IMG/VR virus record: IMGVR_UViG_3300027779_000019 | Coordinates: 1 to 64,000 of that record | Origin: a virus | Length of the DNA stretch: 64,000 nucleotides | Reading direction: 5' to 3' (one strand) | Shown here: positions 1-64,000 of the stretch, piece after piece | How positions within the stretch are numbered: position 1 is the stretch's first letter | How the letters are laid out: each line of letters opens with the position of its first letter | The notes under the pieces: generated by a model | Seen by the model: only the letters and a program-made list of their open reading frames with translations | What the model was told of the DNA's origin: nothing | Database searches by the model: none | Made by a program: the position numbers and the translations under genes

Positions 1-339
1 TTAAAATTCCTTCGGGATAATACTCAGAGCTTTCCCGACTTGACTGACGAACTGAAGAGATACGGTGAGGCAGACGCTTCCGACGAAGGGCTTGTAAAAT
101 GGAAAGAAGAAATAGATAAAATTATTTGGAGCCTTGAGCATTACGATGACGACATTAGACCTATCCCACCAGAGAACTACAACCCCAAAAGCCGCCGAAC
201 AGAATTCAGCGATGGGTCCACTCAATACGCCCCCATAGATGATAGGCCGCATGATTTTACCCCCTGCGAAGAGCATAAAAAGAGAGTTCAATGCGGGTTA
301 GATTTGTTTGCTAAGTATTTTTACGATTTATGGAGCTAA
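1..339 (+). CDS. Conserved phage hypothetical protein, 5'-truncated by the window edge
   Basis: Frame is open from base 1 (LKFLRDNTQSFP...) to TAA at 339; ends GLDLFAKYFYDLWS. Confidence 0.6.
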   Translation, partial: LKFLRDNTQSFPDLTDELKRYGEADASDEGLVKWKEEIDKIIWSLEHYDDDIRPIPPENYNPKSRRTEFSDGSTQYAPIDDRPHDFTPCEEHKKRVQCGLDLFAKYFYDLWS

Positions 340-384
340 TCCCGTCGAATTCGACGGGATAACGATCAGAGGAATAAAAACAGC

Positions 385-717
385 ATGACAGAAAAAAAAT
401 TAGACGAGATAATCAAACTATTAGCTTCTCAAAAAGAAAAAATCAGCAAGCTCTACCACCTAGGAATAGACGCTTATGAAATTACCGACGAGCTTCATAA
501 GGTTATAGATATTCTTTTAGAGTCTCAATTTAAAGATAAGCACGAAATTCTTTCGTGGTACATTCATGAAGAGCCAGACCCGCCTCTTATCTATAGTTAT
601 GATCTCTCAGAAGAGGAAAAGCTACTCACTAATAAAAAAAATCCGGCAGACTCAAAAAGCAAAATCTTATACGACTTCAGAAAAAAAGGAGATCTATGGA
701 GGTACTTAAATGACTAA
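385..717 (+). CDS. Hypothetical protein
   Basis: 110-aa ORF, ATG start, overlaps next gene. Confidence 0.6.
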   Translation: MTEKKLDEIIKLLASQKEKISKLYHLGIDAYEITDELHKVIDILLESQFKDKHEILSWYIHEEPDPPLIYSYDLSEEEKLLTNKKNPADSKSKILYDFRKKGDLWRYLND

Positions 718-964
718 AGAAAGAAAAAAACAAATCGTAGCATCAACTTGCACCATTCGCGAGGAGAAGGCCGAAGAAGGAGACGGCTTAGACAAATACA
801 TGAAGAAAGCTTTCAAAAAAGAACTTCTATCGTTAATCAACACCTACTGTATGGAAGCCGATTCGGATACCCCAGACTATATACTAGCCGAGTACATGAT
901 ACAATGCTTAAAGTTGTTTAATAAATCAACCCAAGCGCGAGACATGCACATGGGGATAAAGTAA
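710..964 (+). CDS. Conserved phage hypothetical protein
   Basis: LIN..CME..SDTPDYILAEY motif typical of small phage proteins. Confidence 0.6.
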   Translation: MTKERKKQIVASTCTIREEKAEEGDGLDKYMKKAFKKELLSLINTYCMEADSDTPDYILAEYMIQCLKLFNKSTQARDMHMGIK

Positions 965-1045
965 CACATTGGCATTAAGTAATAACATAAACCCTCTAGG
1001 CCCACCACTTCCCAGAAACCAATATTAAAAAAGTATCTTTCAATT

Positions 1046-1261
1046 ATGAGCGAAAAACAGCCAAATAAGATGTGTGCGCGAGAGTCAAAAGTGAACGAAA
1101 AAACGCCAAATAAACGCGACAAATGCGTTTCTTGCAACGCCGAGACCGAATACGACGAATTCGAGCATATAGATTTTAGATATTTTTACATAGAGGGCGT
1201 TGGCCAGCTCTGTCAAAATTGCCACAATAGGCTATACTCCTCACATTTGAATGATTCCTAA
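1046..1261 (+). CDS. Small zinc-finger protein
   Basis: CVSC...YIEGVGQLCQNC; N-terminus built from two copies of the NEKxPNKR repeat. Confidence 0.55.
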   Translation: MSEKQPNKMCARESKVNEKTPNKRDKCVSCNAETEYDEFEHIDFRYFYIEGVGQLCQNCHNRLYSSHLNDS

Positions 1262-2090
1262 TATTGTCCATTTTGTTTATGGTTTAGAGGAGCAGGAGTA
1301 CGATTTTTTGTTTGCTTATTATTTATCGATCCTTTCCGCGAAATTGATAAACAATCCCGATAAAATTTATTTCCACTATACCCACGAACCTACCGGCAAG
1401 TGGTGGGACGAAACCCAAAAGTTGGTAGAATCCAATAAAGTCTATCCCCCCACAACGTTAGGAGGTAAGCCGATTCGTCAACTTGCCCACAAAGCGGACA
1501 AAGTTAGACTAGAGGTATTAGAGAGTTGCGGTGGTATATATTTTGATATAGACACGATTTGCGTTTCCCCATACAAACACTTGTTGGATCATCGCTGCGT
1601 TATAGCAACCGAAGGAAAGGATTATAAAGGTGGCCCTAGGTTGTGTAATGCTATTATTTTCGCCGAACCTAATTCTGAATTTATAAGAAAATGGATAGAT
1701 TCGGCTGATATGCTTTTCGATCCGGATAATTGGCCAAGCTATGCCGTTGATGGCCCAAGTATACTGTATCAAAAAAACAAAGAATTAGTTCGCGCAGAGA
1801 AGCCTTCTTCGTTTTGCTTACCCTCTTGGGACGACATACCGAGCATCTTCATCAAGAACAAGCCTATACCAAAAGAACTAATAACCCTACATTTATGGGA
1901 AACCAAACAGAGACAAAACAGAAAAGGCATAGAAGGGTTTAAAAACCCAAATAAGAAGAAAAGCTCAATTATTTCAAAGATTACGAGCTTCGACTGGGCC
2001 ACAGCTTGGCCGGAAACTCTATACGGCAGAATAATGGAGAAAGTAAAAACCTTAAATATGAATGAAAAAACGCCAAATAAACGTATATAA
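1251..2090 (+). CDS. Glycosyltransferase, GT32/OCH1-like (DxD sugar-binding)
   Basis: IPNIVHF, ADKVRLEVL..GGIYFDIDTIC, CNAIIFA. Confidence 0.85.
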   Translation: MIPNIVHFVYGLEEQEYDFLFAYYLSILSAKLINNPDKIYFHYTHEPTGKWWDETQKLVESNKVYPPTTLGGKPIRQLAHKADKVRLEVLESCGGIYFDIDTICVSPYKHLLDHRCVIATEGKDYKGGPRLCNAIIFAEPNSEFIRKWIDSADMLFDPDNWPSYAVDGPSILYQKNKELVRAEKPSSFCLPSWDDIPSIFIKNKPIPKELITLHLWETKQRQNRKGIEGFKNPNKKKSSIISKITSFDWATAWPETLYGRIMEKVKTLNMNEKTPNKRI

Positions 2091-2092
2091 TA

Positions 2093-2266
2093 ATGAAGAT
2101 GAGAAGCGAGATCGAAAACTTTATAGAATATTTGCTCCAGCTTGACCTAGGGCATATAGAAAAAGAAAAAAGAGAAGACCTTATTTACGACGTAAATGAC
2201 GCAGTCCTATCCCTTGAAGCTTTAATTGAAGACTATGAAGAAGCTTCAAAAGCGAATGATTTTTAG
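2093..2266 (+). CDS. Small acidic hypothetical protein (57 aa, not in ORF track)
   Basis: MKMRSEIENF...SKANDF*; fills the gap between neighbours. Confidence 0.5.
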   Translation: MKMRSEIENFIEYLLQLDLGHIEKEKREDLIYDVNDAVLSLEALIEDYEEASKANDF

Positions 2267-2284
2267 CCAAATAAACGTATATAT

Positions 2285-2716
2285 ATGAACGAGAAAAAGC
2301 CAAATAAACGTGTAATTATAGTCAGACCTATGAACGAGAAAAAGCCAAATAAGCGTAAAGCCGCTTCAGAGTTATTTGTCGGTAAGGATCTTTCAAATAA
2401 GCGTTACATTTTAGAAAAGGATTTGAGACTAAAGGAAAAGGCTAAAGTATTAAACGATAGCGTTGGTTGGTGGGAGGAGAGAATGAACGAATCCTTCAAC
2501 AAACTAGACGCATGGGAGAAAAAAGAGAAAGAGGAAAACAGTTACAGTTTATCCTTTGATCCGTTTGAGACGGAAGAAGAACTAGAGGAAGAACTTCAAG
2601 AAATCATTAGGGAAATTGAGTTTTTATCAAACAGGGGGCAAATCGAAGCGAAAGCGTCCAAGGAACTAGAGAGAGAGATTAACGAGTTTTTAAAAGAGTG
2701 CAAAGGATTGATATAA
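2285..2716 (+). CDS. Hypothetical coiled-coil protein (alternative start 2330)
   Basis: 143-aa ORF; GTGTAA motif 14 nt upstream of ATG 2330. Confidence 0.6.
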   Translation: MNEKKPNKRVIIVRPMNEKKPNKRKAASELFVGKDLSNKRYILEKDLRLKEKAKVLNDSVGWWEERMNESFNKLDAWEKKEKEENSYSLSFDPFETEEELEEELQEIIREIEFLSNRGQIEAKASKELEREINEFLKECKGLI

Positions 2717-2732
2717 TTTAATTAAAATATTT

Positions 2733-3521
2733 ATGGCTGAAACCATCTCCTTAAAGCACAAAACCCAAGAAGTAGGAATAAAACTCGGAAAAGAAAGGAT
2801 AAACCCTAAAGTCCTTAAAAACGTATCCGAACTAAAAAGTAGCTTTTTAAAAAACGCCTTTATAGAGGTAGAGGACTTTCTTTTGGAGGATTTTGCTGAA
2901 TTTTGCCATGACTTTTATTTCAAAAAAATGCCTCAAGATTGGTGGCGAGCAGCATCGCTGCCTAACGTAGACCCAAGCAAGAACGAAGTAACATATCAAA
3001 GCGAAAACGAAGATAAGAGTGAGGTTTATCAACATTGCTTGAAGCATTTTGACAAAGGCGATTTTTGTTACTTTTTCCACCGCACTACAGATGACCATAA
3101 AAACTTATGCGGTTGCGGCGAGTGCGATATAAGAGAATTCTTTAAATCAAGCGAGATGTTCAGCTTCCTGTCGGATTTGTCGGGGAGGAAAATATCATCC
3201 GATTCTGGGCATTTTTCGAGTTGGTATAAGAAAGGGGATTTCCTATCCGCGCATCACGATGATGGAAACGGTCAAATTGGGGTAGTATTAGATTTTGCAA
3301 AAAATTGGAGTCCAGTTTTCGGCGGGAACCTGTTCATACTGGAGGATGATTGGGTTACTTGCAAGAAAGTTATAACTCCAAAGTTTAATAACTTAAAGGT
3401 ATTTGACGTTCCTAAAGAAAAAAAAGGAGTTCCCCACTTCGTGTCTACTGTCCTAGCTGATAGCGATTTAGACCAGCATCGCGAAAGAAAAAGAATAGCT
3501 TTCGGTGGATGGTTTAATTAA
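2733..3521 (+). CDS. 2OG-Fe(II) oxygenase (prolyl-hydroxylase-like)
   Basis: YKKGDFLSAHHDD (HxD), GGNL, distal HFVS and R. Confidence 0.85.
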   Translation: MAETISLKHKTQEVGIKLGKERINPKVLKNVSELKSSFLKNAFIEVEDFLLEDFAEFCHDFYFKKMPQDWWRAASLPNVDPSKNEVTYQSENEDKSEVYQHCLKHFDKGDFCYFFHRTTDDHKNLCGCGECDIREFFKSSEMFSFLSDLSGRKISSDSGHFSSWYKKGDFLSAHHDDGNGQIGVVLDFAKNWSPVFGGNLFILEDDWVTCKKVITPKFNNLKVFDVPKEKKGVPHFVSTVLADSDLDQHRERKRIAFGGWFN

Positions 3522-3536
3522 AAAAAGAAAAAGGTC

Positions 3537-3565
3537 TTGACAAACGGGCAAACCTGTGGTAAGGT
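3537..3565 (+). promoter_or_regulatory. Sigma70-type extended -10 promoter
   Basis: TTGACA-17-TAAGGT with TG; ATG 11 nt downstream. Confidence 0.65.
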
Positions 3566-3576
3566 ATGCTCGTCTT

Positions 3577-6021
3577 ATGATTACCAAAAAGTCAGACCTA
3601 ACATTAGAGCAATCGCAAGAGTTCACTTCTTATAGCTTTGGCATTAAGGAGTCAGGGTTGCCCCACATCTTTAACGTCTTACGGAACCAACTTTATTCAG
3701 ATAAAGTTCTGGCAGTAATTCGGGAGTATTCTTGCAATGCGGTAGACGCTCATGTTGAAATCGGTAATGGCGACGAACCAATTGAAATTACCCTCCCTAA
3801 CCCCCTTTCCCTAGAGTTCAAGGTTAGGGATTGCGGTAGAGGATTGAGCGAGAATGAAATTGGTGAAGTTTACGCCATGTATGGTGAGTCTACCAAGCGA
3901 GGCACAAACGAGCAGATTGGTCAATTAGGATTGGGTTGCAAGTCAGCATTTGCTTACGGTGATAATTTTATAATCAACTCCTATTTCAACGGAAACAAAA
4001 CTTCCTATAATGCCTTCATTGATCCTTCTCAAATTGGAAGAATTTCTAAACTTTCCCAAGAGAAGTCTAAAGAAAAAAGCGGAATAGAGATAGTCATTCC
4101 CGTCAAGAAAGACGATTGCGAAGAGTTTTTCCAAAAAGCAGTAGACCTATTTGCTTACTTCAAAGTGAAGCCAAACGTAAAAGGCGTTGACCTTGAAGAT
4201 TACAACGCTAAAGTAGGCAAAGGAGGAATCCTAGTAGAAGGCGAAGGATGGAAAGTATTCAGACAAGGCGAGGCAGTTGCGGTCATGGGCAATATTGCCT
4301 ACCCGATTGACCAATACACATTACAAGTAACCAAAAATGGATATGGGGCGAAGGACGATAACGAAAGCGCGAGATCATCTTTAATTGATACATCAATTCA
4401 ACTCAACTTTGATATAGGGGATTTAGAAATATCCGCTTCACGGGAAGCGTTGCAATATACAGAATCCACTAAAAAGAATATTTTAAAGAAACTGGACGAA
4501 ATTATAAAACAAATTCCAACCGCCGTTGGCAAAAGATTCGACGAGTGCAAAACTCTTTGGGAAGCCAAATCCTTCTATGGTGAGACTTTCAAGTACGGGG
4601 GAGTAGGTTATAGTTTAAGTGATATTGTCTCAAAGGCAGGGGTTGTTTGGAACGGTATAAAATTAGATGATACCGATTTCTCTTTCCAAGGATTTAAGGA
4701 AGGCGAAGAAGTCGATGTTTTCCATTATAACAAACCCCGATACGGAAGAAGCAAAAGGATTAGAGGGGAAAAGTTAAAGAACATTATAGCGAATACGGAA
4801 GATACGATGGTTATTCAAGACGATAGGCCATCTCACATAGGCAGACTCAATAGGATCGCGCCTTTGATGGAAGAATACGAAGGCAGGGACGAAAATTTAA
4901 AAATATACAAAAATGTATATCTCATAAAGTTTACCAGCACCACTATAAAGAAAAAGGTTTTAGATAAAAACAAATTAGATTGCAAATTAGTTTCATTGGA
5001 TAGTTTGCCGTTTGTCAAGTTGAGGGACATTTACCCGTCCAACTCTACTGGCAAAAGCAATCCCGCAATGAAAAGCACGAAGCACACAACCAAAGAGTTT
5101 TTCCTAGACCAAGATTCCGAAAGCGGTAGATGGGAAAATTGCAGAAGCAATTTCTTTACAGAGGATGCGGTAGACATAGAGAACGACAAAGGCGTTTACC
5201 TCAAAATCAGCAAATTTTTCGTCGGAGGGAAAAGCGGAAACGACGAAACCCATCCTCATGTTTATATCGAGCATATTAAAAGTTTAAAGAAGATTGGAAT
5301 TAAGGTTCCCAAAATATTCTGTTTCAAGAACGGAAAAGATGAAGCGAAGTGGAACGAGGTTGACGGTAGCGACAACTGGACTCATTTTATAGATTGGGCA
5401 ACCGACAAGATAAAAGAAGCTCTTAAAGACGGTAAATTAGGCCAGCAATATGTCGATAGGAGAGTTGCGCTTCACCATTTAGATACAAACGAAGGAACGG
5501 ATATATTAAATATCGCAGGGACTCATTCCTCAAAATTAGGAGGCGAAAATATCGAACTAAAAATAGAGGAAAAGTTGGTATCAGAAGATTCCTACTTCGG
5601 TCAATACTATAAAGCCCATTTTCAAATGCTCAACGACAGGGACAAGGATAAAATAGATAGCCTAGAGCGTGTTATAAGCTCAATGAGGTTAGACCATGAT
5701 ATGCTTCCCTCAAAAGATGATTGCAGAAAGAAAATCAAATCCGCACTATGCGACAACAAACCTTCATTTAATTTAAAGGAGTTGCTGGAAAAAACATTAT
5801 CAAGATACCCTTTGTTGAGATACCTTGATGATTACAACTTTGGCTATAGATGGAAAAAGAAATTTGCGGAAGGCGTTATAAACTACCTCAATATAATTGA
5901 TTGCACTTTTCATACCGAAAACATATTTGAAGAAGTGGACAGGGCAAAAAAAAAGGCCCAAAACATAGTAGATAAAACTTACGAGACTCTTACTAAAAAC
6001 AAAGAATTAGTAAAAATATAG
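3577..6021 (+). CDS. rIIA: rIIA-like protein (N-terminal GHKL ATPase)
   Basis: LYSDKVLAVIREYSCNAVDAH, VRDCGRGL, STKR..NEQIGQLGLGCKSAFAY; followed by an rIIB-like gene. Confidence 0.85.
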   Translation: MITKKSDLTLEQSQEFTSYSFGIKESGLPHIFNVLRNQLYSDKVLAVIREYSCNAVDAHVEIGNGDEPIEITLPNPLSLEFKVRDCGRGLSENEIGEVYAMYGESTKRGTNEQIGQLGLGCKSAFAYGDNFIINSYFNGNKTSYNAFIDPSQIGRISKLSQEKSKEKSGIEIVIPVKKDDCEEFFQKAVDLFAYFKVKPNVKGVDLEDYNAKVGKGGILVEGEGWKVFRQGEAVAVMGNIAYPIDQYTLQVTKNGYGAKDDNESARSSLIDTSIQLNFDIGDLEISASREALQYTESTKKNILKKLDEIIKQIPTAVGKRFDECKTLWEAKSFYGETFKYGGVGYSLSDIVSKAGVVWNGIKLDDTDFSFQGFKEGEEVDVFHYNKPRYGRSKRIRGEKLKNIIANTEDTMVIQDDRPSHIGRLNRIAPLMEEYEGRDENLKIYKNVYLIKFTSTTIKKKVLDKNKLDCKLVSLDSLPFVKLRDIYPSNSTGKSNPAMKSTKHTTKEFFLDQDSESGRWENCRSNFFTEDAVDIENDKGVYLKISKFFVGGKSGNDETHPHVYIEHIKSLKKIGIKVPKIFCFKNGKDEAKWNEVDGSDNWTHFIDWATDKIKEALKDGKLGQQYVDRRVALHHLDTNEGTDILNIAGTHSSKLGGENIELKIEEKLVSEDSYFGQYYKAHFQMLNDRDKDKIDSLERVISSMRLDHDMLPSKDDCRKKIKSALCDNKPSFNLKELLEKTLSRYPLLRYLDDYNFGYRWKKKFAEGVINYLNIIDCTFHTENIFEEVDRAKKKAQNIVDKTYETLTKNKELVKI

Positions 6022-6058
6022 AACACCAAAACCAACTAATATAAATACATTAAATTAA

Positions 6059-6883
6059 ATGTCCATACCATATATACTAACAGATAAATCACTAACGGTT
6101 GTTACCAACGGCAAGTCCATGACAATGGAGTCAACCAACCCCTCATTTGAAAACGCAAAGAAAGCGTTGGCAGACGAGCAATACGAACTCCTAGAGGAAA
6201 TGTTCGACACTCCAAAAGCAGTAGTCAATTTTTCAGAAGGAAATATTGAAGTCAAAGATGGGGTAGTCCTATACAAAGGCGAAAATGTTCACAACCATGT
6301 TGTAGATAGAATCCTTGATTTTATGTCCAATAGCTTACCTTACAAACCACTCGTCAACTTCTTGGACAAGTTAATGGAGAATCCTTCTCGGAGGGCAGTC
6401 AACGAACTATACTCCTTCTTGGAGCATAAAGCGATGCCTCTGACCCCTGACGGCAACTTCCTAGCCTACAAGGGAGTGAGGGAGGATTATACAGATTGGC
6501 ATTCTGGCAAATTCGGAAACAAAGTCGGAGACACAAACGAGATGCCTCGAAGAAACGTCTGCGACGATGCTTACATTGGATGCTCTGAAGGTTTTCATGC
6601 TGGTTCCTTGGATTACGCCAAGGGGTATGGAAACGGAGGACACTTGATGGTTGTCGAAATCAATCCCGCTGATGTTGTCAGCGTTCCAAACGATTGTGAC
6701 TGCCAGAAACTTCGCACTAGCAAATATAAAGTTGCTGCCCACTTTGAAAGGAAGCTGGAAGAACCACTTTACGGTGAGGATGAATCAGCGGGGGATGAAT
6801 CAGCGGAGGCAGACGCTTATAATGCTGGTTACGAAGCGGCGAAAAGACAATTTGAGAGACGCAATAGCGATTCTCAAGCCTAG
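6059..6883 (+). CDS. rIIB: rIIB-like protein
   Basis: LMENPS.RAVNELY.FL, DGNFLAYKGV, CSEGFHAGS, INPADVVSVP.D..KLR. Confidence 0.85.
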   Translation: MSIPYILTDKSLTVVTNGKSMTMESTNPSFENAKKALADEQYELLEEMFDTPKAVVNFSEGNIEVKDGVVLYKGENVHNHVVDRILDFMSNSLPYKPLVNFLDKLMENPSRRAVNELYSFLEHKAMPLTPDGNFLAYKGVREDYTDWHSGKFGNKVGDTNEMPRRNVCDDAYIGCSEGFHAGSLDYAKGYGNGGHLMVVEINPADVVSVPNDCDCQKLRTSKYKVAAHFERKLEEPLYGEDESAGDESAEADAYNAGYEAAKRQFERRNSDSQA

Positions 6884-6984
6884 CGATTGGTAGTCATAGG
6901 TTACTTGTTGAGGCGTTTAGCACTAGGCAGTTCTAATGTAAGTCCTTAACAAGTATCTTATAAATTAAACAATACAAACATCCA

Positions 6985-7398
6985 ATGCTGATTAATAAAA
7001 CTACTTTTAAACCGTTCCTTATAATGAAACAATATCAGATTCCAAGCGTAGGATTGCATTTAATAAATTCCGCAACCAAATTACATTCCGTATTTAGAGA
7101 ATACGGTAAGTCAGTTGGCCCGATGGATGCCGAACAATTTGAAATAGCACTTGAAGAAGTGAGGGATGAATTGCTCAACATAATGAATAGCGAAGCGGAG
7201 ATACAATGCGACTTGCGGGAAGAAGTTGAGTCCCTCAAAGAAACCGTTGCGGGATTTGACGCAAAAATAGGGAGATACAAAGACAGGCTAAAAGGCATGA
7301 AGAATAAAAAGACTGCCCAACTACTCAAGGAGTTGACCAACTCCAAAGAAGAACCTCCAGAGGCTTTTGAAGATGCCCCAATGGAAGAAGGAGATTGA
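6985..7398 (+). CDS. Hypothetical coiled-coil protein
   Basis: ORF in operon orientation; true start may be ATG 7024. Confidence 0.55.
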   Translation: MLINKTTFKPFLIMKQYQIPSVGLHLINSATKLHSVFREYGKSVGPMDAEQFEIALEEVRDELLNIMNSEAEIQCDLREEVESLKETVAGFDAKIGRYKDRLKGMKNKKTAQLLKELTNSKEEPPEAFEDAPMEEGD

Positions 7399-7444
7399 TT
7401 TATTATAATCACGCAACCTCAACCATATATTTTAAAGAAATTAA

Positions 7445-8098
7445 ATGCAAACTATAGGAGACAGGCTAGACACTTTTTTTGACTCAATAGAAGATGAGGA
7501 GGCTCAAACCTACTCCAACTATTGGGAAACAGTAAAACCGAAAAATGAAACAGAGATTTTCCAAAGATACCTTTTTGCTTTCATGTCGGTTCACACAACT
7601 TGGAAAATGAACTGTTTGGGCTATAATGGTGTAAAAGACTTTAAGGAATGGGGAGGAAATCGTGAAGTATTACGGGGAAAAATCTACAAGGCTAGAGTTG
7701 GTATGCACAACAATCGGGCTAACTATATCAATCTTTTTCACGATAATTTTTGGGACTCTCCGAGGAATTATGTGGCTAGGCAAAAAGGGGAGAGATGGAC
7801 TAATTGGCGCGATAGGCTTGCTAAAGGTATTCTAGGGTTGGGCAAAGCTAAATCCTCCTTCGCCATAGAGATGCTTTTTCCGAACGATGCAGAAGTCGCT
7901 TGTATGGATGTTCATTTGTTTCGCTTGTACGGTTTGGAACAAAAGCAAGCCCACAAATACTATCATATTATAGAACATGATTGGGTAGAGAGAAGCAGAA
8001 AAAGAGGCATAGCACCTTACATGGCGAGGTGCATATATTGGGACAGGAAACAAAACCGTAAAAACTCACGCTATTGGAGCAAAGTATTAGAAGCATGA
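7445..8098 (+). CDS. Helix-hairpin-helix DNA glycosylase (Ogg/8-oxoG-like)
   Basis: ILGLGKAKSSF HhH motif followed by ACMDVHLFR (catalytic Asp). Confidence 0.7.
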   Translation: MQTIGDRLDTFFDSIEDEEAQTYSNYWETVKPKNETEIFQRYLFAFMSVHTTWKMNCLGYNGVKDFKEWGGNREVLRGKIYKARVGMHNNRANYINLFHDNFWDSPRNYVARQKGERWTNWRDRLAKGILGLGKAKSSFAIEMLFPNDAEVACMDVHLFRLYGLEQKQAHKYYHIIEHDWVERSRKRGIAPYMARCIYWDRKQNRKNSRYWSKVLEA

Positions 8099-8919
8099 GT
8101 TATACTTATTACACATTATCAAGGACTATCTATATCTGGTCAACAAAACCAGAAGCATGGAAGCACAATGGAACACGCTGGAACGGTTATCGTCAAGCCG
8201 ACCTGACAAACGAATGGAATTTAGGCGACTATTACGCTGGCCAGACAGGGCAATTTCACCTTGACAGTAGATTAGCTACCCCAAAAAAAGGTTATAGAAA
8301 AAGTGAGATTGAATTAGTGTGGAGCAAGAAATTCAGAATGGAGTACGATGGTGAAGATGAGATAGAGCTTCAAGATAGTCGGAGAAGAAAATTCGATGAG
8401 AGAATGGATTTAGCAGAGTATCTTGCTATAAGTGTTTTACGAAATTTTGAACATCTAGGTGACGCTTGCGGGGGGATGGGAGAGTATGGTAAAATCCAAT
8501 TAAATCATTTCCGATGCGTAAATTTTCACGACAACAGCGCGGGATATTCCAAGTACAAAAAAATACTGAAAGGGAACAAAGACATAGAAGAAGAAATTTA
8601 TTGGGACACCTTTGTTAAGGATTTACTGGGAGAAATTACAGAAAAAGTATATGAAAATCACGGTAGCAATCTACTTCCGAGAATAGAAAAAAAGATACTG
8701 CAAGAAGCAAGCCGCTCGTTAGGTTCTCGCGTAGAAAATATAAACAGGATTCAAAAACAACTGATGACTGAACTATTTAACTTGAAAGGGATATTTGACG
8801 AAAAGCGCGAAAGCCTAGAAAAAGAAGGAGTCGAAAAACTGAAAATCGACAGCTTGGTGCAAGACCAATTTAAAAAGTTAGATTTCAGTAATTCAATCGA
8901 ATACTTAATAGCAACATGA
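8095..8919 (+). CDS. Hypothetical protein
   Basis: ATGA overlap with upstream gene; long ORF. Confidence 0.65.
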   Translation: MSYTYYTLSRTIYIWSTKPEAWKHNGTRWNGYRQADLTNEWNLGDYYAGQTGQFHLDSRLATPKKGYRKSEIELVWSKKFRMEYDGEDEIELQDSRRRKFDERMDLAEYLAISVLRNFEHLGDACGGMGEYGKIQLNHFRCVNFHDNSAGYSKYKKILKGNKDIEEEIYWDTFVKDLLGEITEKVYENHGSNLLPRIEKKILQEASRSLGSRVENINRIQKQLMTELFNLKGIFDEKRESLEKEGVEKLKIDSLVQDQFKKLDFSNSIEYLIAT

Positions 8920-9653
8920 AAACAAAAATAGCATTCAAAAAAACAAACGCGAAATGGATTGATTTACCAAGCCAACCTCTTTCCGAGGGGGAAGCGGCAA
9001 CGACAAACAGGATTAGGACTTATTCTATAAAGATTAAATTGGATGCACCTTATCCTTCTCCTAAAACCGCGACAGTAAGAAACGTAGATGGGGAATTTGT
9101 ATGGGATAGGTTGGTTACTTGCAAAGGACGATCAGAAGCAGTTTCTATTGCAGGAAATTGGTTTCAAGACTTACGATACAAAGGTCAAAAAGGAGGCGTT
9201 GGCAGAGTCCTCGCAGGAAAAGAGACTCACGAATGCGTAACTGTCGATGACAACTGGAAGGAATGTTTGTATGGTTCTAATTTCAACCCTAATTCTAGCT
9301 GCAATCGCCTTTTAGATAAAGCAACTATAGAAAGAATTATTGAGGACTCTAAAGGGAACTTGAAAATTGCCGACAGTCCTTTTGAAAAAGGGAAAGCATA
9401 TCCATCCCTAGAATGGGCAACGGACAAAAAGATAAATTCACTCCCCATAAAAGTAGGTTTTTCGACTTACTCCGAACCCAAAACTGGAGGAATGAAAGAG
9501 TCATTGGATAAAGCGGTAGAGAAAGCGAAGGGAAGAAAAGTGTCTTGGCCAAGGGAAATGGAGTTGAAAGACGCTAGGGCTATTGTCCAAAGAATGAGAG
9601 TAAAGAATCAGATCAAATCTCGCAAACATAGATACGAACACAAAGCGGCATGA
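8916..9653 (+). CDS. Hypothetical protein
   Basis: 245 aa, ATGA overlaps at both ends. Confidence 0.65.
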   Translation: MKTKIAFKKTNAKWIDLPSQPLSEGEAATTNRIRTYSIKIKLDAPYPSPKTATVRNVDGEFVWDRLVTCKGRSEAVSIAGNWFQDLRYKGQKGGVGRVLAGKETHECVTVDDNWKECLYGSNFNPNSSCNRLLDKATIERIIEDSKGNLKIADSPFEKGKAYPSLEWATDKKINSLPIKVGFSTYSEPKTGGMKESLDKAVEKAKGRKVSWPREMELKDARAIVQRMRVKNQIKSRKHRYEHKAA

Positions 9654-9940
9654 AAATCCTTGGGCCTGACAAATTCTCGAAAGAAGATATTGATGAAATG
9701 CGCGAAACCCTGCATGGGTCTGAATTTGAAGGATTAAGTCAACTAGGGCGGAAAGATAAGGATTTGATTAGGATACTTTGGGAAGGTTTCGTTGGTTGGA
9801 AAAACATTCCCGATGCGGAAGTGGTTGAAACGTACCAAAACATCTACGGTGAGACAGATAATGTTGAATTAGTTATTTGTGATAAAAATATCAACAAAGG
9901 ACAAGGCGAAATTATAGCAAAATTTAAAGACATAAAGTAA
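9650..9940 (+). CDS. Hypothetical protein
   Basis: Coupled ORF. Confidence 0.6.
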   Translation: MKILGPDKFSKEDIDEMRETLHGSEFEGLSQLGRKDKDLIRILWEGFVGWKNIPDAEVVETYQNIYGETDNVELVICDKNINKGQGEIIAKFKDIK

Positions 9941-10156
9941 ATGGCACATTTAATAACAGTAACAGACCTAAACGACCATGAACTATTGTTCAATTTAGAT
10001 ACGGTCGTTTCTATGGAAAGAGGAAATGGCGGCAATACGATAGTCACAACTCGTTGGAGCAGAACCGACATTAAAGAAACATTAGAAGAAGTAAAAGACC
10101 TAGCCCAAAAAAGTAGCTTGGAGTACCAAAGAATTAAAAATCACGCAAAGGACTAA
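9941..10156 (+). CDS. Small FlbD/SwrD-like fold protein
   Basis: LITVT..LLFNLDTVVSME...TIVT...IKETLEEV pattern. Confidence 0.5.
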   Translation: MAHLITVTDLNDHELLFNLDTVVSMERGNGGNTIVTTRWSRTDIKETLEEVKDLAQKSSLEYQRIKNHAKD

Positions 10157-10312
10157 ATATTAAAGGAATGGCATGGTATTTAATTTTATTAAAATATTTA
10201 GATGAATGAAAAAGAAATGGAAAGGAATTACTGCTTTGTTATGTTTGTCAGTTCTTGCTCTCCTATGGTACGAGGCTTTAACAACTTTGAATGAAATTAT
10301 ATTATTAGCACG

Positions 10313-10588
10313 ATGACAAGCGATATGGATACAGACAAAATCAGTTTGACGAAAAAGGAAGAAGTAGCGGAAGCGAATCCTGACGCACTATTCGCAGACG
10401 GTTTTGATGAAGCAATCATTGGGTATGAGGCTACTGGTGCTTGTGCTGTTTACGACTATAACAAATGCCTCAAGGTTTTAATGGAGAGGGATGATATGAC
10501 TTTTCCCGCCGCGCATGAATACATGGAGTTCAATGTTGTAGGTTCTTATGTTGGGGATTTTACGCCAATTTTTATTCACACAATATGA
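10313..10588 (+). CDS. Conserved phage hypothetical protein
   Basis: ADGFDEAIIG..VYDY.KC...EYMEFNVVGSYVG..TPIF. Confidence 0.7.
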   Translation: MTSDMDTDKISLTKKEEVAEANPDALFADGFDEAIIGYEATGACAVYDYNKCLKVLMERDDMTFPAAHEYMEFNVVGSYVGDFTPIFIHTI

Positions 10589-10592
10589 TAAA

Positions 10593-10856
10593 ATGATTTG
10601 GACAATTGAAAAAAGAAAACAAGGCATGGAGATTTGGGTAACAAACTCTACGGGACTTAACGGTCAGTTAGCCTTCAAGACAGACGCTATTTTCATTGGC
10701 GAATGCTATACTACGAAAGAAAGAAAAAGAACTCATTACCTTGCTGCGATAATTGTTGAAGCATTAAACAAGCACGAAGCAAAAGCTGATGAACTTGCTA
10801 TGGAAAATTTTGAAAAAGAGTTGAAAGAAAACGATTCGGGGCATCAACCGTGTTGA
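10593..10856 (+). CDS. Hypothetical protein
   Basis: Start moved to ATG just after the upstream stop. Confidence 0.5.
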   Translation: MIWTIEKRKQGMEIWVTNSTGLNGQLAFKTDAIFIGECYTTKERKRTHYLAAIIVEALNKHEAKADELAMENFEKELKENDSGHQPC

Positions 10857-10858
10857 GA

Positions 10859-11167
10859 ATGAAAAAAATTATAACTTTCTTACTGGCTTGTACTGTTAGC
10901 GTAAACGCTGCTTCGCTTGAATTAAAAGTTAAGCAACAAAAGGTTTTGCCGAACGGTAATGCTTATGGCTTGGAAAGCGGCATCTACTTTGAATTAACAA
11001 ACTTGGAGCCTTTTATAATGTATAAACTGCAATACTCCGAGGACTTGAACAGATGGACTGATTTGGTTCACCTTGGCACTTACAAAATGGCAATGACTTC
11101 GCCTTACTGGACTTGGGATGAATTGCCGCCACATCAATGCTTTTTTAGAATCGTTATAGCTTGGTGA
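10859..11167 (+). CDS. Secreted hypothetical protein
   Basis: MKKIITFLLACTVSVNA signal peptide; Y.LQYSEDL..W..L...FFRI pattern. Confidence 0.6.
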   Translation: MKKIITFLLACTVSVNAASLELKVKQQKVLPNGNAYGLESGIYFELTNLEPFIMYKLQYSEDLNRWTDLVHLGTYKMAMTSPYWTWDELPPHQCFFRIVIAW

Positions 11168-11172
11168 TAAGA

Positions 11173-11370
11173 ATGAAAATTATGACATATATAGTAGATT
11201 TTGAAGTAGACGGTGATACTGTTTCCTATACGGTCAAGGCGGAGAATGTCCTTGATGCAGAAGATGCAGCGAAGGAAATGCTAAAAGCCGATTCTAAAAT
11301 TAGCAAAAATCGAGGTTCTTCCGTATCCTCATGGGAGGTCAAACATATAGAACACATTGCAGACCTATGA
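11173..11370 (+). CDS. Hypothetical protein
   Basis: Short coupled ORF. Confidence 0.5.
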   Translation: MKIMTYIVDFEVDGDTVSYTVKAENVLDAEDAAKEMLKADSKISKNRGSSVSSWEVKHIEHIADL

Positions 11371-11564
11371 CATTTGCAGAATCAAAGAGTTGGGTATGGT
11401 GCTTGAAATGTTTGGAGTGGATAAATGCCGCCGACAATGTAACCCTCATAAACATAGAAGAAGATATTCACGGCATCGACAACATGACTTTCATTTGCGA
11501 CGAGTGCGAGCAAGAGAGTAAATCAAAAGTAATAGCAAAAGAAACCCAACCAAGAAGTCGATGA
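11367..11564 (+). CDS. Zinc-ribbon protein
   Basis: CLKC...FICDEC. Confidence 0.55.
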   Translation: MTFAESKSWVWCLKCLEWINAADNVTLINIEEDIHGIDNMTFICDECEQESKSKVIAKETQPRSR

Positions 11565-11905
11565 AAAAAACAAATTATGCTTCCAAGCTCACAAGGGTTA
11601 TGGACGAGGGAGAAAGACGCTATTCCGATAAGATGAGCCATAAGTATTATGCCAAGAATAATTATTACGGCAAAGGAACTAATCGCATAAGCGAGTTGCA
11701 CGATAAGGATTGCCCAAGGACAAATGAACTAGCGGTAATTATAGATATGTTTGTAAACAGTTTAGCGGCGGGAGAAAGTTGCATGAAGCGGAGAACATTA
11801 GTTAAGATAGGTTATGAATTACTTTCCTTGAGGGATACAGTACAAAAGGAAACCCGCAAGAGAATGAAAGTAGTTGACGAGAACGGAAAAGAAATTAAGG
11901 TTTAA
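11561..11905 (+). CDS. Hypothetical protein
   Basis: Coupled ORF. Confidence 0.55.
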   Translation: MKKTNYASKLTRVMDEGERRYSDKMSHKYYAKNNYYGKGTNRISELHDKDCPRTNELAVIIDMFVNSLAAGESCMKRRTLVKIGYELLSLRDTVQKETRKRMKVVDENGKEIKV

Positions 11906-11907
11906 TT

Positions 11908-12147
11908 ATGTATATTACATTATCACAAACACCAGATAGAGATGGGTTTCAAGGCCAAGTAGCCTTGAATACGAACAGGATCAACGGCTTTAGGGAAGTT
12001 TCCTATAAAGATATAGGAGGTAATTCTCAAAAAGACGATGCAGGGTATGTGGGAACATATACAGAAGTATTGATGAAAGGTGCTACTGTTTTAGTAGCCG
12101 ATCCAATAGCCACTATACTAACAAAAATTGAAGAATCCAAAAATTAA
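11908..12147 (+). CDS. Small FlbD/SwrD-like fold protein
   Basis: YITL..VALNTNRI...TEVLM...VLVADPI.TI..KI. Confidence 0.45.
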   Translation: MYITLSQTPDRDGFQGQVALNTNRINGFREVSYKDIGGNSQKDDAGYVGTYTEVLMKGATVLVADPIATILTKIEESKN

Positions 12148-12148
12148 A

Positions 12149-12454
12149 ATGAGATCATCGAAGTTTATATTGAACATCATGGCGGCGATATTATTACTTT
12201 TATTTATATCGTTGATTGCGACAGGATGCGTAACTAAAAAAGAAGTGGTTTATAAAAAAATCTACTTCGCAGACGCAAACGGAGTAACAACGACAATCTA
12301 CTACCCCAACAGCTTTGAAAAAGACATGAGGGTAAAAACGGTTGACGATGAAAGATGGAAGTATGTGGCCTCTAAAATCGCCCCCGATGATGGAGCAGCA
12401 AAAGAGATGAAACTTCAACCTATAGATTTAAGCGAGCAGAATTCTCGTCCATAA
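12149..12454 (+). CDS. Putative lipoprotein
   Basis: Hydrophobic stretch ending IATG-C lipobox. Confidence 0.55.
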   Translation: MRSSKFILNIMAAILLLLFISLIATGCVTKKEVVYKKIYFADANGVTTTIYYPNSFEKDMRVKTVDDERWKYVASKIAPDDGAAKEMKLQPIDLSEQNSRP

Positions 12455-12459
12455 TATTC

Positions 12460-12488
12460 TTGACTTTTTAGTAAAATCGTGATACAGT
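12460..12488 (+). promoter_or_regulatory. Sigma70-type promoter
   Basis: TTGACT-17-TACAGT with TG; ATG 9 nt downstream. Confidence 0.65.
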
Positions 12489-12497
12489 CTATCTACG

Positions 12498-12965
12498 ATG
12501 AATGACCAACCAAGAAGAACTCTTAAAAGATTAGGGGAAAGAGTAAATTTAGTTTGGTTCTTATCTTTAGATAAAGAAGAGCAAGAACGAGTATTTAAAA
12601 GTTGTATCGACAAGCCAAAGTTGAAAGGCATGAAAGAAGTGATGCTTAAACTTGTTGAAAAATACGACGAAGAAAAGATAACCCTAAACTTTTACCCCTG
12701 CCCACATTGCCAAGGTTTTCATCTCACCAGAGCGGACAAGCACCGTAGAAGTCTTATAAGAAGGATGATAATCGAATGGAAGCGAAAAAACAAAATACCA
12801 ACGTCAAGGCGACAGAGCAACAAACTTTTAAAACAAGATAACCGTTATTCAAGGAAAATTTTAGAACAAATTTACGACCATAGGTCTAAAGACAGAAATG
12901 ACTATTATAATACCGATACTAATAACACTAATACTAACCTACCTTCTGGTGAAGCGGGTAAGTGA
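12498..12965 (+). CDS. Basic protein with zinc knuckle
   Basis: YPCPHCQGFHLT. Confidence 0.6.
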   Translation: MNDQPRRTLKRLGERVNLVWFLSLDKEEQERVFKSCIDKPKLKGMKEVMLKLVEKYDEEKITLNFYPCPHCQGFHLTRADKHRRSLIRRMIIEWKRKNKIPTSRRQSNKLLKQDNRYSRKILEQIYDHRSKDRNDYYNTDTNNTNTNLPSGEAGK

Positions 12966-13154
12966 TTCGGAGTTATAAAAACAAACACGGCATGAAACCC
13001 GAAAGAGAACTTAAAAGAAAAGAACTTAAAAGATACCGTAAAGCTAATGGTATTAAAAAGCGTAGAGCATCAACAAGAGATCAAGGCAGCAAACCGTGGA
13101 CGGCCCCACTAATAGGAGCAAAACAATCACCACCTGTTTAGGGTATTAAGTAAA

Positions 13155-13631
13155 ATGGGATTAAAAACTAGACATATAGAACAGAACATGAAGCAAATCC
13201 AAAAAACGCTAGAGTACCCCTTTCGTCCCGATTATCTGGAGAAGTGGAACGAGACGGTCGAGATGGTGCATTGGGAAGGCAACTCTTTTATTAAGCGGCA
13301 TCCACATATTGACCCCTCTAAAATCATAACTAAAGGTTCAACTTACAATTTTCCCGCCAATGCAATTACCGTCAGGTTTCGCAACCAGAGAACGGGGGAG
13401 GTAGGAGTTTATTTCTACGGGGAAAGGAAAACAAGCACATTGGGCAATACCTCGACAGGAAGAACATATACTTACATTGATAAAAAACTCCGAGTAACCT
13501 TACCGATGACTCGTTATAATGGTCATTCTTTCGGTTTTTCATTCCAAGGGGAGTTACCTTCAAACATGGACATGGAGAGTCTTAAAATAGCATTGGATTA
13601 CATTAAGGATACAATAGAGGAAATTAAGTAA
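13155..13631 (+). CDS. Hypothetical protein
   Basis: 158-aa ORF. Confidence 0.6.
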   Translation: MGLKTRHIEQNMKQIQKTLEYPFRPDYLEKWNETVEMVHWEGNSFIKRHPHIDPSKIITKGSTYNFPANAITVRFRNQRTGEVGVYFYGERKTSTLGNTSTGRTYTYIDKKLRVTLPMTRYNGHSFGFSFQGELPSNMDMESLKIALDYIKDTIEEIK

Positions 13632-13771
13632 TGGCAGCGAATACATCAACAAACAAAATCACTTTCGGCAAAGGCAAGAAAAAGAGAAAAGGAGTCAACT
13701 CGAAAAGTAAAAACTCTTGGAACAAAAAAAGTAAAAATTATGTCAAAGCATATAGAGGACAAGGGAGATAA
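13631..13771 (+). CDS. Small lysine-rich phage protein ending YRGQGR (46 aa, not in ORF track)
   Basis: TAATG overlap; MAANTSTNK...NYVKAYRGQGR*. Confidence 0.65.
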   Translation: MAANTSTNKITFGKGKKKRKGVNSKSKNSWNKKSKNYVKAYRGQGR

Positions 13772-13988
13772 GATGGAACTGAAAGACAGATGCCGTCAAT
13801 TGCAAAAAGAACGAGAAGAAATGTGGGAGAGATTAGGAATGAACTGGACAGAAAGCAGTTGCCTACCGAGAGCAAAAGAAAAAGCATCTTGCTCGTTCCT
13901 TACGACTCTCTTGATAAAATAGACCAATTACATTACAGAGCTTATATAAAAAATATTATAACTCTCGAAAGCCTTAAATCTAATACTA

Positions 13989-14153
13989 ATGAGAATAACT
14001 ATCGAAGATGATAAAGATAAGTGGATTCACGAAGGTGAAATCGAACATATCTTGGATCTGTTCAAAGCCTTCAAGCAGCTATCCCTTGCTGTTGGGCATC
14101 ACTCCGAAAATGTCGAGAGGTACTTTGGAGACTGCGAGAATTGGTCAGAATAA
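13989..14153 (+). CDS. Small hypothetical protein (54 aa, not in ORF track)
   Basis: MRITIEDDKDKW...ENWSE*. Confidence 0.4.
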   Translation: MRITIEDDKDKWIHEGEIEHILDLFKAFKQLSLAVGHHSENVERYFGDCENWSE

Positions 14154-14195
14154 ACAAACAACTCGCTTTGATATATTTTAATTTATTTATTTAGC

Positions 14196-14513
14196 ATGAA
14201 AATCACACGAAACTTAAAACATAGCTCATTTGAATGGGATGACGAAACCAAGAAGTTCAAAATTACCCAAGGTGACGTTGAGATCGAATTAGGAAAGGTC
14301 TACGCCTTCGCTTTTGTACGATTCGCCTTTAGGGTTGCTCAACGAAATTGGTTTAGAAAACAATCGAAGCCAGAAGTGACTATAGTAAAAGGTAATGAAG
14401 TCACTTCTATTAAGGATACTAACTTGGATAATGGCAGTACCGCGCCTAGTGGTAAGCTCATGCTCGTTCAGCAGGAAGAAGGCATGGAAATCGAACAGTA
14501 CGAATTACTATAA
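14196..14513 (+). CDS. Hypothetical protein
   Basis: 105-aa ORF. Confidence 0.55.
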   Translation: MKITRNLKHSSFEWDDETKKFKITQGDVEIELGKVYAFAFVRFAFRVAQRNWFRKQSKPEVTIVKGNEVTSIKDTNLDNGSTAPSGKLMLVQQEEGMEIEQYELL

Positions 14514-14514
14514 C

Positions 14515-14769
14515 ATGAAAAAAGAAATGGGATTCCAAGTTGGAGGTAGGCAAATCAAAATCAAAGAATTTGACGACAGGTACTCTGTACTGCTACCTAT
14601 TGACCTATCAGAAGGTTCTGATGACGAGTGGGCAGATGAACCCGATAAGGAGGCAATTAAAGAAAAAGCCAATGCTTACGCTAATCAAACAATGAAATAT
14701 TTAGTCAGCGAGGGCTTTATAAGCGAGGATAAAAAGACCCAAGTCCACATAGCGGTAAAGAAAGATTAA
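14515..14769 (+). CDS. Hypothetical protein
   Basis: Start moved to ATG after the upstream stop. Confidence 0.55.
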   Translation: MKKEMGFQVGGRQIKIKEFDDRYSVLLPIDLSEGSDDEWADEPDKEAIKEKANAYANQTMKYLVSEGFISEDKKTQVHIAVKKD

Positions 14770-14788
14770 CTTTCCCCAAAAAAAACTC

Positions 14789-14817
14789 TTGACAAAAGAC
14801 CAAAACTATGTTAGCCT
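14789..14817 (+). promoter_or_regulatory. Sigma70-type promoter
   Basis: TTGACA-17-TAGCCT with TG; the track's TTG start is this -35 box. Confidence 0.65.
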
Positions 14818-14827
14818 AATCAAAGTT

Positions 14828-16141
14828 ATGCACATATCGAAAGAAGTTACCAGTAAGGGCGCGGCCAACACCAACACCAACGCGAACGATGTTGAGGGTT
14901 CTGTCACGCAAAACAAGGACAACAAATCCCTACAAGACTCAATCAACAAGGTCTTGAATAAGTCCCTACCACTATCGGAGCAAAAGCCTCAAGAGAAGAA
15001 AGTCTCGACTTTTAAGAAGGTAAGTTCTGCGAGCGGCTTGAAAGACATCCCTCTTTCTGACGCGAAAAAGGACGAACTTGAGACGCTTTGGAAGAAGGAG
15101 TTCGTTTCCGCAACCCCTAAAGGGTTTGAGGCGACCATAACTCCCGAATTAGCACATTACGCTGTTAAGTATTGTATGCCTCGGAATCGACTGACGAAGG
15201 TGTACGTCTTGAACAAGTATTGCAAAGCGATGCTCGCCGGTAAGTGGGAGTTGAACGGTTGCTCTATTATCGTAAACACCGATGGCAAAATCGAGGATGG
15301 AGGGCATCGTTTAACGGCTTGCTATAATTCTCAATTACCCTTGAAGACTATGGCGAATGTTGGTCAACCTGTCGCGTCCCACAAGACAATCGACAGAGGT
15401 GCTTCTAGGCAGATTCACGACGATTTGGAGTTTGAATTTTTCCTTTCTTCCAAATTGGATATTCCAGCGGGAGCAAAGGGTCATACGATTTGTCGAAAAG
15501 TTGTCAGTTGGATGAAGGCATGGCGAAAAACAATCACGACTACTAATAATAGTTCTGCTGTGCTTTGTCATCCAGATACGGCTCGCGGAGACGCTTTGAC
15601 GGACGAGATTAAGCGAGTGCTTTGCGAAAACGAAAGGATATTTGCTTCTTTCGCGGCATTTGAGAAAATGACTCGAAATATGCCCTCCGAAGTTACTATA
15701 AGTTCCAGAGGGTATAATAGGTTTGAGTTCATTCGCCTGACGGGAGCAGCAACCCCATTGTGTCAATACTATTACCTTCAACCCGAAAAAGCTACGTCTT
15801 TTGTCGAGCGAATACTGAACCCCTATAAGGTTGACAAGGAAGGCAAGATCGTACATATCCCAAAAGACGATCCCGCTTCGCAAGTTCGTGATTACCTCAT
15901 AAACAATAGAGGGGTAGTCAGTAACGGCATGGGCAAAGTGGAGGAACTGTACTTTCGGATGGTTTCAGCTATTCACGCCGACTACAAAGACCGTAAAATA
16001 TCGGTCTTGAGGCGAACGAAATGCTGGTTTCCGAATTGGAGTATTCCAATTGACGGTTCACATGACAAGTTCCCCTCGCCAGAGGAAACAGAGGGAACGA
16101 CAGCAACGCAACAAGAGTTGGACTCGACCGTCGAAGCGTAA
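14828..16141 (+). CDS. ParB/Srx-fold (DGQHR-like) phage protein
   Basis: ITPELA...NR...Y..AM..G.W..NG..I.....G.I.DGGHRL.A; IDRG..R. Confidence 0.65.
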   Translation: MHISKEVTSKGAANTNTNANDVEGSVTQNKDNKSLQDSINKVLNKSLPLSEQKPQEKKVSTFKKVSSASGLKDIPLSDAKKDELETLWKKEFVSATPKGFEATITPELAHYAVKYCMPRNRLTKVYVLNKYCKAMLAGKWELNGCSIIVNTDGKIEDGGHRLTACYNSQLPLKTMANVGQPVASHKTIDRGASRQIHDDLEFEFFLSSKLDIPAGAKGHTICRKVVSWMKAWRKTITTTNNSSAVLCHPDTARGDALTDEIKRVLCENERIFASFAAFEKMTRNMPSEVTISSRGYNRFEFIRLTGAATPLCQYYYLQPEKATSFVERILNPYKVDKEGKIVHIPKDDPASQVRDYLINNRGVVSNGMGKVEELYFRMVSAIHADYKDRKISVLRRTKCWFPNWSIPIDGSHDKFPSPEETEGTTATQQELDSTVEA

Positions 16142-16152
16142 AGTAGCTCTCA

Positions 16153-16200
16153 AATCCCCCTCGCTCAATATAAGTCTTGGGCGGGGGGGATATTTTTTTA
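16153..16200 (+). terminator. Intrinsic terminator
   Basis: atccccctcgctcaa...ttgggcggggggat followed by a T run. Confidence 0.65.
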
Positions 16201-16304
16201 TTTATTTATATGGAACCTCTACCGACACTACTCACGCCGATATTCATTGCTATAATTGCAGGTTGGATTTTCGTGAGAGAAATCAAAAAACAACAAAAAA
16301 AGTA

Positions 16305-16778
16305 ATGCCTAATTGGAGTACAAACAAAATGACGGTAAAAGGTAACGATGTTGCCTTGGCTAAATTTGCCTCTAGGATGAAGGGTGAATTTTCGCTTGAG
16401 AAAGTCCTACCAACCCCCCCGAAGTTGCTTGAGAGCAATCCTGACGCGAATAAAGGGAACCCTCCCGAATGGTATAACTGGAGACTTCAACATTGGGGAA
16501 CCAAATGGGACTTGCGAAACGCCGAGGGAGAAGTGGCGGCAAATCGCGGGGCTAAATTAGCCCTCGACGAAAGCGGTAAAGCATATACCTGTGAATTTGA
16601 TACCGCTTGGCATCCCCCATTGGTAGCGTTAGAAAACTTGAGTAAACAGATTCCAGATTTGGAAATTCATTTGAGCTACTATGATGACATGATGAATTTC
16701 ACAGGTAAGGCTAACTTCCTAAACGGCGAGTCAGATTTCGTATTTGAGGAACCGAGTCCCATTGTCGGAACGGATTAA
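16305..16778 (+). CDS. DUF1281/Api92-like (YubB ferredoxin-like) protein
   Basis: MPNWSTN, WYNWRLQHWGTKWD, FDTAWHPP. Confidence 0.8.
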   Translation: MPNWSTNKMTVKGNDVALAKFASRMKGEFSLEKVLPTPPKLLESNPDANKGNPPEWYNWRLQHWGTKWDLRNAEGEVAANRGAKLALDESGKAYTCEFDTAWHPPLVALENLSKQIPDLEIHLSYYDDMMNFTGKANFLNGESDFVFEEPSPIVGTD

Positions 16779-16806
16779 ACTTGACTTTTGGTAAGAAGGT
16801 GTTACT

Positions 16807-17253
16807 ATGGCTATTATGGACGATATTGAAAAACAATTAAAAAAACTGCAAGACCGCCTAATAGAGATGGCAAAATCAAAAACCAATCATCAGACCAGCA
16901 AGCGGAGCAAGCGGAGCAAGAAGCAAGGGGAAAACCTCCTAGACGAAGCTAAAGCTAACTGGGGCGGCGGGACAGGAGGCAATGCGTATGTCAGGCAATG
17001 CCTCGGTAAAAGATACCAAGTGATTCGGGAAGTATTATACTACCAACTTCCGCAATGGAAAAAGAACGTAGTTGATTCCGACCCAAACGGTAGAATCTCA
17101 ACCGAACTCGCGTCAGACGTTTGTCGAACTACCGAGCATTTTGATTACTACCTTGAATTAGTTAACGGCTTGAGCGAAAATCCAGTATCGGAAGAATTGA
17201 GATCATCACTAATAACGCTCACCGACGAAGCTAGGAGAGACATTGCTTGGTGA
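16807..17253 (+). CDS. Hypothetical protein with LPxWKKN motif (start may be 16816)
   Basis: Preceded by TTGACT-16-TACTAT at 16781; shares motif with 18149-18370. Confidence 0.6.
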   Translation: MAIMDDIEKQLKKLQDRLIEMAKSKTNHQTSKRSKRSKKQGENLLDEAKANWGGGTGGNAYVRQCLGKRYQVIREVLYYQLPQWKKNVVDSDPNGRISTELASDVCRTTEHFDYYLELVNGLSENPVSEELRSSLITLTDEARRDIAW

Positions 17254-17282
17254 AACGCTCCGCAAAACAGTAATATCATTAT

Positions 17283-17486
17283 GTGGAGAGCGCGGAAACA
17301 GTTCATACTTATATTTGCGTGTCTGACGATTACAATGGTATTATAGGTTATAAAAACGCTTTTATGAAGATGATCCAAGACGAGATCGACCAATCGAAGT
17401 ACAGTAGAATAGTAGTGGATGACGGTATAGTATCAGATACCCACTACTTATTTTGCTCTTTTAGGTTTGAGCCATTGAGTCAATGA
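17283..17486 (+). CDS. Hypothetical protein
   Basis: Short ORF coupled to next gene. Confidence 0.45.
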   Translation: MESAETVHTYICVSDDYNGIIGYKNAFMKMIQDEIDQSKYSRIVVDDGIVSDTHYLFCSFRFEPLSQ

Positions 17487-18136
17487 ATAATCAAATACTT
17501 ATAGTTGATAACGTGATTGAGGACAAAGGGGTTCTTGATTTCTTAACCGACGAACTTACCAACGACCCAATCCCAATGAACACATTCATTAAAAAGAATG
17601 ACGTTTTTGAGGAAAGTGACGATAAGTTAATGAACGTCTTAAAGCGGGTTATCGGTAAGATTTGGTACGATACTGCTTACCATCTGTTAGCGTCCCAAGA
17701 ATCAGCCTTGGTTGGCTTTGAGCTTTGGAGCAATGCCTTACCAGCGGATTATACCCCTAAACACCTTGCAGGGGGCATTGGAGGGCTTAATTACCATGTC
17801 GATAAGGACGAGGGCGCATTACCCAATTTGGTGTTGCCGATGTACGCGACGGCATTCTACTTGTCTCCCGAAAAGGATGAGATGAATGGAGGGTCAGTCT
17901 ATATTGATACCAATGGGCTTGGCAGTTATGAGGTTTACAAATACGGCGAAAAGGTGCTAGATATGAATACTGATGCTTGGGTTAAAATCCCCTTCAAGTC
18001 GAATAGGATGGTTATCTTTGATTCAAGTTATCCTCATTTTGTCGAACCTATAATAGATATTGAAAAGGGTAAAAAAAGACTAGGACTTCAAATTAACCCT
18101 TGGGATAAAGAACTAACACAAGTGGAGAAAGTGTAA
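17483..18136 (+). CDS. 2OG-Fe(II) oxygenase
   Basis: YHVDKDE (HxD), GGS, NRMVIFDSSYPHFV, distal R. Confidence 0.8.
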   Translation: MNNQILIVDNVIEDKGVLDFLTDELTNDPIPMNTFIKKNDVFEESDDKLMNVLKRVIGKIWYDTAYHLLASQESALVGFELWSNALPADYTPKHLAGGIGGLNYHVDKDEGALPNLVLPMYATAFYLSPEKDEMNGGSVYIDTNGLGSYEVYKYGEKVLDMNTDAWVKIPFKSNRMVIFDSSYPHFVEPIIDIEKGKKRLGLQINPWDKELTQVEKV

Positions 18137-18148
18137 TTAACCTTGGTA

Positions 18149-18370
18149 ATGAAATCTGCCAAAAAAAGGACTCTGATATTAGAATTGGGAAACAAGGAGA
18201 AATACGAACTCGCTTGGCGTAAATGCTTTCTGGAGTTACCGCATTGGAAGAAGAATGAGATAGGGCAGAAGAAAATGAAAAGTGCAAGAATTCAAGACGA
18301 ATTAGCCCATGAAGTAGCGATTCTCGCGGAGTCAGAAGGTTTCGTCCAGAATATTATCAATGAAATATAA
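18149..18370 (+). CDS. Hypothetical protein with LPxWKKN motif
   Basis: GTGTAA 12 nt upstream of ATG. Confidence 0.55.
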   Translation: MKSAKKRTLILELGNKEKYELAWRKCFLELPHWKKNEIGQKKMKSARIQDELAHEVAILAESEGFVQNIINEI

Positions 18371-18560
18371 AACTATTCCCCTAGAGGATATAAAAAAATA
18401 TATTTATATGAAGCTCGACAACCCAAAGTGCGACCCCGTATCAATATGCAGGGCATACGAGCATTTGTCGGGAAATACAGTTAGCAGTAAGAACGAATCA
18501 GAGAGAAGCAGGGGAGATGATCTGCTTAATGTTATAATTCACAACCCTAAAGAGGTATAA
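18360..18560 (+). CDS. Hypothetical protein
   Basis: Coupled short ORF. Confidence 0.45.
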   Translation: MKYKTIPLEDIKKYIYMKLDNPKCDPVSICRAYEHLSGNTVSSKNESERSRGDDLLNVIIHNPKEV

Positions 18561-18568
18561 TAGCTACC

Positions 18569-18823
18569 ATGAACGAACTAGGAGAAGGTCTATACGAAGC
18601 GCAAATGGTCAAAATGGAAGCGGAGGCAGTTGAAGCGAGAGCAATCCTCAACGTCTACTTTAATTCGCCAGTAGGAATCGGTGAGCATCCAGACCTATTG
18701 ACCGAGATTGATAAATACACCGATAAATTAGCCCAAGCAGAGGACAAAATGGACGCGCTAAAGAGGAATTTTGGAAATTCTGGCTCGAAAGAGTGTTGTG
18801 GAGCAAAGGATAAAGTCTTTTAA
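18569..18823 (+). CDS. Conserved phage hypothetical protein
   Basis: NVYFNSPVGIGEHPDLL.EID motif. Confidence 0.7.
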   Translation: MNELGEGLYEAQMVKMEAEAVEARAILNVYFNSPVGIGEHPDLLTEIDKYTDKLAQAEDKMDALKRNFGNSGSKECCGAKDKVF

Positions 18824-18827
18824 GGGC

Positions 18828-18856
18828 TTGACAATAGCCCAATCTGATGCTATACT
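18828..18856 (+). promoter_or_regulatory. Sigma70-type promoter
   Basis: TTGACA-17-TATACT with TG. Confidence 0.75.
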
Positions 18857-18865
18857 TCTTCCCTT

Positions 18866-19231
18866 ATGGAGTCATATACTAATACAGACATGGCGGTTGT
18901 CGATAGTTGCGCCCAATCGTATGATATAAAAATCGGAGATAAGAAAATATTCGATGACGCATACGCGAAGTGGGCCAAGAAAAACGGCATCCAAGCAGGT
19001 TGGAACAACCAGCAACACAACTATAAGTCTGAATCTACCCTAGAGAATGAGGGGCGCGAATCAGCTAAACAAAACAAAGCCGATAGACAAGAGTTGGTGA
19101 AGTTAAGTAAAGCAGCCAGCAAAGCAGCCAGCAAAGCAAAAGCAGAGATAAATAGGGTAAACAAAGCGAAAAAGAAAATTAGAGATGCAAAAAAAAGAGA
19201 TATTAAACCAAAGAGCGAAAAGGCTAGTTGA
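18866..19231 (+). CDS. Basic hypothetical protein with a Lys/Ala-rich tail
   Basis: ATG 9 nt after -10; KAASKAASKAK repeats. Confidence 0.6.
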   Translation: MESYTNTDMAVVDSCAQSYDIKIGDKKIFDDAYAKWAKKNGIQAGWNNQQHNYKSESTLENEGRESAKQNKADRQELVKLSKAASKAASKAKAEINRVNKAKKKIRDAKKRDIKPKSEKAS

Positions 19232-19478
19232 GCTTTGTTCAAAGTTTCACTTCGCTAAACGGCCAACTGGTACGCAACGAACCTTCCTTGAGAACTACGA
19301 TGTATCCTTCGATGGACGAGTTGACAAAATCAAGGTTAAGAGGCAGAAGCGCGGCTTAACAAAAGTTATATTTAATTCAGTTTGGTTGGGCGACCAATCC
19401 AATAAGGAAGGCATATTTAACCCTTCCGACACAATAGACGCTTTACTTCTAGCTATCAAACAAGCAGACTCCGCTTAA
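19185..19478 (+). CDS. Hypothetical protein
   Basis: 97-aa ORF ending in a terminator hairpin. Confidence 0.5.
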   Translation: MQKKEILNQRAKRLVELCSKFHFAKRPTGTQRTFLENYDVSFDGRVDKIKVKRQKRGLTKVIFNSVWLGDQSNKEGIFNPSDTIDALLLAIKQADSA

Positions 19479-19496
19479 TTGCGGAGTTTTTTCTTT
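19468..19496 (+). terminator. Intrinsic terminator
   Basis: actccgc-ttaatt-gcggagt followed by a T run. Confidence 0.6.
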
Positions 19497-19505
19497 ATAG
19501 TATCA

Positions 19506-20036
19506 ATGAATATATTTGCTACCGACCGTAGCCCTACTGTCGCGGCTCGAAATCTTTGCGATAAACATATCAATAAGATGATTGTCGAATCGGCTCAAAT
19601 GCTGGCTAATGCCTTTCCGCTTGAGAGATTAGCTGAATCAGATTGCCCCCGAAGCCAGAAGGGTTCGATCCGAAAGCATGGATACCCAAAGCATCCATGT
19701 ACCCTTTGGGGTTATAGGACTAGAGGCAATATGGAGTGGTTAATAGAACACGCAATGGAGATGGGCAGGGAGCGTAACTATAGGTGGAGGGACAAACCAG
19801 AGCATTTCTCATCGCAGTTCGTTGCTTGGAGCTACATGGCCATTAACGATTCACTTGCCCCAAGAGGAGACTTGACTGAATTTACTACTGCTATTTCGGA
19901 AGATAAGACTTGTCGAAACATAGATGGATTTGATAACCTTTCGCCAGTTCGTAAATATCGTCTTTACTATAAACACGATAAACCTTTTGTGAGTTGGACT
20001 AAACGAGCGAAGCCTTCATGGTTTGGTTTGGAATAA
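19506..20036 (+). CDS. Pyrimidine-dimer DNA glycosylase / T4 endonuclease V-like
   Basis: MNIF..D.SP..AA..LCDKH..KMIVESAQML, HPCT.W, YR.YY. Confidence 0.8.
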   Translation: MNIFATDRSPTVAARNLCDKHINKMIVESAQMLANAFPLERLAESDCPRSQKGSIRKHGYPKHPCTLWGYRTRGNMEWLIEHAMEMGRERNYRWRDKPEHFSSQFVAWSYMAINDSLAPRGDLTEFTTAISEDKTCRNIDGFDNLSPVRKYRLYYKHDKPFVSWTKRAKPSWFGLE

Positions 20037-20239
20037 ACGATTAGGCATTTGGAACATAGACTACCAGTCATTATGGATTTAATTACATTAAAATATATGA
20101 AAGGCAGAAAAAGTGGGAGATGTTATAGTTTGGTTAGGTATTTTTGTTTTTTGTTATTCTCTCTATTCTTCTTTGGCAGAAGCTAGGGAGATAGACAAGA
20201 ATAACGACGATTGGTAAGATTCTTTAGGTTTCTTGCTAT

Positions 20240-20995
20240 TTCATGCTATTGCCTACCCATCTTCCCCCCTCTTCCCCCCACACAATAAACCAAACACAAA
20301 CAAAGCAATATAAACAAGTACATTGTTTCTTATCTTCTTATTAGAATGATATTATAGGTAGTGTCGAATTTATTTCTATAAATAAGGGTTTTCATTTGAT
20401 TATTTAGAATAACTAATCTATTGAGGTTTTTTGCAATTACTACTATCTACTATACTGTATTTGTGAATGCGAATGATCAAAATATAAAGAAGAAAAATAC
20501 AAACAAAGTAAGCCGCCAAATAAATTCATTTAAATATATCAAATACATTCCAAATATTTTCATTTAAATATATGGCAGCTTTCATTTATTTTCATTTATT
20601 TATATGGGGCTATTTGTGAGCGACTTTGCTCGAAATATAGTAGTGCCAAAAATGAACAAGTCGGCCCGAAATAACCTACAGCTAGATATACAAAGTACAT
20701 ACAACAAAATACAAGCCTGATATATTTTCATTTAAATATATAAGGGGCCAAAAACTAACGATATTTAGCCAAATAACCCGCCTAGAAGCATCTATTTTTT
20801 CAACTGTTAAAACAATGACATTTTAGCAGGAAGATAACTATGTTAAACTGTCAGTTGATTGATAGATTTACATACTTCTTATTTAGAATTATTCTAATTA
20901 CAATCTCAATACAATAACACGATAATATAAGTAGATTCACCGCCGATATATTTTCATTTAAATATTTAAGAGAGTTGAAATTCATTTAATTATTT
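20240..20995. repeat. AT-rich non-coding region with direct TTCATTT(AAATAT) repeats; candidate replication origin
   Basis: Copies at 20391, 20525, 20559, 20581, 20591, 20727, 20953, 20981; no ORF >=60 aa. Confidence 0.55.
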
Positions 20996-20997
20996 GA

Positions 20998-21026
20998 TTG
21001 ACATTTAGCCAGAAGTATGGTATGCT
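20998..21026 (+). promoter_or_regulatory. Sigma70-type promoter
   Basis: TTGACA-17-TATGCT with TG. Confidence 0.7.
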
Positions 21027-21036
21027 CTTTCTTGAC

Positions 21037-21291
21037 ATGGCGGGAACAAGCAAATCTGGAAAAACAAAAGGCGCGGGATCGTTCGTAAGAATCTCTCTCT
21101 GCGAGTTGAACAGATGCCTCAAACCAGAAGCATCAGTTATAGTCAATCGCAGATACGTCGAAGCATTAAACATGGAAGCGTCCTCGTTCCAAGCAAACAC
21201 CATCGCCTTGAAGAACGTAGTGAAGCATTCAGCAGTTGCCACTATAGACGAAAAGGAGAAGATTCAAGTAGAAGTAAAAACTGACTGGTAA
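21037..21291 (+). CDS. Hypothetical protein
   Basis: ATG 10 nt after -10; upstream of ruvB-like gene. Confidence 0.6.
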   Translation: MAGTSKSGKTKGAGSFVRISLCELNRCLKPEASVIVNRRYVEALNMEASSFQANTIALKNVVKHSAVATIDEKEKIQVEVKTDW

Positions 21292-21315
21292 AACTTAACT
21301 AAATACAAAAAAACT

Positions 21316-22290
21316 ATGGCTACCACCACACTAATCGAAAAATTGTTCCCGAATATCGTCGGGCAGACAGCGGCAAAAGGAAAAATGCGATTCTATATCG
21401 AAGGGCATTCCGCAAGCAATATGATCCCCCACATGATGCTTGTCGCACCCAAAGGGTGCGGCAAGACCACTATGGCAGAGGCATTCGGACGGAACCTAGT
21501 TCAGAAAGGCGAGATCAAGCAGAAGCCTTGGTTGAGCATAAACTGTTCTTCGATTAAGAACTTGGAGCAATTCTTCGACCAGATAGTAATGCCTCACTTG
21601 ATGGATAAAGATATAACATTTATGATGGATGAATGTCACATGATTCCCAATGATGTTCAAAACGCGCTTCTGACGGTTCTTAACCCCAACCCATCGCATA
21701 CCAATACGTTTTCTTTTGGTGAGTTCGATTGGAATGTTGATTTTAAGCGCATTTCTTTTATCTTCGCAACTACCGAATCGCAGAAGATGGCATCACCGCT
21801 AATGGACAGATGCGAGCGCATCGACTTGGAGGAATACTCTAACGAGGAACTTGCAGAAATTGTCAAACTTAATACGAAGGTTGTATTTAAGCAGAATATC
21901 CTTGACGATATATCAACTACGCTTCGCGGCAATGCGCGGGGAGCGCAGAAAATGGCAACCAACATCGACATATACTGTAAGAAGAATGTTAAGAAGGTCT
22001 TCCAAAGGAATGATTGGAAACGGTTAACGAACGCTTTGGACATTATGCCGTTGGGACTGCACCGCATGGAGATGAGGGTTCTCCGTACCCTGTCAGAGCA
22101 ACCGTTCACTAGGTTGGGCAGTCTGGCGGCGAAGTTAGGGATGAACAGGACGGTCATCCAGCGCGACTTCGAGATGTTCCTTGCGAAGAATGGGCTTTTC
22201 GACGTTGATCCGCTTGGCCGACAACTGACCAAGAAGGGGCTGGAACTTCTTTCCACCTACGACAAGAACAAAGACAAGACTACTAAATGA
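21316..22290 (+). CDS. ruvB: RuvB-like Holliday junction branch-migration AAA+ ATPase
   Basis: IVGQ, APKGCGKTT (Walker A), MDECH (Walker B), ATTE...PLMDR, RGNAR, C-terminal winged helix ending GRQLT. Confidence 0.85.
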   Translation: MATTTLIEKLFPNIVGQTAAKGKMRFYIEGHSASNMIPHMMLVAPKGCGKTTMAEAFGRNLVQKGEIKQKPWLSINCSSIKNLEQFFDQIVMPHLMDKDITFMMDECHMIPNDVQNALLTVLNPNPSHTNTFSFGEFDWNVDFKRISFIFATTESQKMASPLMDRCERIDLEEYSNEELAEIVKLNTKVVFKQNILDDISTTLRGNARGAQKMATNIDIYCKKNVKKVFQRNDWKRLTNALDIMPLGLHRMEMRVLRTLSEQPFTRLGSLAAKLGMNRTVIQRDFEMFLAKNGLFDVDPLGRQLTKKGLELLSTYDKNKDKTTK

Positions 22291-22460
22291 AAATAGACGA
22301 CCATTGGTTGAGGCCGCGAACAAAAGCGGGAACAGAGGAAATGCGGAAAAGGCTCAACGCTATGAGAGAGCTACTGCAAGCAGCAGCCAAGACCGACAGT
22401 ATAGAAACAAAAATAGTTAAAAAAGTATTTGATGAATATTTTACATTTGATTGGGAATGA
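22287..22460 (+). CDS. Small hypothetical protein (57 aa, not in ORF track)
   Basis: ATGA overlap with ruvB stop; MKIDDHW...FTFDWE*. Confidence 0.55.
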   Translation: MKIDDHWLRPRTKAGTEEMRKRLNAMRELLQAAAKTDSIETKIVKKVFDEYFTFDWE

Positions 22461-22476
22461 ATAAAAAAATAAAGTA

Positions 22477-22505
22477 TTGACAAAGCGATAACTTTGTGCT
22501 ATATT
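22477..22505 (+). promoter_or_regulatory. Sigma70-type promoter of a candidate sRNA
   Basis: TTGACA-17-TATATT with TG. Confidence 0.7.
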
Positions 22506-22511
22506 AGTTTG

Positions 22512-22682
22512 TTGGTTGTTTGGTAGACCAAGAATACACGTAAGCTCACGCGTATGGTGTCGGGAGAGACTCTCGAACAAAGGTTATTTTTTAAATGACC
22601 TGCATGAAACAAAGCTGAGCTTACGCGACTCTCTCTCATAACTAGAGTCGGAGACCCCCGCAATGGGGGTCTCTTTTTTTTA
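22512..22682 (+). ncRNA. Candidate structured small RNA (~170 nt)
   Basis: Own promoter and terminator; 10-bp closing stem cgtaagctca/tgagcttacg with two inner hairpins. Confidence 0.5.
22651..22682 (+). terminator. Intrinsic terminator
   Basis: gagacccc-cgcaatg-ggggtctc followed by a T run. Confidence 0.8.
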
Positions 22683-22694
22683 TACATATGCGAT

Positions 22695-22835
22695 CGCCAA
22701 ATAATCAAATAACACCAAATAATGAATGATATATTATCAAATAATTATATAGAAGGCAAATGAAAAATATACGAAATAATGCCAAATAAGAATACAAATA
22801 ATATAAATAACTATAATTGCAATAAACGCTATAAA
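22695..22835 (+). repeat. AT-rich tract of (C)AAATAA direct repeats
   Basis: About eight AAATAA copies, two as GCCAAATAA. Confidence 0.55.
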
Positions 22836-22876
22836 TACAACTCATTGATTACCAAGGACTTACATAGGCCGCCCTC

Positions 22877-22953
22877 CTAAGTCGCTGACTACCAAGGACT
22901 TACGGCCGCCGGGTAGCCCGGGGTGCGTAAACCGTTGATGCTCAATAGTTTAC
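22877..22953. repeat. 77-bp tripartite palindromic element, copy 1 (extra 27-bp arm at 22837-22863)
   Basis: ctaagtcgctgactaccaaggacttac / ccgggtagcccgg core / gtaaaccgttgatgctcaatagtttac. Confidence 0.9.
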
Positions 22954-22979
22954 GACAGCGAGAAAGTTTCATTTAGTGC

Positions 22980-23008
22980 TTGACTTTTAGGCAAAAGTAT
23001 GAGATCAT
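22980..23008 (+). promoter_or_regulatory. Sigma70-type promoter, leaderless
   Basis: TTGACT-17-GATCAT with TG; ATG 6 nt downstream. Confidence 0.65.
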
Positions 23009-23014
23009 ATCCTC

Positions 23015-23287
23015 ATGCGTTACATTAACAGCAACTGCACCTATACCGAAAACCACGTTGAGGGAACCTATACGTTCACAGGGCCGTGTCGTGTCACCGG
23101 AGACGACTATAGCGTCACTATACCGGGGCATGAACTTTGGGATCTAAACCAAGGTAAGCCGATCATGTGCTTGAAATCTCTTGATGCGAGCGACAGAGAG
23201 TTCGTCTTGAGTGGAACAAGCCCCAAAGGGTGGGAGAAGCTTTTTGGTGGAGTAGAAGAGATCGCGAAGTCATTAGTCGCGGAGTAG
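23015..23287 (+). CDS. Hypothetical early protein
   Basis: L.A..REF..SG..P..W...F motif; 3' end overlaps the tRNA. Confidence 0.65.
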   Translation: MRYINSNCTYTENHVEGTYTFTGPCRVTGDDYSVTIPGHELWDLNQGKPIMCLKSLDASDREFVLSGTSPKGWEKLFGGVEEIAKSLVAE

Positions 23288-23351
23288 CCAAGCGGTAAGG
23301 CAGGAGATTGCAAATCTCTTATCGTCGGTTCGATTCCGACCTCCGCGTCCA
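23278..23351 (+). tRNA. trnC: tRNA-Cys (GCA)
   Basis: CGCGGAG/CTCCGCG acceptor, D-arm with GG, anticodon loop TT-GCA-AA, T-loop TTCGATT, U discriminator, encoded CCA. Confidence 0.95.
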
Positions 23352-23361
23352 TATTTAGTGC

Positions 23362-23390
23362 TTGACTTTTGAGTAAAGATGTGATACCAT
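23362..23390 (+). promoter_or_regulatory. Sigma70-type promoter
   Basis: TTGACT-17-TACCAT with TG; AGTT-ATG 10 nt downstream. Confidence 0.7.
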
Positions 23391-23400
23391 ATTTGAAGTT

Positions 23401-23955
23401 ATGAGGGAAAGAGAAGAGCCAAAAGGATTTATTAGCTGGGCAGACGCAGGGCCGCGTAAGGTTGTCGACGGATGTGAGGTAGCGCCGGATCGCGTGAAGG
23501 TTTACTTCAATCTTCAAAAAGACTGCCTTTCGGTAATTGATGCGGAGACTGGACTGCTATACTGTCATGCTCATCGGGTTGAGTTGCGTAATGCCAAGTT
23601 TCGGGTACAGCCAGCAGGTCGGGAGCGAGTCATTCGGGAGAAGCGTAAGAACGTCCACGCTTACATTATCGGTGACTGCCATGACATTGGTGACGTTTCC
23701 AAGGAACGTTTTCGCTTGGTTGATAATGAGTTGTTCGAGAAGTACAGCATCTGTGATTGCGGTGACAAACCATACGACTACTGTGAGGAGTGCGTACCGG
23801 AATCAAGTGATGAGTTTCGCGGAGGGTGTTACAATCCTTATAAGTATAAGACTTTCGTAGACGATGTAGAGAAGACGCCGATCCTCAAGTCAGACAGGGT
23901 GATCGTCAGAGACAAGACGGCGATAGGGTCACATTATAATATATTTTATGTTTGA
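23401..23955 (+). CDS. Conserved phage hypothetical protein
   Basis: VYFNL..SV, F.V..AGRERV.REKRKNVHA, YNPYK..TFV. Confidence 0.75.
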   Translation: MREREEPKGFISWADAGPRKVVDGCEVAPDRVKVYFNLQKDCLSVIDAETGLLYCHAHRVELRNAKFRVQPAGRERVIREKRKNVHAYIIGDCHDIGDVSKERFRLVDNELFEKYSICDCGDKPYDYCEECVPESSDEFRGGCYNPYKYKTFVDDVEKTPILKSDRVIVRDKTAIGSHYNIFYV

Positions 23956-24301
23956 ATTAAACCTATGTTATGAATGCAATGAGGTTATAGAGGGTCGATG
24001 GGATTCTCAAATCGGATTAGGCATCGAGACGGGCGAGTTGAAAGACACTCCTTATAAACACCTTATCTACGATAAGCATATCAAATGCTCTCCTAGTAGA
24101 GCGCAGAGGATCGTTCATAAGAAGTTTTCTCCCGTTATAGACGAGAGGTCGCAGTACGATTGGAGGCCGGAAGCAGACAATACTTGGACGGACGAGATGA
24201 GAGAGAAGTACGAAAAGCTTTATACTGAAGCGTGGGTTAGTCTTCAGTTGAAATTTAACCCTACATGGAGAAACAATTATGCAAAACACTGTAAAAACTG
24301 A
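23948..24301 (+). CDS. Hypothetical protein
   Basis: CYEC...HIKC; coupled ORF. Confidence 0.6.
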   Translation: MFELNLCYECNEVIEGRWDSQIGLGIETGELKDTPYKHLIYDKHIKCSPSRAQRIVHKKFSPVIDERSQYDWRPEADNTWTDEMREKYEKLYTEAWVSLQLKFNPTWRNNYAKHCKN

Positions 24302-24590
24302 GATCAAACCTTCCAAAGACTGGAATGGGTTTAATTTTGTGTTCTCAAATGGATGGGGACTCTCCATCCAACAGAGCGAACATCATTACTGTAAGGTCGG
24401 CAAGACGGCAGAGGTCGCTATCTTTGACCCCGAAGGGAATTGGCTCGCTTACGACGAAAAAACCAATTCAGTCGATGTCTTGCTAAATGCAGATACTCAC
24501 GTTAATGGGTGGTTGGATGCTGACGCTATTGCTAAGCTTTTTGCTATACTTTCGCAGAAAGAGGTTGACATTATAGCAGAAGTGTGTTAG
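24279..24590 (+). CDS. Conserved phage hypothetical protein
   Basis: F.F.NGW.LS, AEVA, V.GW motif. Confidence 0.65.
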   Translation: MQNTVKTEIKPSKDWNGFNFVFSNGWGLSIQQSEHHYCKVGKTAEVAIFDPEGNWLAYDEKTNSVDVLLNADTHVNGWLDADAIAKLFAILSQKEVDIIAEVC

Positions 24591-24593
24591 ACT
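24565..24593 (+). promoter_or_regulatory. Sigma70-type promoter with no nearby start codon
   Basis: TTGACA-17-TAGACT with TG. Confidence 0.7.
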
Positions 24594-24596
24594 ACT

Positions 24597-25030
24597 TATC
24601 TTCCGTTAAGGGAGGATGTCATAGTTAAGGTTATTGAAAAGGGAGTCTGGCAGGGCGGACTTAAAAGATTAGGGTAGGAATACAATGCTAATCAACCCCT
24701 GACACTTTCTAAAAGCTCTTTGAGCTTTTTAATTGTTCTTTGATTTTGAGTTGGCGGAGTTAAATACCCCTGTGTGTTTGTTCTGACGGTGCAGACACAC
24801 GCCCGCTTTACTGTTGGTGGTGCGACAGCAACTCATTTAATTTTCTCGCTCGACGGAGTGGGATCGGTGTGACGGAATAATCCCTCCCAAAGGGGTAACG
24901 TAGCGACTGCGACAAGTACGGAGACCAATCGGTTGAGGAATCTCGTGGGTGAGTCCGAAGTAAGTAGATCTGAAACATTTGTTTTCTGGGTACTGAAAAG
25001 GTGCGGGTACACAAATACTCCCGCCACCAT
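24597..25030 (+). ncRNA. Candidate structured ncRNA locus (possibly 2-3 RNAs) with boxB/boxA-like element
   Basis: About 430 nt of elevated GC with many stems; hairpin + TGTTCTTTGA at 24711-24743; ends ...cccgccacca. Confidence 0.5.
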
Positions 25031-25040
25031 TTTATTTAAT

Positions 25041-25349
25041 ATGAAGGTAAGTAATTCGGAGATACTGCTTGAGTCAAAGTTGACCCATGATAAGTTACTA
25101 GAGGCATTCAGAGAAAAGAAAGTGAAAACTAAACATTTAAAGCAAAAGGCTGACAAAAAGAAAGCAGCCAAGAAGACTCGCGCAATTAAGCGAGCAGATG
25201 CAGATAAGCTGGATGCGTTGCGCAAAGACTTTACGCGTAAGATAGAATATAGTTTAGGGCACATCGTCCAAACCAATGCCAAAAACTGTGAAGCGGTATC
25301 CTTCTTAAAGAGTAAGATGAAAAAGATACGTCAGGCAATTTCAGAATAG
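25041..25349 (+). CDS. Basic hypothetical protein
   Basis: Lys-rich ORF from ATG 25041. Confidence 0.55.
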   Translation: MKVSNSEILLESKLTHDKLLEAFREKKVKTKHLKQKADKKKAAKKTRAIKRADADKLDALRKDFTRKIEYSLGHIVQTNAKNCEAVSFLKSKMKKIRQAISE

Positions 25350-25498
25350 TATTATACTTTATGAGGCAAGAAACAAAAGAACAGCGTTGGGCCACAGACT
25401 ACAAAAAGAAAATGGCAAAGATGAGCAAAAGCGTAGACCCAAAAGTGTGGGACTATATTTACGGCTCCAAATAATCCTCCTAGAGCTATTATAGTTCG

Positions 25499-25536
25499 CC
25501 TCCTTTCTGCGCACGAGTAGGAAGGGGGTTTTTTTT
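25499..25536 (+). terminator. Intrinsic terminator
   Basis: cctcctttctgc...gtaggaaggggg followed by T8. Confidence 0.6.
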
Positions 25537-25541
25537 GCGCC

Positions 25542-25619
25542 CTAAAGTACTGACAGTTAAGCACTTACGGGGCGGCGGCTGCGGGCGGCGGCGTAAGTCC
25601 TTGGTACTCAGTGACTTAC
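25542..25619. repeat. 77-bp tripartite palindromic element, copy 2
   Basis: ctaaagtactgacagttaagcacttac / GC core / gtaagtccttggtactcagtgacttac. Confidence 0.85.
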
Positions 25620-25646
25620 GTACGTAAAGTTTTATTCTTTTTTTGC

Positions 25647-25675
25647 TTGACTTTTTAGGTAAAGTGTGGCATAAT
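25647..25675 (+). promoter_or_regulatory. Sigma70-type promoter, leaderless
   Basis: TTGACT-17-CATAAT with TG; ATG 6 nt downstream. Confidence 0.7.
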
Positions 25676-25681
25676 ACTCTC

Positions 25682-25873
25682 ATGGAAATTGAGAACGTTA
25701 AGGAGTGTGTCGAGAGCGCAATGTCGGACTTCTTTTTTGGTGAAGGCTATATTGACGGCGGCGTTGCTTACGCTATTTGCACTAGGGAAGATATGAACGG
25801 CAGGAGCCAGATGACAGAACTTCAGGAAACTATAACTGAAAGAATTATTAACTTTAACAAAGAAAAGGATTGA
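25682..25873 (+). CDS. Hypothetical early protein
   Basis: Leaderless ATG after promoter. Confidence 0.55.
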   Translation: MEIENVKECVESAMSDFFFGEGYIDGGVAYAICTREDMNGRSQMTELQETITERIINFNKEKD

Positions 25874-25898
25874 CATTTAAGCAAAAGTATGATAGACT
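25870..25898 (+). promoter_or_regulatory. Sigma70-type promoter
   Basis: TTGACA-17-TAGACT with TG; leader begins GAGTGAGAGA. Confidence 0.7.
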
Positions 25899-25949
25899 AT
25901 ATTCTTTGAGTGAGAGAACTATATAACAAAAAACTAAACTAAAAAACAT

Positions 25950-26852
25950 ATGGCAAGAACAACTAGACCCACATCAGACAACTACTCCTTCGGCGTACAG
26001 CACACGGCCCTCAAAGCCTCTGACGGTACACCTTCGGGATGGTTTGGAATACAGCGCACCGACAACAACAAAGTTATAGGTGTTAGCTCGGAAAAGTACG
26101 GTATCGTCAAAAACGATGACGTTATAGGAGCCGTCAAGGAGGCGTTAGGAGAGCATCAATCGACTCTTGGAGAATACGAGGAGGAAATCAGCTGCGTGCG
26201 TGATGGTTCGCGTATGTACGGAGGTTTTACCTTTAAGGACTACAAACGTGACCACAAGGACGGTGGTCAGTACGAAAAAGGCGATTACATGGGAATGAAG
26301 TTGACGGTCAATAACTCCTATGACCGCACTTGTCGGGTGTCTCTATCGGTTGGAATGCTTCGCTTGGTTTGCACCAACGGCATGACCTCGCTAGAGCAGG
26401 AACAGTCTATGACTCGCAAGCATTCTCTGCAAGTGGACATTTCTTTCATTCGTGACGCAATCTCTGGCTGCATTGAAAAGTTCGAGTCATCGGTTGACCA
26501 TCTTGGTAGACTGTCAAAGGTTTCCTTGACACAAGACCAAGGCACGAACATATTGAAGAACCTTACCGATAAGAAGATTATATCGGAAGTCGTTCGCGCT
26601 GGTGTCGCTAGTATTTGGGCGAATCCATCCTACGATCAGGACAAACCTCGAAACTTGTATACCTTGTATAACGCATCGACGCAGTACCTCACGCATGATC
26701 CCAACCCTTCTGCTCGGCTTGAGTATTCCAGCAGGGTGGACAAGGTGTTGCTGGGCAAGTTCAGCGAAATGAGTTCGATCCCCAGCAAGTTCAACCTGTT
26801 ATCGGCCAAGCCGAAAGAAAAGAAGCAGGAACAAATTGTCGTTGCTGTCTAA
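25950..26852 (+). CDS. DUF932/DUF945 family phage/plasmid protein
   Basis: RTD...IG.VS.KY.IV.N, NSYDR, RLVCTNGM, RKH, LYTLYNA.T..LTH. Confidence 0.85.
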   Translation: MARTTRPTSDNYSFGVQHTALKASDGTPSGWFGIQRTDNNKVIGVSSEKYGIVKNDDVIGAVKEALGEHQSTLGEYEEEISCVRDGSRMYGGFTFKDYKRDHKDGGQYEKGDYMGMKLTVNNSYDRTCRVSLSVGMLRLVCTNGMTSLEQEQSMTRKHSLQVDISFIRDAISGCIEKFESSVDHLGRLSKVSLTQDQGTNILKNLTDKKIISEVVRAGVASIWANPSYDQDKPRNLYTLYNASTQYLTHDPNPSARLEYSSRVDKVLLGKFSEMSSIPSKFNLLSAKPKEKKQEQIVVAV

Positions 26853-26935
26853 CCCAGCAATGCCTCACGCCCCGTCGAAGGCTTAATCTTTCTCCTTCGG
26901 CGGGGTCACTTTAATATATAAAAAATAAAATATAA

Positions 26936-27187
26936 ATGAGCAAATATATAAATTCCCCAAAACGAAAATATTCCGTAACACACTTTGACATGAAGGCAAG
27001 GGGCAGCTTCGCCCTTGGAGATAAGCAGCTCCAAGGCCCCATCGAAATAGAGAGGGTACAAATAGCATGGCAACCCGACGAGCAAACGAGCCACGCGCTA
27101 TTATTTGAAAATCCCAATCATATAAATTTGATTCCGCTGATATTAGAAGAGGCGGGGTACGAGCTATCAGAAGATTCCGTGTTCTAA
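26936..27187 (+). CDS. Hypothetical protein
   Basis: 83 aa; stop codon lies inside repeat copy 3. Confidence 0.55.
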   Translation: MSKYINSPKRKYSVTHFDMKARGSFALGDKQLQGPIEIERVQIAWQPDEQTSHALLFENPNHINLIPLILEEAGYELSEDSVF

Positions 27188-27259
27188 GTCGTTGACTATC
27201 AGGGACTTACGCGCGCCGGGCTGCCCGCGGCCGTAAACCCTTGGGCATCAATGACTTAA
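27184..27259. repeat. 77-bp tripartite palindromic element, copy 3
   Basis: ctaagtcgttgactatcagggacttac / cgggctgcccg / gtaaacccttgggcatcaatgacttaa. Confidence 0.9.
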
Positions 27260-27327
27260 GGCCAAGAGAAAATTACAAAAAAACTATAATAGGATAATCA
27301 GAGGGCCTAAAAAGTTATTCTTTTTGC

Positions 27328-27356
27328 TTGACTATTAGCCGAAGCTGTGCTATACT
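27328..27356 (+). promoter_or_regulatory. Sigma70-type promoter
   Basis: TTGACT-17-TATACT with TG. Confidence 0.75.
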
Positions 27357-27363
27357 TTCGGGA

Positions 27364-28008
27364 GTGATTGCAAAAAAGAAAATGACAATAAAACAGGCTC
27401 AAGGGTTGGTCGGTTCGTTATCGACACCATCGAAAATGCCCGGCTTTGGATACAGCACACCGGCAGAAGATTGCGTTACAGGCTCAAAACTGGTTCAGGT
27501 AGTGAATTCTATTTGTTCGTTTTGCTATGCTAGAAAAGGCCGTTACGTTTTCCCAAACGTAATTGCAGCAATGAAAAAACGACTTGCCGCATTGCGTCAA
27601 TTGAATTGGGTGGACGTGATGACCTTCCTAATTGAAAAAAGGGAAAAGAGTGGCTTTTTTCGCTGGCACGATAGCGGAGACGTTCAAGGCGTTTGGCATC
27701 TCGAAAAGATCGCAGAAGTTGCAAGGCGATTGCCCAACATTAAATTTTGGCTGCCGACGAGAGAGTATGGCTTTGTGCGCGAATGGATGAGCTTGGGCAT
27801 CAAGCCGGACAATCTGACTATCCGCTTGTCGGCTTACATGATGGACGGCGCACCACCAGCCACGTTAGCCAAAAAGCTCGGCTTGACGACCAGCGGGGTT
27901 GTTCGTGACGGATTCAGTTGCCCAGCATCTGACCAAGGCAATGAATGCAAAGAGTGCCGCGCTTGCTGGGACGAGACGGTGGAAAATATAAACTATAAGA
28001 AGCACTAA
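27364..28008 (+). CDS. Gp88-family phage protein (Cys-rich, radical-SAM-like)
   Basis: LS.PSKMP, C..GSKL...C..CYA.KG, FRWHDSGD, FWLPTRE, NL.IRLS, C..CRACW. Confidence 0.8.
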   Translation: MIAKKKMTIKQAQGLVGSLSTPSKMPGFGYSTPAEDCVTGSKLVQVVNSICSFCYARKGRYVFPNVIAAMKKRLAALRQLNWVDVMTFLIEKREKSGFFRWHDSGDVQGVWHLEKIAEVARRLPNIKFWLPTREYGFVREWMSLGIKPDNLTIRLSAYMMDGAPPATLAKKLGLTTSGVVRDGFSCPASDQGNECKECRACWDETVENINYKKH

Positions 28009-28012
28009 AAGC

Positions 28013-28040
28013 TTGACTTTATTGGGAATTGTGATATACT
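28013..28040 (+). promoter_or_regulatory. Sigma70-type promoter
   Basis: TTGACT-16-TATACT with TG. Confidence 0.7.
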
Positions 28041-28111
28041 CCTTTGTGAATGGAGATGCCATTACTACTGATACTAGCGGTCATTGTAACCTACCTACAA
28101 CAAAAAACAGA

Positions 28112-28345
28112 ATGAGAAAACTAATGCAAAAACTAAAGCGGTTAATGAGGCCGCGCTTCACCTTGGTTTACCGTAAAAGAGACGGTGCGAGTGGAATCTA
28201 CGAGATTTCCAGACCAAGAACAGACAACACCTTTGGCAACATCGGAGAGGGAGAGGATGAGGTTGGCTTTCGCGCCTATTGTTACAATCGCGAAAACTGG
28301 CGTTCTTTCCGTCACGATGGAGTCATTTCTATGGTGAAAAATTAG
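28112..28345 (+). CDS. Stand-alone WYL-like domain protein
   Basis: F.Y....G.....I.P...AYCYNRENWRSFRHDGV. Confidence 0.6.
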   Translation: MRKLMQKLKRLMRPRFTLVYRKRDGASGIYEISRPRTDNTFGNIGEGEDEVGFRAYCYNRENWRSFRHDGVISMVKN

Positions 28346-28372
28346 CCTCCGGTTTACCGGAGTACGTCAAGG

Positions 28373-28402
28373 AAAAGCCCACCGGAAACGGTGGGCTTAT
28401 TT
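28373..28402. terminator. Bidirectional terminator at the convergence point
   Basis: aagcccaccg-gaaa-cggtgggctt. Confidence 0.8.
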
Positions 28403-28427
28403 CTTATAATAGATAAGGTCTTATTTT

Positions 28428-28841
28428 TTAGTTATCCGGCCGGTTGGCTTCCATGTCGTGAGCAGAGGCAACACGGTAGCCAATCTCGCTTCTTGGGGGA
28501 AGCAGAGAGAACGAAGCGTTATAGTCAATTGACTCCCAAGCCTCTTGGGCAAGTTTCGCAACGTGTGGGTATACGCCGCCTCTAATGCCTTTGAAGGCGT
28601 CACAGCTTTCATTTAGCACACGCATCAACGTGCGGGAAAAGACGGCTTGTTTCAATCGCTTGGAAGTAGACCAAAACCAAAAGAAGTTTTCGCCAATCCA
28701 ATTTGGTTCATCGCAAGCGGCCGCGCCGTGATTATGCCAACCAAAAAACTCATACTTTAGAGCTTGATTGTCGCCGTTGCCCATTATACCAACGGCCCAA
28801 CTAGAGCCGTTACGCTGCACAATAATATTACTGTTTTGCAT
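28428..28841 (-). CDS. Hypothetical protein
   Basis: 137-aa ORF. Confidence 0.6.
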   Translation of the reverse strand: MQNSNIIVQRNGSSWAVGIMGNGDNQALKYEFFGWHNHGAAACDEPNWIGENFFWFWSTSKRLKQAVFSRTLMRVLNESCDAFKGIRGGVYPHVAKLAQEAWESIDYNASFSLLPPRSEIGYRVASAHDMEANRPDN

Positions 28842-28953
28842 TTTTCTTTTTCCTTGAATAAGAGCCTTTGCCCTTCTCGGTTTTATGTGTTCGTGTTCCC
28901 GTATTAAAAGGAACCACCTTTCTAGGTTTAGAAATTTTCTTCTTCTCTCTCAT
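28828..28953 (-). CDS. ArfA-like (alternative ribosome rescue factor motif) peptide, 41 aa, not in ORF track
   Basis: MREKKKISKPRKVVPFNTGTRTHKTEKGKGSYSRKKKNAKQ; leaderless after promoter 28988-28960. Confidence 0.6.
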   Translation of the reverse strand: MREKKKISKPRKVVPFNTGTRTHKTEKGKGSYSRKKKNAKQ

Positions 28954-28959
28954 GCGTTT

Positions 28960-28988
28960 ATAGTCTCATAATTTCGGGCAAATGTCAA
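28960..28988 (-). promoter_or_regulatory. Sigma70-type promoter, leaderless
   Basis: TTGACA-17-GACTAT with TG; ATG 6 nt downstream. Confidence 0.65.
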
Positions 28989-29097
28989 GGTAAATATACA
29001 ACTATTTCAAATATGTAAACACCTAAAAACGAAATAGGTTAAGAGCAAATAACTCAAATATATAAAAAAACTATAAAAGTATATTTTTTCCACAGTT

Positions 29098-29174
29098 GTA
29101 AGTCATTGACTATCAACGACTTACGTCCGGCGGGCTGCCCCCAGCCCGTAACCCATTAGTACTCAAAGGGTTAC
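29098..29174. repeat. 77-bp tripartite palindromic element, copy 4
   Basis: gtaagtcattgactatcaacgacttac / gggctgccc / gtaacccattagtactcaaagggttac. Confidence 0.9.
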
Positions 29175-29178
29175 ACCT

Positions 29179-29364
29179 TTAAAGTCCGCACTTATAGCAG
29201 GGCAAATACCCCGCAAATGGATCTACCCCATTCGCTTCGCCGCCCCAGCCTCCGCATTGTGGGCAATTCTCTTGCGTGTCCCGTTCTTTAAGTTCTTCCT
29301 CTTTGAACTCAGGATCTTTGCCCCTATAGGGCTTGGTGTGTCTGTGCTCTTGCTTCATGTCCAT
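29179..29364 (-). CDS. Small zinc-finger protein (DnaJ-type CxxCxGxG)
   Basis: CPQCGGWGG...PCYKC. Confidence 0.5.
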   Translation of the reverse strand: MDMKQEHRHTKPYRGKDPEFKEEELKERDTQENCPQCGGWGGEANGVDPFAGYLPCYKCGL

Positions 29365-29564
29365 TGCTTGCGGTCGGTTTCCTCTTCGTAGCCTGCGTGG
29401 TAGGCGTCCAGATCAGCCTTCGTCATGTCTTCCACCTTGACGCGGGGGGCATTACCGGTACCGTTCGGGTAGTAGTGGGCATCGCTGCCCCTGCCATAGT
29501 AGCGGTCAGCAGATCCCCGATCATAGGGGCTGCCGTGTTTCGTATCGTATTTTTCTGTTCGCAT
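29355..29564 (-). CDS. Conserved phage hypothetical protein
   Basis: HGSPYDRGSAD.YYGR...HYY...Y.AGY. Confidence 0.7.
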   Translation of the reverse strand: MRTEKYDTKHGSPYDRGSADRYYGRGSDAHYYPNGTGNAPRVKVEDMTKADLDAYHAGYEEETDRKQWT

Positions 29565-29587
29565 AATTATATAAAAGGGGTTACCGG

Positions 29588-29881
29588 TCACAGCATCTCA
29601 CAGCCTCCGCCGTAATCCTCATCCGTGCCCCAGCCCGCACTAGCGAGCGCATCCCCGTCCGCTTCCGCGTCCGAGTTGAAACCGTCCCAATCCTCGCCTG
29701 CGGCGTCATCGATAGACCACACCACCTCGCGAGAATTGTCGGTATGATGCTCGATAACGTCCTCGCCCACCTGATCGGCCAACCTAATGGCCGCGTTCAA
29801 TGCTGTGTGATCGGCATCACCCACGTTCTGCGTGAAACTCTGCACTACACCCTCTCCATCAACAACTGAGTATTTCCTCAT
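29588..29881 (-). CDS. Acidic hypothetical protein
   Basis: Ends DGDALASAGWGTDEDYG; promoter TTGACA-16-TATACT at 29919-29892. Confidence 0.65.
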   Translation of the reverse strand: MRKYSVVDGEGVVQSFTQNVGDADHTALNAAIRLADQVGEDVIEHHTDNSREVVWSIDDAAGEDWDGFNSDAEADGDALASAGWGTDEDYGGGCEML

Positions 29882-30017
29882 AACAGAAAACAGTATACCA
29901 CAAAATGGAGAAATGTCAATCAATAATGTCACTTTTTTAAAAAAGATATTTTAACTATTTATCGTACTTGGCATGAAAACCCTCCTAAGGTATCGCTTTT
30001 TAGGGTAGTTGGGGTGC

Positions 30018-30094
30018 GTAAGTTACTGATTACCAAAGACTTACATTTTCGCGGGCAGCCCGCGGCCGTAAACTACTGGTAATCAAAGAGTTAG
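30018..30094. repeat. 77-bp tripartite palindromic element, copy 5
   Basis: gtaagttactgattaccaaagacttac / cgcgggcagcccgcg / gtaaactactggtaatcaaagagttag. Confidence 0.9.
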
Positions 30095-30307
30095 CCCCCC
30101 CAAGGACAAGTGAGTGAAACCTTGGGAGGGCTTGAGGAAGGTAGCCGGAGAGATGACGGCTACCAAAGTCAGCGGCAATTATAGATTTTCTTTAGTTTTC
30201 TATTTCTTTTTAATCGCGCTTGAGTTATAAGTTCGTCGATCCTTTCGTCAACTAAACTAAAGGCAAGGATAGATTTTCCGCTTCGATTTTTTAGGTTGAT
30301 CTTCATT

Positions 30308-30499
30308 TTATTGTTTTACTATTTTTATAGCTTTCGCGCACCAGCCATCATAATCGCTTTCGGTTGCGGTGACTTTGCCTTCCCAAGTTGCGCCTCGAAC
30401 CTCAGCAAGCCATGACGGAGTTGGTAGAATCGCTGTATCGCCTACGCTTGCCTGTTCGTCGGTTTCGTATGTATAGTTATTGTTTATTTTTATTTTCAT
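30308..30499 (-). CDS. Hypothetical protein
   Basis: YTYE....VGD..ILP. Confidence 0.55.
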   Translation of the reverse strand: MKIKINNNYTYETDEQASVGDTAILPTPSWLAEVRGATWEGKVTATESDYDGWCAKAIKIVKQ

Positions 30500-30768
30500 G
30501 TAGAGTAGATTTCGCGGGGTGTCTCAAGGATTGCTTTATCAAACCAGCTTTGCGGCTGCACTTCGCATTTGACACCTTCTAGCCACCTGTTTAAATGTCG
30601 TGATGTTGTTTTGCTAAACTTTTCTTCTGTCTTATAATACTTCACGCCAACCTTGGCGGCTACGGGCGTACCGTAAGAGAAGAAAACAGTAGTACGTTTT
30701 GTCTCATCGACAAGCCTTTTGTTGAAGTGGACTTCCGTCTCGTTAGTGCTTATGTTTTTTATATACAT
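30496..30768 (-). CDS. Conserved phage hypothetical protein
   Basis: FSYGTPVAA, S.TTSRH.N.W. Confidence 0.7.
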   Translation of the reverse strand: MYIKNISTNETEVHFNKRLVDETKRTTVFFSYGTPVAAKVGVKYYKTEEKFSKTTSRHLNRWLEGVKCEVQPQSWFDKAILETPREIYST

Positions 30769-30770
30769 GA

Positions 30771-31079
30771 TTAGAAATCTGGATCGCTTGTATGCTTGTA
30801 GTTTTTAAAAAATTCCGCTCTGGCTTGTTTCCTTAATTCTTTAAAGTAGCCATCAATCGACAAGGCAACCTCGTCCCGAGCATCACCGCTCCAAGGCATG
30901 TTTTCAATGTCACCAACAACAATGTCAACAACCTCCTTTATTGGCTGACCCCATGGGTTATCGGTATCTTTCACGAGCAGCTCCCTAACGCTCAGGTGTT
31001 CGCCCATTGGCTTGCTGCGGAAGTCGTTGCTAGCTATTTCCCAAACCTTATCTATTGCTTTTTTTATGTTAGAGTCCAT
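30771..31079 (-). CDS. Hypothetical protein
   Basis: TAATG-coupled to the hydrolase gene. Confidence 0.55.
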   Translation of the reverse strand: MDSNIKKAIDKVWEIASNDFRSKPMGEHLSVRELLVKDTDNPWGQPIKEVVDIVVGDIENMPWSGDARDEVALSIDGYFKELRKQARAEFFKNYKHTSDPDF

Positions 31080-31534
31080 TATAGTTTGTAAAAAACGTGT
31101 TGCCCGATAACCTTGACGGGCTTTTGACCTTTTGCCCAGTAAGGTTTCTTTTTCATCCAAGTCGCGTGGTAATGATTAGCGAAGCCAACAAAGTCACGAC
31201 TTAAAAGTTTGATGTTTTTAGCCAATGCCAGCGCGTACTTCGCTTGCGGAACCTTCAACAAGTGTTCAAGATTCTTTAACTTTTTACCGTTCCAACAACT
31301 AAATTGGTAGGGCTTGAGACAGATTTCGGTTGCTGTTCTCTTTCTCTCGAATGCGCGTTGAGCAATGACAGCAGCCACCGCGTACATTCCTCCCTGTCCT
31401 TCGCCACGGGCTTCTGCCAATATAGTGATAGCAATGATTTTGGTTTCTCTGGTGAGTTTTGCATTTGTGTGAGTGTGCGCGTAAACAGTAAGAGCAAAGG
31501 CGGCGACTAGTATAGTTGTTATTATTTTTTTCAT
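31079..31534 (-). CDS. SleB/CwlJ-family cell wall hydrolase with signal peptide
   Basis: TILAEARGEG..GM.AVA.VI..R, QFSCWN, A.HYHA, PYWA, IG.HVFY. Confidence 0.9.
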   Translation of the reverse strand: MKKIITTILVAAFALTVYAHTHTNAKLTRETKIIAITILAEARGEGQGGMYAVAAVIAQRAFERKRTATEICLKPYQFSCWNGKKLKNLEHLLKVPQAKYALALAKNIKLLSRDFVGFANHYHATWMKKKPYWAKGQKPVKVIGQHVFYKL

Positions 31535-31535
31535 T

Positions 31536-31778
31536 TTAAGCTAAAAGGGTGACAGTTGCGTTAGAGTTAAGAGCGTGGACAGTCGGTTCTTTTGGTTCGT
31601 CATCGAATCCGCAATGATTGCCAAGCGCGTGTTTTATTATAGCCCAAAGACTTGGGACTGGCCCGAACTGCTCAAGTGTTTTGTCGCCTCGCTTAACGGT
31701 AAGAGTCCAAGCGACTTTGCCGCTTTCTTCGCATTCGAAGATGTCTACTGTTTTTGTCGGATGGTTTATATCTCTCAT
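31536..31778 (-). CDS. Hypothetical early protein
   Basis: Start ATGAGAGA 10 nt after promoter TTGACT-17-TACGAT (31817). Confidence 0.55.
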   Translation of the reverse strand: MRDINHPTKTVDIFECEESGKVAWTLTVKRGDKTLEQFGPVPSLWAIIKHALGNHCGFDDEPKEPTVHALNSNATVTLLA

Positions 31779-31813
31779 AACTTGTAATATCGTATCAGAT
31801 TTTAGGGCAAAAG

Positions 31814-32110
31814 TCAAGCACTATCTTTGCAAATTTCACATTCGCATTCTTGTGCTTTTATAGCTTCTTCGTTCCAGTCATCGCAAAATGTGGTAAGTTC
31901 CTTAACTTCCTTTTTCGTTTTCAGTCCACGCTTGAATTGTTCCCAAGTGGGGCGTTGCGCTTCGGGAATTGCTTCCCAGCCTTTCATCAATTCGGCACGA
32001 CGAGCCTGTTCCTCCGCCAACCACGGCAGAACGCTATTTGCTGACATATCGCCACCCTTTTCCGCTCTCCTGCGGATTCCTTCTGTTATTGCTCTTGAAT
32101 TATCTCTCAT
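31814..32110 (-). CDS. Hypothetical early protein
   Basis: Start ATGAGAGA after TGnTATACT; C-terminal CECEIC. Confidence 0.55.
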   Translation of the reverse strand: MRDNSRAITEGIRRRAEKGGDMSANSVLPWLAEEQARRAELMKGWEAIPEAQRPTWEQFKRGLKTKKEVKELTTFCDDWNEEAIKAQECECEICKDSA

Positions 32111-32165
32111 AACTGGGAATAGTATAACACAATCTCGCAAAATAGCAAGCTTTAATGTCACTTTT

Positions 32166-32393
32166 TTAAGCCTCGATTCCCGCTTTGTCTTCGATCCATT
32201 CGAGATCTTCGCTATTCTCGATTTCGGTTAGCCTGTTCTGGACGTCGGCGAGTTTCTCTTCCCAATGCTCTATGCGGATTTGAATCGCTTCCTTCCCAAT
32301 GAGGTTAGTCTGCGCTAATATTTGCAACGCTCCACGCACTTCGGCGATAGCAATGCCTTCGTTCCTCAAACTCTTCTGTGTCGTATCTCTCAT
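32166..32393 (-). CDS. Hypothetical coiled-coil early protein
   Basis: Start ATGAGAGA 10 nt after promoter TTGACT-16-TATGCT (32431). Confidence 0.55.
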   Translation of the reverse strand: MRDTTQKSLRNEGIAIAEVRGALQILAQTNLIGKEAIQIRIEHWEEKLADVQNRLTEIENSEDLEWIEDKAGIEA

Positions 32394-32543
32394 AACTGCA
32401 AAGAGCATAGCACAATCAGCCAAAAAGTCAAGAGAAAAGAATCACTTTTTTAACAAATATGAATAAAAAAAAGAACAAATATTAGGACAAATATGCTTGA
32501 CAAGTTCATCAAAAACCGAAAAAAATGACTTTTTAAAACTACC

Positions 32544-32620
32544 GTAAGTTATTGACTATCAAGGGTTTACGGCGGGCGGGCAGCCCGAGGCCCGTAAGTC
32601 CTTGGCGGGCAGAGGGTTAG
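32544..32620. repeat. 77-bp tripartite palindromic element, copy 6
   Basis: gtaagttattgactatcaagggtttac / cgggcagcccg / gtaagtccttggcgggcagagggttag. Confidence 0.9.
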
Positions 32621-32675
32621 CACCATCATCGGCGCGCTGTGTCTCAAGCGAAACGATGATGGTTTACGCTAGAGA

Positions 32676-32954
32676 CTATATTGAGTCACCAGCGGGCGTT
32701 CGCCTATTCGCGATCCTGTTGAGTTCCGCATTGCATTTACTCATTCGTTTCCGTAGGTTCTGCACCTCCAGTAACGTCTTGCGCTCAAGCATTTCTTCAG
32801 TCTTCATTTCGCTGAAGTACTCAATCATGAAGCGGAGCGTTTTGGTTTTGGTAGTGAACAGCTCATTGCTGAGCTTATCTAGGCTTTGCTTAACTTCGGG
32901 GGATACCCGAAGGTTGATGGCGACGCTTTGGTTGTTTTTCGTTATGTAGTTCAT
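32676..32954 (-). CDS. Ribbon-helix-helix DNA-binding protein with coiled-coil tail
   Basis: VAINLRVSPEVKQSLDKLS....TKTKTLRFMIEYF. Confidence 0.65.
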   Translation of the reverse strand: MNYITKNNQSVAINLRVSPEVKQSLDKLSNELFTTKTKTLRFMIEYFSEMKTEEMLERKTLLEVQNLRKRMSKCNAELNRIANRRTPAGDSI

Positions 32955-33084
32955 TATAAGTTTAAAGTTAGAGCCGCAGCCGTTAATGCTGCACTGCCCG
33001 TTATGCATAGCCACGCATTCAGTTCATTCAATCCGAGATCATTAATTAACCATTTCATTTTATTTATCATAATTCTTTTTATAT

Positions 33085-33309
33085 CTAGTTGGGCCATACT
33101 TGCTCGATGTCCCAGCCATCACGGTCGTTACGCTTACGGCACTCGATGCGAACATCTAATACAGTTGTTTTCCTTATAACACCAGCGAAACCGATTGCGT
33201 CATTGAACGCCCTATGGTCAGGCTCACCCTTCACCATAGGGAAGGCTTTGAAGTTGATGGTGCCGTCTGTCTTCCAGAACACCGTAAACGTTTTGTTTGT
33301 ATCTCTCAT
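33085..33309 (-). CDS. Hypothetical early protein
   Basis: Starts ATGAGAGA like its neighbours. Confidence 0.55.
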   Translation of the reverse strand: MRDTNKTFTVFWKTDGTINFKAFPMVKGEPDHRAFNDAIGFAGVIRKTTVLDVRIECRKRNDRDGWDIEQVWPN

Positions 33310-33321
33310 TATATTAAATCC

Positions 33322-33522
33322 TTATTCGCACTCGTGGCACTGGTAGTTTTCCAAGCCGTGATCCCATTGGCCAACTTCTTCTAGGCTGATCACTACTTCC
33401 GCACCGCATCCGCAGCACACAACCTCATGTCCATCCACGGTGTTGTTGTCGTCGTTCCGATCCATCTCGTTGTTCATTTCGTTATTCATCTTATTCATTT
33501 CGTTGCTCTTTCTCTCACTCAC
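33322..33522 (-). CDS. Small zinc-binding protein
   Basis: CCGC...CHEC; promoter TTGACT-17-TACGAT at 33558. Confidence 0.55.
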   Translation of the reverse strand: MSERKSNEMNKMNNEMNNEMDRNDDNNTVDGHEVVCCGCGAEVVISLEEVGQWDHGLENYQCHECE

Positions 33523-33561
33523 TTGTTATATCGTATCACATTTAAGGTTGAAAGTCAACAC

Positions 33562-33750
33562 TTATTTTGGATTATTTCCACAATATCCAGCCAGTTGATT
33601 GGCTTGGTGCTTGGGGTCATTGTTCACCGTGTAGGTGTTACCGTTCAAGGTGAAGGTGTCACGCTTGGCCTCACGGCGGCGACGTTGCTCCAAGTGTCTG
33701 CGGATCTCTGATATTGTCATTTGATTGTTCATTGTCTTTCTCTCACTCAC
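33562..33750 (-). CDS. Hypothetical early protein
   Basis: GTG 7 nt after promoter TTGACT-17-TAGACT at 33786. Confidence 0.5.
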   Translation of the reverse strand: MSERKTMNNQMTISEIRRHLEQRRRREAKRDTFTLNGNTYTVNNDPKHQANQLAGYCGNNPK

Positions 33751-34077
33751 TGGGTATAGTCTAACACGATAGGCCCGAAAAGTCAAGCGGTTTCTTTGTT
33801 TTATTTCATTTTTATTTCGTGTGATTCTTTACCTAGTTGGCACGATTATTGCCTAGTGATGATTGTATAACTGTCGTAAGTCATTGACTATTAGGTACTT
33901 ACGCCTCGGGGCCAGCCCGCCGACGTAAGTCCTTGGTGCTCAGTGGGTTACGCGAATGGCATGCTTCATGTGTGGCAGGTATCGTGCCAAGTCATTATAA
34001 TACGACACGAAAAGAAAGTTATTTTTTTTACATTTAGGGGTTGACTTTTGAGGTAAGATGTGATATCATATTCCTAG
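33750..34077. promoter_or_regulatory. Mirror-symmetric divergent promoter hub centred at 33913/33914
   Basis: Paired elements at equal distance from the axis: GTGAGTGAG (33750/34077), TTGACT (33786/34041), TTCGTGT (33816/34011), TTGGCACGAT (33837/33990), 27-bp arms (33876/33951). Confidence 0.8.
33876..33951. repeat. 77-bp tripartite palindromic element, copy 7
   Basis: gtaagtcattgactattaggtacttac / gggccagccc / gtaagtccttggtgctcagtgggttac. Confidence 0.9.
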
Positions 34078-34113
34078 TGAGTGAGGGGAGACCCTCCAAC
34101 AGAAAGACAGATT

Positions 34114-34266
34114 ATGGAAGATAAGAAGATTAAGACAGTTAAGGTCAAAGGGCCTTGGGTAGATGGAGTGCAGACAGTCAAGGAGATCAGCCTAGACGAG
34201 TGGACAAGCTATACGCCACTAAACAGGCGAGTACGGGGAGAATGGTTCCGAGTAGTTAAGTGGTAA
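34114..34266 (+). CDS. Small hypothetical early protein
   Basis: MEDKKIK...; downstream of promoter 34041. Confidence 0.5.
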   Translation: MEDKKIKTVKVKGPWVDGVQTVKEISLDEWTSYTPLNRRVRGEWFRVVKW

Positions 34267-34273
34267 AAAGGGC

Positions 34274-34302
34274 TTGACTTTATAGGTAAAGTGTGATATC
34301 AT
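34274..34302 (+). promoter_or_regulatory. Sigma70-type promoter
   Basis: TTGACT-17-TATCAT with TG; GTGAGTGAGAGA 7 nt downstream. Confidence 0.7.
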
Positions 34303-34309
34303 TTATCCA

Positions 34310-34582
34310 GTGAGTGAGAGAAACAGTAAGATGAAAAACAAAATAAAATTCCTAAACGTAGTGTTCAACGTCAAGCGCAACGCCGCTTACCAAGGCAACC
34401 ACGAGCTTGCCAGAACCGATAGAATCCACACGACCTTCCCGCTCGGCACAACCGAGGAGGAAATGATCAGCGAGTTTCACTCGGAGCTAGTCAACATCGA
34501 CATTAACGGTAAGACTTGGCTAAAGGGTGAAATGATTCAGGTCACCAGCATTGATAATTGTTTCGAAGATTCAACTAACTAA
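34310..34582 (+). CDS. Hypothetical early protein
   Basis: 90-aa ORF after promoter. Confidence 0.55.
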   Translation: MSERNSKMKNKIKFLNVVFNVKRNAAYQGNHELARTDRIHTTFPLGTTEEEMISEFHSELVNIDINGKTWLKGEMIQVTSIDNCFEDSTN

Positions 34583-34604
34583 ATTAAAACTAAACTATAA
34601 CAAG

Positions 34605-34835
34605 ATGAGTATGCAAAGTATATGTTTCGCAGGGGTCACGCACAGCGATGGCCAGATTGCCGATGAAGACACAGCCAACCACGTTGACGGCGGCTTCTTC
34701 GGTGTAGAGAACACAGTCCAACTCGGTGAGTGGGCGCAGGTTGACGGGGTAGGGCTGGGCGACTGGGCCAGCGAACTGGCGAGCTTGGCGGAGGATGGGT
34801 ACAGTGACGTCACGTCCCTTGACTACGTAGGGTAG
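34605..34835 (+). CDS. Acidic hypothetical protein
   Basis: Last gene of the early island. Confidence 0.5.
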   Translation: MSMQSICFAGVTHSDGQIADEDTANHVDGGFFGVENTVQLGEWAQVDGVGLGDWASELASLAEDGYSDVTSLDYVG

Positions 34836-34839
34836 GCCA

Positions 34840-34916
34840 CCCCCTCCCCCCACGGCCCCGCCCCCTTTTTGAAAACAAGAGGGGGGGCGGGGGTAATATA
34901 TAGCATGGGGGAGGGT
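34840..34916. repeat. C-tract/G-tract inverted repeat (strong hairpin or G-quadruplex)
   Basis: cccctccccc..ccccgccccct / agggggggcggggg..gggggaggg. Confidence 0.7.
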
Positions 34917-35069
34917 GTTTTCATTCTCCCCGAAATCTTTGGGGGTATTGGAATAAACAAATCTAAAAAAATCCCAGACAATCTAAAAAAATATCACCCT
35001 TTCGAATATCAATCCAGCTGCGCTGGATTTAAATTAATGAATTTATATCGAAGACAAGTGCACTTATAT

Positions 35070-35543
35070 TTAGCGCCGCCCATCTCTTAACCGATTGATA
35101 ATCAGGGAAGTAGAGCGCCCTTTCTTAAACGGTAGGATGCAAATTTCCGCCCTGACCATCTCTAAAACGCTCCTTTCGCATATATTGAGAGACTCTACGG
35201 AGTAATCTCCGCCTTTTGCATAAATGTGAGGCCTACTAGAAGCTATAAAGTCTCTGCCACCCTTTTCGGGGAAGACAGTTACTACGTCGACGGCTCTTAA
35301 GGCGTCGAGAACGGCCGCTCTATCGTTTTCTGAGTTAATTGGGCGGTCAGACCCCTTAAGTTGGCGTACGGAGGCGTCACTATCGCATCCTACAAGTAGC
35401 AGGTCGCCCAAAGCAGCAGCTTTATTAAGATAATCTACATGACCAGCATGCAACAGGTCGAAACAACCATTCGTTACAACTAACTTCGTGCTTGGGTCAA
35501 GATCGTCTCGCCAACTACGTAAATCATCAATAGAAACAAACAT
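35070..35543 (-). CDS. RfaE/HldE domain II-like nucleotidyltransferase (ADP-heptose synthase-like)
   Basis: VVTNGCFDLLHAGHVDYL, DASVRQLKG..RPIN...RA.VL..L..VD.V, KGGDY, STS.II. Confidence 0.9.
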   Translation of the reverse strand: MFVSIDDLRSWRDDLDPSTKLVVTNGCFDLLHAGHVDYLNKAAALGDLLLVGCDSDASVRQLKGSDRPINSENDRAAVLDALRAVDVVTVFPEKGGRDFIASSRPHIYAKGGDYSVESLNICERSVLEMVRAEICILPFKKGRSTSLIINRLRDGRR

Positions 35544-35588
35544 ACAAATATATTTAGATAAACGGGTGTCTTTTTACTATAATTTTTC

Positions 35589-36620
35589 ATGTGCAAGGAA
35601 CTCTCTTCCGCCAAAGGGATCGTCTATAGGATACAGTGTTTAGTCTCCGATAAATCCTACGTAGGTCAAACAGGTAAACATTTATCCTTCTTCGATAGAT
35701 ACTCCGTAAAAAGATCATTACAAGATAAAACTCAAATCGAGCTACTAGAATACTTCAAAAGAGGTAAAACAAATAGATTTGGATCTGAACTTAGGAGAGA
35801 CGTCGAAGCTTACCCCCCTGATCAGTTCAGGGTTACTATATTAGCCAAAGAAATAAAAAAAGACAAGGAAAGAGACTCCCTAGAGGCGGAATTCATCAAA
35901 AAATACAAAACCCTTGAAAAAGGATACAATACGATGAAAAATAGCTCTTTCGCCCGTCGCGAATTGAACTCTCCTTATTCTATCGTAGATCTAAGGACAA
36001 TGAAGGAACTAAAAGGTAGTGACTTAAATGCCTTCGTCAAATCAATAATAACTGAAATAAGGCCCACCCATCGGTCAGGTAAGGAAAAAGAAAACGCCTT
36101 CAAGGTGACAAGATCACTGCTTTCGACTTTGCCTGTGTCGTTTAGGACTAATTTGCGAACCGGAAGATGGAATTGGCACACCTCGATTGAAAATTTCTCA
36201 ATATACGGATACGCCTCGTCTTGGTGGTTAAAAAGCGGAGTACCGGACAACATGGAAGTAGTTCCCCATGAATACGACACAATTTCCGGTAAAATGACAT
36301 TACCGCTGCTTAAAATAAAAGAAGGGTACCTAGTAGAACACGGGCGAGGAAAAGCGTTTAATCCTGAACCGTTTATTTTCTCTATAGACCCAATAGAGCA
36401 TCAAAAACAAAAAGAAATCATAAAAAATGAATTATCAGAGTGGATCTCGAACGAAGCTCTCAGTTATGCAGAAAAATTAGCGGAAAAATACAAATTTATA
36501 TTAAATACCCCAATCGGGCCGGGAGGTGTGGATTCTTATCTGAATCTAATAGTCGAAGACGGCGGCCGGAACTCGTCGCACGCGCACCCGCAACTTGGTG
36601 GCCGCGACCGAAAAAAGTAG
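35589..36620 (+). CDS. GIY-YIG endonuclease (free-standing, homing-type)
   Basis: GIVYRIQC....KSYVGQT, conserved R, E..FIKKY.T...GYN. Confidence 0.75.
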   Translation: MCKELSSAKGIVYRIQCLVSDKSYVGQTGKHLSFFDRYSVKRSLQDKTQIELLEYFKRGKTNRFGSELRRDVEAYPPDQFRVTILAKEIKKDKERDSLEAEFIKKYKTLEKGYNTMKNSSFARRELNSPYSIVDLRTMKELKGSDLNAFVKSIITEIRPTHRSGKEKENAFKVTRSLLSTLPVSFRTNLRTGRWNWHTSIENFSIYGYASSWWLKSGVPDNMEVVPHEYDTISGKMTLPLLKIKEGYLVEHGRGKAFNPEPFIFSIDPIEHQKQKEIIKNELSEWISNEALSYAEKLAEKYKFILNTPIGPGGVDSYLNLIVEDGGRNSSHAHPQLGGRDRKK

Positions 36621-36650
36621 AAAAGAGAGGTCTAAGCTTTTACGACTTAC

Positions 36651-37420
36651 TTAAACTTCTATAGCGCCTCTAAAAACTGAACCCGGCTGGGACATAACTA
36701 TATCGAAAGTCCCTTCAGGCCACTTTTCGACATCGTCAAAAACATAACCCAAGTCTTTTAAGTTATTTAAAGTAATTTGAAGATTCTTCATATCATAATG
36801 CTTCGAGCCGTCAGCTATCTCAACGACAAGGGGGGGCTTTTCCTCTAGATTTGTCAAAGTCTCCTTCATTCCGTTAAGGACCTTTACTTCGTATCCTTCT
36901 ACGTCTATCTTAATTAAGTCTATACCGTTTTTGAGTTGGAAGGTCGGGTATACTTCGTCAAAAGGCACCATAGGAACGTCTAGGATCGAGCCTGAGCAAT
37001 CTTTTTGCCAATCCTTGACCATTGTGTTCCATCCGAAATTACAGTCCTTGTTGTTTATTGCTATTTTTCCTATACCTCTTTCGTCAGATAGGGAGTACTC
37101 CATTATCTCGATAGATGGATCACTAATCAAGCAAGAAAATCACTAATCAAGCAAGAAAATTTAAACGCCGCCCATCTTGCGTATAAAGGGACGGGCTCAA
37201 ACAAAAGTATCCTTTCGAACTCGTAAGGAGATTCATTCAACATAAGTTCAGCGAAAGTTCCTGTATTGGCTCCTACGTCAATTATGGTTAATTTTTTTTC
37301 TTTATTTAACTCGGGAAGCTTATCTTTTACGTTCCTGAGCTCGTTCGTGCAGGTGGTATCCCACCTAGTTAAGTTTTTCGCTGATTGGGCGGTAACTTTC
37401 CAACCCGGTTCTATAGCCAT
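36651..37420 (-). pseudogene. FkbM-family methyltransferase split by a 20-bp tandem duplication
   Basis: IIDVGANTG.F and FEP in the 5' part; IDLIKIDVEGYE..VL.G in the 3' part; duplication at 37121-37160. Confidence 0.85.
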
Positions 37421-37423
37421 ATG

Positions 37424-37639
37424 TTATTGTATATTAGTCTGCCTGCTCATTTCTATTGTTTTTTCATGAGCAATATTGTTTATTTTAACTAATTTATCAT
37501 ATACGTAATTAAACCTTTTCCTATCTAACGTTAGGCTGTCGTTAGTTACTGCATGTTTTATTATTTGTATTAATTCATTTGAGATTTTCATTATGTCTTG
37601 CATCGTTTGGCTTTGGTTGTTCATGATGTTTTTGGGCAC
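37424..37639 (-). CDS. Hypothetical protein
   Basis: Short ORF in operon. Confidence 0.45.
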   Translation of the reverse strand: MPKNIMNNQSQTMQDIMKISNELIQIIKHAVTNDSLTLDRKRFNYVYDKLVKINNIAHEKTIEMSRQTNIQ

Positions 37640-37687
37640 TAATCCTCCTGCTCTCTGCGAGAGGAGGGAGCTAGTTTAAGTAACACG

Positions 37688-37945
37688 TCACCTCGCTTCT
37701 GTAAATCTATCTATTTTCACCTCTAGCTTGTCGAATCTTTCATGTACCGCGGTGAGGCCTTGGTTGAGGTCCGCTTTAGTTACGTATTGCCTTGGGAGCT
37801 CTATAGCTAATTGGGTTATTCTGGTAGTCGTTTCGTCGTGCTTCCTCCACAGATCGTCTATACTGATGTATACTCTTTTAAGCATCCATGCCGCGAAGAA
37901 AGCTATCAGCCCAAAGGCTATATCTATAATATATTGAGGTTCCAT
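37688..37945 (-). CDS. Single-TM coiled-coil protein (possible holin-like)
   Basis: N-terminal TM helix, YVTK.D...FDKLE.KID; GTGTAA upstream. Confidence 0.6.
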   Translation of the reverse strand: MEPQYIIDIAFGLIAFFAAWMLKRVYISIDDLWRKHDETTTRITQLAIELPRQYVTKADLNQGLTAVHERFDKLEVKIDRFTEAR

Positions 37946-37970
37946 GACGTCGAAACACTATTACACGAAA

Positions 37971-38339
37971 TTAATCCTCTTTCATTCTAAAACCTATCCT
38001 CCAGAGGAAATTAGCCATGCTGTCCGACATCTCCGCGACATACTCATTATCAAGAGAAAAAATACAAGCATGTATAGCTTCATCTAAACAAGTAGTTAGG
38101 AAGTCGTACTCTGCTAGATTAGGATTGATATGTATGGTTTTTTCTGGAGCCTTATTGTCTTCGCATAATCCCCAAGCGTCTCCTCCGGCTAGAGACTTAG
38201 GAGGCTTTTTCCAAACTACTCTATACCTATGACTTGCGAAATCGTGGACCCTCACCTTATCCCTTAGAGCTCTTCTCGCTTTAATTGAGACCTTGCGTCC
38301 ATAGGGTGATTGTGGTTTTCCTTTTGTGGTCCGGCTCAT
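37971..38339 (-). CDS. Zincin-like protein with degenerate HExxH
   Basis: WGLC...I.INP.L.....TCLDEAIHA...E..V. Confidence 0.5.
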   Translation of the reverse strand: MSRTTKGKPQSPYGRKVSIKARRALRDKVRVHDFASHRYRVVWKKPPKSLAGGDAWGLCEDNKAPEKTIHINPNLAEYDFLTTCLDEAIHACIFSLDNEYVAEMSDSMANFLWRIGFRMKED

Positions 38340-38875
38340 ATTTTTAGGTCTGCTTTAGATTTGCGGGAGGGAACCTTAATGACACTTTCTCGTGGTGCGT
38401 ATTTTTTAACTTTTTTCTCGTCTCTTTTATCGTTGTCCTTCTTTTCGCTACGCGGCATTAACTTCGGAGTAGATCTTCCCCTGCCGGAAGCCACTAATGT
38501 AGTAGGCAATGAATTGCTTTTCAAGCTTAAAAGCCTATAACGACCGTTGTCGCTTACGTAAACGGTATTTGGCCCTATCTTTTCGAGCTTAATGCCGTTT
38601 TTGAGCTGTTTTTCCAGTAATGAAATATATTTATTGGACGCTCCGTGCCGCTTAATAAGCAAATGTACTTTTTGGACCTTGTTTAGCCGCGTAATGCCCG
38701 TCAGATACATATCTGTACTGATGATATTTGTGATGGGTGGCAAAATCCTTATCGCCTTTTCTTTGGCAAGGTTAAAAGCGTTACGCTCGACTACGCTATT
38801 GTAAACATTGGTCTCTTGGCCATTTAGGGCAGCAATTAGGCTAAAAAATACAAAAACTGTAAATATAGTCCTCAT
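38336..38875 (-). CDS. Exported protein, possible GspC/PilP-like
   Basis: Signal peptide; Y..VVERNAFNL, LTGIT, GIKLEKI...V.V...G....LSL. Confidence 0.45.
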   Translation of the reverse strand: MRTIFTVFVFFSLIAALNGQETNVYNSVVERNAFNLAKEKAIRILPPITNIISTDMYLTGITRLNKVQKVHLLIKRHGASNKYISLLEKQLKNGIKLEKIGPNTVYVSDNGRYRLLSLKSNSLPTTLVASGRGRSTPKLMPRSEKKDNDKRDEKKVKKYAPRESVIKVPSRKSKADLKI

Positions 38876-39006
38876 AACAACAATTACACCATAGCACCTA
38901 TTTCTAGTTCAAGTTTCATTTTCTTTCTTACTGTTTCGCCTTTCCTTCTTCCAAAATACTCTTTGCCAATATTTGCGCAAATGCTTTCTCCATTGCGGTG
39001 ATCTGG

Positions 39007-39192
39007 TTAATTTGCTTTTTCTGGCCATTCTTCTTTTCTTCTTTCCTGTATGGTAAGTTTTTCTTTTTTGTTGCCGTGCGCGCTACGTCGCGGGTTGCAG
39101 CAGCATTGACAGCGAGGCTTGTTGTCTCTTGTTTTCTCTGGCCTACCGGTTTCTAGATTTAAATTGTTTCTTATAGTTCTGCTCATTTTCAT
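39007..39192 (-). CDS. Small basic Cys-rich protein
   Basis: CQCCCNPRR....LTIQERR. Confidence 0.5.
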   Translation of the reverse strand: MKMSRTIRNNLNLETGRPEKTRDNKPRCQCCCNPRRSAHGNKKEKLTIQERRKEEWPEKAN

Positions 39193-39409
39193 TTACACGC
39201 CTTTAAGATGCCCAACGCTACAAAACCAATTATAATAATTACCGCAAGATAAAGATCATAGCCCGGAAACCATTTAATCTTTATTTCCTTTTTATTTTTT
39301 TATTAGCCATTGGAAACCCATAATTACGAGTTCAGCAAGTATAAAAGGAGATAATATAAGTAGCCCAAAACCAACCGCCACCTTGTCGAACCATGTTTCT
39401 TTTACCCAT

Positions 39410-39745
39410 TTAACTTTCATCTCTTTTAAACTTAATATAAGCTGTTTCCGCTTCGTTTTCGCACGAACTGTTAGTCGGTGCGTCTGCTTCTTTTTCGCTC
39501 ATGCCCACAAGGCTATTAGCCAATAAATAAGCCTCAACCTCTTCACCGCTAACGTCAGCCAACATTTTGCCATCAATTTCAACACAGGGTTGCAGCATTT
39601 GGTTTGTTTTTAGTATCATTTCTTGTCGATGCTCTGGGTCGTTGATTATATCTCGATCATCGAATGGTAGATCGTACTTACGCATTATAGAGCGTACTCC
39701 ATTGCTCCATCCGCAGGACGGTTTCATGTATGTTGTTATTTTCAT
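39410..39745 (-). CDS. Monothiol glutaredoxin (CGWS)
   Basis: Y.KPSCGWS, QPCVEIDG.ML. Confidence 0.85.
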   Translation of the reverse strand: MKITTYMKPSCGWSNGVRSIMRKYDLPFDDRDIINDPEHRQEMILKTNQMLQPCVEIDGKMLADVSGEEVEAYLLANSLVGMSEKEADAPTNSSCENEAETAYIKFKRDES

Positions 39746-39750
39746 TCTTT

Positions 39751-40149
39751 TTATCTTGTTCCGCCTGCTTCAGTTTCCCTTGGGTACCCCGAGGCAGGAA
39801 GAAACGGGTGTGGTGGATTATGGAGTTCTTGTTGTTGTACAGACTTAATTCTAAGGGTGTCAACGTGGGCTTCCATTATTTCAACATCTTTTTCGATAAA
39901 CCGTAGACGCATATTCTGTTCCGCATCGTCTGGGAGGGCTCCGAGTTGACCAAGAGGCCACTTGACGCGAAATTCTGAGTTCATGAGCACGCTATCTTTC
40001 ATTCTTATTACGTCTGTTTCTAGGTGAGAAATCTTAGAAGTCAAACCAAAATACCCCCAGACAATCATCGCTGCTAGTACTATAATTTGTATTAGCCACT
40101 TGACGTTAATACCCAAACTTGTTTGGTCGTTTAACTTATGCTGCTCCAT
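39751..40149 (-). CDS. Single-TM coiled-coil membrane protein
   Basis: WLIQIIVLAAMIVWGYF; WP.G.LG.LP.D.EQ. Confidence 0.6.
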   Translation of the reverse strand: MEQHKLNDQTSLGINVKWLIQIIVLAAMIVWGYFGLTSKISHLETDVIRMKDSVLMNSEFRVKWPLGQLGALPDDAEQNMRLRFIEKDVEIMEAHVDTLRIKSVQQQELHNPPHPFLPASGYPRETEAGGTR

Positions 40150-40168
40150 GATATATCTAATTACACGA

Positions 40169-40486
40169 TTAAGGCTTATTATACCTTTGGGGCTCTTTTT
40201 TCTTAAGCCATTTTATAGAGTGAACTTCGTATCCGGCATTTTTTACTATTTTTCTTATTTCAGAAGGGTGGATCTCTATACCAAAATATTCTATTAAAAC
40301 TACTTGTCTATTTATATCTAATTTAAGTAGCTTTACCAATCTAGTCTTCGAGAACCCTTTTTTAATACCTATACCGCAAGAAGAACAAACTAAACCTTTT
40401 ACTCCTATTTCTATGTCAGGATCAAATATATCCGCTTTTAAGGAGGCGGACAGACAAAAAAACAATATTAATAAGTATTTAATCAT
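40169..40486 (-). CDS. Exported heavy-metal-associated (HMA) domain protein
   Basis: Signal peptide from ATG 40486; V.GLVCSSC, I...V..AGY; GTGTAA 9 nt upstream. Confidence 0.75.
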   Translation of the reverse strand: MIKYLLILFFCLSASLKADIFDPDIEIGVKGLVCSSCGIGIKKGFSKTRLVKLLKLDINRQVVLIEYFGIEIHPSEIRKIVKNAGYEVHSIKWLKKKEPQRYNKP

Positions 40487-40508
40487 AGTGGTTATTACAC
40501 TCGATCTC

Positions 40509-41489
40509 CTACCATTGATGATTCCAGTACCATCCCCATGAATCTCTTCTGCCGTATCGAACATAAGAGTCTCGCGCCTCTTCTGGTCCCGCATTAGTTT
40601 TGCGCATTTGTCTTGATAGCCCATGAACCCAAGGAAACCATGTATATTTCTGGGTCTTGAAGTTTTCTATTTTGGTGGTGGACCTATCTTTTAACCATTT
40701 TACATCTACGCTGCCATATGCCCTTCTTATCCCGTACTTGAAATTAGAACCGTCAATGTAATATTTACCTTGCGCAGTTTTTGTCCGCTCGTCCAGCCAT
40801 CTTTTGGTTTCGACATGACCATCCGCGAAAGCTAGCGCTGTTCCATCAATGTGGTACTTACCCGGAACGTCCATGTCGTATACTTTATGCGTAGGTCCTC
40901 CTTCATTCATTACTACCCGAAAGCAGCCAGCATTTATAAATTCAAATGGCATTTCTATAAAAGTAAAAATATTAGAAGGTTTTTCTATGTCGGCTTGTTT
41001 ATGGTATATTTTCCATTCTTTATCATTTTCTACTGGCCAGCCAGCCCACCCTCCTACGTGGATATTCATGCTATAGCTCCTATGACGCGGGAAGATCTGC
41101 CTTAACTCACCGGCCTTGTTTGTTATTCTGAGCATGTCCTTGTCTGCTGGGCATTTAAATACTCCAACAGATTTGCCCACGTAAGGAAAAAGGGGAGTAC
41201 TTTCTAGAAATTGTGCTTTATTTAGATATCGAGAAAGATTTAAACTTCCCGGTGCCCATGTATACTTCGAACATTTTTCATACTTCCAAGAACTTGAATA
41301 TAATATTTTGTCACCGTGGTCATCACTAAATATTGTGTGAGCCATTTGTAATTGTTTCTGATTATTTATGCAGGCTACTCTTTGTGCGATTGATTTCGCT
41401 TTGTTGATCGCAGGGAGAAGAAGGGCAACTAAGAGCGCAATGATCCCAATAACAACGAGCAACTCGACTAAAGTAAATCCTTTTTTCAT
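40509..41489 (-). CDS. Prepilin-type N-terminal cleavage/methylation + H-X9-DG domain protein
   Basis: [45 protein letters not shown]....[13 protein letters not shown]. Confidence 0.9.
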
Positions 41490-42436
41490 CAATAAGGGTT
41501 CCAAGTTGGATGGCTACCCCAACTGTCATTCCAATACCAACCCCACGAAGCGGACACCTTACCATCTATAGTGCGGTGATTCCCGTCCCTATTGTATCTA
41601 CCTATACCTCCCATAACTCCATACCATCTATGATTGTTGGGGTCTGGGACAATTGCTCTTGCCCTTAGCCATGCAAGATCGCGATTATTTGGACTTACTA
41701 TTTTATCCGTATTAGTCGTTGGATCTGTCGCATCAGATGATATATTTATTGTGTCTTGTTCAAGCCATCGTTTAAATTCGACGTGCGCGTCCACGAAAGA
41801 AACAACAGAGCCGTTGTTGTGATAAACCCCGGGCCAGTCTTGTGAGAAAAAGCTCTCACCACCTTTAAGTGTTGGCGCTACTCTAAAGTTTCCAGCATTA
41901 ATAGATTGAGGTGGCATTTCAATAAAAGTAAATAACAGGCTCGAATTATTTACATCGCCATATTCGTGATGAACTTTGTACTGGCTATCTGATAACCAAG
42001 GCCACCCCGACCAACCACCGACAAAGAGATTTACGCTATAGGAACGTGGCCTATTTATAGTCTTCGCATTAACCGTAACAGTGGATCTATCTCCGGGGCA
42101 ATGATATATGCCCATACCCGCATAAGGCTTTAAGGGAGAAAAGAAGAGAGGCCTATCGGTTTGACCCCATGTACCGTTACCACTCATACTGTCAGCAACC
42201 CATGCCCACATACCGGTCGGCTCTCCAGCCCAAGCTGAGGCGTAAGGGAACCTATTTTCGTGATCCCCTGCGAACTCCGAGTAAGCGAGATTAAGTTGGC
42301 GTTGGTTATTTATGCACGCGGCTCGCCACCCTGTCTGTTTAGCGGAACTTAATGAAGGGAGTAAAAGGGCCGCTAATATCGCAATGATGGCTATCACCAC
42401 CAGAAGCTCAATTAAAGTAAACCCTTTTCCTTTCAT
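41489..42436 (-). CDS. Prepilin-type N-terminal cleavage/methylation + H-X9-D(A) domain protein
   Basis: [64 protein letters not shown]. Confidence 0.9.
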
Positions 42437-42867
42437 TTTTTTAATCCAGTATTTTTTTCTATTTCGGGATGCTCTTTCATTTTGTCCCTTATAGCTTTTT
42501 GCTCTTCGAATCCTTGTTCTCCGCCTTTCATTAAATAAGGGAAGCCTCCATTCAGAGGTAGTTTCTTTTCTATAACTAGCAATTTCAATCTGTCATTGGG
42601 CACGATCATTTTGGTCCCGCGATCTGTCATATAGAAAATCGTTTTTAAAAATCCGACCCTCACTATTCTAGCTTGTCGTCCACTTATGTACAAAACGTCA
42701 TCATTGCAGAAGTCTTTTCCAATGCATATTATAAGCCCTTCCGCGGACTTATGTATTGCGTCTTTAAACAAGAGTCCAACGAAAGCTACTAAAATGAACC
42801 ATCCGTAGGTTCCCATGGCCCATTCTACTTGGTTTTGGAATTCTGGCGTTACTAATTGACTTTCCAT
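42433..42867 (-). CDS. Truncated MscS-like membrane protein
   Basis: TM helix + FKDAI...GL.I..F...D.L.I.G....I..VG...T......G..MIVPN..L. Confidence 0.6.
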
Positions 42868-42883
42868 TTTTATTCATTACAGA

Positions 42884-42911
42884 TTACACTACTAAAGGCA
42901 TATTAGTGTAA
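42884..42911. promoter_or_regulatory. Back-to-back GTGTAA motifs (putative late promoters)
   Basis: TTACAC 42884-42889 and GTGTAA 42906-42911 between divergent genes. Confidence 0.6.
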
Positions 42912-42920
42912 TAGCTTGTA

Positions 42921-43679
42921 ATGCCTAAGGTAAAGCGTTTCGACAGCTTGGTCTTTGATGGGGAGAATGACGTTAGGATCCTTCAAAGAGAATCTATAAG
43001 ACACAGGGACAAAATACGAATTAGAGATTTTAATTGGACCAAAAAACAAAAACAATTTATAGACTTAGCTTCCTCTAAGGACACTAAAATAATATTGGTA
43101 AAAGGCCCAGCAGGATCATCAAAAACTCTTATTTCTGTATATTCAGCACTACATTTGCTAAATGACGCCAAAGTCTCGGAAATTATATATCTGAGATCAG
43201 CCGTAGAAAGCTCTGACGCTAGACTAGGGTTTCTTCCGGGAGACGCAGACCAAAAGCTTCATTTTTTTAATTTGCCGTTTATGCATAAAATGGAAGAGTT
43301 GGTAAATGAGTCGGACAGCAAAAAACTCCAAAAAGACGAACATATAAGTTGCTATCCGGTAAATTTCTCCAGAGGGATGAGCTGGGATGGAAAATGCATG
43401 ATCCTAGACGAAGCTCAAAATAGCTCAATGCGAGAAATCGTTACCGTTCTAACTAGGCTAGGCGTAGGATCCAAATGCTTCGTATTAGCAGACCCAAACC
43501 AAACCGATCTTAAAAATGGCTCTAGAGGAGGTTTCAACAAAATCTACGAGGCCTTGGGCGACGAAAAAAGTAAAGATAACGGTATTTTTACTTTTGAGTT
43601 CTCGGAAGAAGATATAGTTAGGTCAGATTTAGTTAGGTTTTTGGTCGGAAAACTCAGTACTATAATTAGTGGCCAATAG
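42921..43679 (+). CDS. phoH: PhoH-family ATPase
   Basis: GPAGSSKT, LGFLPGD, RGMS, ILDEAQN, LTRLG, D..QTDL, DIVRS. Confidence 0.92.
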   Translation: MPKVKRFDSLVFDGENDVRILQRESIRHRDKIRIRDFNWTKKQKQFIDLASSKDTKIILVKGPAGSSKTLISVYSALHLLNDAKVSEIIYLRSAVESSDARLGFLPGDADQKLHFFNLPFMHKMEELVNESDSKKLQKDEHISCYPVNFSRGMSWDGKCMILDEAQNSSMREIVTVLTRLGVGSKCFVLADPNQTDLKNGSRGGFNKIYEALGDEKSKDNGIFTFEFSEEDIVRSDLVRFLVGKLSTIISGQ

Positions 43680-44463
43680 ATATTTTTCACAGAAAAAAAG
43701 CGAATCGAAGATTGTCTTCGAATTGTTAAGGACTAAACGCAAGAGTCTTTTGGAGAAGCTTAATGAGTTGGATTTTTCGGAAAAAGCTTGTATTAGCGAC
43801 GTGGTTTCCAAATTTAGAGAAGAAGGTCTAGACAGGTTAGCGGCAAATTTCGAAAAATTCCATAAAAAAAACGTGAAATCCCCTATCTTCTGGAACAATC
43901 CGGAAATAAACGAAAGAGGATGTTGGACATCTCGTGCGAAACAGGAATTTGACGAAACGTTATGCGGCAAGCTAGTGAATTTTTTTAAAGAAGAGGGGCC
44001 CGTGACCGTTTGCGACTTGGGGTGTGGATGCGAGGGGTACTACACTTTGGCGATGTTAAAAGCGGGAGTCAACTGCAAGGGGTTTGACGGCAACCCGCTT
44101 ACAGCGGAAATCACAAATAATATTTGCAAAGTGAGGGATTTGACTGAAGATTATAATGACGTTTATGATTGGGCTTTATGCTTGGAGGTCGGAGAACATA
44201 TACCGAAAGAATATGAGAAGGTTTTTATAGAAAATCTTCACCGAAGTAATAAAATGGGAATTATACTTTCTTGGGCTGTTGAGGGGCAAGGGGGGAAAGG
44301 TCATGTGAACGAGCGAAATAACGAATACATCAAAAAGATTTTTTCTGATTTGGGCTACCTGAACGACGTAGTGACGGAGAAGCGCTTTAGGAAAGACTGC
44401 GACCACCCTTGGTTTAAGAACACGACGATGGTCTTCAGGAACTTAAAGAATAACTTAATTTAG
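43669..44463 (+). CDS. Class I SAM-dependent methyltransferase
   Basis: VCDLGCG, GFDGNP, DWALCLEVGEHIP, SWA..GQGG.GHVN. Confidence 0.8.
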   Translation: MANRYFSQKKSESKIVFELLRTKRKSLLEKLNELDFSEKACISDVVSKFREEGLDRLAANFEKFHKKNVKSPIFWNNPEINERGCWTSRAKQEFDETLCGKLVNFFKEEGPVTVCDLGCGCEGYYTLAMLKAGVNCKGFDGNPLTAEITNNICKVRDLTEDYNDVYDWALCLEVGEHIPKEYEKVFIENLHRSNKMGIILSWAVEGQGGKGHVNERNNEYIKKIFSDLGYLNDVVTEKRFRKDCDHPWFKNTTMVFRNLKNNLI

Positions 44464-44484
44464 TGTATACACCGTAATAATAAA

Positions 44485-44871
44485 ATGAAAATATATTGTC
44501 CAAAATGCGGATCAGGATCCAATTACAACATGACTAAGCCCAAGTTCTGTCAGGGGTGCGGCAAGTCCTTTTTAAACGTAGAGTCAAATAGCGCAGTAAA
44601 GAAACAAAAAACAGTAACAAAGATAGAGGCACAGATAGCTCCTAAAATCGAGAAAGAAACTATCCCTAAAAATATAAATAAATTAGAATTCGACACTGTT
44701 GGAACGCTACAAGTAAAAGGATCTGCGCTAGGTCAATTAGTGGGAACGTCTGAAGATACCGCAGTCTTCGGGGATAGGCAACAATCAACGGAACCCAACT
44801 TTAGCAGGGAGGAGTTTCTGGAGCAGTTCAAAAAAGAAGCTGGAACTAGCCGTCCTCCAACAGATGGCTAA
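44485..44871 (+). CDS. Zinc-ribbon protein
   Basis: YCPKCG...KFCQGCG. Confidence 0.7.
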   Translation: MKIYCPKCGSGSNYNMTKPKFCQGCGKSFLNVESNSAVKKQKTVTKIEAQIAPKIEKETIPKNINKLEFDTVGTLQVKGSALGQLVGTSEDTAVFGDRQQSTEPNFSREEFLEQFKKEAGTSRPPTDG

Positions 44872-45556
44872 CAATAGAAAGACACCTAAAAAATCTTTTG
44901 AGTCGAGAATAAAGGAGATAGACTCTGAGATTCAAAAAAGAAGAAGCAGGTGGAGGTTATCCTCCCTGTCTTGGATGGATTTTGACGATATATCTCAAAT
45001 ACTGAGAATCCATATTTTTAAAAAATGGCATCTATACGACGATAGCAAACCGTTGGGTCCTTGGCTAAATAGGATAATATCTAATCAGATAAAAAATCTA
45101 GTAAGGAATAATTACGGAAATTACGCTAGGCCTTGCTTGAAATGCGCTGCTGCTGAATCGGATAGTTTGTGCACTATATACGGAACGCAAGGCCCTGAAT
45201 GCCCCTTGTATCTAAACTGGGTCAGGACAAAGAAAGCCGCTCATGACCTAAAAATAACCGTACCTATAGAAAATCACTATAAAGAAATATACTCTAAGGA
45301 AAACGACAACACTTATAGTGAATCGTCCATAGGTAGGATTCATGAAAAAATGAAAGAAGTGTTGAAAACTTTAGAGTGGAAGGTTTATGATTATTTGTAC
45401 ATACAAGGCTACTCTGAGGAGAAGACCGCTAAACTCATGGGGTACAAGACTACAGAGAAAAATAGGAGCCCCGGCTACAAGCAAATAAAAAATATCAAAA
45501 AATCCATAATAGCCAAAGTAAAAAAATGTCTGAAGAACGACGAGATAGATCTATAG
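44864..45556 (+). CDS. Phage ECF-type sigma factor with Cys-rich insert
   Basis: Region 2-like DFDDISQ.......YD.SKPL..WL.RI..N..KN..R; region 4-like E.KV......GYS..K.AK.MG. Confidence 0.75.
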   Translation: MANNRKTPKKSFESRIKEIDSEIQKRRSRWRLSSLSWMDFDDISQILRIHIFKKWHLYDDSKPLGPWLNRIISNQIKNLVRNNYGNYARPCLKCAAAESDSLCTIYGTQGPECPLYLNWVRTKKAAHDLKITVPIENHYKEIYSKENDNTYSESSIGRIHEKMKEVLKTLEWKVYDYLYIQGYSEEKTAKLMGYKTTEKNRSPGYKQIKNIKKSIIAKVKKCLKNDEIDL

Positions 45557-46665
45557 TCCACGAGGAACTATTAAACGAAGACCACAAAAGAAAGGCCTTA
45601 GACGAATGGAATAGTCGCCCAGAGGACCCGCCGTCCCAGCAAGAGATTATAGATTGTACTGGCTATAGGAGTCCTGACGGAACGATACCGGACGGGAGGA
45701 GTAAGTTCGGCCGACAAATGAAAGCCTTTATGGCTAGTAAGGAATGCAAACCTAAAGGAGCTCATGAACACAGGATAAAAGGGCCTGTTGACTTAACTGA
45801 AGAGCATAGAGCGTACTTAGACGGTAACCGAGCATTAATGACGGGCTTTGAGATGGCTAAGATATTATTCGGAAATCTTATAAGCCCCCTAAGTCGGGAG
45901 ACCCTTACCGTTAATGAGTACCTAGCTTCTCAAGGGCAGACTCGACAGCGGCCCGCTCAGGTTAGTCAAAGAGAGGGTCAAAGGGTTGAGTATAGAGCCC
46001 CTAGGTCTCTTGATAAAATACTACAAAGGTATAATAAATATTTTCATCTACATCCATTAAATAAAGAGTCCATGCTTTCGAGAGAAAGAAAGAACTTGGA
46101 GGTTTTGATGAAATACATGAATACCTACAGGTTCTCACACCAGATGGGTACTTACGCCTCTGTGACTGATAGAGAGTTGTTCGAGAGTAGTTTCATTAGA
46201 TACACAAACGATAAGAACGACCTAACCCAAGAAGAGGTTGATCAATATATAGTTTTATGTATAGAGGTAGTCATAGCTTCGAATATTCAGATGAGAGTTG
46301 AGAGGCTTCAAAATATGCTAGACGATACGGCTGACGACACAGAAGGAAGGAGAATATCCATGGGGCTAGTCGAAGCAGTCAGCTCCAGACAGTCTGAATA
46401 TAATCAATGCGTAAACAGGCAGCAAAAACTTTTAGAAAGCCTAAAGGAAAAAAGAAGCGCAAGGCTAAGTAAGGAAATTAAAGAAAGCGCAAGTATATTA
46501 AACCTAGTACAACTATGGAAAGACGAAGAGAGTAGAAAGAAACTCATAAAGCTTGCGGAATTAAGAAAAAGCGTTTTAAAGGATGAGGTGGAGAATTTAA
46601 GCACTATGGACGAAGTAAAATCTAGGATACTCGGCTTGTCGGAAGAGGAGGTTTTAAATGGTTAA
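45526..46665 (+). CDS. Hypothetical helical protein upstream of terminase (possible small terminase/packaging factor)
   Basis: 379 aa, coiled-coil C-terminus, genomic position. Confidence 0.55.
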   Translation: MSEERRDRSIVHEELLNEDHKRKALDEWNSRPEDPPSQQEIIDCTGYRSPDGTIPDGRSKFGRQMKAFMASKECKPKGAHEHRIKGPVDLTEEHRAYLDGNRALMTGFEMAKILFGNLISPLSRETLTVNEYLASQGQTRQRPAQVSQREGQRVEYRAPRSLDKILQRYNKYFHLHPLNKESMLSRERKNLEVLMKYMNTYRFSHQMGTYASVTDRELFESSFIRYTNDKNDLTQEEVDQYIVLCIEVVIASNIQMRVERLQNMLDDTADDTEGRRISMGLVEAVSSRQSEYNQCVNRQQKLLESLKEKRSARLSKEIKESASILNLVQLWKDEESRKKLIKLAELRKSVLKDEVENLSTMDEVKSRILGLSEEEVLNG

Positions 46666-47599
46666 TTGTGTAGTTTGCGAGAAGGGGTTTAAGGAAGATA
46701 AGAACCTACACGCTCACCTCAAAGCTCATGGTTTGAGAATGGCTGAGTATTATCAAAAATATTTCCCACGTAAAGATTTACATACCGGAGATATAATAAA
46801 GTTCAAAAGCAAGGAGTACTATTTTTCTACTGATTTCAATTCCAGAATAAGCATGAAAAAGTGGTTAAGCGCGCAACCAAAAAATAAAGCGAGAGAATAC
46901 GTAAAAGAAATATTATCCAAAAGAATAGAAAGAAAGAACTTAAAATGTACGCCGAGTCAGGTAGAGTTAAGGACGGTCATGAGTCCCCCCATACAGTACT
47001 TTAATGAATTGTTCGGGGATTATTACGGCATATGCAAAGAGGTTGGGTTAAAGTCTAGATTTAACGGTTACCCTAATGAGGGTAGCTTTTCTTTAACTGA
47101 CTACTCCGATCAGAAAGACTTAGAAATACTAATGGATACAAGAGAGCAGTTTCCATTCAAGTTGGATTATCCATTTCAAATTAAAGCTTTAAAATTCGGA
47201 GACTACACGTTGAGCGACGAGGAAGTGTGCTGCGGCTGCTATATAGAGAGGAAGTCTATAAAGGATTTTGTAGGGACGCTAAGCGGTGGGTTAGAAAGGT
47301 TTAGAAGAGAAATAGAAAGGGCGAACGAAAACGAAGCTTACTTAGTGGTTCTAGTGGAAAGCCCCATAAGTAAATGCATGGCTTTCGATAGACTGCCCTA
47401 TGTGAGCAAAAAGATAAGAGCAACTCCGGAATATATATTCAGAAACGTTAGGGATATCTGTCAGGATTATGATCATGTCCAGTTTCTGTTTGTCGACGGC
47501 AGAAAAGAAGCTGTCAGAGTCATGAAGAAGATATTTTTCTGTGGGTGCGTATATAAGGATTACGACCTACAACTAGCTTACGACCTGAAGGTTTTATAA
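46658..47599 (+). CDS. ERCC4/XPF-type nuclease with N-terminal C2H2 zinc finger
   Basis: CVVC...HLKAH; DTREQ, L.FGDY, IERKS..D, RF.REI. Confidence 0.8.
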   Translation: MVNCVVCEKGFKEDKNLHAHLKAHGLRMAEYYQKYFPRKDLHTGDIIKFKSKEYYFSTDFNSRISMKKWLSAQPKNKAREYVKEILSKRIERKNLKCTPSQVELRTVMSPPIQYFNELFGDYYGICKEVGLKSRFNGYPNEGSFSLTDYSDQKDLEILMDTREQFPFKLDYPFQIKALKFGDYTLSDEEVCCGCYIERKSIKDFVGTLSGGLERFRREIERANENEAYLVVLVESPISKCMAFDRLPYVSKKIRATPEYIFRNVRDICQDYDHVQFLFVDGRKEAVRVMKKIFFCGCVYKDYDLQLAYDLKVL

Positions 47600-49422
47600 T
47601 GTGGCATTGTCCCGATAAATACAAAGATCCCGTAGTAAACATAAACAAGGAGATTCTTGAGTTAGGCGGCGAGCTAGAAGACAAGCAAGCGAAAATAACT
47701 TTAGCTAAATTCCTAAGGTCCAACTTGGGCGTAACAACAGAGTTGATATCCGGGATCAAATTAGCACCTTTCCAAGAGATAACTCTCAAGGCATTTTTCA
47801 ATAGGAATTTCAGTATGTGCGTCTGGGGTCGAGGTTGTGGCAAAACCTTTATAGCCGCTATTTATTGTTTTCTGCAGTGTATTTTTGAACCGCGAACAAA
47901 AATACTGATTGCTGGCCCTACTTTTCGTACAGCTAGATTTATCTTTAACAATCTAGAAACTATAGTAGAATCGAAAGGGGCTCAGCTGTTAGCTCAAGCT
48001 TTTGGGGCGAGATCAAAAAGGAACGACCAATACGAATGGAAAATAAACGGCGGCAGCATAACCGCTATACCTTTAAGTGGAGAAAAGATAAGGGGCTTCA
48101 GGGCTAATATATTGGTATTGGACGAGTTTCTATTATTGCCGGAAGAAATAATTAGAAATGTTTTGATGCCTTTCTTAGTGGCTCCTCAGGACATAGCGGA
48201 AAGAATAAAAATTAGGGAAATAGAAGACGAACTTATAAAAAAAGGAAAAATGACAGAAAGCCAAAAAATGGTTTTCGAAAACAACTCAAAAATGATAGCC
48301 CTTTCTTCCGCGTCTTATACTTTTGAAAACCTATATAAGGTATACAAGGAATGGTCCGAGAGGATAAATTCAAAAGAATCAGGGGAATCTAAATATTTCA
48401 TTTCCCAAATGGGGTACGAATCTTTGCCAAAAGAAATGATAGATAGTACTATTATTGAAGAGGCTCAGTCAGACTCCTCTTCGCTATCTTCATTCCAAAG
48501 GGAGTATTGCGCTCAGTTTACGGATGGTAGCGATAGTTACTTTAGCGCAAGAAAAATGCACGAATGCACTATACCAAACGGGGAAGAGCCAAGCATGAAG
48601 ATTATTGGTACGTCTGGATCCAAATATATTTTAGGCATTGATCCTAGTTTTAGCAATAGCCCTACTTCTGATTATTTCGCGATGTCCGTTATGGAAATCG
48701 ACGACGAATCGAAACAAGGCACTTTGGTCCATTGTTATGCGGTAGCTGGTGGCAACTTAAAGGACCATATTAATTATCTTTTTTATCTAATTCAAAATTT
48801 CGATATTATCATGGTCATCATCGATAACGCTGGTTATCAATTTATAGATAGCGCTAATGAATCCGAGAAGTTCCTGAAAGCTAATATAAATTTAAAGTTT
48901 TTTGATTTCAATACAGACAAAGAAGGAGAGGAGTACAACAAGGAGATTAAGAGGGCTAGAAGAGGCTACAACCTGCAAGAAAAGAAAATTTGCATCAAGC
49001 AGTTGTTTTCTACCAGCTTTATAAGAAGAGCTAACGAACAGTTACAGGCAGATATAGACCATAAAAGAATATGGTTTGGCTCTAAGGTTACCGCTGATGG
49101 GGCAATTTTTAATAAAGTCTCCGAACAAAGAGTTCCCCTCAAGGCGACCAATCACGAAACTATACTAGATCTTATCGAATTCCAAGACGACTTTGTATAC
49201 CAAACAAAAAAACAATGTTCTCTAATAGAGGTCAAAACCACATCTAAGGGAACCCAAAGTTTCGATCTGCCTCAACATCTAAGGAGAAGCACGTCCCCTA
49301 ACAAGGCTAGAAAAGACAACTATACTACTCTTATGTTGGGAAATTGGGCGGTAAAAAGGTATTATGACATGATGAATGTAGAAGAGGAAACGGAAACTAC
49401 TTTTTCCCCTATATTAATTTAA
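47599..49422 (+). CDS. terL: Terminase large subunit
   Basis: GRGCGKT, RGFRANILVLDE, LSSA, FQREYCAQF, ILGIDP, D..TTL. Confidence 0.9.
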   Translation: MWHCPDKYKDPVVNINKEILELGGELEDKQAKITLAKFLRSNLGVTTELISGIKLAPFQEITLKAFFNRNFSMCVWGRGCGKTFIAAIYCFLQCIFEPRTKILIAGPTFRTARFIFNNLETIVESKGAQLLAQAFGARSKRNDQYEWKINGGSITAIPLSGEKIRGFRANILVLDEFLLLPEEIIRNVLMPFLVAPQDIAERIKIREIEDELIKKGKMTESQKMVFENNSKMIALSSASYTFENLYKVYKEWSERINSKESGESKYFISQMGYESLPKEMIDSTIIEEAQSDSSSLSSFQREYCAQFTDGSDSYFSARKMHECTIPNGEEPSMKIIGTSGSKYILGIDPSFSNSPTSDYFAMSVMEIDDESKQGTLVHCYAVAGGNLKDHINYLFYLIQNFDIIMVIIDNAGYQFIDSANESEKFLKANINLKFFDFNTDKEGEEYNKEIKRARRGYNLQEKKICIKQLFSTSFIRRANEQLQADIDHKRIWFGSKVTADGAIFNKVSEQRVPLKATNHETILDLIEFQDDFVYQTKKQCSLIEVKTTSKGTQSFDLPQHLRRSTSPNKARKDNYTTLMLGNWAVKRYYDMMNVEEETETTFSPILI

Positions 49423-49474
49423 TAACTAAATTTTAAGGTGAATATAACTTTAAACGTGTAATTTTAACTAAGAT

Positions 49475-51427
49475 ATGGCAGCCCCGAGAAAGAAGCAAGT
49501 CGATAGTTCTGCTAAGCCCTTAATGGCCGCTTATGGAGGAAAGGAGTCTATTGCGGTGCAAGCTACCCGCACAAGAAGGAATAAATCCGGAAGCATAGAA
49601 AGGACGGATAGGTTTGAGAATATCAATGACGGACTTTCTCCTTTTAAGTATACTAGCAGCGGAGCGTACAATACAAGCAACTTAGACGTAAGGGACGCTG
49701 TCATTTTATGCCAAAAGGCTTATTATAATTTTTCAATATTTAGAAATACTATAGATTTGATGACGGAGTTTTCCGTTAGTGACTTGTACTTTTCTGGAGG
49801 CAGCAAGAAATCTAGGGATTTTTTCACACATTTCTTTAAAAAAATAAACATTAGCTCTTTACTGGATAAGTTCTTCAGGGAGTATTACCGTTCAGGTAAC
49901 GTCTTTATTTATAGGTTTGATGCGGCCATAACTCCGGCAGATTTTACTAAGATATCTCAAACGTTTGGAACCGGCGACTACCTAAATGAATCTGAGAAAA
50001 TAACTATACCTTCTAGGTATTGCATACTTAATCCGGCAGATATCCAACTAGGAGGCAATATATCTTTCACTTCTGGAAAATACTACAAGCTGCTTTCAGA
50101 TTATGAATTGGAAAGACTTAGGAATCCGAAAACGGAAGAAGATACAGAAGTCTTAGAGAATTTATCCAAAGAAATACAAGAACAAATTGCTAATCCAAAA
50201 AATACGTCTATAGTTTTACCGCTAAATTCAGACAAAATAACAGCTCTATTCTATAAGAAGCAGGACTACGAACCATTCGCTGTTCCCATGGGCTACCCAG
50301 TTCTAGAAGATATAAACTGGAAACAGGAAATGAAAAAAATGGATATGGCCATAACAAGAACAACCCAACAAGTTGTCCTTCTCGTGACAATGGGCACCGA
50401 CCCAGATAAGGGTGGGGTCAGCCAAAAGAATCTTGAAGCTATGAGGACCTTATTTGAGAATCAATCAGTAGGAAGGGTCCTTATCGCCGACTATACGACT
50501 AAGGCTGAATTTGTAGTTCCGAATATAGCTAGTATACTCGACCCTAAAAAATACGAAGTAGTTAACAGGGACATACAACTAGGGCTAAATAATATCCTGA
50601 TAAGCGGGGACGAGAAGTTCGCTAACGCTCAAATTAAGACTCAGGTATTCGTGGAGAGACTGAAGCAGGGTAGGGATTTATTTATTAACGAGTTTCTTTT
50701 GCCGGAAATCAAAAGAATGTCTAAGTCTTTAGGTTTTAAGAATTACCCGACGCCTAATTTTAACGACATAGAGCTTAAGGACGATAATACATATTCAAGA
50801 GTTTATACTAGGTTGATAGAGCTAGGTATACTTACTCCAGAAGAAGGTATCGAGGCTATTAACACAGGCAGACTGCCGACAAGTGAAGAGTCTCAAGAAA
50901 GCCAAAAAGGCTATAGGGGGCTAAGAGACAAGGGTTTATACGAGCCAATTATGGGGGGGCCTAGTACCCAAAAAGAAATGTCGGAAAACAAAGAGAGCTC
51001 CCCAGCAAGTGGTAGTCCTACCGTTTCTAATCCTAATGAATCGCAAACGGGAAGGCCACCGGGGACTAAGGGAGTACCTCAAGAAACAAAAAAGGTTTCC
51101 CCGATAGGGGCGTCTATGCAATTCAGCCTCTCTAGAGTAAAAGATAATTTGATACTAGCCCAAGAGCTAGTTACTGAAGTAGAGTCGTCCTTAAGGAAGC
51201 TCCACAAAAAGAGAAAACTAAGCCAACTACAGAAGGACGTAGCGGTGGAAATAGCTTCCGTCATTATAGCTAACGAAGATCCCGAAAATTGGAAACCGAA
51301 AACGAACGAATATTGTCAGAGTCCAGTAGACACAAACATGGACAGAATAAAAGACATAAGAGAAATAGCTTTCGAACACCAAGTAGATGACTACTTAGCT
51401 TCTATCTTGTACAACAGCAAAAAATAA
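49475..51427 (+). CDS. Portal protein
   Basis: 650 aa directly after TerL; YYRSGNVFIY, GRP motif in a low-complexity tail. Confidence 0.75.
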   Translation: MAAPRKKQVDSSAKPLMAAYGGKESIAVQATRTRRNKSGSIERTDRFENINDGLSPFKYTSSGAYNTSNLDVRDAVILCQKAYYNFSIFRNTIDLMTEFSVSDLYFSGGSKKSRDFFTHFFKKINISSLLDKFFREYYRSGNVFIYRFDAAITPADFTKISQTFGTGDYLNESEKITIPSRYCILNPADIQLGGNISFTSGKYYKLLSDYELERLRNPKTEEDTEVLENLSKEIQEQIANPKNTSIVLPLNSDKITALFYKKQDYEPFAVPMGYPVLEDINWKQEMKKMDMAITRTTQQVVLLVTMGTDPDKGGVSQKNLEAMRTLFENQSVGRVLIADYTTKAEFVVPNIASILDPKKYEVVNRDIQLGLNNILISGDEKFANAQIKTQVFVERLKQGRDLFINEFLLPEIKRMSKSLGFKNYPTPNFNDIELKDDNTYSRVYTRLIELGILTPEEGIEAINTGRLPTSEESQESQKGYRGLRDKGLYEPIMGGPSTQKEMSENKESSPASGSPTVSNPNESQTGRPPGTKGVPQETKKVSPIGASMQFSLSRVKDNLILAQELVTEVESSLRKLHKKRKLSQLQKDVAVEIASVIIANEDPENWKPKTNEYCQSPVDTNMDRIKDIREIAFEHQVDDYLASILYNSKK

Positions 51428-51428
51428 A

Positions 51429-52568
51429 ATGAGCGAAAATGTAGACGTAAGTCAATACGCAGCAGGGGCAGATATATCCTTACCGGATATTCCTATGCCG
51501 GAACCAGTGGTAGAGACCAAAAAGGTCATAAGCGACGAAGTGGAGGTGGCTTATAAGTTCTGCTTTGTGGGTTCGGGTCAAGGAGGGTCTAGACTCGCCG
51601 AAACCTTTCATGGATTGGGGTATAGGAAGGTTTGCGCTTTGAATACCGCAAAGCAAGACCTCAATACCGTAAAGTTAGACAATAAGCTTTGCATAGGGGA
51701 CGGCGGAGCTGGAAAAGATCCGGATGTAGCTAAAGAGATTTTTGATTCCAAAAGGGAAGACGTTTTGGATTTCATGAGGTATTCTTTCGGTGACGATTTT
51801 GACCGAATATTTGTATGTGTCGGGGCCGGTGGAGGGACAGGGGCTGGTACTCTCGGCCCGTTAGTCAGTACCGCAAAAGAGCTGCAGGAAACCGTTGGCG
51901 TAAAAAATAATAAGGTCGGAGCTATCGTGGCGCTACCTAAAAACTCCGAAGGCAAGAGAGTTAACGCAAACGCTCATAAGACCCTAAAGGAAGCCTATGA
52001 ATTAGTTGAGTCGGGAGATATTTCGCCTTTAATTATAGTAGATAACGAAAGGATAAGTAAACTATACCCCGGTTTGGTGGTTTCTAGTTTTTGGCAAACA
52101 GCAAATAGGAGTATGGCTGGATTGTTTCATTTGTTTAATTTGACCGCCGCCAAGGATAGTACTTATTCTGCATTCGACTCAAAAGACTACCTAAGTATAT
52201 TAGACTCTGGCTTAATGGTCTTTGGAGCTTCCCCAGTTAAGGACTGGAGTGACCCGGTAAGTATATCTAGATCAGTTAGGGATAATTTAAAAGGAAACAT
52301 CCTCTCCGGAGGGATAAATTTAGGATCTGGGACTTGTGCCGGGGTCGTAATAGTGGGAGGAAAAGAAGCTTTGGATAACGTACCTCAATCCAACTTAGAC
52401 CAAGCTTACGCTCAATTGTCAAGAATACTGAAGGCAAACAGTACCGTCCATAGAGGAATATATAGCGGAGATAAAGAAGGTCTGACGGTCTATAGCTGCA
52501 TAGGTGGGCTAGAAGAGCCTAAAGAAAAACTAGAGGAATTAAAACTTTTAGGCGATCTAACCGAGTAA
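51429..52568 (+). CDS. Tubulin/FtsZ-superfamily GTPase (PhuZ/TubZ-like)
   Basis: GSGQGGSRL, NTA..DL, GAGKDP, GAGGGTGAG, VDN, FDSKD T7-loop-like. Confidence 0.9.
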   Translation: MSENVDVSQYAAGADISLPDIPMPEPVVETKKVISDEVEVAYKFCFVGSGQGGSRLAETFHGLGYRKVCALNTAKQDLNTVKLDNKLCIGDGGAGKDPDVAKEIFDSKREDVLDFMRYSFGDDFDRIFVCVGAGGGTGAGTLGPLVSTAKELQETVGVKNNKVGAIVALPKNSEGKRVNANAHKTLKEAYELVESGDISPLIIVDNERISKLYPGLVVSSFWQTANRSMAGLFHLFNLTAAKDSTYSAFDSKDYLSILDSGLMVFGASPVKDWSDPVSISRSVRDNLKGNILSGGINLGSGTCAGVVIVGGKEALDNVPQSNLDQAYAQLSRILKANSTVHRGIYSGDKEGLTVYSCIGGLEEPKEKLEELKLLGDLTE

Positions 52569-52594
52569 AACTGTGTAACATTCCTCTAGGAACG

Positions 52595-53062
52595 ATGAGG
52601 ATGGAGGCTAAAGAAATCGACCTACTAGACGAATGGATTTTTCCAGAGAGAAAAGATCCTCATGTTGAGCTTTCTATCAAAGTCTTAGAAGCCTTAAAGG
52701 ATAGGGTAAAAACATATAATAAGGCAAAAGACAGTAAAGTTAGCCTAAAAGAACTAAAGCAAGCTTTCGTAGCTGGGGCTTCTAATTCCGCTCTAAAAGA
52801 TACAGAACTGCTTAGCGCTGGGTTCGAAAGAGTTGCAGTCTACCTAAGCGGGAAGAATAAAAAATTTAAAAAAGAAAATTTCACAATGCAGCAGGACTCT
52901 AGATCTAAAGAGTTTGAAATAATTTATGCCGACAACGAAGAACCTAGTACGGAGCCCTCCGGAAACGAAGAAGTCAAAAGACATAATTTGTCAGACTATA
53001 AAGTTGACAGCGTAGAAGAGTTATACCTCGAAGACTACAGAACCTGCATTTTAAATATTTAA
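52595..53062 (+). CDS. Hypothetical protein in head module
   Basis: 155 aa; GTGTAA upstream. Confidence 0.6.
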   Translation: MRMEAKEIDLLDEWIFPERKDPHVELSIKVLEALKDRVKTYNKAKDSKVSLKELKQAFVAGASNSALKDTELLSAGFERVAVYLSGKNKKFKKENFTMQQDSRSKEFEIIYADNEEPSTEPSGNEEVKRHNLSDYKVDSVEELYLEDYRTCILNI

Positions 53063-53065
53063 GAC

Positions 53066-54655
53066 ATGAAAGAATTTAAATTCAAAACAACATTCAGCTC
53101 TTCCGTTAGACCTATGGTTTCGGAAGAAAAGGATAAACATCTAGCTTTGGCGTCGTTGATAGACGTCGGAAACTTTCTACCTCAGGTTGACGTGGAGAAA
53201 AATATAGACCTTCTCCCAATAGCTTTTAACGCCTGCGTAGTTAATAGAGTAAACAAGAACGGAGACGTTGTAGATACGGAAACTGCTTTGGCAATGTACG
53301 AATCTTTCAAAAATAAGCCCATCAATGTAGAGCATAACAGAGACAAGGTCTTAGGGACTATACTAACGGCAGGTTTTTCTAAATTTGGCTCCGACGAACT
53401 AATGACGGAAGAAGAGGCTAGGAGCACGACTGACCCGTTTAATATAACCTTGGGTGGAGTTGTGTGGAGAGTCGTCAACGAGAAGTTGGCTAATATTATA
53501 GAAAACTCAAGCGATCCGACCAGTGAGGACTTTATGAAAATAAGCGCTAGCTGGGAACTAGGATTCGAGGAATATAATATAGTTGTCATGGAGAATGAAG
53601 ATGACAAAAATATGGAAAACGCTATAGAAATAATCTCGTCCGAAGGAGATGTAGATAAATTTTCGAAATACCTTAGAGCCGAAGGGGGGAAGGGTAAAAT
53701 AGAAGAAAAAGGGTTTGTTTATAGGCAAGTCGTTGCGAACGTCGTCCCCTTGGGAATAGGCTTGACAGAAAACCCAGCTGCCGACGTAAAAGGTATAACA
53801 ACGAACCGAACGCTGGAAGAGAAAGGCCTTCTAGACCTAGGGGACAGGGTCAAATTTGAAGAAAAGGCGACCAACGAAAAGGAAAACGAACCAATTAAGG
53901 CTTCCGAAACCAAAGAAAACTTTTCCCAAAAGGGAAATAGTGTTGTAAACAAAAATACACAAGAGGGAATCATAATGATGAAACTGACAAATATTAACGA
54001 TATTACAGATGAGTCCTTGAAGACTGTTTCCGCTTCTACCGTAACCGATTTCATTCAAGAGGAACTGAAGCGAGCTTCAGAGAACTTCTCAGAAGATAGA
54101 AATAAGTTAGATACGGAATTAGCTGCAGCCAAGGAAGAATTAGATACCGTCTCTTCGGCGAGCAAAGAGCTCAAAGAGGAAATGGAAAAAATCAAGGCTG
54201 CTCTCGATCAACTCGAGAAGGAGAAATCAGAAAGAATTAATGAGGAGAAATTCAATCAGCGTATGGCTTTTATGGATGACACTTATAATCTTTCCGATGA
54301 GGACCGTAAGGTTGTCGCTTCTCAGATTGGTGACTTGGACGATGAGACTTTTGAGTCTTATCAAGGCGAAATGTCCATTTTGCTATCCTCTAGGAATAAA
54401 GAGGAAATCGAGAAGCAGGTTAAGGAAACGGAAGCTGCTAAAGAAGCAGAACTGCAAGAAACTAATGAGGAGGCTAAAGCTTCTGAGGAAACTCAGGCAG
54501 ATGTCGCTGAAGAGGTTGTTGAGCAGATTGTTGAGCAGGCCAAGGAAGAGCCGGAAACAGTTCCGGTTTCTGCCACAGCGTCTGACCCCTCTGATACAGT
54601 TTATGATAAATACAGAAAAGCTTTTGATATCGACAATTTCGAAATCAAACTATAA
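53066..54655 (+). CDS. Prohead protease-scaffold fusion
   Basis: NKNGD, KPINVEH...LG, SASWE, GLTENPA; acidic coiled-coil C-half. Confidence 0.75.
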   Translation: MKEFKFKTTFSSSVRPMVSEEKDKHLALASLIDVGNFLPQVDVEKNIDLLPIAFNACVVNRVNKNGDVVDTETALAMYESFKNKPINVEHNRDKVLGTILTAGFSKFGSDELMTEEEARSTTDPFNITLGGVVWRVVNEKLANIIENSSDPTSEDFMKISASWELGFEEYNIVVMENEDDKNMENAIEIISSEGDVDKFSKYLRAEGGKGKIEEKGFVYRQVVANVVPLGIGLTENPAADVKGITTNRTLEEKGLLDLGDRVKFEEKATNEKENEPIKASETKENFSQKGNSVVNKNTQEGIIMMKLTNINDITDESLKTVSASTVTDFIQEELKRASENFSEDRNKLDTELAAAKEELDTVSSASKELKEEMEKIKAALDQLEKEKSERINEEKFNQRMAFMDDTYNLSDEDRKVVASQIGDLDDETFESYQGEMSILLSSRNKEEIEKQVKETEAAKEAELQETNEEAKASEETQADVAEEVVEQIVEQAKEEPETVPVSATASDPSDTVYDKYRKAFDIDNFEIKL

Positions 54656-54672
54656 AACAGGAGAAATAAATT

Positions 54673-55236
54673 ATGGCTACAACATGTGACTTAAGACCCT
54701 TTAGGGATTACAGCGATCATAACGTAATCAATCTCTTTGCGTGGAGCGGTGCCGTGCCTGTCAAGAAGGGGACTTTCGTAAAAGTCGTCCCCGGTTCTGA
54801 AGGACACGGTGGCTGGAAAGCAACTGATGAGATAGAAATGCAAGGCGATGTAGGCGCTGCCTTCACTAATACCGTTTCACAACGGTATGGTGTGGCTGCC
54901 AAAATCACTGCCGCCGTCAACGGAGACGAAGACGACGCTATCGGCATGCTGCTTTACGACGTTAAAGAGACTGATGAGAATGGGGAGAAGCTAGTCTTCA
55001 ACCCTCGGAAGGCTGCCGAGTTATCGGTTGCCTTGAGTGGACAAGCGGTACCGGTTGTTTCAAGAGGCGTATTCCTTTATAAGGGCGTTGACGGAACACC
55101 AGCTGCTGGTGGTAAAGCGTACATTGGTGCAGGAGGACTGCTTAGTGCTACGGTTGGCTCTGCGCCAAACGTGGTAGGATCTTTCCTAGGTGCCAAAGAC
55201 GCCGATAACAATGTTTTGGTTAAACTTTCAATTTAA
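54673..55236 (+). CDS. Head decoration/cement protein
   Basis: Gly/Ala-rich beta protein between scaffold and capsid genes. Confidence 0.6.
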   Translation: MATTCDLRPFRDYSDHNVINLFAWSGAVPVKKGTFVKVVPGSEGHGGWKATDEIEMQGDVGAAFTNTVSQRYGVAAKITAAVNGDEDDAIGMLLYDVKETDENGEKLVFNPRKAAELSVALSGQAVPVVSRGVFLYKGVDGTPAAGGKAYIGAGGLLSATVGSAPNVVGSFLGAKDADNNVLVKLSI

Positions 55237-55256
55237 TTATAAAAGGATATAAAATT

Positions 55257-56378
55257 ATGAATTTAAAACTTAAAAATACACCAGAACAAATTGAACTTAT
55301 CAAAGCTATGGGCTCTAAGGATAGAGCCGTTGCTAGAGAGGCTCAGGAAGCTTTTGCAGCTTTCCTAGGCCCTGTAGTGAGACAGGTTTTGAATCAGGCA
55401 GGCACAACCGGAGCGATCTATAGTGACGTTCCTTTTGATGAGGACGACTCACCGAGTTATCCTTTGGACCTGTATTACGATGAGGGTGACAACTACGTCC
55501 AAACTTGGTCTCAGTCAGTAGCTGGCGGTCTTCCGACCAGCACTGTTGAGGGTATGTCGGAGCTGAAGATTTCTACTTATAGGATCGACAGCGCTGTCAG
55601 TTTCCTCGCCAAGTATGCCCGTCGTGGTCGCTTGGACGTCGTTAGTAAAGGTATCGAGAGAATGGCTCAGGAAGTTCTTGTTAAACAAGAGCGTAATGGT
55701 TGGGCGGTTATCCTTAAGGCTTTGGCCGAGGGTACGACCAGCAGCTTGAGACATGTCGAAGTTGGAACTACAGCTAATGAGTTCCAATTGCATGACCTCA
55801 ATAGGCTTGTGACCAGAGGTCGCAGGATTAATGAGTCGTTCGCAAACGGTACTCCGGACGCTGCTTATAGTAGCGGTGTCACGGACCTTTATGTGAGTCC
55901 TGAGATTATGCAGAACGTGAGAGCGTTCGCTTACCAGCCGATGAATACTCGCGCTGGATCAACAGGTAGTGGATCGGACACAAGCACGTCAGTTCCATTG
56001 CCCGATAATGTTCGTTCTGATATTTACAACGCTGCTGGTACCCAAGAAATCTACGGTATCAACCTTGTTGAAATGAACGAGCTCGGCGTGAGCAAGAAGT
56101 ATAACACTTTGTTTGATACTTTTGCTACTCACACTGATATCAATGGTCCCGGTGGAGCAGACTTTGCTACCGGTACAGACGAGATTCTCGTCGGTATCGA
56201 CAATAGCAAGGGGGCGTTTATTCGTCCGTTGGCACAGAATGCCGATAGTGGGTCTACCTTTACGGCCTCTCCCGATGACCAGTTCAACGCTAGAGCCGAG
56301 AAGATCGGCTTCTACGGTGCTCTCGAAGAGGGTAGGGTTTGTATTGACGCCCGTGCGGTTGTCGGTATCACCATCTAA
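55257..56378 (+). CDS. Major capsid protein
   Basis: 373 aa, position after protease/decoration genes, followed by a strong terminator. Confidence 0.8.
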   Translation: MNLKLKNTPEQIELIKAMGSKDRAVAREAQEAFAAFLGPVVRQVLNQAGTTGAIYSDVPFDEDDSPSYPLDLYYDEGDNYVQTWSQSVAGGLPTSTVEGMSELKISTYRIDSAVSFLAKYARRGRLDVVSKGIERMAQEVLVKQERNGWAVILKALAEGTTSSLRHVEVGTTANEFQLHDLNRLVTRGRRINESFANGTPDAAYSSGVTDLYVSPEIMQNVRAFAYQPMNTRAGSTGSGSDTSTSVPLPDNVRSDIYNAAGTQEIYGINLVEMNELGVSKKYNTLFDTFATHTDINGPGGADFATGTDEILVGIDNSKGAFIRPLAQNADSGSTFTASPDDQFNARAEKIGFYGALEEGRVCIDARAVVGITI

Positions 56379-56402
56379 CAGAGCTCGTCAAGAGATTATA
56401 CG

Positions 56403-56432
56403 AAAGTCCGGCTTCGGCCGGGCTTTTTTTTA
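56403..56432 (+). terminator. Intrinsic terminator
   Basis: aagtccggc-ttcg-gccgggctt followed by a T run. Confidence 0.85.
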
Positions 56433-56484
56433 TTTCCCATTGAATTTTTCGCTTGTGTAAGCGATAATATAAAGGAACAAGGAT

Positions 56485-56919
56485 ATGAAGAACAAACCTA
56501 CACAAAAAAAGACCGCGGCCTCCAAAAGGAAACCCACAGCTAAAGGAAAAGCTACTTCTAGCGGTAAATTAAAAAAAATGTCTCAAACCCACGGAAAGAA
56601 CGAAACTGTCGAATCTAAGTTCGAGCCTAGAACATTGGATCAAGTATGGGGGGATACAGGGTTAGGAAAATACAACACTCTTGACGAAGATGCATATAGG
56701 GGTAAATTAGACTACATGGCTAAAACGGATCTTCAGGCTCATGCGACTAAGGTGGGACTCGTCCCTATAGACAATAGGTCCACTCTAACCCAAAGACTAA
56801 TGAGGGAGTTCAGAAAACATGCAAACTCTTTTAAGCCTACAAGTCTCAAAGCTTCTAAGCCTATAGCTAAAGACTCTCTTTCTCCGGAAGTAAGAAAAGT
56901 GCTAGACGAAGGTAAATAA
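56485..56919 (+). CDS. Basic hypothetical virion-associated protein
   Basis: 144 aa, Lys-rich N-terminus. Confidence 0.6.
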   Translation: MKNKPTQKKTAASKRKPTAKGKATSSGKLKKMSQTHGKNETVESKFEPRTLDQVWGDTGLGKYNTLDEDAYRGKLDYMAKTDLQAHATKVGLVPIDNRSTLTQRLMREFRKHANSFKPTSLKASKPIAKDSLSPEVRKVLDEGK

Positions 56920-56943
56920 ACCTAATTTAGAAATTGTTTTAAT

Positions 56944-56970
56944 AAAGCGCCTTTATGGCGCTTTTTCTTT
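56944..56970 (+). terminator. Intrinsic terminator
   Basis: aaagcgcc-tttat-ggcgcttt followed by a T run. Confidence 0.75.
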
Positions 56971-57017
56971 TTATATTTATGCTATATTTCCTTAGCTAAG
57001 GTGTAATTCTTTGTAAT

Positions 57018-57395
57018 ATGGCGACTAGTTACAATTTTACTGTTACACAAGGTTCGGAACTAGATGTTCAGTTAAAGGTTACAGACGAAAATGGAGTAGC
57101 TCTAAACTTAAGCGGCTTCGACGTCAGAGGGTCCGTTAAGTATAGGTATAGCGATTCCGCAACTCTGATCGACTTAGATCCAGTTATAGCCACGGGCTCA
57201 AACGGTGACGGTTACATTAGCGGCTTGGTCGACGTCTTTTTAAGTGGGGTACAGACTAAAGCGTTGCCTGTAACTGACGCTTGTTACGATATAGAAAGAT
57301 TTCACGCTGGGTTAGGGGCAGCCTCTCCTAGCGTGATAAAGCTACTAAATGGCAAGTTTAGCATTTACCCCGAAGTAACAACAGCGACGTATTAG
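57018..57395 (+). CDS. Virion beta-sandwich adaptor protein
   Basis: YNF.V.QGS......D.NG..LNLSG, YDIE, KLL.GKF...PEVT. Confidence 0.65.
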   Translation: MATSYNFTVTQGSELDVQLKVTDENGVALNLSGFDVRGSVKYRYSDSATLIDLDPVIATGSNGDGYISGLVDVFLSGVQTKALPVTDACYDIERFHAGLGAASPSVIKLLNGKFSIYPEVTTATY

Positions 57396-57405
57396 GGAGT
57401 AAATT

Positions 57406-60400
57406 ATGCCAGTTATAGTTGATGTAAAAGTTCCATCGAAGGTCACGACCTCAGTCTTAGCTGAGTCTACCAAGACTAGCTCGACTATTACGGTCGGGAG
57501 ACAAGGCCCTCCCGGTGCAGGATTTATAAACGTAGATAATGACACTAAATGGGGACTTACCAAAGCCCTTAGGCCAACTACCTCTGGTGTCTACAGTTTA
57601 GGAACAGACTCTTACCCTTTCGGCGACTTTCATTCTCAAGATGGAAATTTTTACGGAAATTTAAATGTACAGGGTAACGTTAGCATTACCGGAAGCCTTG
57701 GGTTAAGTGGTAATTTTATTATAGGAGACGAGACTACAGATAGCATAACAACTAGAGGAGACCTGTTTGTAGCGGATGATGCATTTTTCTCCGATGACGT
57801 TAATATAACAGGTGACCTAACAACCCGGAACGTATACCCAGAAGCGACCACTACTTACGATTTAGGTTCAGCCGCGAAAAAATGGAATAACATTCACGCC
57901 AAAACAGTTCATATTGACGGAAGCACTTTAATGATGGGTGCAGATGGGGCCCAAGTAAAAGTAGTTAGCAATAGGATTCAATTTCAAGGCAACACATCAA
58001 ATGATGGTGCGTATTTTGTAGGCGATACGTATATTGACGGGGGGACATTTTTTGCTCAAAAAGCTTTTGGGCCACAATTCGAAATACTTAACACTAATTC
58101 TACAAATAGGTATGAATTTGAGCTAGATGATAATGGCCACTTAAATATATCTGGTAACTTAAACGGTTCGGTAAAGTTCAATAATGATCTATTGCCTTCT
58201 TCCAACGGGGGGAACGTAGGTGCCAGTTCGGCGAAGTGGAATTATTCTTATTTTACAACTGGGGTAATAGCTAACACTTTGTCGGTAGGAACTTCCGAAA
58301 ACACAAAGACCTTAAGCGTTGGTGGAGATACGAATATATACGGAGACTTAGATATATACGACGAAAACAACACAAGCAACAAAATTGTTTCTATATACGA
58401 TAGTTCAGACGAAGGGAGAATTGATATTAAAAACGCTGGTTCTACGAAAATTAGACTAGCTTCAAATTCTAATAGTTATTTTAATAATGGAAACCTTGGA
58501 ATAGGAACTTCTTCCCCTTCTGTTAAGCTGGATATAAACTCCAACGATGCAATAAAAATTCCGGTAGGTACCACAGCGCAAAGACCTACTGGTTCCGACG
58601 GTATGATGAGGCTGAATACCACAGCTTCACAATTCGAAGGATACCACGGCGGAAATTGGCACAATTCGAAGGATACCACGGCGGAAATTGGCAGGGGCTG
58701 GGTGGCGTAATAGACGTCGATCAAGACACTTACGTAAGTACGGAGAAAACTTCAGATGATGATGCTTTATATTTTTACACCTCGGGAATAGAGAGGGCAA
58801 AAATAAATAATAATGGAAATGTTTATATAGCTAAAAGCTTTTATACTTCTGGCAGCGCTTATATAGAAAGCGACCTTACTGTTTCAGGCGACTTGAACGT
58901 TAGTGGGAATTTCAATCTTGGAGACTCCACCACCGACAGGATAACAACTCAAGGTGACCTATACGTAAAAGATGACGCTTTCTTTTCGGACGCGGTACAT
59001 ATAACGGGGAACCTAACTGTCGACGGGACAGCTTCGGCGGCTACCCCAAGTTCGAATGGACACTTAACTACAAAGCTTTATGTAGATTCTAGCGACAATA
59101 CGCTAACTACCAATTTAGCGACGACGGGAACTACTCTACAAAATCAAATCACAAGTAACGATTCCGACATAGTAGCATTAAATACAGCAACCGGAAGTTT
59201 ACAAACGCAAACGACAAGTAATGATGGAGATATATCCGCGTTAAATACAGCAACAGGAAGTCTTCAAACTCAAGTTGTAAATAACGACACCGACATATCG
59301 ACTTTGCAAACAGCTACCGGAAGCCTTCAAACGCAAGTCACAAGTAATGATGGAGATATAACTGACCTAAACACTAAGGTTACGAATTTAAGCGGCGACG
59401 CTGTTCTGTTGGCTGGAGGCCAAACTATAGCAGGAAGCAAAACTTTTTCAGACAACACAATTTTTAGCAGCGGCGTAACGGTGTTAGGTACTCTTGGAGT
59501 AAGCGGAAACTTTACATTAGGAGACGACGCAACAGACAGCATAACAACAAGGGGAGATTTATTCGTAGAAGATGATGCGGTTTTCAGTGACGATATGACC
59601 GTTACTGGTAACGCGCGTTTTGTAGGTAATGTTGGTATAGGCGTAGGGTCGGCTACTCCTAGCGCTCAATTGGAGTTGGGTTCTTCAGGAGGATCCGCAA
59701 GATATATAAGATATAAAGACACAGACGGTTCTCCTACTAAGTACAATTACGAACTAGGAGTCCAAAGAGTGGATCAGTCTTGGACGGTGACTCCATCTAC
59801 CCTTCCCGGTGGAAACTCTTTTTCCAGTCCGGCCCTTATTGTTAATAGTGACGGAAACGTTGGAGTAGGTGCAGCGCCTAGTAAAAAGTTCCAAGTTGAA
59901 TCTTCCAGCAGCCAAATCAAACTAACTGACACTGGCCAAAGTGGGAGCAACAGCCAACATGCTATATTTAATTTTAGTGATTCGAGCGATAACTCATTGG
60001 ACATTCTTACGGCTTACGCCGCAGGGACAGCTAACAAAATAACATTATCGCCAGCCGGTTCGACAGCAATGACTTTACTGCAGGGGGGTAAGGTCGGTAT
60101 AGGAGTTAATACTCCCACGCAAACACTTCATGTCGATGGTAATTTGCGTTTAACAGGCGCAATATATGATACAAACAATTCCGCCGGTACCAATGGTCAA
60201 ATTTTAATATCTACCGGATCAGCTATAGATTGGAAGTCCTTGAGCGAGATAACTGGTGTTGATGGAACCGGTACGGCAAACTATATTCCTAAATGGAGTG
60301 ATGCGGATACTATTGGGAATTCCATTATATACGACGATGGAACAAACGTTGGTATCGGGAGCGCTTCGCCATCATACAGACTGGACGTACAGGATTCTTC

Positions 60401-63400
60401 GGATGCGACTTTCAGATTGCAGGCAGGATCGACATCAGACGCTACAATACGACTAGATCAAAACGGAACCCAACAAGCCACTATTGGTTATGATCATAGT
60501 TCCTCTTTATTAAAGTTAAATAATAATAGTAATTTCGGAGGAACCGATCATTTAGTAATTAACTCGGACGGCAACGTTGGTTTAGGAATAACAACCCCAA
60601 GCGTCCAGCTACAAACAAGCGGTGACGTTATAGTCGGCGGTAACCTTACGGTTTCTGGAACTACGTTTACTGTTGACACGTCTAATGTTCTTGTCGAGGA
60701 CCCAGTTCTTCTACTTGCGAAAAACCAGACAGGAGGAGCAGCTTTAGATTCTGGATTCATTGTTGAACGTGGGTCCGACCAAAATGTTGGTTTCATTTGG
60801 GACGAATCCTCGGATCATTTTACGTTCATCAACACGAACGAAATCGCGGACGACAACGACATTACTATAGCCAGCTATGCAAATATAAAAGCCGCAAACG
60901 CTATAGTAGCGGACTTGACTTCCCCTAATGGTTATTTCGATTGGACGAGAAATTCGACTTCGGTAGCGGCTAAAATAACCCAATCTGGAACAGGAGATAT
61001 TTTAAATTTATTTGACGGAGCTTCTAATATTCTCTCCGTCTTGGATGGTGGTAACGTAAAGGCTGTCGGCAACTTTGCTATTGGTGGTGGAGATCCTGTC
61101 GCGACAAAAGGTTTATATATTTTACAGGACGGAGGTACAGTAACTACCGATAGTTACGGGTTACATATATCAAACACAGAAGCAAACGCAGGCCCTAATG
61201 ATATAAAATACGGATTAAGGGTAGATAGCGTTGGAACTCATTGGTCGGGCAACAACGCTAAAACTTACGGCCTATACGTTAGCAATACAGATGGGTATAG
61301 CGGAGCTAGTCAGTCGACTGAAAACTTTGGGGCTTATATAGCGGTCGCCAACGCGAATCCGAATAAAAACTGGGGACTATACGTAACCGGAGAGGATAAA
61401 AGCTATTTTTCCGGTAACGTCGGAATAGGAACAACTGCGCCGACATACAAACTTCAAGTAGTTGGAACTAGTCATTTTAGCAGCAAGCTAATAGCGGCTG
61501 GTAGCGTTGGTATAGGGGTAACTAATCCTTCAGTTTCTCTTGAAGTCGTAGGAACAGATGCAATTAGAGTTCCCGTAGGTACCGACGCACAAAGACCAAC
61601 ACCGGCGGACGGCATGGTCCGCTTGAATACCGACAGTAATCAGTTTGAAGGTTATAGCAATAGTAATTGGCAGGGTCTCGGGGGAGTTATAGATGTAGAC
61701 CAAGACACCTACGTTAGTACAGAAAAAACCACCGATGACGATACTTTATTTTTCTATACCGCCGGAGGGGAAAGAGCAAAGATAGATAACGCAGGTAATA
61801 CTTTCGTTGCCGGAGACCTAACTATTTCAGGAAGCCTTGCGGTAAGCGGGGACTTTACATTAGGAGACACAACAACCGATAAGATAACTACGAGAGGCGA
61901 TCTTTATGTTGAAGATGACGCTTTCTTCGCTGATGCTGTTGAAATAACCGGAAGTTTAACTGTAGATGGTACAGCTTCCGCAGCTACCCCGACTCAAAAC
62001 GGACACCTAACTACAAAGCTTTATGTAGACTCTGCTGATAATACGCTAACTACTAATTTAGCGACTTCAGGAACTACCCTACAAAATCAGATCACTAGTA
62101 ACGATTCCGACATAACGGCGTTAAATGCCGCGACTGGAAGCCTGCAGACTCAAGTTACGAGTAACGACTCTGACATTTCCACGTTAACAACGAATCTCGC
62201 TGCGACCGGTAGCAACCTGCAGGCTCAAATTACTAGTAACGACGGCGACGTATCAGCTTTACAGACAGCTACTGGAAGCTTGCAAACGCAGGTCTCTAGT
62301 AACGATACCGATATTGCGACTATCAATACTAACATTACCAGTCTTAGTGGCGACGCCGTTTTGTTAGCCGGAAATCAAACTATAGCGGGCGATAAAACTT
62401 TTTCAGATGACGTAACGATCTTGGGTGACCTAGCTGTAAGTGGTGATTTTACTTTAGGGGATGCGACAACCGATAAGATTACTACCAGAGGCGACCTTTA
62501 TGTCGAAGATGATGCGGTGTTCAGTGATACTATAAGTGTCACCGGTGTTGCGCATTTCGCTGCGAACGTTGGCATCGGTACAGCTTCTCCTTCTGTGGCT
62601 TTGGATATTTCAGCTACTGACGCCATTAAGATTCCGGTAGGTACAACAGCCCAAAGGCCAGCGACTGCTGATGGTTTGATGCGTCTCAATACCACCACCA
62701 ATCAATTTGAAGGATATCAAAATAGCAACTGGCAGGGACTCGGTGGAGTAATCGATGTTGATCAGGATACTTACGTTAGCACAGAGAAGACTTCTGATGA
62801 TGATACATTATTTTTCTATACTGCGGGTTCGGAGAAAGCGCGTTTAACGTCAGCGGGTCTTTTTGGCATCGGAACTAGCGCGCCGGGATACACTTTAGAA
62901 GTGGCGGCATCTAGCGCGACTTGGTTGTCCAGAATTTACAACACACATGGGGGTGTAGGAAATGGACTACTAGTGCGAGTAGATTCTACTAGCTCGGACG
63001 CTATTTTGTCGGCTTACAGTGCTGGGTCGCATCGTTTTGTTGTTAAGGGCGATGGCAAGGTTGGCATTGGAACATATTCGCCAAGCTATAAACTTCATGT
63101 TGCTGGTGATTATATTTTTGTAGATAGCAATAAGGGTATTCGGTTTGGGGGAAGCTCTCATCAGATTGGTAGAGAAGCCTCAAATGAATTAAGACTTAAG
63201 TCTAGCAACACAACAGGGTTTACGACTTTCTACACAGGTGGCGACACGGAAAAAATGAGGATTCTAGCCGACGGCAAAGTCGGTATTGGGACTACTGCGC
63301 CAAGCTCATTACTGCACATATCCAGCACTTCTCCAGCTTTTTATATTCAGGACTCAGATGCGACTAGTACACATAGTATTACGAGCATGTCGGGGGGGAT

Positions 63401-64000
63401 CAACTTCACTGTCGATACTCGTCAAAGCGATGGGACTTTTGTTAGCACGGATTATCAAATCGTCAAGGATGCAAGTGGAGCCAATTACCAAAGATGGTTT
63501 ACTCAGGGTGCAGAGCGAATGCGGATTATATCTGACGGCAATGTCGGTATAGGAACAGCAACCCCAAGTGCTCAACTCCAAACAACCGGCGACGTTATAG
63601 TCGGAGGCAACCTTACTGTTTCAGGTACGACGTTTACGGTCGATACATCGAACGTTCTTGTCGAAGATCCGGTTCTCTTACTTGCCAAGAATCAAACTGG
63701 TGGAGCGGCTTTGGATGCAGGATTTATCGTCGAGCGTGGCAGTGATACAAACGTTGGGTTTATTTGGGATGAGTCTGCTGATCAATTTGCAGTAATCAAT
63801 ACAACTGAAATAGCCGACGACAATGATATAACTATAGCAAGTTATGCGGCCTTTAAGGCTGGATCTCTGACGACTCCCGGAAATATAACAACTACGGGAA
63901 CAGGAACAATCACATCAGCTTCAAGTCTTACAGCGGGTGGAACCTTATATGTTGATGAAAATATTCGACATACAGCAGACACCAATAATTATATAAACTT
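57406..64000 (+). CDS. Giant modular fibre/adhesin protein, frameshifted by a 32-bp duplication, 3'-truncated by the window
   Basis: 57406-58659 joins the frame starting 58692, which I read as open to the window end; GNVGIG..P repeats, coiled-coil repeats, duplicated modules. Confidence 0.8.
58628..58691 (+). repeat. Perfect 32-bp tandem duplication
   Basis: cacaattcgaaggataccacggcggaaattgg x2. Confidence 0.95.

Follow-up and report, generated by a model that had tools for sequence, protein, structure and literature searches.

Two-arm elements in the early-gene region

The window, a stretch of 64,000 nucleotides, comes from the 77.7-kb record of an uncultured marine phage, and its early-gene region carries seven two-arm elements and one lone arm between positions 22837 and 33951. 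Each element of about 77 bp consists of a palindromic arm of 27 bp, a GC-rich core of 22-24 bp and a second arm. All copies and the lone arm were found where the first-pass annotation had placed them, and they are confined to this region, since a position-weight scan of the full record returned the 15 arms of these elements and a single weak match at 35087. The arm pattern GTAAGTC-N13-GACTTAC, with up to three mismatches, occurs 12 times against 2.5 expected, a number reached in 0 of 100 shuffles. The palindromic core of CGGGCWGCCCG type that had been described recurs in most copies, copy 2 being an exception, and core complementarity corresponds to a weak dyad (0.56, compared with 0.40 in shuffles).

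Every copy lies at the ends of transcription units, and, as had been claimed, a strong sigma70-type promoter follows 26-112 bp downstream of it, on the plus or the minus strand according to the direction of transcription; these early promoters form a separate repeat family (D7). Element 1 (22877-22953, with arms 22877-22903 and 22927-22953 around the GC core) stands 26 bp before the -35 box at 22980 of the plus-strand early promoter 22980-23008, and the lone arm (22837-22863, weight-matrix score 32.7 bits) lies 13 bp upstream of it, which makes a three-arm array. Element 2 (25542-25619), whose left arm is weak and right arm strong, is preceded by a strong intrinsic terminator at 25498-25529 and followed after 27 bp by the -35 box at 25647 of the plus-strand promoter 25647-25675. 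A separate canonical terminator was found upstream of copies 1 and 2 only. The first arm of element 3 (27184-27259) contains the stop codon of the ORF 26936-27187, and the -35 box at 27328 of the plus-strand promoter 27328-27356 follows at 68 bp. The next three promoters are on the minus strand. Element 4 (29098-29174), 4 bp past the minus-strand ORF 29179-29364, is situated 109 bp upstream of the promoter 28988-28960, which has a TTGACA -35 box at 28988-28983; element 5 (30018-30094) lies 98 bp upstream of the -35 box at 29919 (promoter 29919-29892) and element 6 (32544-32620) 112 bp upstream of the one at 32431 (promoter 32431-32404). Element 7 (33876-33951) is flanked by divergent sigma70 promoters, 33786-33758 on the minus strand (-35 at 33786) and 34041-34069 on the plus strand (-35 at 34041), at 89 bp to each.

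Most elements serve sigma70 promoters in this way. Promoters of both sigma70 and sigma54 type also point into the elements from fixed distances. A sigma70-like promoter on the plus strand at 32497-32526 (TTGACA, 18 bp, AAAAAT) is directed into element 6, its -35 box ending 41 bp before the element. Element 7 receives the canonical sigma54-type promoter motif TGGCACGATTATTGC (33838-33852, plus strand, no mismatches) and, from the opposite side, the sigma54-type motif TGGCACGATACCTGC (33975-33989, minus strand), both at 23 bp from its edge. The two face each other across copy 7, and the one at 33838-33852 is among just two strict sigma54 matches in the 77.7-kb record. Of the sigma54 motifs near elements, 21 of 28 are directed into the element from 8-104 bp away, mainly from 12-23 bp. 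Genes for enhancer-binding (sigma54 activator) proteins were not found in the phages.

The arm family and its helical register

The arm is shared by many phages. A 20-base arm pattern matches 85 viral stretches, which are uncultured phage contigs. From these come some 820 arms, and the elements with two arms number 341 once duplicates are removed. Its consensus is GTAA-N4-TTGA-NTA-TCAA-N4-TTAC, with columns T2 A3 A4, T10 G11 A12, T14 A15 T16 C17 A18 A19 and T24 T25 A26 conserved at 76-100% and positions 5-8, 13 and 20-23 variable. None of the isolate phages matches the element, no Rfam covariance model matched an element, whether the gathering threshold or E<=1 was applied, and the motif was not found in any published description; within the reach of these searches the idea of an undescribed cis system holds. 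Elements are kept at orthologous positions in the relative L103/L105. In arm-free relatives, with TerL 62-70% identical, a comparable position holds a GGGCCCGGGCCC hairpin, an A-tract and a promoter, and these are plain cassettes resembling those of the promoter-early stem-loop (PeSL) kind.

Single arms also adjoin promoters in cellular genomes, including complex promoter regions of Akkermansia. One Akkermansia genome has 20 arm sites, compared with 0 for the reversed control; here two palindromic sites some 150 bp from each other enclose the arm, ahead of exopolysaccharide/PEP-CTERM genes. Few bacterial genomes are rich in arms, and those few belong to particular lineages (3 of 121 sampled Verrucomicrobiota and essentially none of 61 Planctomycetota).

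Distances from the element end to the -35 box are clustered in the family at 15-17, 25-29, 36-39 and 46-49 bp, and so on to 105-112 bp, with a Rayleigh R of 0.48 at 10.5 bp (p<0.0005). The window's eight element-to--35 distances give R=0.83 (p=0.0015) with the same phase as the family. The -35 boxes of inward-pointing promoters are quantised too, at 1-5, 10-12, 21, 29-33 and 39-42 bp. With respect to the early promoter next to it, the element keeps to one face of the helix. In the window the start-to-start spacing of the arms is 49-51 bp, but the proposed five helical turns between them are not general: spacings in the family fall into two classes, of 50 bp and of 41-42 bp, which indicates that the arms need not sit on the same helical face.

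Stem-loop, duplex site or mobile cassette

Folding of the element as three hairpins or as one long hairpin had been suggested; both are predicted, but not uniformly, with copies 1 and 4 giving three hairpins and the others one long hairpin. Single-strand folding is strong across copies (z-scores from -1.3 to -5.5), which would suit a stem-loop cluster of PeSL type acting at the RNA level, either as a bidirectional terminator or attenuator of read-through or as a transcript-stabilising 5'-terminal hairpin at abutting promoters. The location of copies at transcription-unit ends, most of them with no separate canonical terminator, is in accordance with such a role, as are the retention of the GC hairpin alone in arm-free relatives, the abutting promoters predicted to initiate a few bases ahead of the first arm, and the T-run that follows 11 of 29 elements with an abutting promoter. 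Published PeSL stem-loops are likewise GC-rich, have no fixed position relative to the promoter and are efficient terminators (Arbiol et al. 2010, PMC2839356).

The pairing within the arms speaks against an RNA. Watson-Crick pairing matches the expectation from column frequencies in 11 of 12 arm pairs, with a slight excess of covariation at pair 5-23 alone, and a formal count gives 82.6% pairing compared with 80.5% in shuffles, leaving 17% of stem cells unpaired. The two half-sites are conserved independently, with covariation nearly absent. On the sense strand G.U and A.C mismatches are equally frequent (83/80 and 68/68), and elements transcribed from an abutting promoter show 12-13 G.U against 23-24 A.C, so the transcribed strand has no G.U excess. 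Copies do not share one fold; within elements the arms are direct in 62 and inverted in 38 of 100 cases, and because of these mixed orientations the long arm-to-arm hairpin is not conserved. A plain hairpin would drift, whereas the arm sequence is kept across hundreds of divergent phages; copy 2, downstream of its strong terminator, would rarely be transcribed; and a 10.5-bp phasing to the -35 box has no meaning for RNA. Since in many relatives the element lies inside the transcribed 5' leader, an RNA role keeps some likelihood, and we regard it as rather unlikely. A protein site in duplex DNA is better supported than an RNA or a cruciform, given the missing covariation, the missing G.U bias, the copy-to-copy differences in fold and the phasing to promoters.

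The same data bear on non-B DNA, a reading in which cruciforms or single-strand hairpins would be extruded from the arms and serve as a supercoil buffer, as hairpin promoters of the phage N4 type or as priming signals. An arm is able to fold into a stem of 12 bp closed by a loop of 3 nt, which is also the geometry of the N4 early promoter hairpins. The elements lie between strong divergent or tandem promoters, where negative supercoils accumulate, and the GC core would probably limit branch migration. Such a structure predicts compensatory changes, which are not seen, and part of the stem cells (17%) are unpaired; strong sigma70 promoters already serve the early genes, and the promoter phasing points to B-form geometry, which makes this explanation highly improbable.

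That the elements exchange cassettes, as a site-specific or homology hot spot or as a repeat of REPIN/MITE type, would agree with several observations. Relatives reshuffle their early genes, in contigs of other seawater samples the sequence departs precisely where an element begins or ends (with loose ends at 27180-27225 and at 29099), and copy 3 has alternative cores between its arms in such contigs. PeSL cassettes of T4-type phages are documented to mediate cassette shuffling (Arbiol et al. 2010, PMC2839356; Comeau et al. 2014, PMC4122927). Gene order indeed differs among relatives, but homology stops at gene or promoter boundaries as often as at the element. Blocks end in the stretch that separates promoter from element, or at ordinary limits of genes, and strain-level contig joints fall mostly in repeated promoter and leader sequences, which are much better conserved than the elements. 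Copies within the genome are about 70% alike, a poor substrate for homologous recombination and unlike the outcome of recent transposition. The 3-bp centre of the arm does not fit the core of a tyrosine-recombinase site, comparison of arm-positive with arm-negative phages shows no co-occurring recombinase, and the elements of L103/L105 have stayed in place. The shuffling proposed in the first-pass annotation is therefore weakly supported, and recombination or mobility is an improbable function. A mobile repeat of the REP/REPIN or MITE type is not supported, given the diverged copies, their restriction to one 11-kb region and the lack of a transposase in the profile. Among the readings first offered, it is the protein-architecture site that is favoured, while a DNA-entry signal found no support.

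A putative docking module and its known counterparts

We consider the element a putative duplex-DNA docking module for a sequence-specific protein, phased to its promoter, with a probability of roughly 0.55; binding, the binder and the direction of regulation we infer from the repeats, their conservation without covariation, the phasing and the promoter geometry. The two pseudo-palindromic arm sites would each bind a sequence-specific DNA-binding protein, and between them lies a GC-rich dyad which would correspond to the GC stem-loop in the cassettes of arm-free relatives. The bound protein may bend or organise promoter-flanking DNA and so tune or insulate the adjacent early transcription units. 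With the element upstream of a promoter, RNA polymerase would be activated or held, and where a promoter fires into the element, polymerase might be blocked or gated.

The binder is most likely host-encoded. HU/IHF genes were not found in this record or in 11 element-bearing phage records, and profiling of arm-positive against arm-negative phages gave no credible phage-encoded candidate. The ORF 32676-32954, previously read as a ribbon-helix-helix protein, is not recognised as such by Pfam. The best guess, made from sequence, is a bending protein of IHF/HU type, since conservation in the arm coincides position by position with the IHF consensus WATCAANNNNTTR: in the family's T14 A15 T16 C17 A18 A19 N4 T24 T25 A26 the variable columns fall exactly at the IHF N4. 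The window has 13 exact IHF-consensus matches compared with 4.6 expected, and such matches occur in 4 of its 15 arms, the three noted previously (29111, 30081 and 32557) and one more, on the minus strand, at 22838. The arms lack the A/T-rich 5' tract and the asymmetry usual for IHF sites; in place of the tract the 5' half of the arm is GTAAGTCGTTGA, a mirror of the core. Judged by the published IHF-DNA co-crystal structure, the inverted half-sites TTGA-N3-TCAA would probably be 2 bp too close for a symmetric HU/IHF dimer. HU-family genes are universal in the sampled Verrucomicrobiota regardless of arm count. A more tentative and clearly less probable view is that the arm is the site of an undescribed and widely dispersed architectural protein of marine and gut bacteria, which uncultured phages, in their hundreds, would have recruited as a two-site promoter gate or insulator. 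The symmetric module around a GC clamp would then work from either promoter side and, placed between face-to-face sigma54 or sigma70 promoters, could act as a bidirectional gate or insulator of early cassettes.

The motif may rank among the most abundant conserved non-coding motifs of uncultured aquatic phages, and the window's phage itself is present in seawater data of 16 studies. If a host protein docks on the element, this would show how these phages arrange dozens of early genes, each under its own promoter, and set their timing; the motif would be a tag by which uncultured phages could be assigned to hosts possessing the binder, and the binder would be a new global architectural regulator, apparently also at exopolysaccharide promoters of Akkermansia. 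The face-to-face sigma54 motifs of copy 7 point to possible enhancer-dependent transcription, which is rare in phage.

Several known systems resemble the element in part. In the RIB/RIP (BIME-1) elements of E. coli, which stand at the 3' ends of transcription units, an IHF site is paired with REP palindromes. Here too an extragenic element at transcription-unit ends joins a bending-protein consensus with a GC-rich palindrome. The order is inverted, however, as two consensus sites flank the GC core instead of one lying between two REPs, and compared with IHF sites and RIB/RIP the sites are doubled into pseudo-palindromes, have no A-tract and are phage-borne. The bending protein p4 of phage phi29 binds between the promoters A2c, A2b and A3 and represses or activates through contact with RNA polymerase. 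Its sites, too, are paired inverted repeats that keep a helical register with early promoters, whereas sequence and spacing are unrelated, our elements are found upstream of, downstream of and between promoters, and no p4-like or other phage-encoded binder was found for them. The architecture upstream of sigma54 promoters (enhancer, bend site and -24/-12 promoter) is resembled by a relative (L034) that has a canonical sigma54 promoter with arms centred some 97 and 147 bp upstream, and by the Akkermansia arm between a distal palindrome and a promoter-proximal motif; the elements differ in standing mostly at sigma70 promoters, with most sigma54 motifs pointing inward.

PeSLs share several traits with the elements: repeated intergenic cassettes before small ORFans in a hyperplastic early region, a strong sigma70-type promoter with an A/T-rich upstream tract and a GC-rich stem-loop, a stem-loop either up- or downstream of the promoter, and the marking of gene-cassette boundaries. 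The strong promoter expected of a PeSL accompanies every copy in the window, at a variable distance, and arm-free relatives of the window's phage carry exactly such cassettes. The differences are that the GC dyad is here flanked by two sequence-conserved 27-bp palindromes absent from PeSLs, that the promoter lies outside the 77-bp unit, 15-112 bp away and helically phased, and that the copies of a genome have drifted too far apart to recombine well with each other. Overall, we regard the elements as a new form of phage promoter/boundary cassette.

Tripartite repeats of the early region and their occurrence in other phages

With a completeness of about 49%, the IMG/VR contig studied here represents a large, myovirus-like phage with genes including rIIA, clamp loader, terminase and portal, and DNA of this phage is present in seawater metagenomes from 16 studies. 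The region 22837-33951 contains seven copies of a tripartite repeat, each built of a 27-bp arm, a GC-rich core of 22-24 bp and a second arm, and one extra arm, so the elements described in the first-pass annotation are confirmed. The two arms of a copy start 49-51 bp apart, and the arm pattern was counted 12 times against 2.5 expected. It had also been stated that no copies lie beyond the early-gene island, which holds for the whole 77.7-kb record: a weight-matrix scan gave only 15 arms, all inside 11 kb. The open reading frame 32676-32954, previously taken for an RHH protein, is without a Pfam match, and that assignment is not upheld.

Several other features of this record were observed. A tRNA-Cys(GCA) gene (23278-23351, + strand) is situated within the early region, with another early promoter directly 3' of it. 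In the stretch 24846-25034 (+), which has no ORF, the manA RNA motif RF01745 is matched over its full length but below threshold (38.1 bits, the gathering threshold being 55.2; E=5e-7). This stretch is 95-96% identical in the relative L063, has very high depth in seawater runs and probably encodes a manA-like structured RNA carried by the phage. A motif of 27-29 nt, ATGAACGAAAAAACGCCAAATAA, is present in six copies, five near 1-2.4 kb (1040-2352) and the sixth just upstream of element 1 (22763-22789), and could act as promoter or operator for a different temporal class. Shortly before the early region, at 20497-20970, a 46-nt A/T-rich motif ending in ...TTTTCATTTAAATATAT forms three direct repeats about 200 bp apart, with a weaker fourth copy at 2690-2735 (65% identity). 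Large internal repeats at 57676-63998, with units of 114-300 nt and 68-76% identity, overlap an ORF of more than 1780 aa (58656-63998) that runs past the window end and probably encodes a repetitive fibre or surface protein.

The element belongs to a family found in uncultured phages. A 20-base arm pattern was found in 85 stretches of IMG/VR contigs, where well below one would be expected as estimated from the approximate collection size, and almost all of these have the layout of arm, GC core and arm. Iterated scanning brought the number of arms to about 820 and that of unique two-arm elements to 341, at the densest 16 per 9 kb. Their arm spacing falls into a class of 50 bp and one of 41-42 bp, and their spacers are 85% GC compared with a background of 42%. 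The first-pass annotation had counted a match to a known Rfam family against its reading; no Rfam family was found on the elements at gathering or E-value threshold. A blastn search of one element against 50,697 records of isolate phages gave a single 24-base chance match, and a literature search for the arm sequence found the motif in no paper, the matches being primers and other unrelated sequences.

Conservation of the arms and geometry of the promoters

The arm consensus is GTAAGTCGTTGA-NTA-TCAACGACTTAC, with columns 2-4, 10-12, 14-19 and 24-26 conserved at 76-100% and columns 5-8, 13 and 20-23 variable. The main rival explanation, which we consider unlikely, is that the element acts at the RNA level as a terminator or leader hairpin. 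The locus L056 has the order gene, promoter, element, 59 bp, gene, so the element there is a 5' leader. The spacer contains a centred, modest dyad (0.56, compared with 0.40 in shuffles). Under selection for a hairpin, covariation of the variable arm columns would be expected. The Watson-Crick fraction equals the prediction from column frequencies for 11 of the 12 arm pairs, the sole enriched pair being 5-23 (0.64 vs 0.51), and a formal pairing count over 150 arms gave 82.6% paired positions compared with 80.5% in shuffles. Sense-strand G.U and A.C mismatches are equally frequent in 100 promoter-oriented elements (83/80 and 68/68), and A.C is even the commoner of the two where a promoter abutting the element transcribes it. 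Moreover, 62% of the elements have their two arms in direct orientation, so that a long arm-to-arm hairpin is not conserved, and single-strand folds differ among the window's seven copies. A non-B-DNA structure is less likely than the RNA-level rival. It follows from these data that the palindrome is kept by conserving both half-sites, and such a conservation pattern is the signature of a putative protein site on duplex DNA.

The position of the promoters is also informative. Within 120 bp of an element outward-pointing sigma70 promoters are enriched, with 120 full promoters against 18 inward ones. Among the 100 elements with a single outward sigma70 promoter, the gaps between element end and -35 box form classes with a step of 10.5 bp, the shortest being 15-17 bp and the longest 105-112 bp (Rayleigh R=0.48, p<0.0005). 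The window's eight gaps (26, 27, 68, 109, 98, 112, 89 and 89 bp) have the same phase as those of the family (R=0.83, p=0.0015). Helical phasing that persists over as many as ten turns is not easily explained other than by the geometry of the DNA itself. Inward TTGACA boxes are found at quantised distances of 1-5, 10-12, 21, 29-33 and 39-42 bp, while complete extended -10 promoters stop 7-10 bp short of the first arm and often flank both sides of the element. Our preferred reading, with a probability of roughly 0.55, is that the element would serve as a protein-docking module, helically phased with the early promoters, which elaborates a PeSL-like GC stem-loop (PeSL being the promoter-early stem-loop cassettes of T4-type phages).

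Canonical sigma54-type motifs accompany some elements and, like the sigma70 boxes, also point into them. The viral loci contain 60 strict sites, and 28 of them are located at most 150 bp from an element; of these 28, 21 point inward, mostly with the -12 GC 12-23 bp from the element edge, and seven point outward, at 41-67 bp. The unit at the locus L034 consists of promoter, element, 60 bp, promoter and gene; measured from the second promoter, its arms lie about 97 and 147 bp upstream. The 77.7-kb record has only two strict motifs, 33838-33852 (+) and 33975-33989 (-), which are placed face-to-face and symmetrically about copy 7, each 23 bp from its edge of the element and co-directional with the sigma70 promoter beyond it. 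It is uncommon for a phage to use enhancer-dependent promoters. A search for a phage-encoded sigma54 activator or enhancer-binding protein found none, the matches being generic AAA+ proteins such as the clamp loader. Several arm-positive genomes lack sigma54 motifs, which were therefore rejected as a regular companion of the element.

Candidate binding proteins and single arms in cellular genomes

The conserved right half of the arm, T-ATCAA-N4-TTA, corresponds to the IHF consensus, and its variable columns coincide exactly with N4; the left half mirrors it without the W-A positions. The arm could possibly be a simple IHF site, but it has no A-tract and the exact consensus is present in only four of the 15 window arms. 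In addition, judging by the published IHF-DNA structure, the inverted arm halves are presumably too close together by 2 bp for a symmetric HU/IHF dimer. HU/IHF genes were found neither here nor in 11 phage records that carry elements, and as a discriminating host factor HU/IHF was discarded, being universal across the 121 Verrucomicrobiota profiled. Comparison of gene content between arm-positive (n=5) and arm-negative (n=3) phages gave no credible phage-encoded DNA-binding candidate; it yielded only sugar-nucleotide enzymes, a DUF and a 46-aa basic peptide. This extremely basic peptide (P0001, 13631-13771, + strand) is matched by tblastn in three further phages with arms and in none of three relatives without them, but its low complexity makes such matches unreliable and it was not retained. 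The comparison leans towards a host binder, only weakly because the genomes are incomplete. The putative binder is probably host-encoded and possibly of IHF/HU type.

Assignment of a host through metagenome bins was not successful. In the bin 'Cellvibrionales' the contig with ten two-arm elements (at 28-38 kb) is itself phage-like and 210 kb long: six sampled 20-kb stretches (L161-L166) look like phage DNA, with ribonucleotide reductase, a terminase 41% identical to that of this phage and a GC content of 32-38%, and therefore the bin assignment is no host evidence. The 'Enterobacterales' and 'Rhodobacteraceae' MAG contigs are both relatives of this phage.

Single arms are present in a few cellular genomes. 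One Akkermansia genome has 20 arm sites, compared with 0 for a reversed-pattern control, a Fibrobacter genome has eight single-arm sites, and in a Verrucomicrobiae chromosome a repeated IS promoter carries one arm. Genomes rich in arms are rare (3 of 121 Verrucomicrobiota, 0 of 61 Planctomycetota), and Planctomycetota were dismissed as an arm-rich group, with single matches in 7 of 61 genomes compared with 4 for the control. Genes beside bacterial single arms are mutually unrelated, and an autoregulated transcription factor was not observed among them. The Akkermansia arm is situated 8-20 bp upstream of the motif TGCATT-N3-AATGCTGTA, a palindromic copy of which lies about 100 bp upstream of the arm, an arrangement resembling a putative architectural site between two regulator sites. 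This motif has about 45 sites in the Akkermansia MAG (e.g. L125:1501-1560, L133:1501-1560 and L142:1501-1560), mostly paired at a distance of about 150 bp, the 27-bp arm lying between the two. Such arrays are found upstream of exopolysaccharide, acyltransferase, RgpF, PEP-CTERM and F420-hydrogenase-like genes, and the arrangement looks like an undescribed regulon architecture.

Cassette boundaries and arm-free relatives

A close relative (L103/L105) has retained copies 3, 5, 6 and 7, the last together with its sigma54 pair, at orthologous positions. More distant relatives have the same early genes in different orders. Contigs of four seawater runs contain many alternative joints, the majority within repeated promoter/leader sequences (for example 32112-32132, 33321, 33692-33767 and 34323-34349), and a few loose contig ends exactly at element edges (27180-27225 and 29099). 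The earlier proposal of cassette shuffling at the element is weakly supported: the elements mark cassette boundaries but are at most candidate exchange sites. A recombination site is a less likely reading than the protein-docking module or the RNA-level rival.

Three relatives with terminases 62-70% identical to that of this phage (G201-G203) have no arms. The early region of G202 (L250:1-10500) is homologous and contains sixteen near-identical strong promoters (GCTTGACAAAC...TGTGGTATATTATA), most of which, about nine visibly, have a GGGCCCGGGCCC hairpin and an A-tract upstream. This combination of hairpin, A-tract and promoter is a plain PeSL-type cassette (PMC2839356). With such cassettes in an arm-free relative, it looks as if the arms had been added to a PeSL-like stem-loop.

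Follow-up and report, generated by a model that had tools for sequence, protein, structure and literature searches.

A mirror-symmetric putative control region between divergent early-type gene sets in an uncultured marine phage group

Results

Organisation of the region between two divergent gene sets

We analysed the first 64 kb (hereafter the window) of a linear viral record of 77,679 bp from IMG/VR, which is estimated to be approximately 49% complete. A putative control region of approximately 370 bp (hereafter the hub) lies between two divergent sets of small early-type genes. Reading outward from its centre, each half of the hub consists of a 29-bp palindromic arm, 30 nt, a box, 51 nt, a sigma-70-type promoter with -35 and -10 elements, and a GTGAGTGAG leader (Table 1). 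The leftward gene set runs from 33.9 kb back to approximately 28.4 kb and the rightward gene set covers approximately 1.1 kb only. Searches of the hub-flanking genes against Pfam and PHROG identified no family. No helix-turn-helix, ParB or other DNA-binding family was detected in a scan of 20 neighbouring proteins, and a ParB_N profile search was negative.

The four hub promoters are exact matches to the pattern TTGACTTT-N27-AGTGAGTGAG, with a 17-nt spacer that carries TG before the -10 element. The chance expectation for this pattern in the window, allowing up to three mismatches, is 0.07. The tracts upstream of the two inner promoters have an AT content of 0.72 to 0.75. Both sides of the hub bear the same predicted promoter class. 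Promoter use, early timing, and transcript starts are predicted here from the consensus. A previous reading of this DNA from its sequence alone (hereafter the sequence-only reading) had proposed that the earliest genes fire in both directions from this point, and two early-type gene sets do diverge from the hub, their early timing being a prediction from the promoter consensus. Its suggestion of a bidirectional switch is not supported, both directions having promoters of one predicted class.

Table 1. Features of the hub and the motif pairs that flank its centre. Positions are those of the window.
Feature	Position	Strand	Description
Gene L2	33322..33522	-	small protein, no family match; frame opens at leader GTG
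P_L2, outer leftward promoter	33514..33558	-	-35 TTGACT 33553-33558, 17-nt spacer with TG, -10 TACGAT, GTGAGTGAG leader 33514-33522; exact pattern match and consensus scan
Gene L1	33562..33750	-	small protein, no family match; ATG 33729, leader GTG 33750 in frame
P_L1, inner leftward promoter	33742..33786	-	-35 TTGACT 33781-33786, -10 TAGACT, GTGAGTGAG leader 33742-33750; mirrors P_R1
AT-rich tract upstream of P_L1	33793..33836	-	contains TTTCGTGT 33815-33822, the reverse complement of ACACGAAA
Left box TTGGCACGATTATTGCC	33837..33853	+	perfect TGGCACG-N4-TTGC pointing inward; outward ATCGTGCCAA, 51 nt from P_L1 -35
Arm A of repeat copy 7	33875..33903	.	29-bp imperfect palindrome of type CGTAAGTC-N-TTGA-N3-TCAA-N-GACTTACG
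GC-rich repeat core	33904..33923	.	holds axis 33913.5
Arm B of repeat copy 7	33924..33952	.	
Inner TGGCATG half-site beside arm B	33957..33963	+	inverted pair with right box; also in L054 and L061
Right box TTGGCACGATACCTGCC	33974..33990	-	mirror of left box
AT-rich tract upstream of P_R1	33991..34040	+	contains ACACGAAA 34005-34012
P_R1, inner rightward promoter	34041..34085	+	TTGACT, 17 nt with TG, TATCAT, GTGAGTGAG
Gene R1	34114..34266	+	50 aa, no family match; other places and orientations in relatives
P_R2, outer rightward promoter	34274..34318	+	pattern match and consensus scan
Gene R2	34310..34582	+	ATG 34331, leader GTG 34310 in frame
Arm pair	33875-33903 / 33924-33952		axis 33913.5
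TTGGCACGAT box pair	33837-33846 / 33981-33990		axis 33913.5
TTCGTGT / ACACGAA pair	33816-33822 / 34005-34011		axis 33913.5
-35 TTGACT pair, inner	33781-33786 / 34041-34046		axis 33913.5
GTGAGTGAG leader pair, inner	33742-33750 / 34077-34085		axis 33913.5
-35 pair, outer	33553-33558 / 34274-34279		axis 33916
Leader pair, outer	33514-33522 / 34310-34318		axis 33916

This phage has no close cultured relative. Comparison of the hub with 50,697 phage records using megablast and blastn returned no nucleotide match to a cultured phage, and the best matches to a 33-nt arm query among the phage records had an E value of approximately 1 and were located within Vibrio phage genes only. The terminase-like protein shares 24% to 25% identity with the terminases of Bacillus and SPbeta-like phages and with a Clostridium phage protein. 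A prepilin-like protein was searched against GTDB genomes for host inference and no relative was found. An Rfam search of the hub and its arms identified no family; across the region its only results were a tRNA (23278-23348) and a manA-like match below threshold. Hub DNA is present in numerous metagenome runs from marine and seawater samples. Of the sampled words, the RNA runs X23 and X24 contain 5% to 6% only.

Mirror symmetry around a single axis

All seven motif pairs named in the sequence-only reading were recovered where it had placed them. Five of these pairs share one axis, at position 33913.5, with the coordinates of each pair summing to 67827. Gapless complementarity over 200 nt on either side of this axis is 106/200, compared with 42 to 60 in 24 neighbouring registers. 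A scan of all axes in the 77,679-bp contig yielded a mean of 50.4 (sd 6.5), with 106 as the maximum; the second-best axis scored 85, in AT-rich sequence of low complexity. No other palindrome in the contig thus stands out as the hub does.

The mirror identity is found in islands (20/29 positions in the arms, 14/18 in the box, 8/9 in ACACGAAA, and 33/51 from promoter to leader), separated by spacers with identity at background level (4/21, 5/12, and 10/28). A gapped alignment of the two halves gave no gain over the gapless one. Despite the background identity of the spacers, the two stretches of 88 nt between arm and -35 element contain no indels. This mirror architecture can be read directly from the DNA, and it bears out the earlier proposal of an inverted duplication, in that a promoter module is duplicated inversely around a palindromic repeat.

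The outer promoter pair, which the sequence-only reading had placed at near-equal distances from the centre, exists at those positions but does not belong to the symmetry. Its axis lies 2.5 nt from 33913.5 (a 5-nt offset), and its near-symmetry depends on two unrelated small genes that are similar in size. In the related contig L061, the genes between the inner and outer promoters differ in length and the near-symmetry is not kept, so we regard it as a coincidence of small gene sizes.

The telomere resolution sites of hairpin-ended phages (N15 telRL, PY54, and phiKO2) are perfect or near-perfect palindromes at their axis and are cut by a phage-encoded protelomerase. The sequence-only reading had raised the possibility that the hub is such a site or a junction of genome ends, and the hub is indeed a large palindrome within a phage genome, on a linear record that is about 49% complete. 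In contrast to the sites of N15, PY54, and phiKO2, however, its axis is degenerate (5/10 positions complementary in the core and 53% overall) and its central element occurs in seven copies. Nor are the genes on the two sides related or mirrored. Logan contigs from four marine runs span 32400-34167 or 33680-34168 without a break, and the L056 and L061 contigs also bridge the hub, although contigs do not show the ends of molecules. A search for a protelomerase or tyrosine recombinase, using ResT/TelK (PF16684) and Phage_integrase, gave no match in the 77.7 kb available, which is about half the genome. Considering these results, a genome-end junction or hairpin resolution site is extremely improbable.

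A replication origin had also been put forward. Divergent transcription beside origins is known in other viruses, and the GC-rich palindromic centre with AT-rich tracts on either side would suit an origin located between divergent early promoters, with initiator sites in the arms and unwinding elements in the AT-rich tracts. However, the arms are present in seven elements of the contig and many times in the relatives, always beside promoters, and the neighbouring proteins scanned include no member of an initiator or helicase-loader family. Cumulative GC skew, which is a weak test, has only a minor local dip at the hub (949 at 33.6 kb), and the regional trough is at approximately 43 kb, where large gene blocks diverge. 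We consider it very unlikely that the hub is an origin.

Palindromic arms are conserved in sequence without covariation

The centre of the hub is copy 7 of a repeat with seven copies (starting at 22876, 25541, 27183, 29097, 30017, 32543, and 33875), which are distributed between 22.8 and 34 kb among small genes that have no family. Each repeat is tripartite, with a GC-rich core of approximately 20 nt between two 29-bp arms. The other copies are located 23 to 36 nt upstream of early promoters, both in the window and in every relative examined. Relative to these ordinary short cassettes, the hub has 88 nt from arm to -35 element on each side, with a TTGGCACG box inside. As a long half is found on either side of one repeat, the hub can be described as two long cassettes, placed head to head, with one repeat common to both.

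To characterise the type of conservation in the arms, we compared 85 distinct arms over 13 positions. The fraction of complementary pairs is that predicted from column frequencies, and the variable arm positions (6/24 and 9/21) show no compensation. Compensatory changes were likewise absent when arm A was compared with arm B in 43 paired elements. The lack of base-pair covariation suggests that the arms are conserved as a sequence motif, as would be expected for the site of a dimeric DNA-binding protein, and not as a selected hairpin. The 79-nt elements do fold as RNA, at -23 to -38 kcal/mol, through the GC core and the arms. G-runs or C-runs occur in the repeat cores of relatives and no T-run follows the repeat elements. 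Because palindromic DNA also folds as RNA, the repeat may have a role at the RNA level in the arrays.

Unrelated bacterial genomes, from several phyla, also contain the arm palindrome at a frequency far above that expected by chance. Terminators of Stenotrophomonas phage DLP6 are preceded by TCAACGACTTAG (PMC5349666), which we regard as a coincidence; the DLP6 genome contains no arm-like palindrome at up to three mismatches.

Boxes lie at distances that differ by about one helical turn

In nine modules, the distance from the box to the -35 element is 21, 32, 50, 51 (four times), 52, or 60 nt, and the distance from arm to box is 29/30 or 40 nt. The spacing thus differs between modules by approximately 10 nt, or about one helical turn, which suggests that the box is an upstream site of the outward promoter kept on one face of the helix. 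The five 88-nt halves may represent a single event through shared ancestry, leaving only about five independent spacings, and since the hub halves may share ancestry the phasing argument is suggestive. From the lack of covariation in the arms and the steps of approximately 10 nt between box and promoter, we read both elements as protein sites, most likely bound as double-stranded DNA by putative dimeric proteins. A TTGGCATG sequence at 29969 was considered as a further box and rejected, as it is the reverse complement of a ribosome-binding site plus ATG.

The boxes also resemble sigma-54 (-24/-12) promoters. If the TGGCACG-N4-YTGC boxes were promoters of this class, they would fire inward, transcribing the palindromic element from both strands and reading into the opposite gene set. 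The left box (33838-33852) matches the consensus TGGCACG-N4-TTGC at 11/11 positions, for which the expectation in the window is approximately 0.03, and the right box (33989-33975) matches at 10/11, with GG and GC 10 nt apart. GG-N10-GC is kept in 7/8 outer boxes of G0, L048, L054, L056/L061, and L058, and a purine comes next in boxes with TGGCACG. The predicted start would be located approximately 10 nt before the arm, and in the hub no upstream gene would otherwise transcribe the element. However, the -12 GC is lost in the left box of L054 and in both boxes of contig L074, and is absent from the inner half-sites. The distance of the box also tracks the -35 element of the outward sigma-70 promoter, including in tandem, non-hub cassettes of L074 that carry the box, which fits an upstream site of the outward promoter. 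L058 has inverted, operator-like box pairs, as do G0 and L054 on their right side. Three contigs were searched for the sigma-54 DNA-binding domain (Sigma54_DBD) and none was found; the sole Sigma54_activat match is a clamp-loader/RuvB-like AAA+ protein, leaving these contigs with neither an activator nor a sigma-54 gene. Inward sigma-54 promoters are therefore quite unlikely. If the boxes did function in this way, the early region would be under host sigma-54 control, or double-stranded or hairpin RNA would be made only at the hub.

Conservation of the hub and shuffling of genes among relatives

A promoter-leader pattern search of IMG/VR identified nine further contigs with the same cassette, with G001 and G002 examined as whole records. 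Further loci were retrieved by a box-plus-arm pattern and by the R1 protein. A strict hub pattern (box, TGCC, and arm) gave no additional match in IMG/VR, and the matches to a looser hub pattern outside the phage group were mostly due to chance.

The symmetry that the sequence-only reading had noted is retained in three relatives, half retained in a fourth, and absent from others. L061 and L056 have the same hub (104/200 and 105/200, respectively), are 90% to 96% identical, and have no indels in the central 250 bp. In L054 (83/200), identity in the centre falls to 73%, the -35 hexamers are TTGTAA, and the leaders are of other types; the boxes are at offset 60-77 and the -35 elements at offset 127 on both sides. 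L048/L049 have the L054-type geometry on one side and a short half without a box on the other. L015, with its twins L046/L047, has a divergent hub with R1-like paralogues on both sides, a repeat between them that is off-centre, and no boxes. G002 has no symmetric hub; a palindrome peak at 26066 (92/200) was examined as a candidate and corresponds to two divergent paralogous genes. This pattern of conservation is observed directly in the contigs, and the mirror hub is evidently restricted to a lineage and not private to one contig.

The genes around the hub are exchanged, moved, and inverted at cassette boundaries. In L061, R1 is replaced straight after its ATG and an R1 homologue is found inverted within the leftward array. 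Gene L1 is replaced by other sequence in L056, and R1 and R2 are located behind a different promoter in L045. In G002, the leftward array includes an R2 homologue on the opposite strand, and the early genes are reshuffled in both order and orientation. One contig from run X4 joins 33004 to 34572 on opposite strands. Comparison of the relatives thus shows the predicted cassettes as joints at which genes swap, move, and invert.

The sequence-only reading had suggested that the spacing itself is constrained, and this view gains support from the relatives: the 30-nt and 51-nt distances recur on both sides of L054 and on one side of L048, where the spacers have diverged. The conserved geometry of L054 and L048 could alternatively reflect shared ancestry without selection. 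More generally, the symmetry may be a product of history only, whereby an inversion or inverted duplication between palindromic repeats generated two halves that are independent promoters, with equal spacing that was inherited and not selected. Spacers at background identity are as expected for old neutral DNA, and inversions of cassettes are seen between relatives. The asymmetric or absent hubs of L015 and G002, and the pairing of a long half with a short half in L048, also favour this explanation. It accounts less well for 2 x 88 nt without an indel in spacers that have diverged to background, or for the same offsets in L054 in spite of its 73% central identity and different promoters and leaders. 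Furthermore, the spacing of other box-bearing modules varies in steps of approximately 10 nt and not by arbitrary lengths. A purely historical origin of the symmetry is possible, but we doubt it.

Discussion

The hub is probably the control region of two divergent early gene sets, built from two long cassettes that are placed head to head and share one repeat. In this arrangement, each half would provide an arm, 30 nt, a CGTGCCAA box, 51 nt of AT-rich DNA, a strong predicted sigma-70-type promoter, and the conserved initial transcribed sequence GTGAGTGAG, with a second promoter of the same predicted class beyond one small gene on either side. Transcription by host RNA polymerase would proceed outward from all four promoters, and proteins bound at the arms and boxes would act on both inner promoters from a fixed and helically phased geometry. 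The mirror arrangement may have arisen by inverted duplication or by inversion through the repeat; as the repeat is itself palindromic, two copies could recombine in either relative orientation. A stronger version of this model is that the hub is a conserved nucleoprotein control centre, where one or two putative factors at the arms and TTGGCACG boxes link the two strongest early promoters, insulate them, or silence them together. We consider this version unlikely.

Regions with a comparable layout are known from other phages. The central transcriptional control region of Bacillus phage phi29 has divergent promoters (A2c/A2b and A3) together with phased p4 sites and a nucleoprotein complex of p6. 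The hub is likewise compact, occupying a few hundred bp between promoters that diverge, and its inverted-repeat sites, here putative protein sites, are at fixed and helically phased distances from them. In phi29, the two directions are early and late and the proteins are known, whereas in the hub the same early-type promoter is predicted in both directions and the two sides are near mirror images.

The hub has the appearance of a shuffling promoter cassette of T4-type phages in doubled form. T4-type phages carry promoter-early stem-loop (PeSL) cassettes in their hyperplastic regions (Arbiol et al. 2010, PMC2839356; Comeau et al. 2014, PMC4122927). In these, a sigma-70-like promoter is combined with a GC stem-loop and an AT-rich tract; the cassettes flank genes that lack known relatives, and modular shuffling proceeds through them (PMC2839356, PMC4122927). 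Terminator activity and mini-circles have been demonstrated for PeSLs (PMC2839356, PMC4122927), whereas the cassettes of this phage are known from sequence alone. At that level, the two systems share repeated composite intergenic cassettes in many copies, each with a strong sigma-70-like early promoter, an AT-rich tract, and a GC-rich palindrome or stem-loop that can fold. In both, small genes without known relatives have been gained, replaced, and relocated, and the breakpoints fall within cassettes.

Several features set the cassettes of this phage apart from PeSLs. Here, the GC core lies between two 29-bp palindromic arms that are conserved in sequence and do not covary, some cassettes carry the extra TTGGCACG box at fixed distances, and the leader up to the start codon belongs to the conserved unit. 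The hub also joins two long cassettes head to head as a mirror image of 370 bp, with a geometry that is kept in a diverged relative. PeSLs were described in T4-type myoviruses; this phage lacks close cultured relatives and its terminase-like protein has low identity to proteins of Bacillus, SPbeta-like, and Clostridium phages.

The principle of cassette shuffling is already described for T4-type phages. What is new here is the fusion of two such cassettes as a mirror image in perfect register, the retention of that geometry in a diverged relative although the spacers have decayed, and the combination of sequence-conserved palindromic arms with an extra box, the parts of which appear to behave as protein recognition sites and not as hairpins. 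The palindromic repeats are suggested to permit inversion of cassettes in addition to their deletion and insertion, which would extend the PeSL model of shuffling. The hub also gives a handle on the putative factor that reads the arm palindrome, a motif shared with bacteria of several phyla. If the spacing is functional, the hub would be a compact natural case in which an uncultured marine phage group coordinates early transcription in two directions.

Early leaders and possible leaderless translation

At three of the four promoters predicted from consensus in the hub, the mirror-image control region centred at 33913.5, the predicted transcript start carries a GTG codon in the reading frame of the gene that follows, whose product would then begin MSERK/N. 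Relatives carry ATG in place of this GTG (ATGAGAGA...). Because a start codon coincides with the predicted start of transcription, these early mRNAs may be leaderless. R1, the first rightward hub gene, differs: its leader is 37 nt long and contains a conserved GAGGG...CCCTC hairpin.

Two classes of early leader can be distinguished, AGTGAGTGAGAGA and AGTTATGAGAGA. The former belongs to the four hub promoters, whereas the latter is found at leftward genes at 31.8-32.4 kb (31771, 32103, 32386) and in many relatives. The loop of a small-RNA locus at 22.5 kb, TCTCTCATAACT, is exactly complementary to the AGTTATGAGAGA class only, and has just 7 nt in common with the hub leaders.

Coordinates of early-region features in the window
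Feature	Position	Remark
In-frame leader GTG	33742-33750	
In-frame leader GTG	33514-33522	
In-frame leader GTG	34310-34318	
Small-RNA locus	22477-22681	
Conserved protein	23401-23955	family match
manA-like RNA match	24846-25034	sub-threshold
Conserved protein	27328-28008	family match
Arm form used as query	29097-29125	22 fixed bases
Third spacer copy	33058-33095	degenerate
Cytidylyltransferase-like gene	35070-35543	
GIY-YIG-like gene	35589-36620	343 aa

Rearrangements and neighbouring genes

One Logan contig in metagenome run X4 connects 33004 with 34572 on opposite strands. This join would place R2, the second rightward hub gene, leftward beside the 32676-33014 gene, as in G002, a related contig that has no such hub; it is weak evidence, coming from a single contig that was aligned at 85% likeness and has only 31 nt on its shorter side. 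G002 itself contains a 92/200 gapless palindrome at ~25,790-26,350 (centre 26066). It consists of two paralogous genes pointing away from each other, an inverted duplication of coding sequence, and was rejected as unrelated to the hub. A third, degenerate copy of the left-half spacer (an AT-rich tract and CTAGTTGG...) can be seen 750 nt to the left of the hub, its orientation unchanged, with its box decayed to TTGGGCCA and no adjoining repeat element.

Where the short rightward early set comes to an end, 1.2-1.7 kb to the right of the hub, lie the cytidylyltransferase-like gene and a gene for a possible homing-type endonuclease, whose GIY-YIG match is weak and sub-threshold. Two conserved early-region proteins match Phage_L5_gp82 and GP88, families named after mycobacteriophage proteins. 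The manA match, at 38 bits where the gathering score is 55, falls within a promoter-driven non-coding stretch.

The arm palindrome in bacterial genomes

Searching GTDB genomes with the arm, the palindrome paired in each repeat copy, identified 13 bacterial loci with exact GTAAGTC-N-TTGA-N3-TCAA-N-GACTTAC, against a calculated chance expectation of ~0.03 matches in 596 Gb. They comprise a divergent intergenic region that is orthologous across five Fibrobacter MAGs, a locus common to Falsochrobactrum ovis and Daeguia caeni, a site upstream of a Rha-like gene in a Pantoea prophage, occurrences in Entotheonella and in a Pirellulaceae MAG, and three contigs of phage-like character that had been binned into MAGs. 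No Rfam family gave a match. Their occurrence suggests, from sequence, that the arm site is read by a widely distributed protein.
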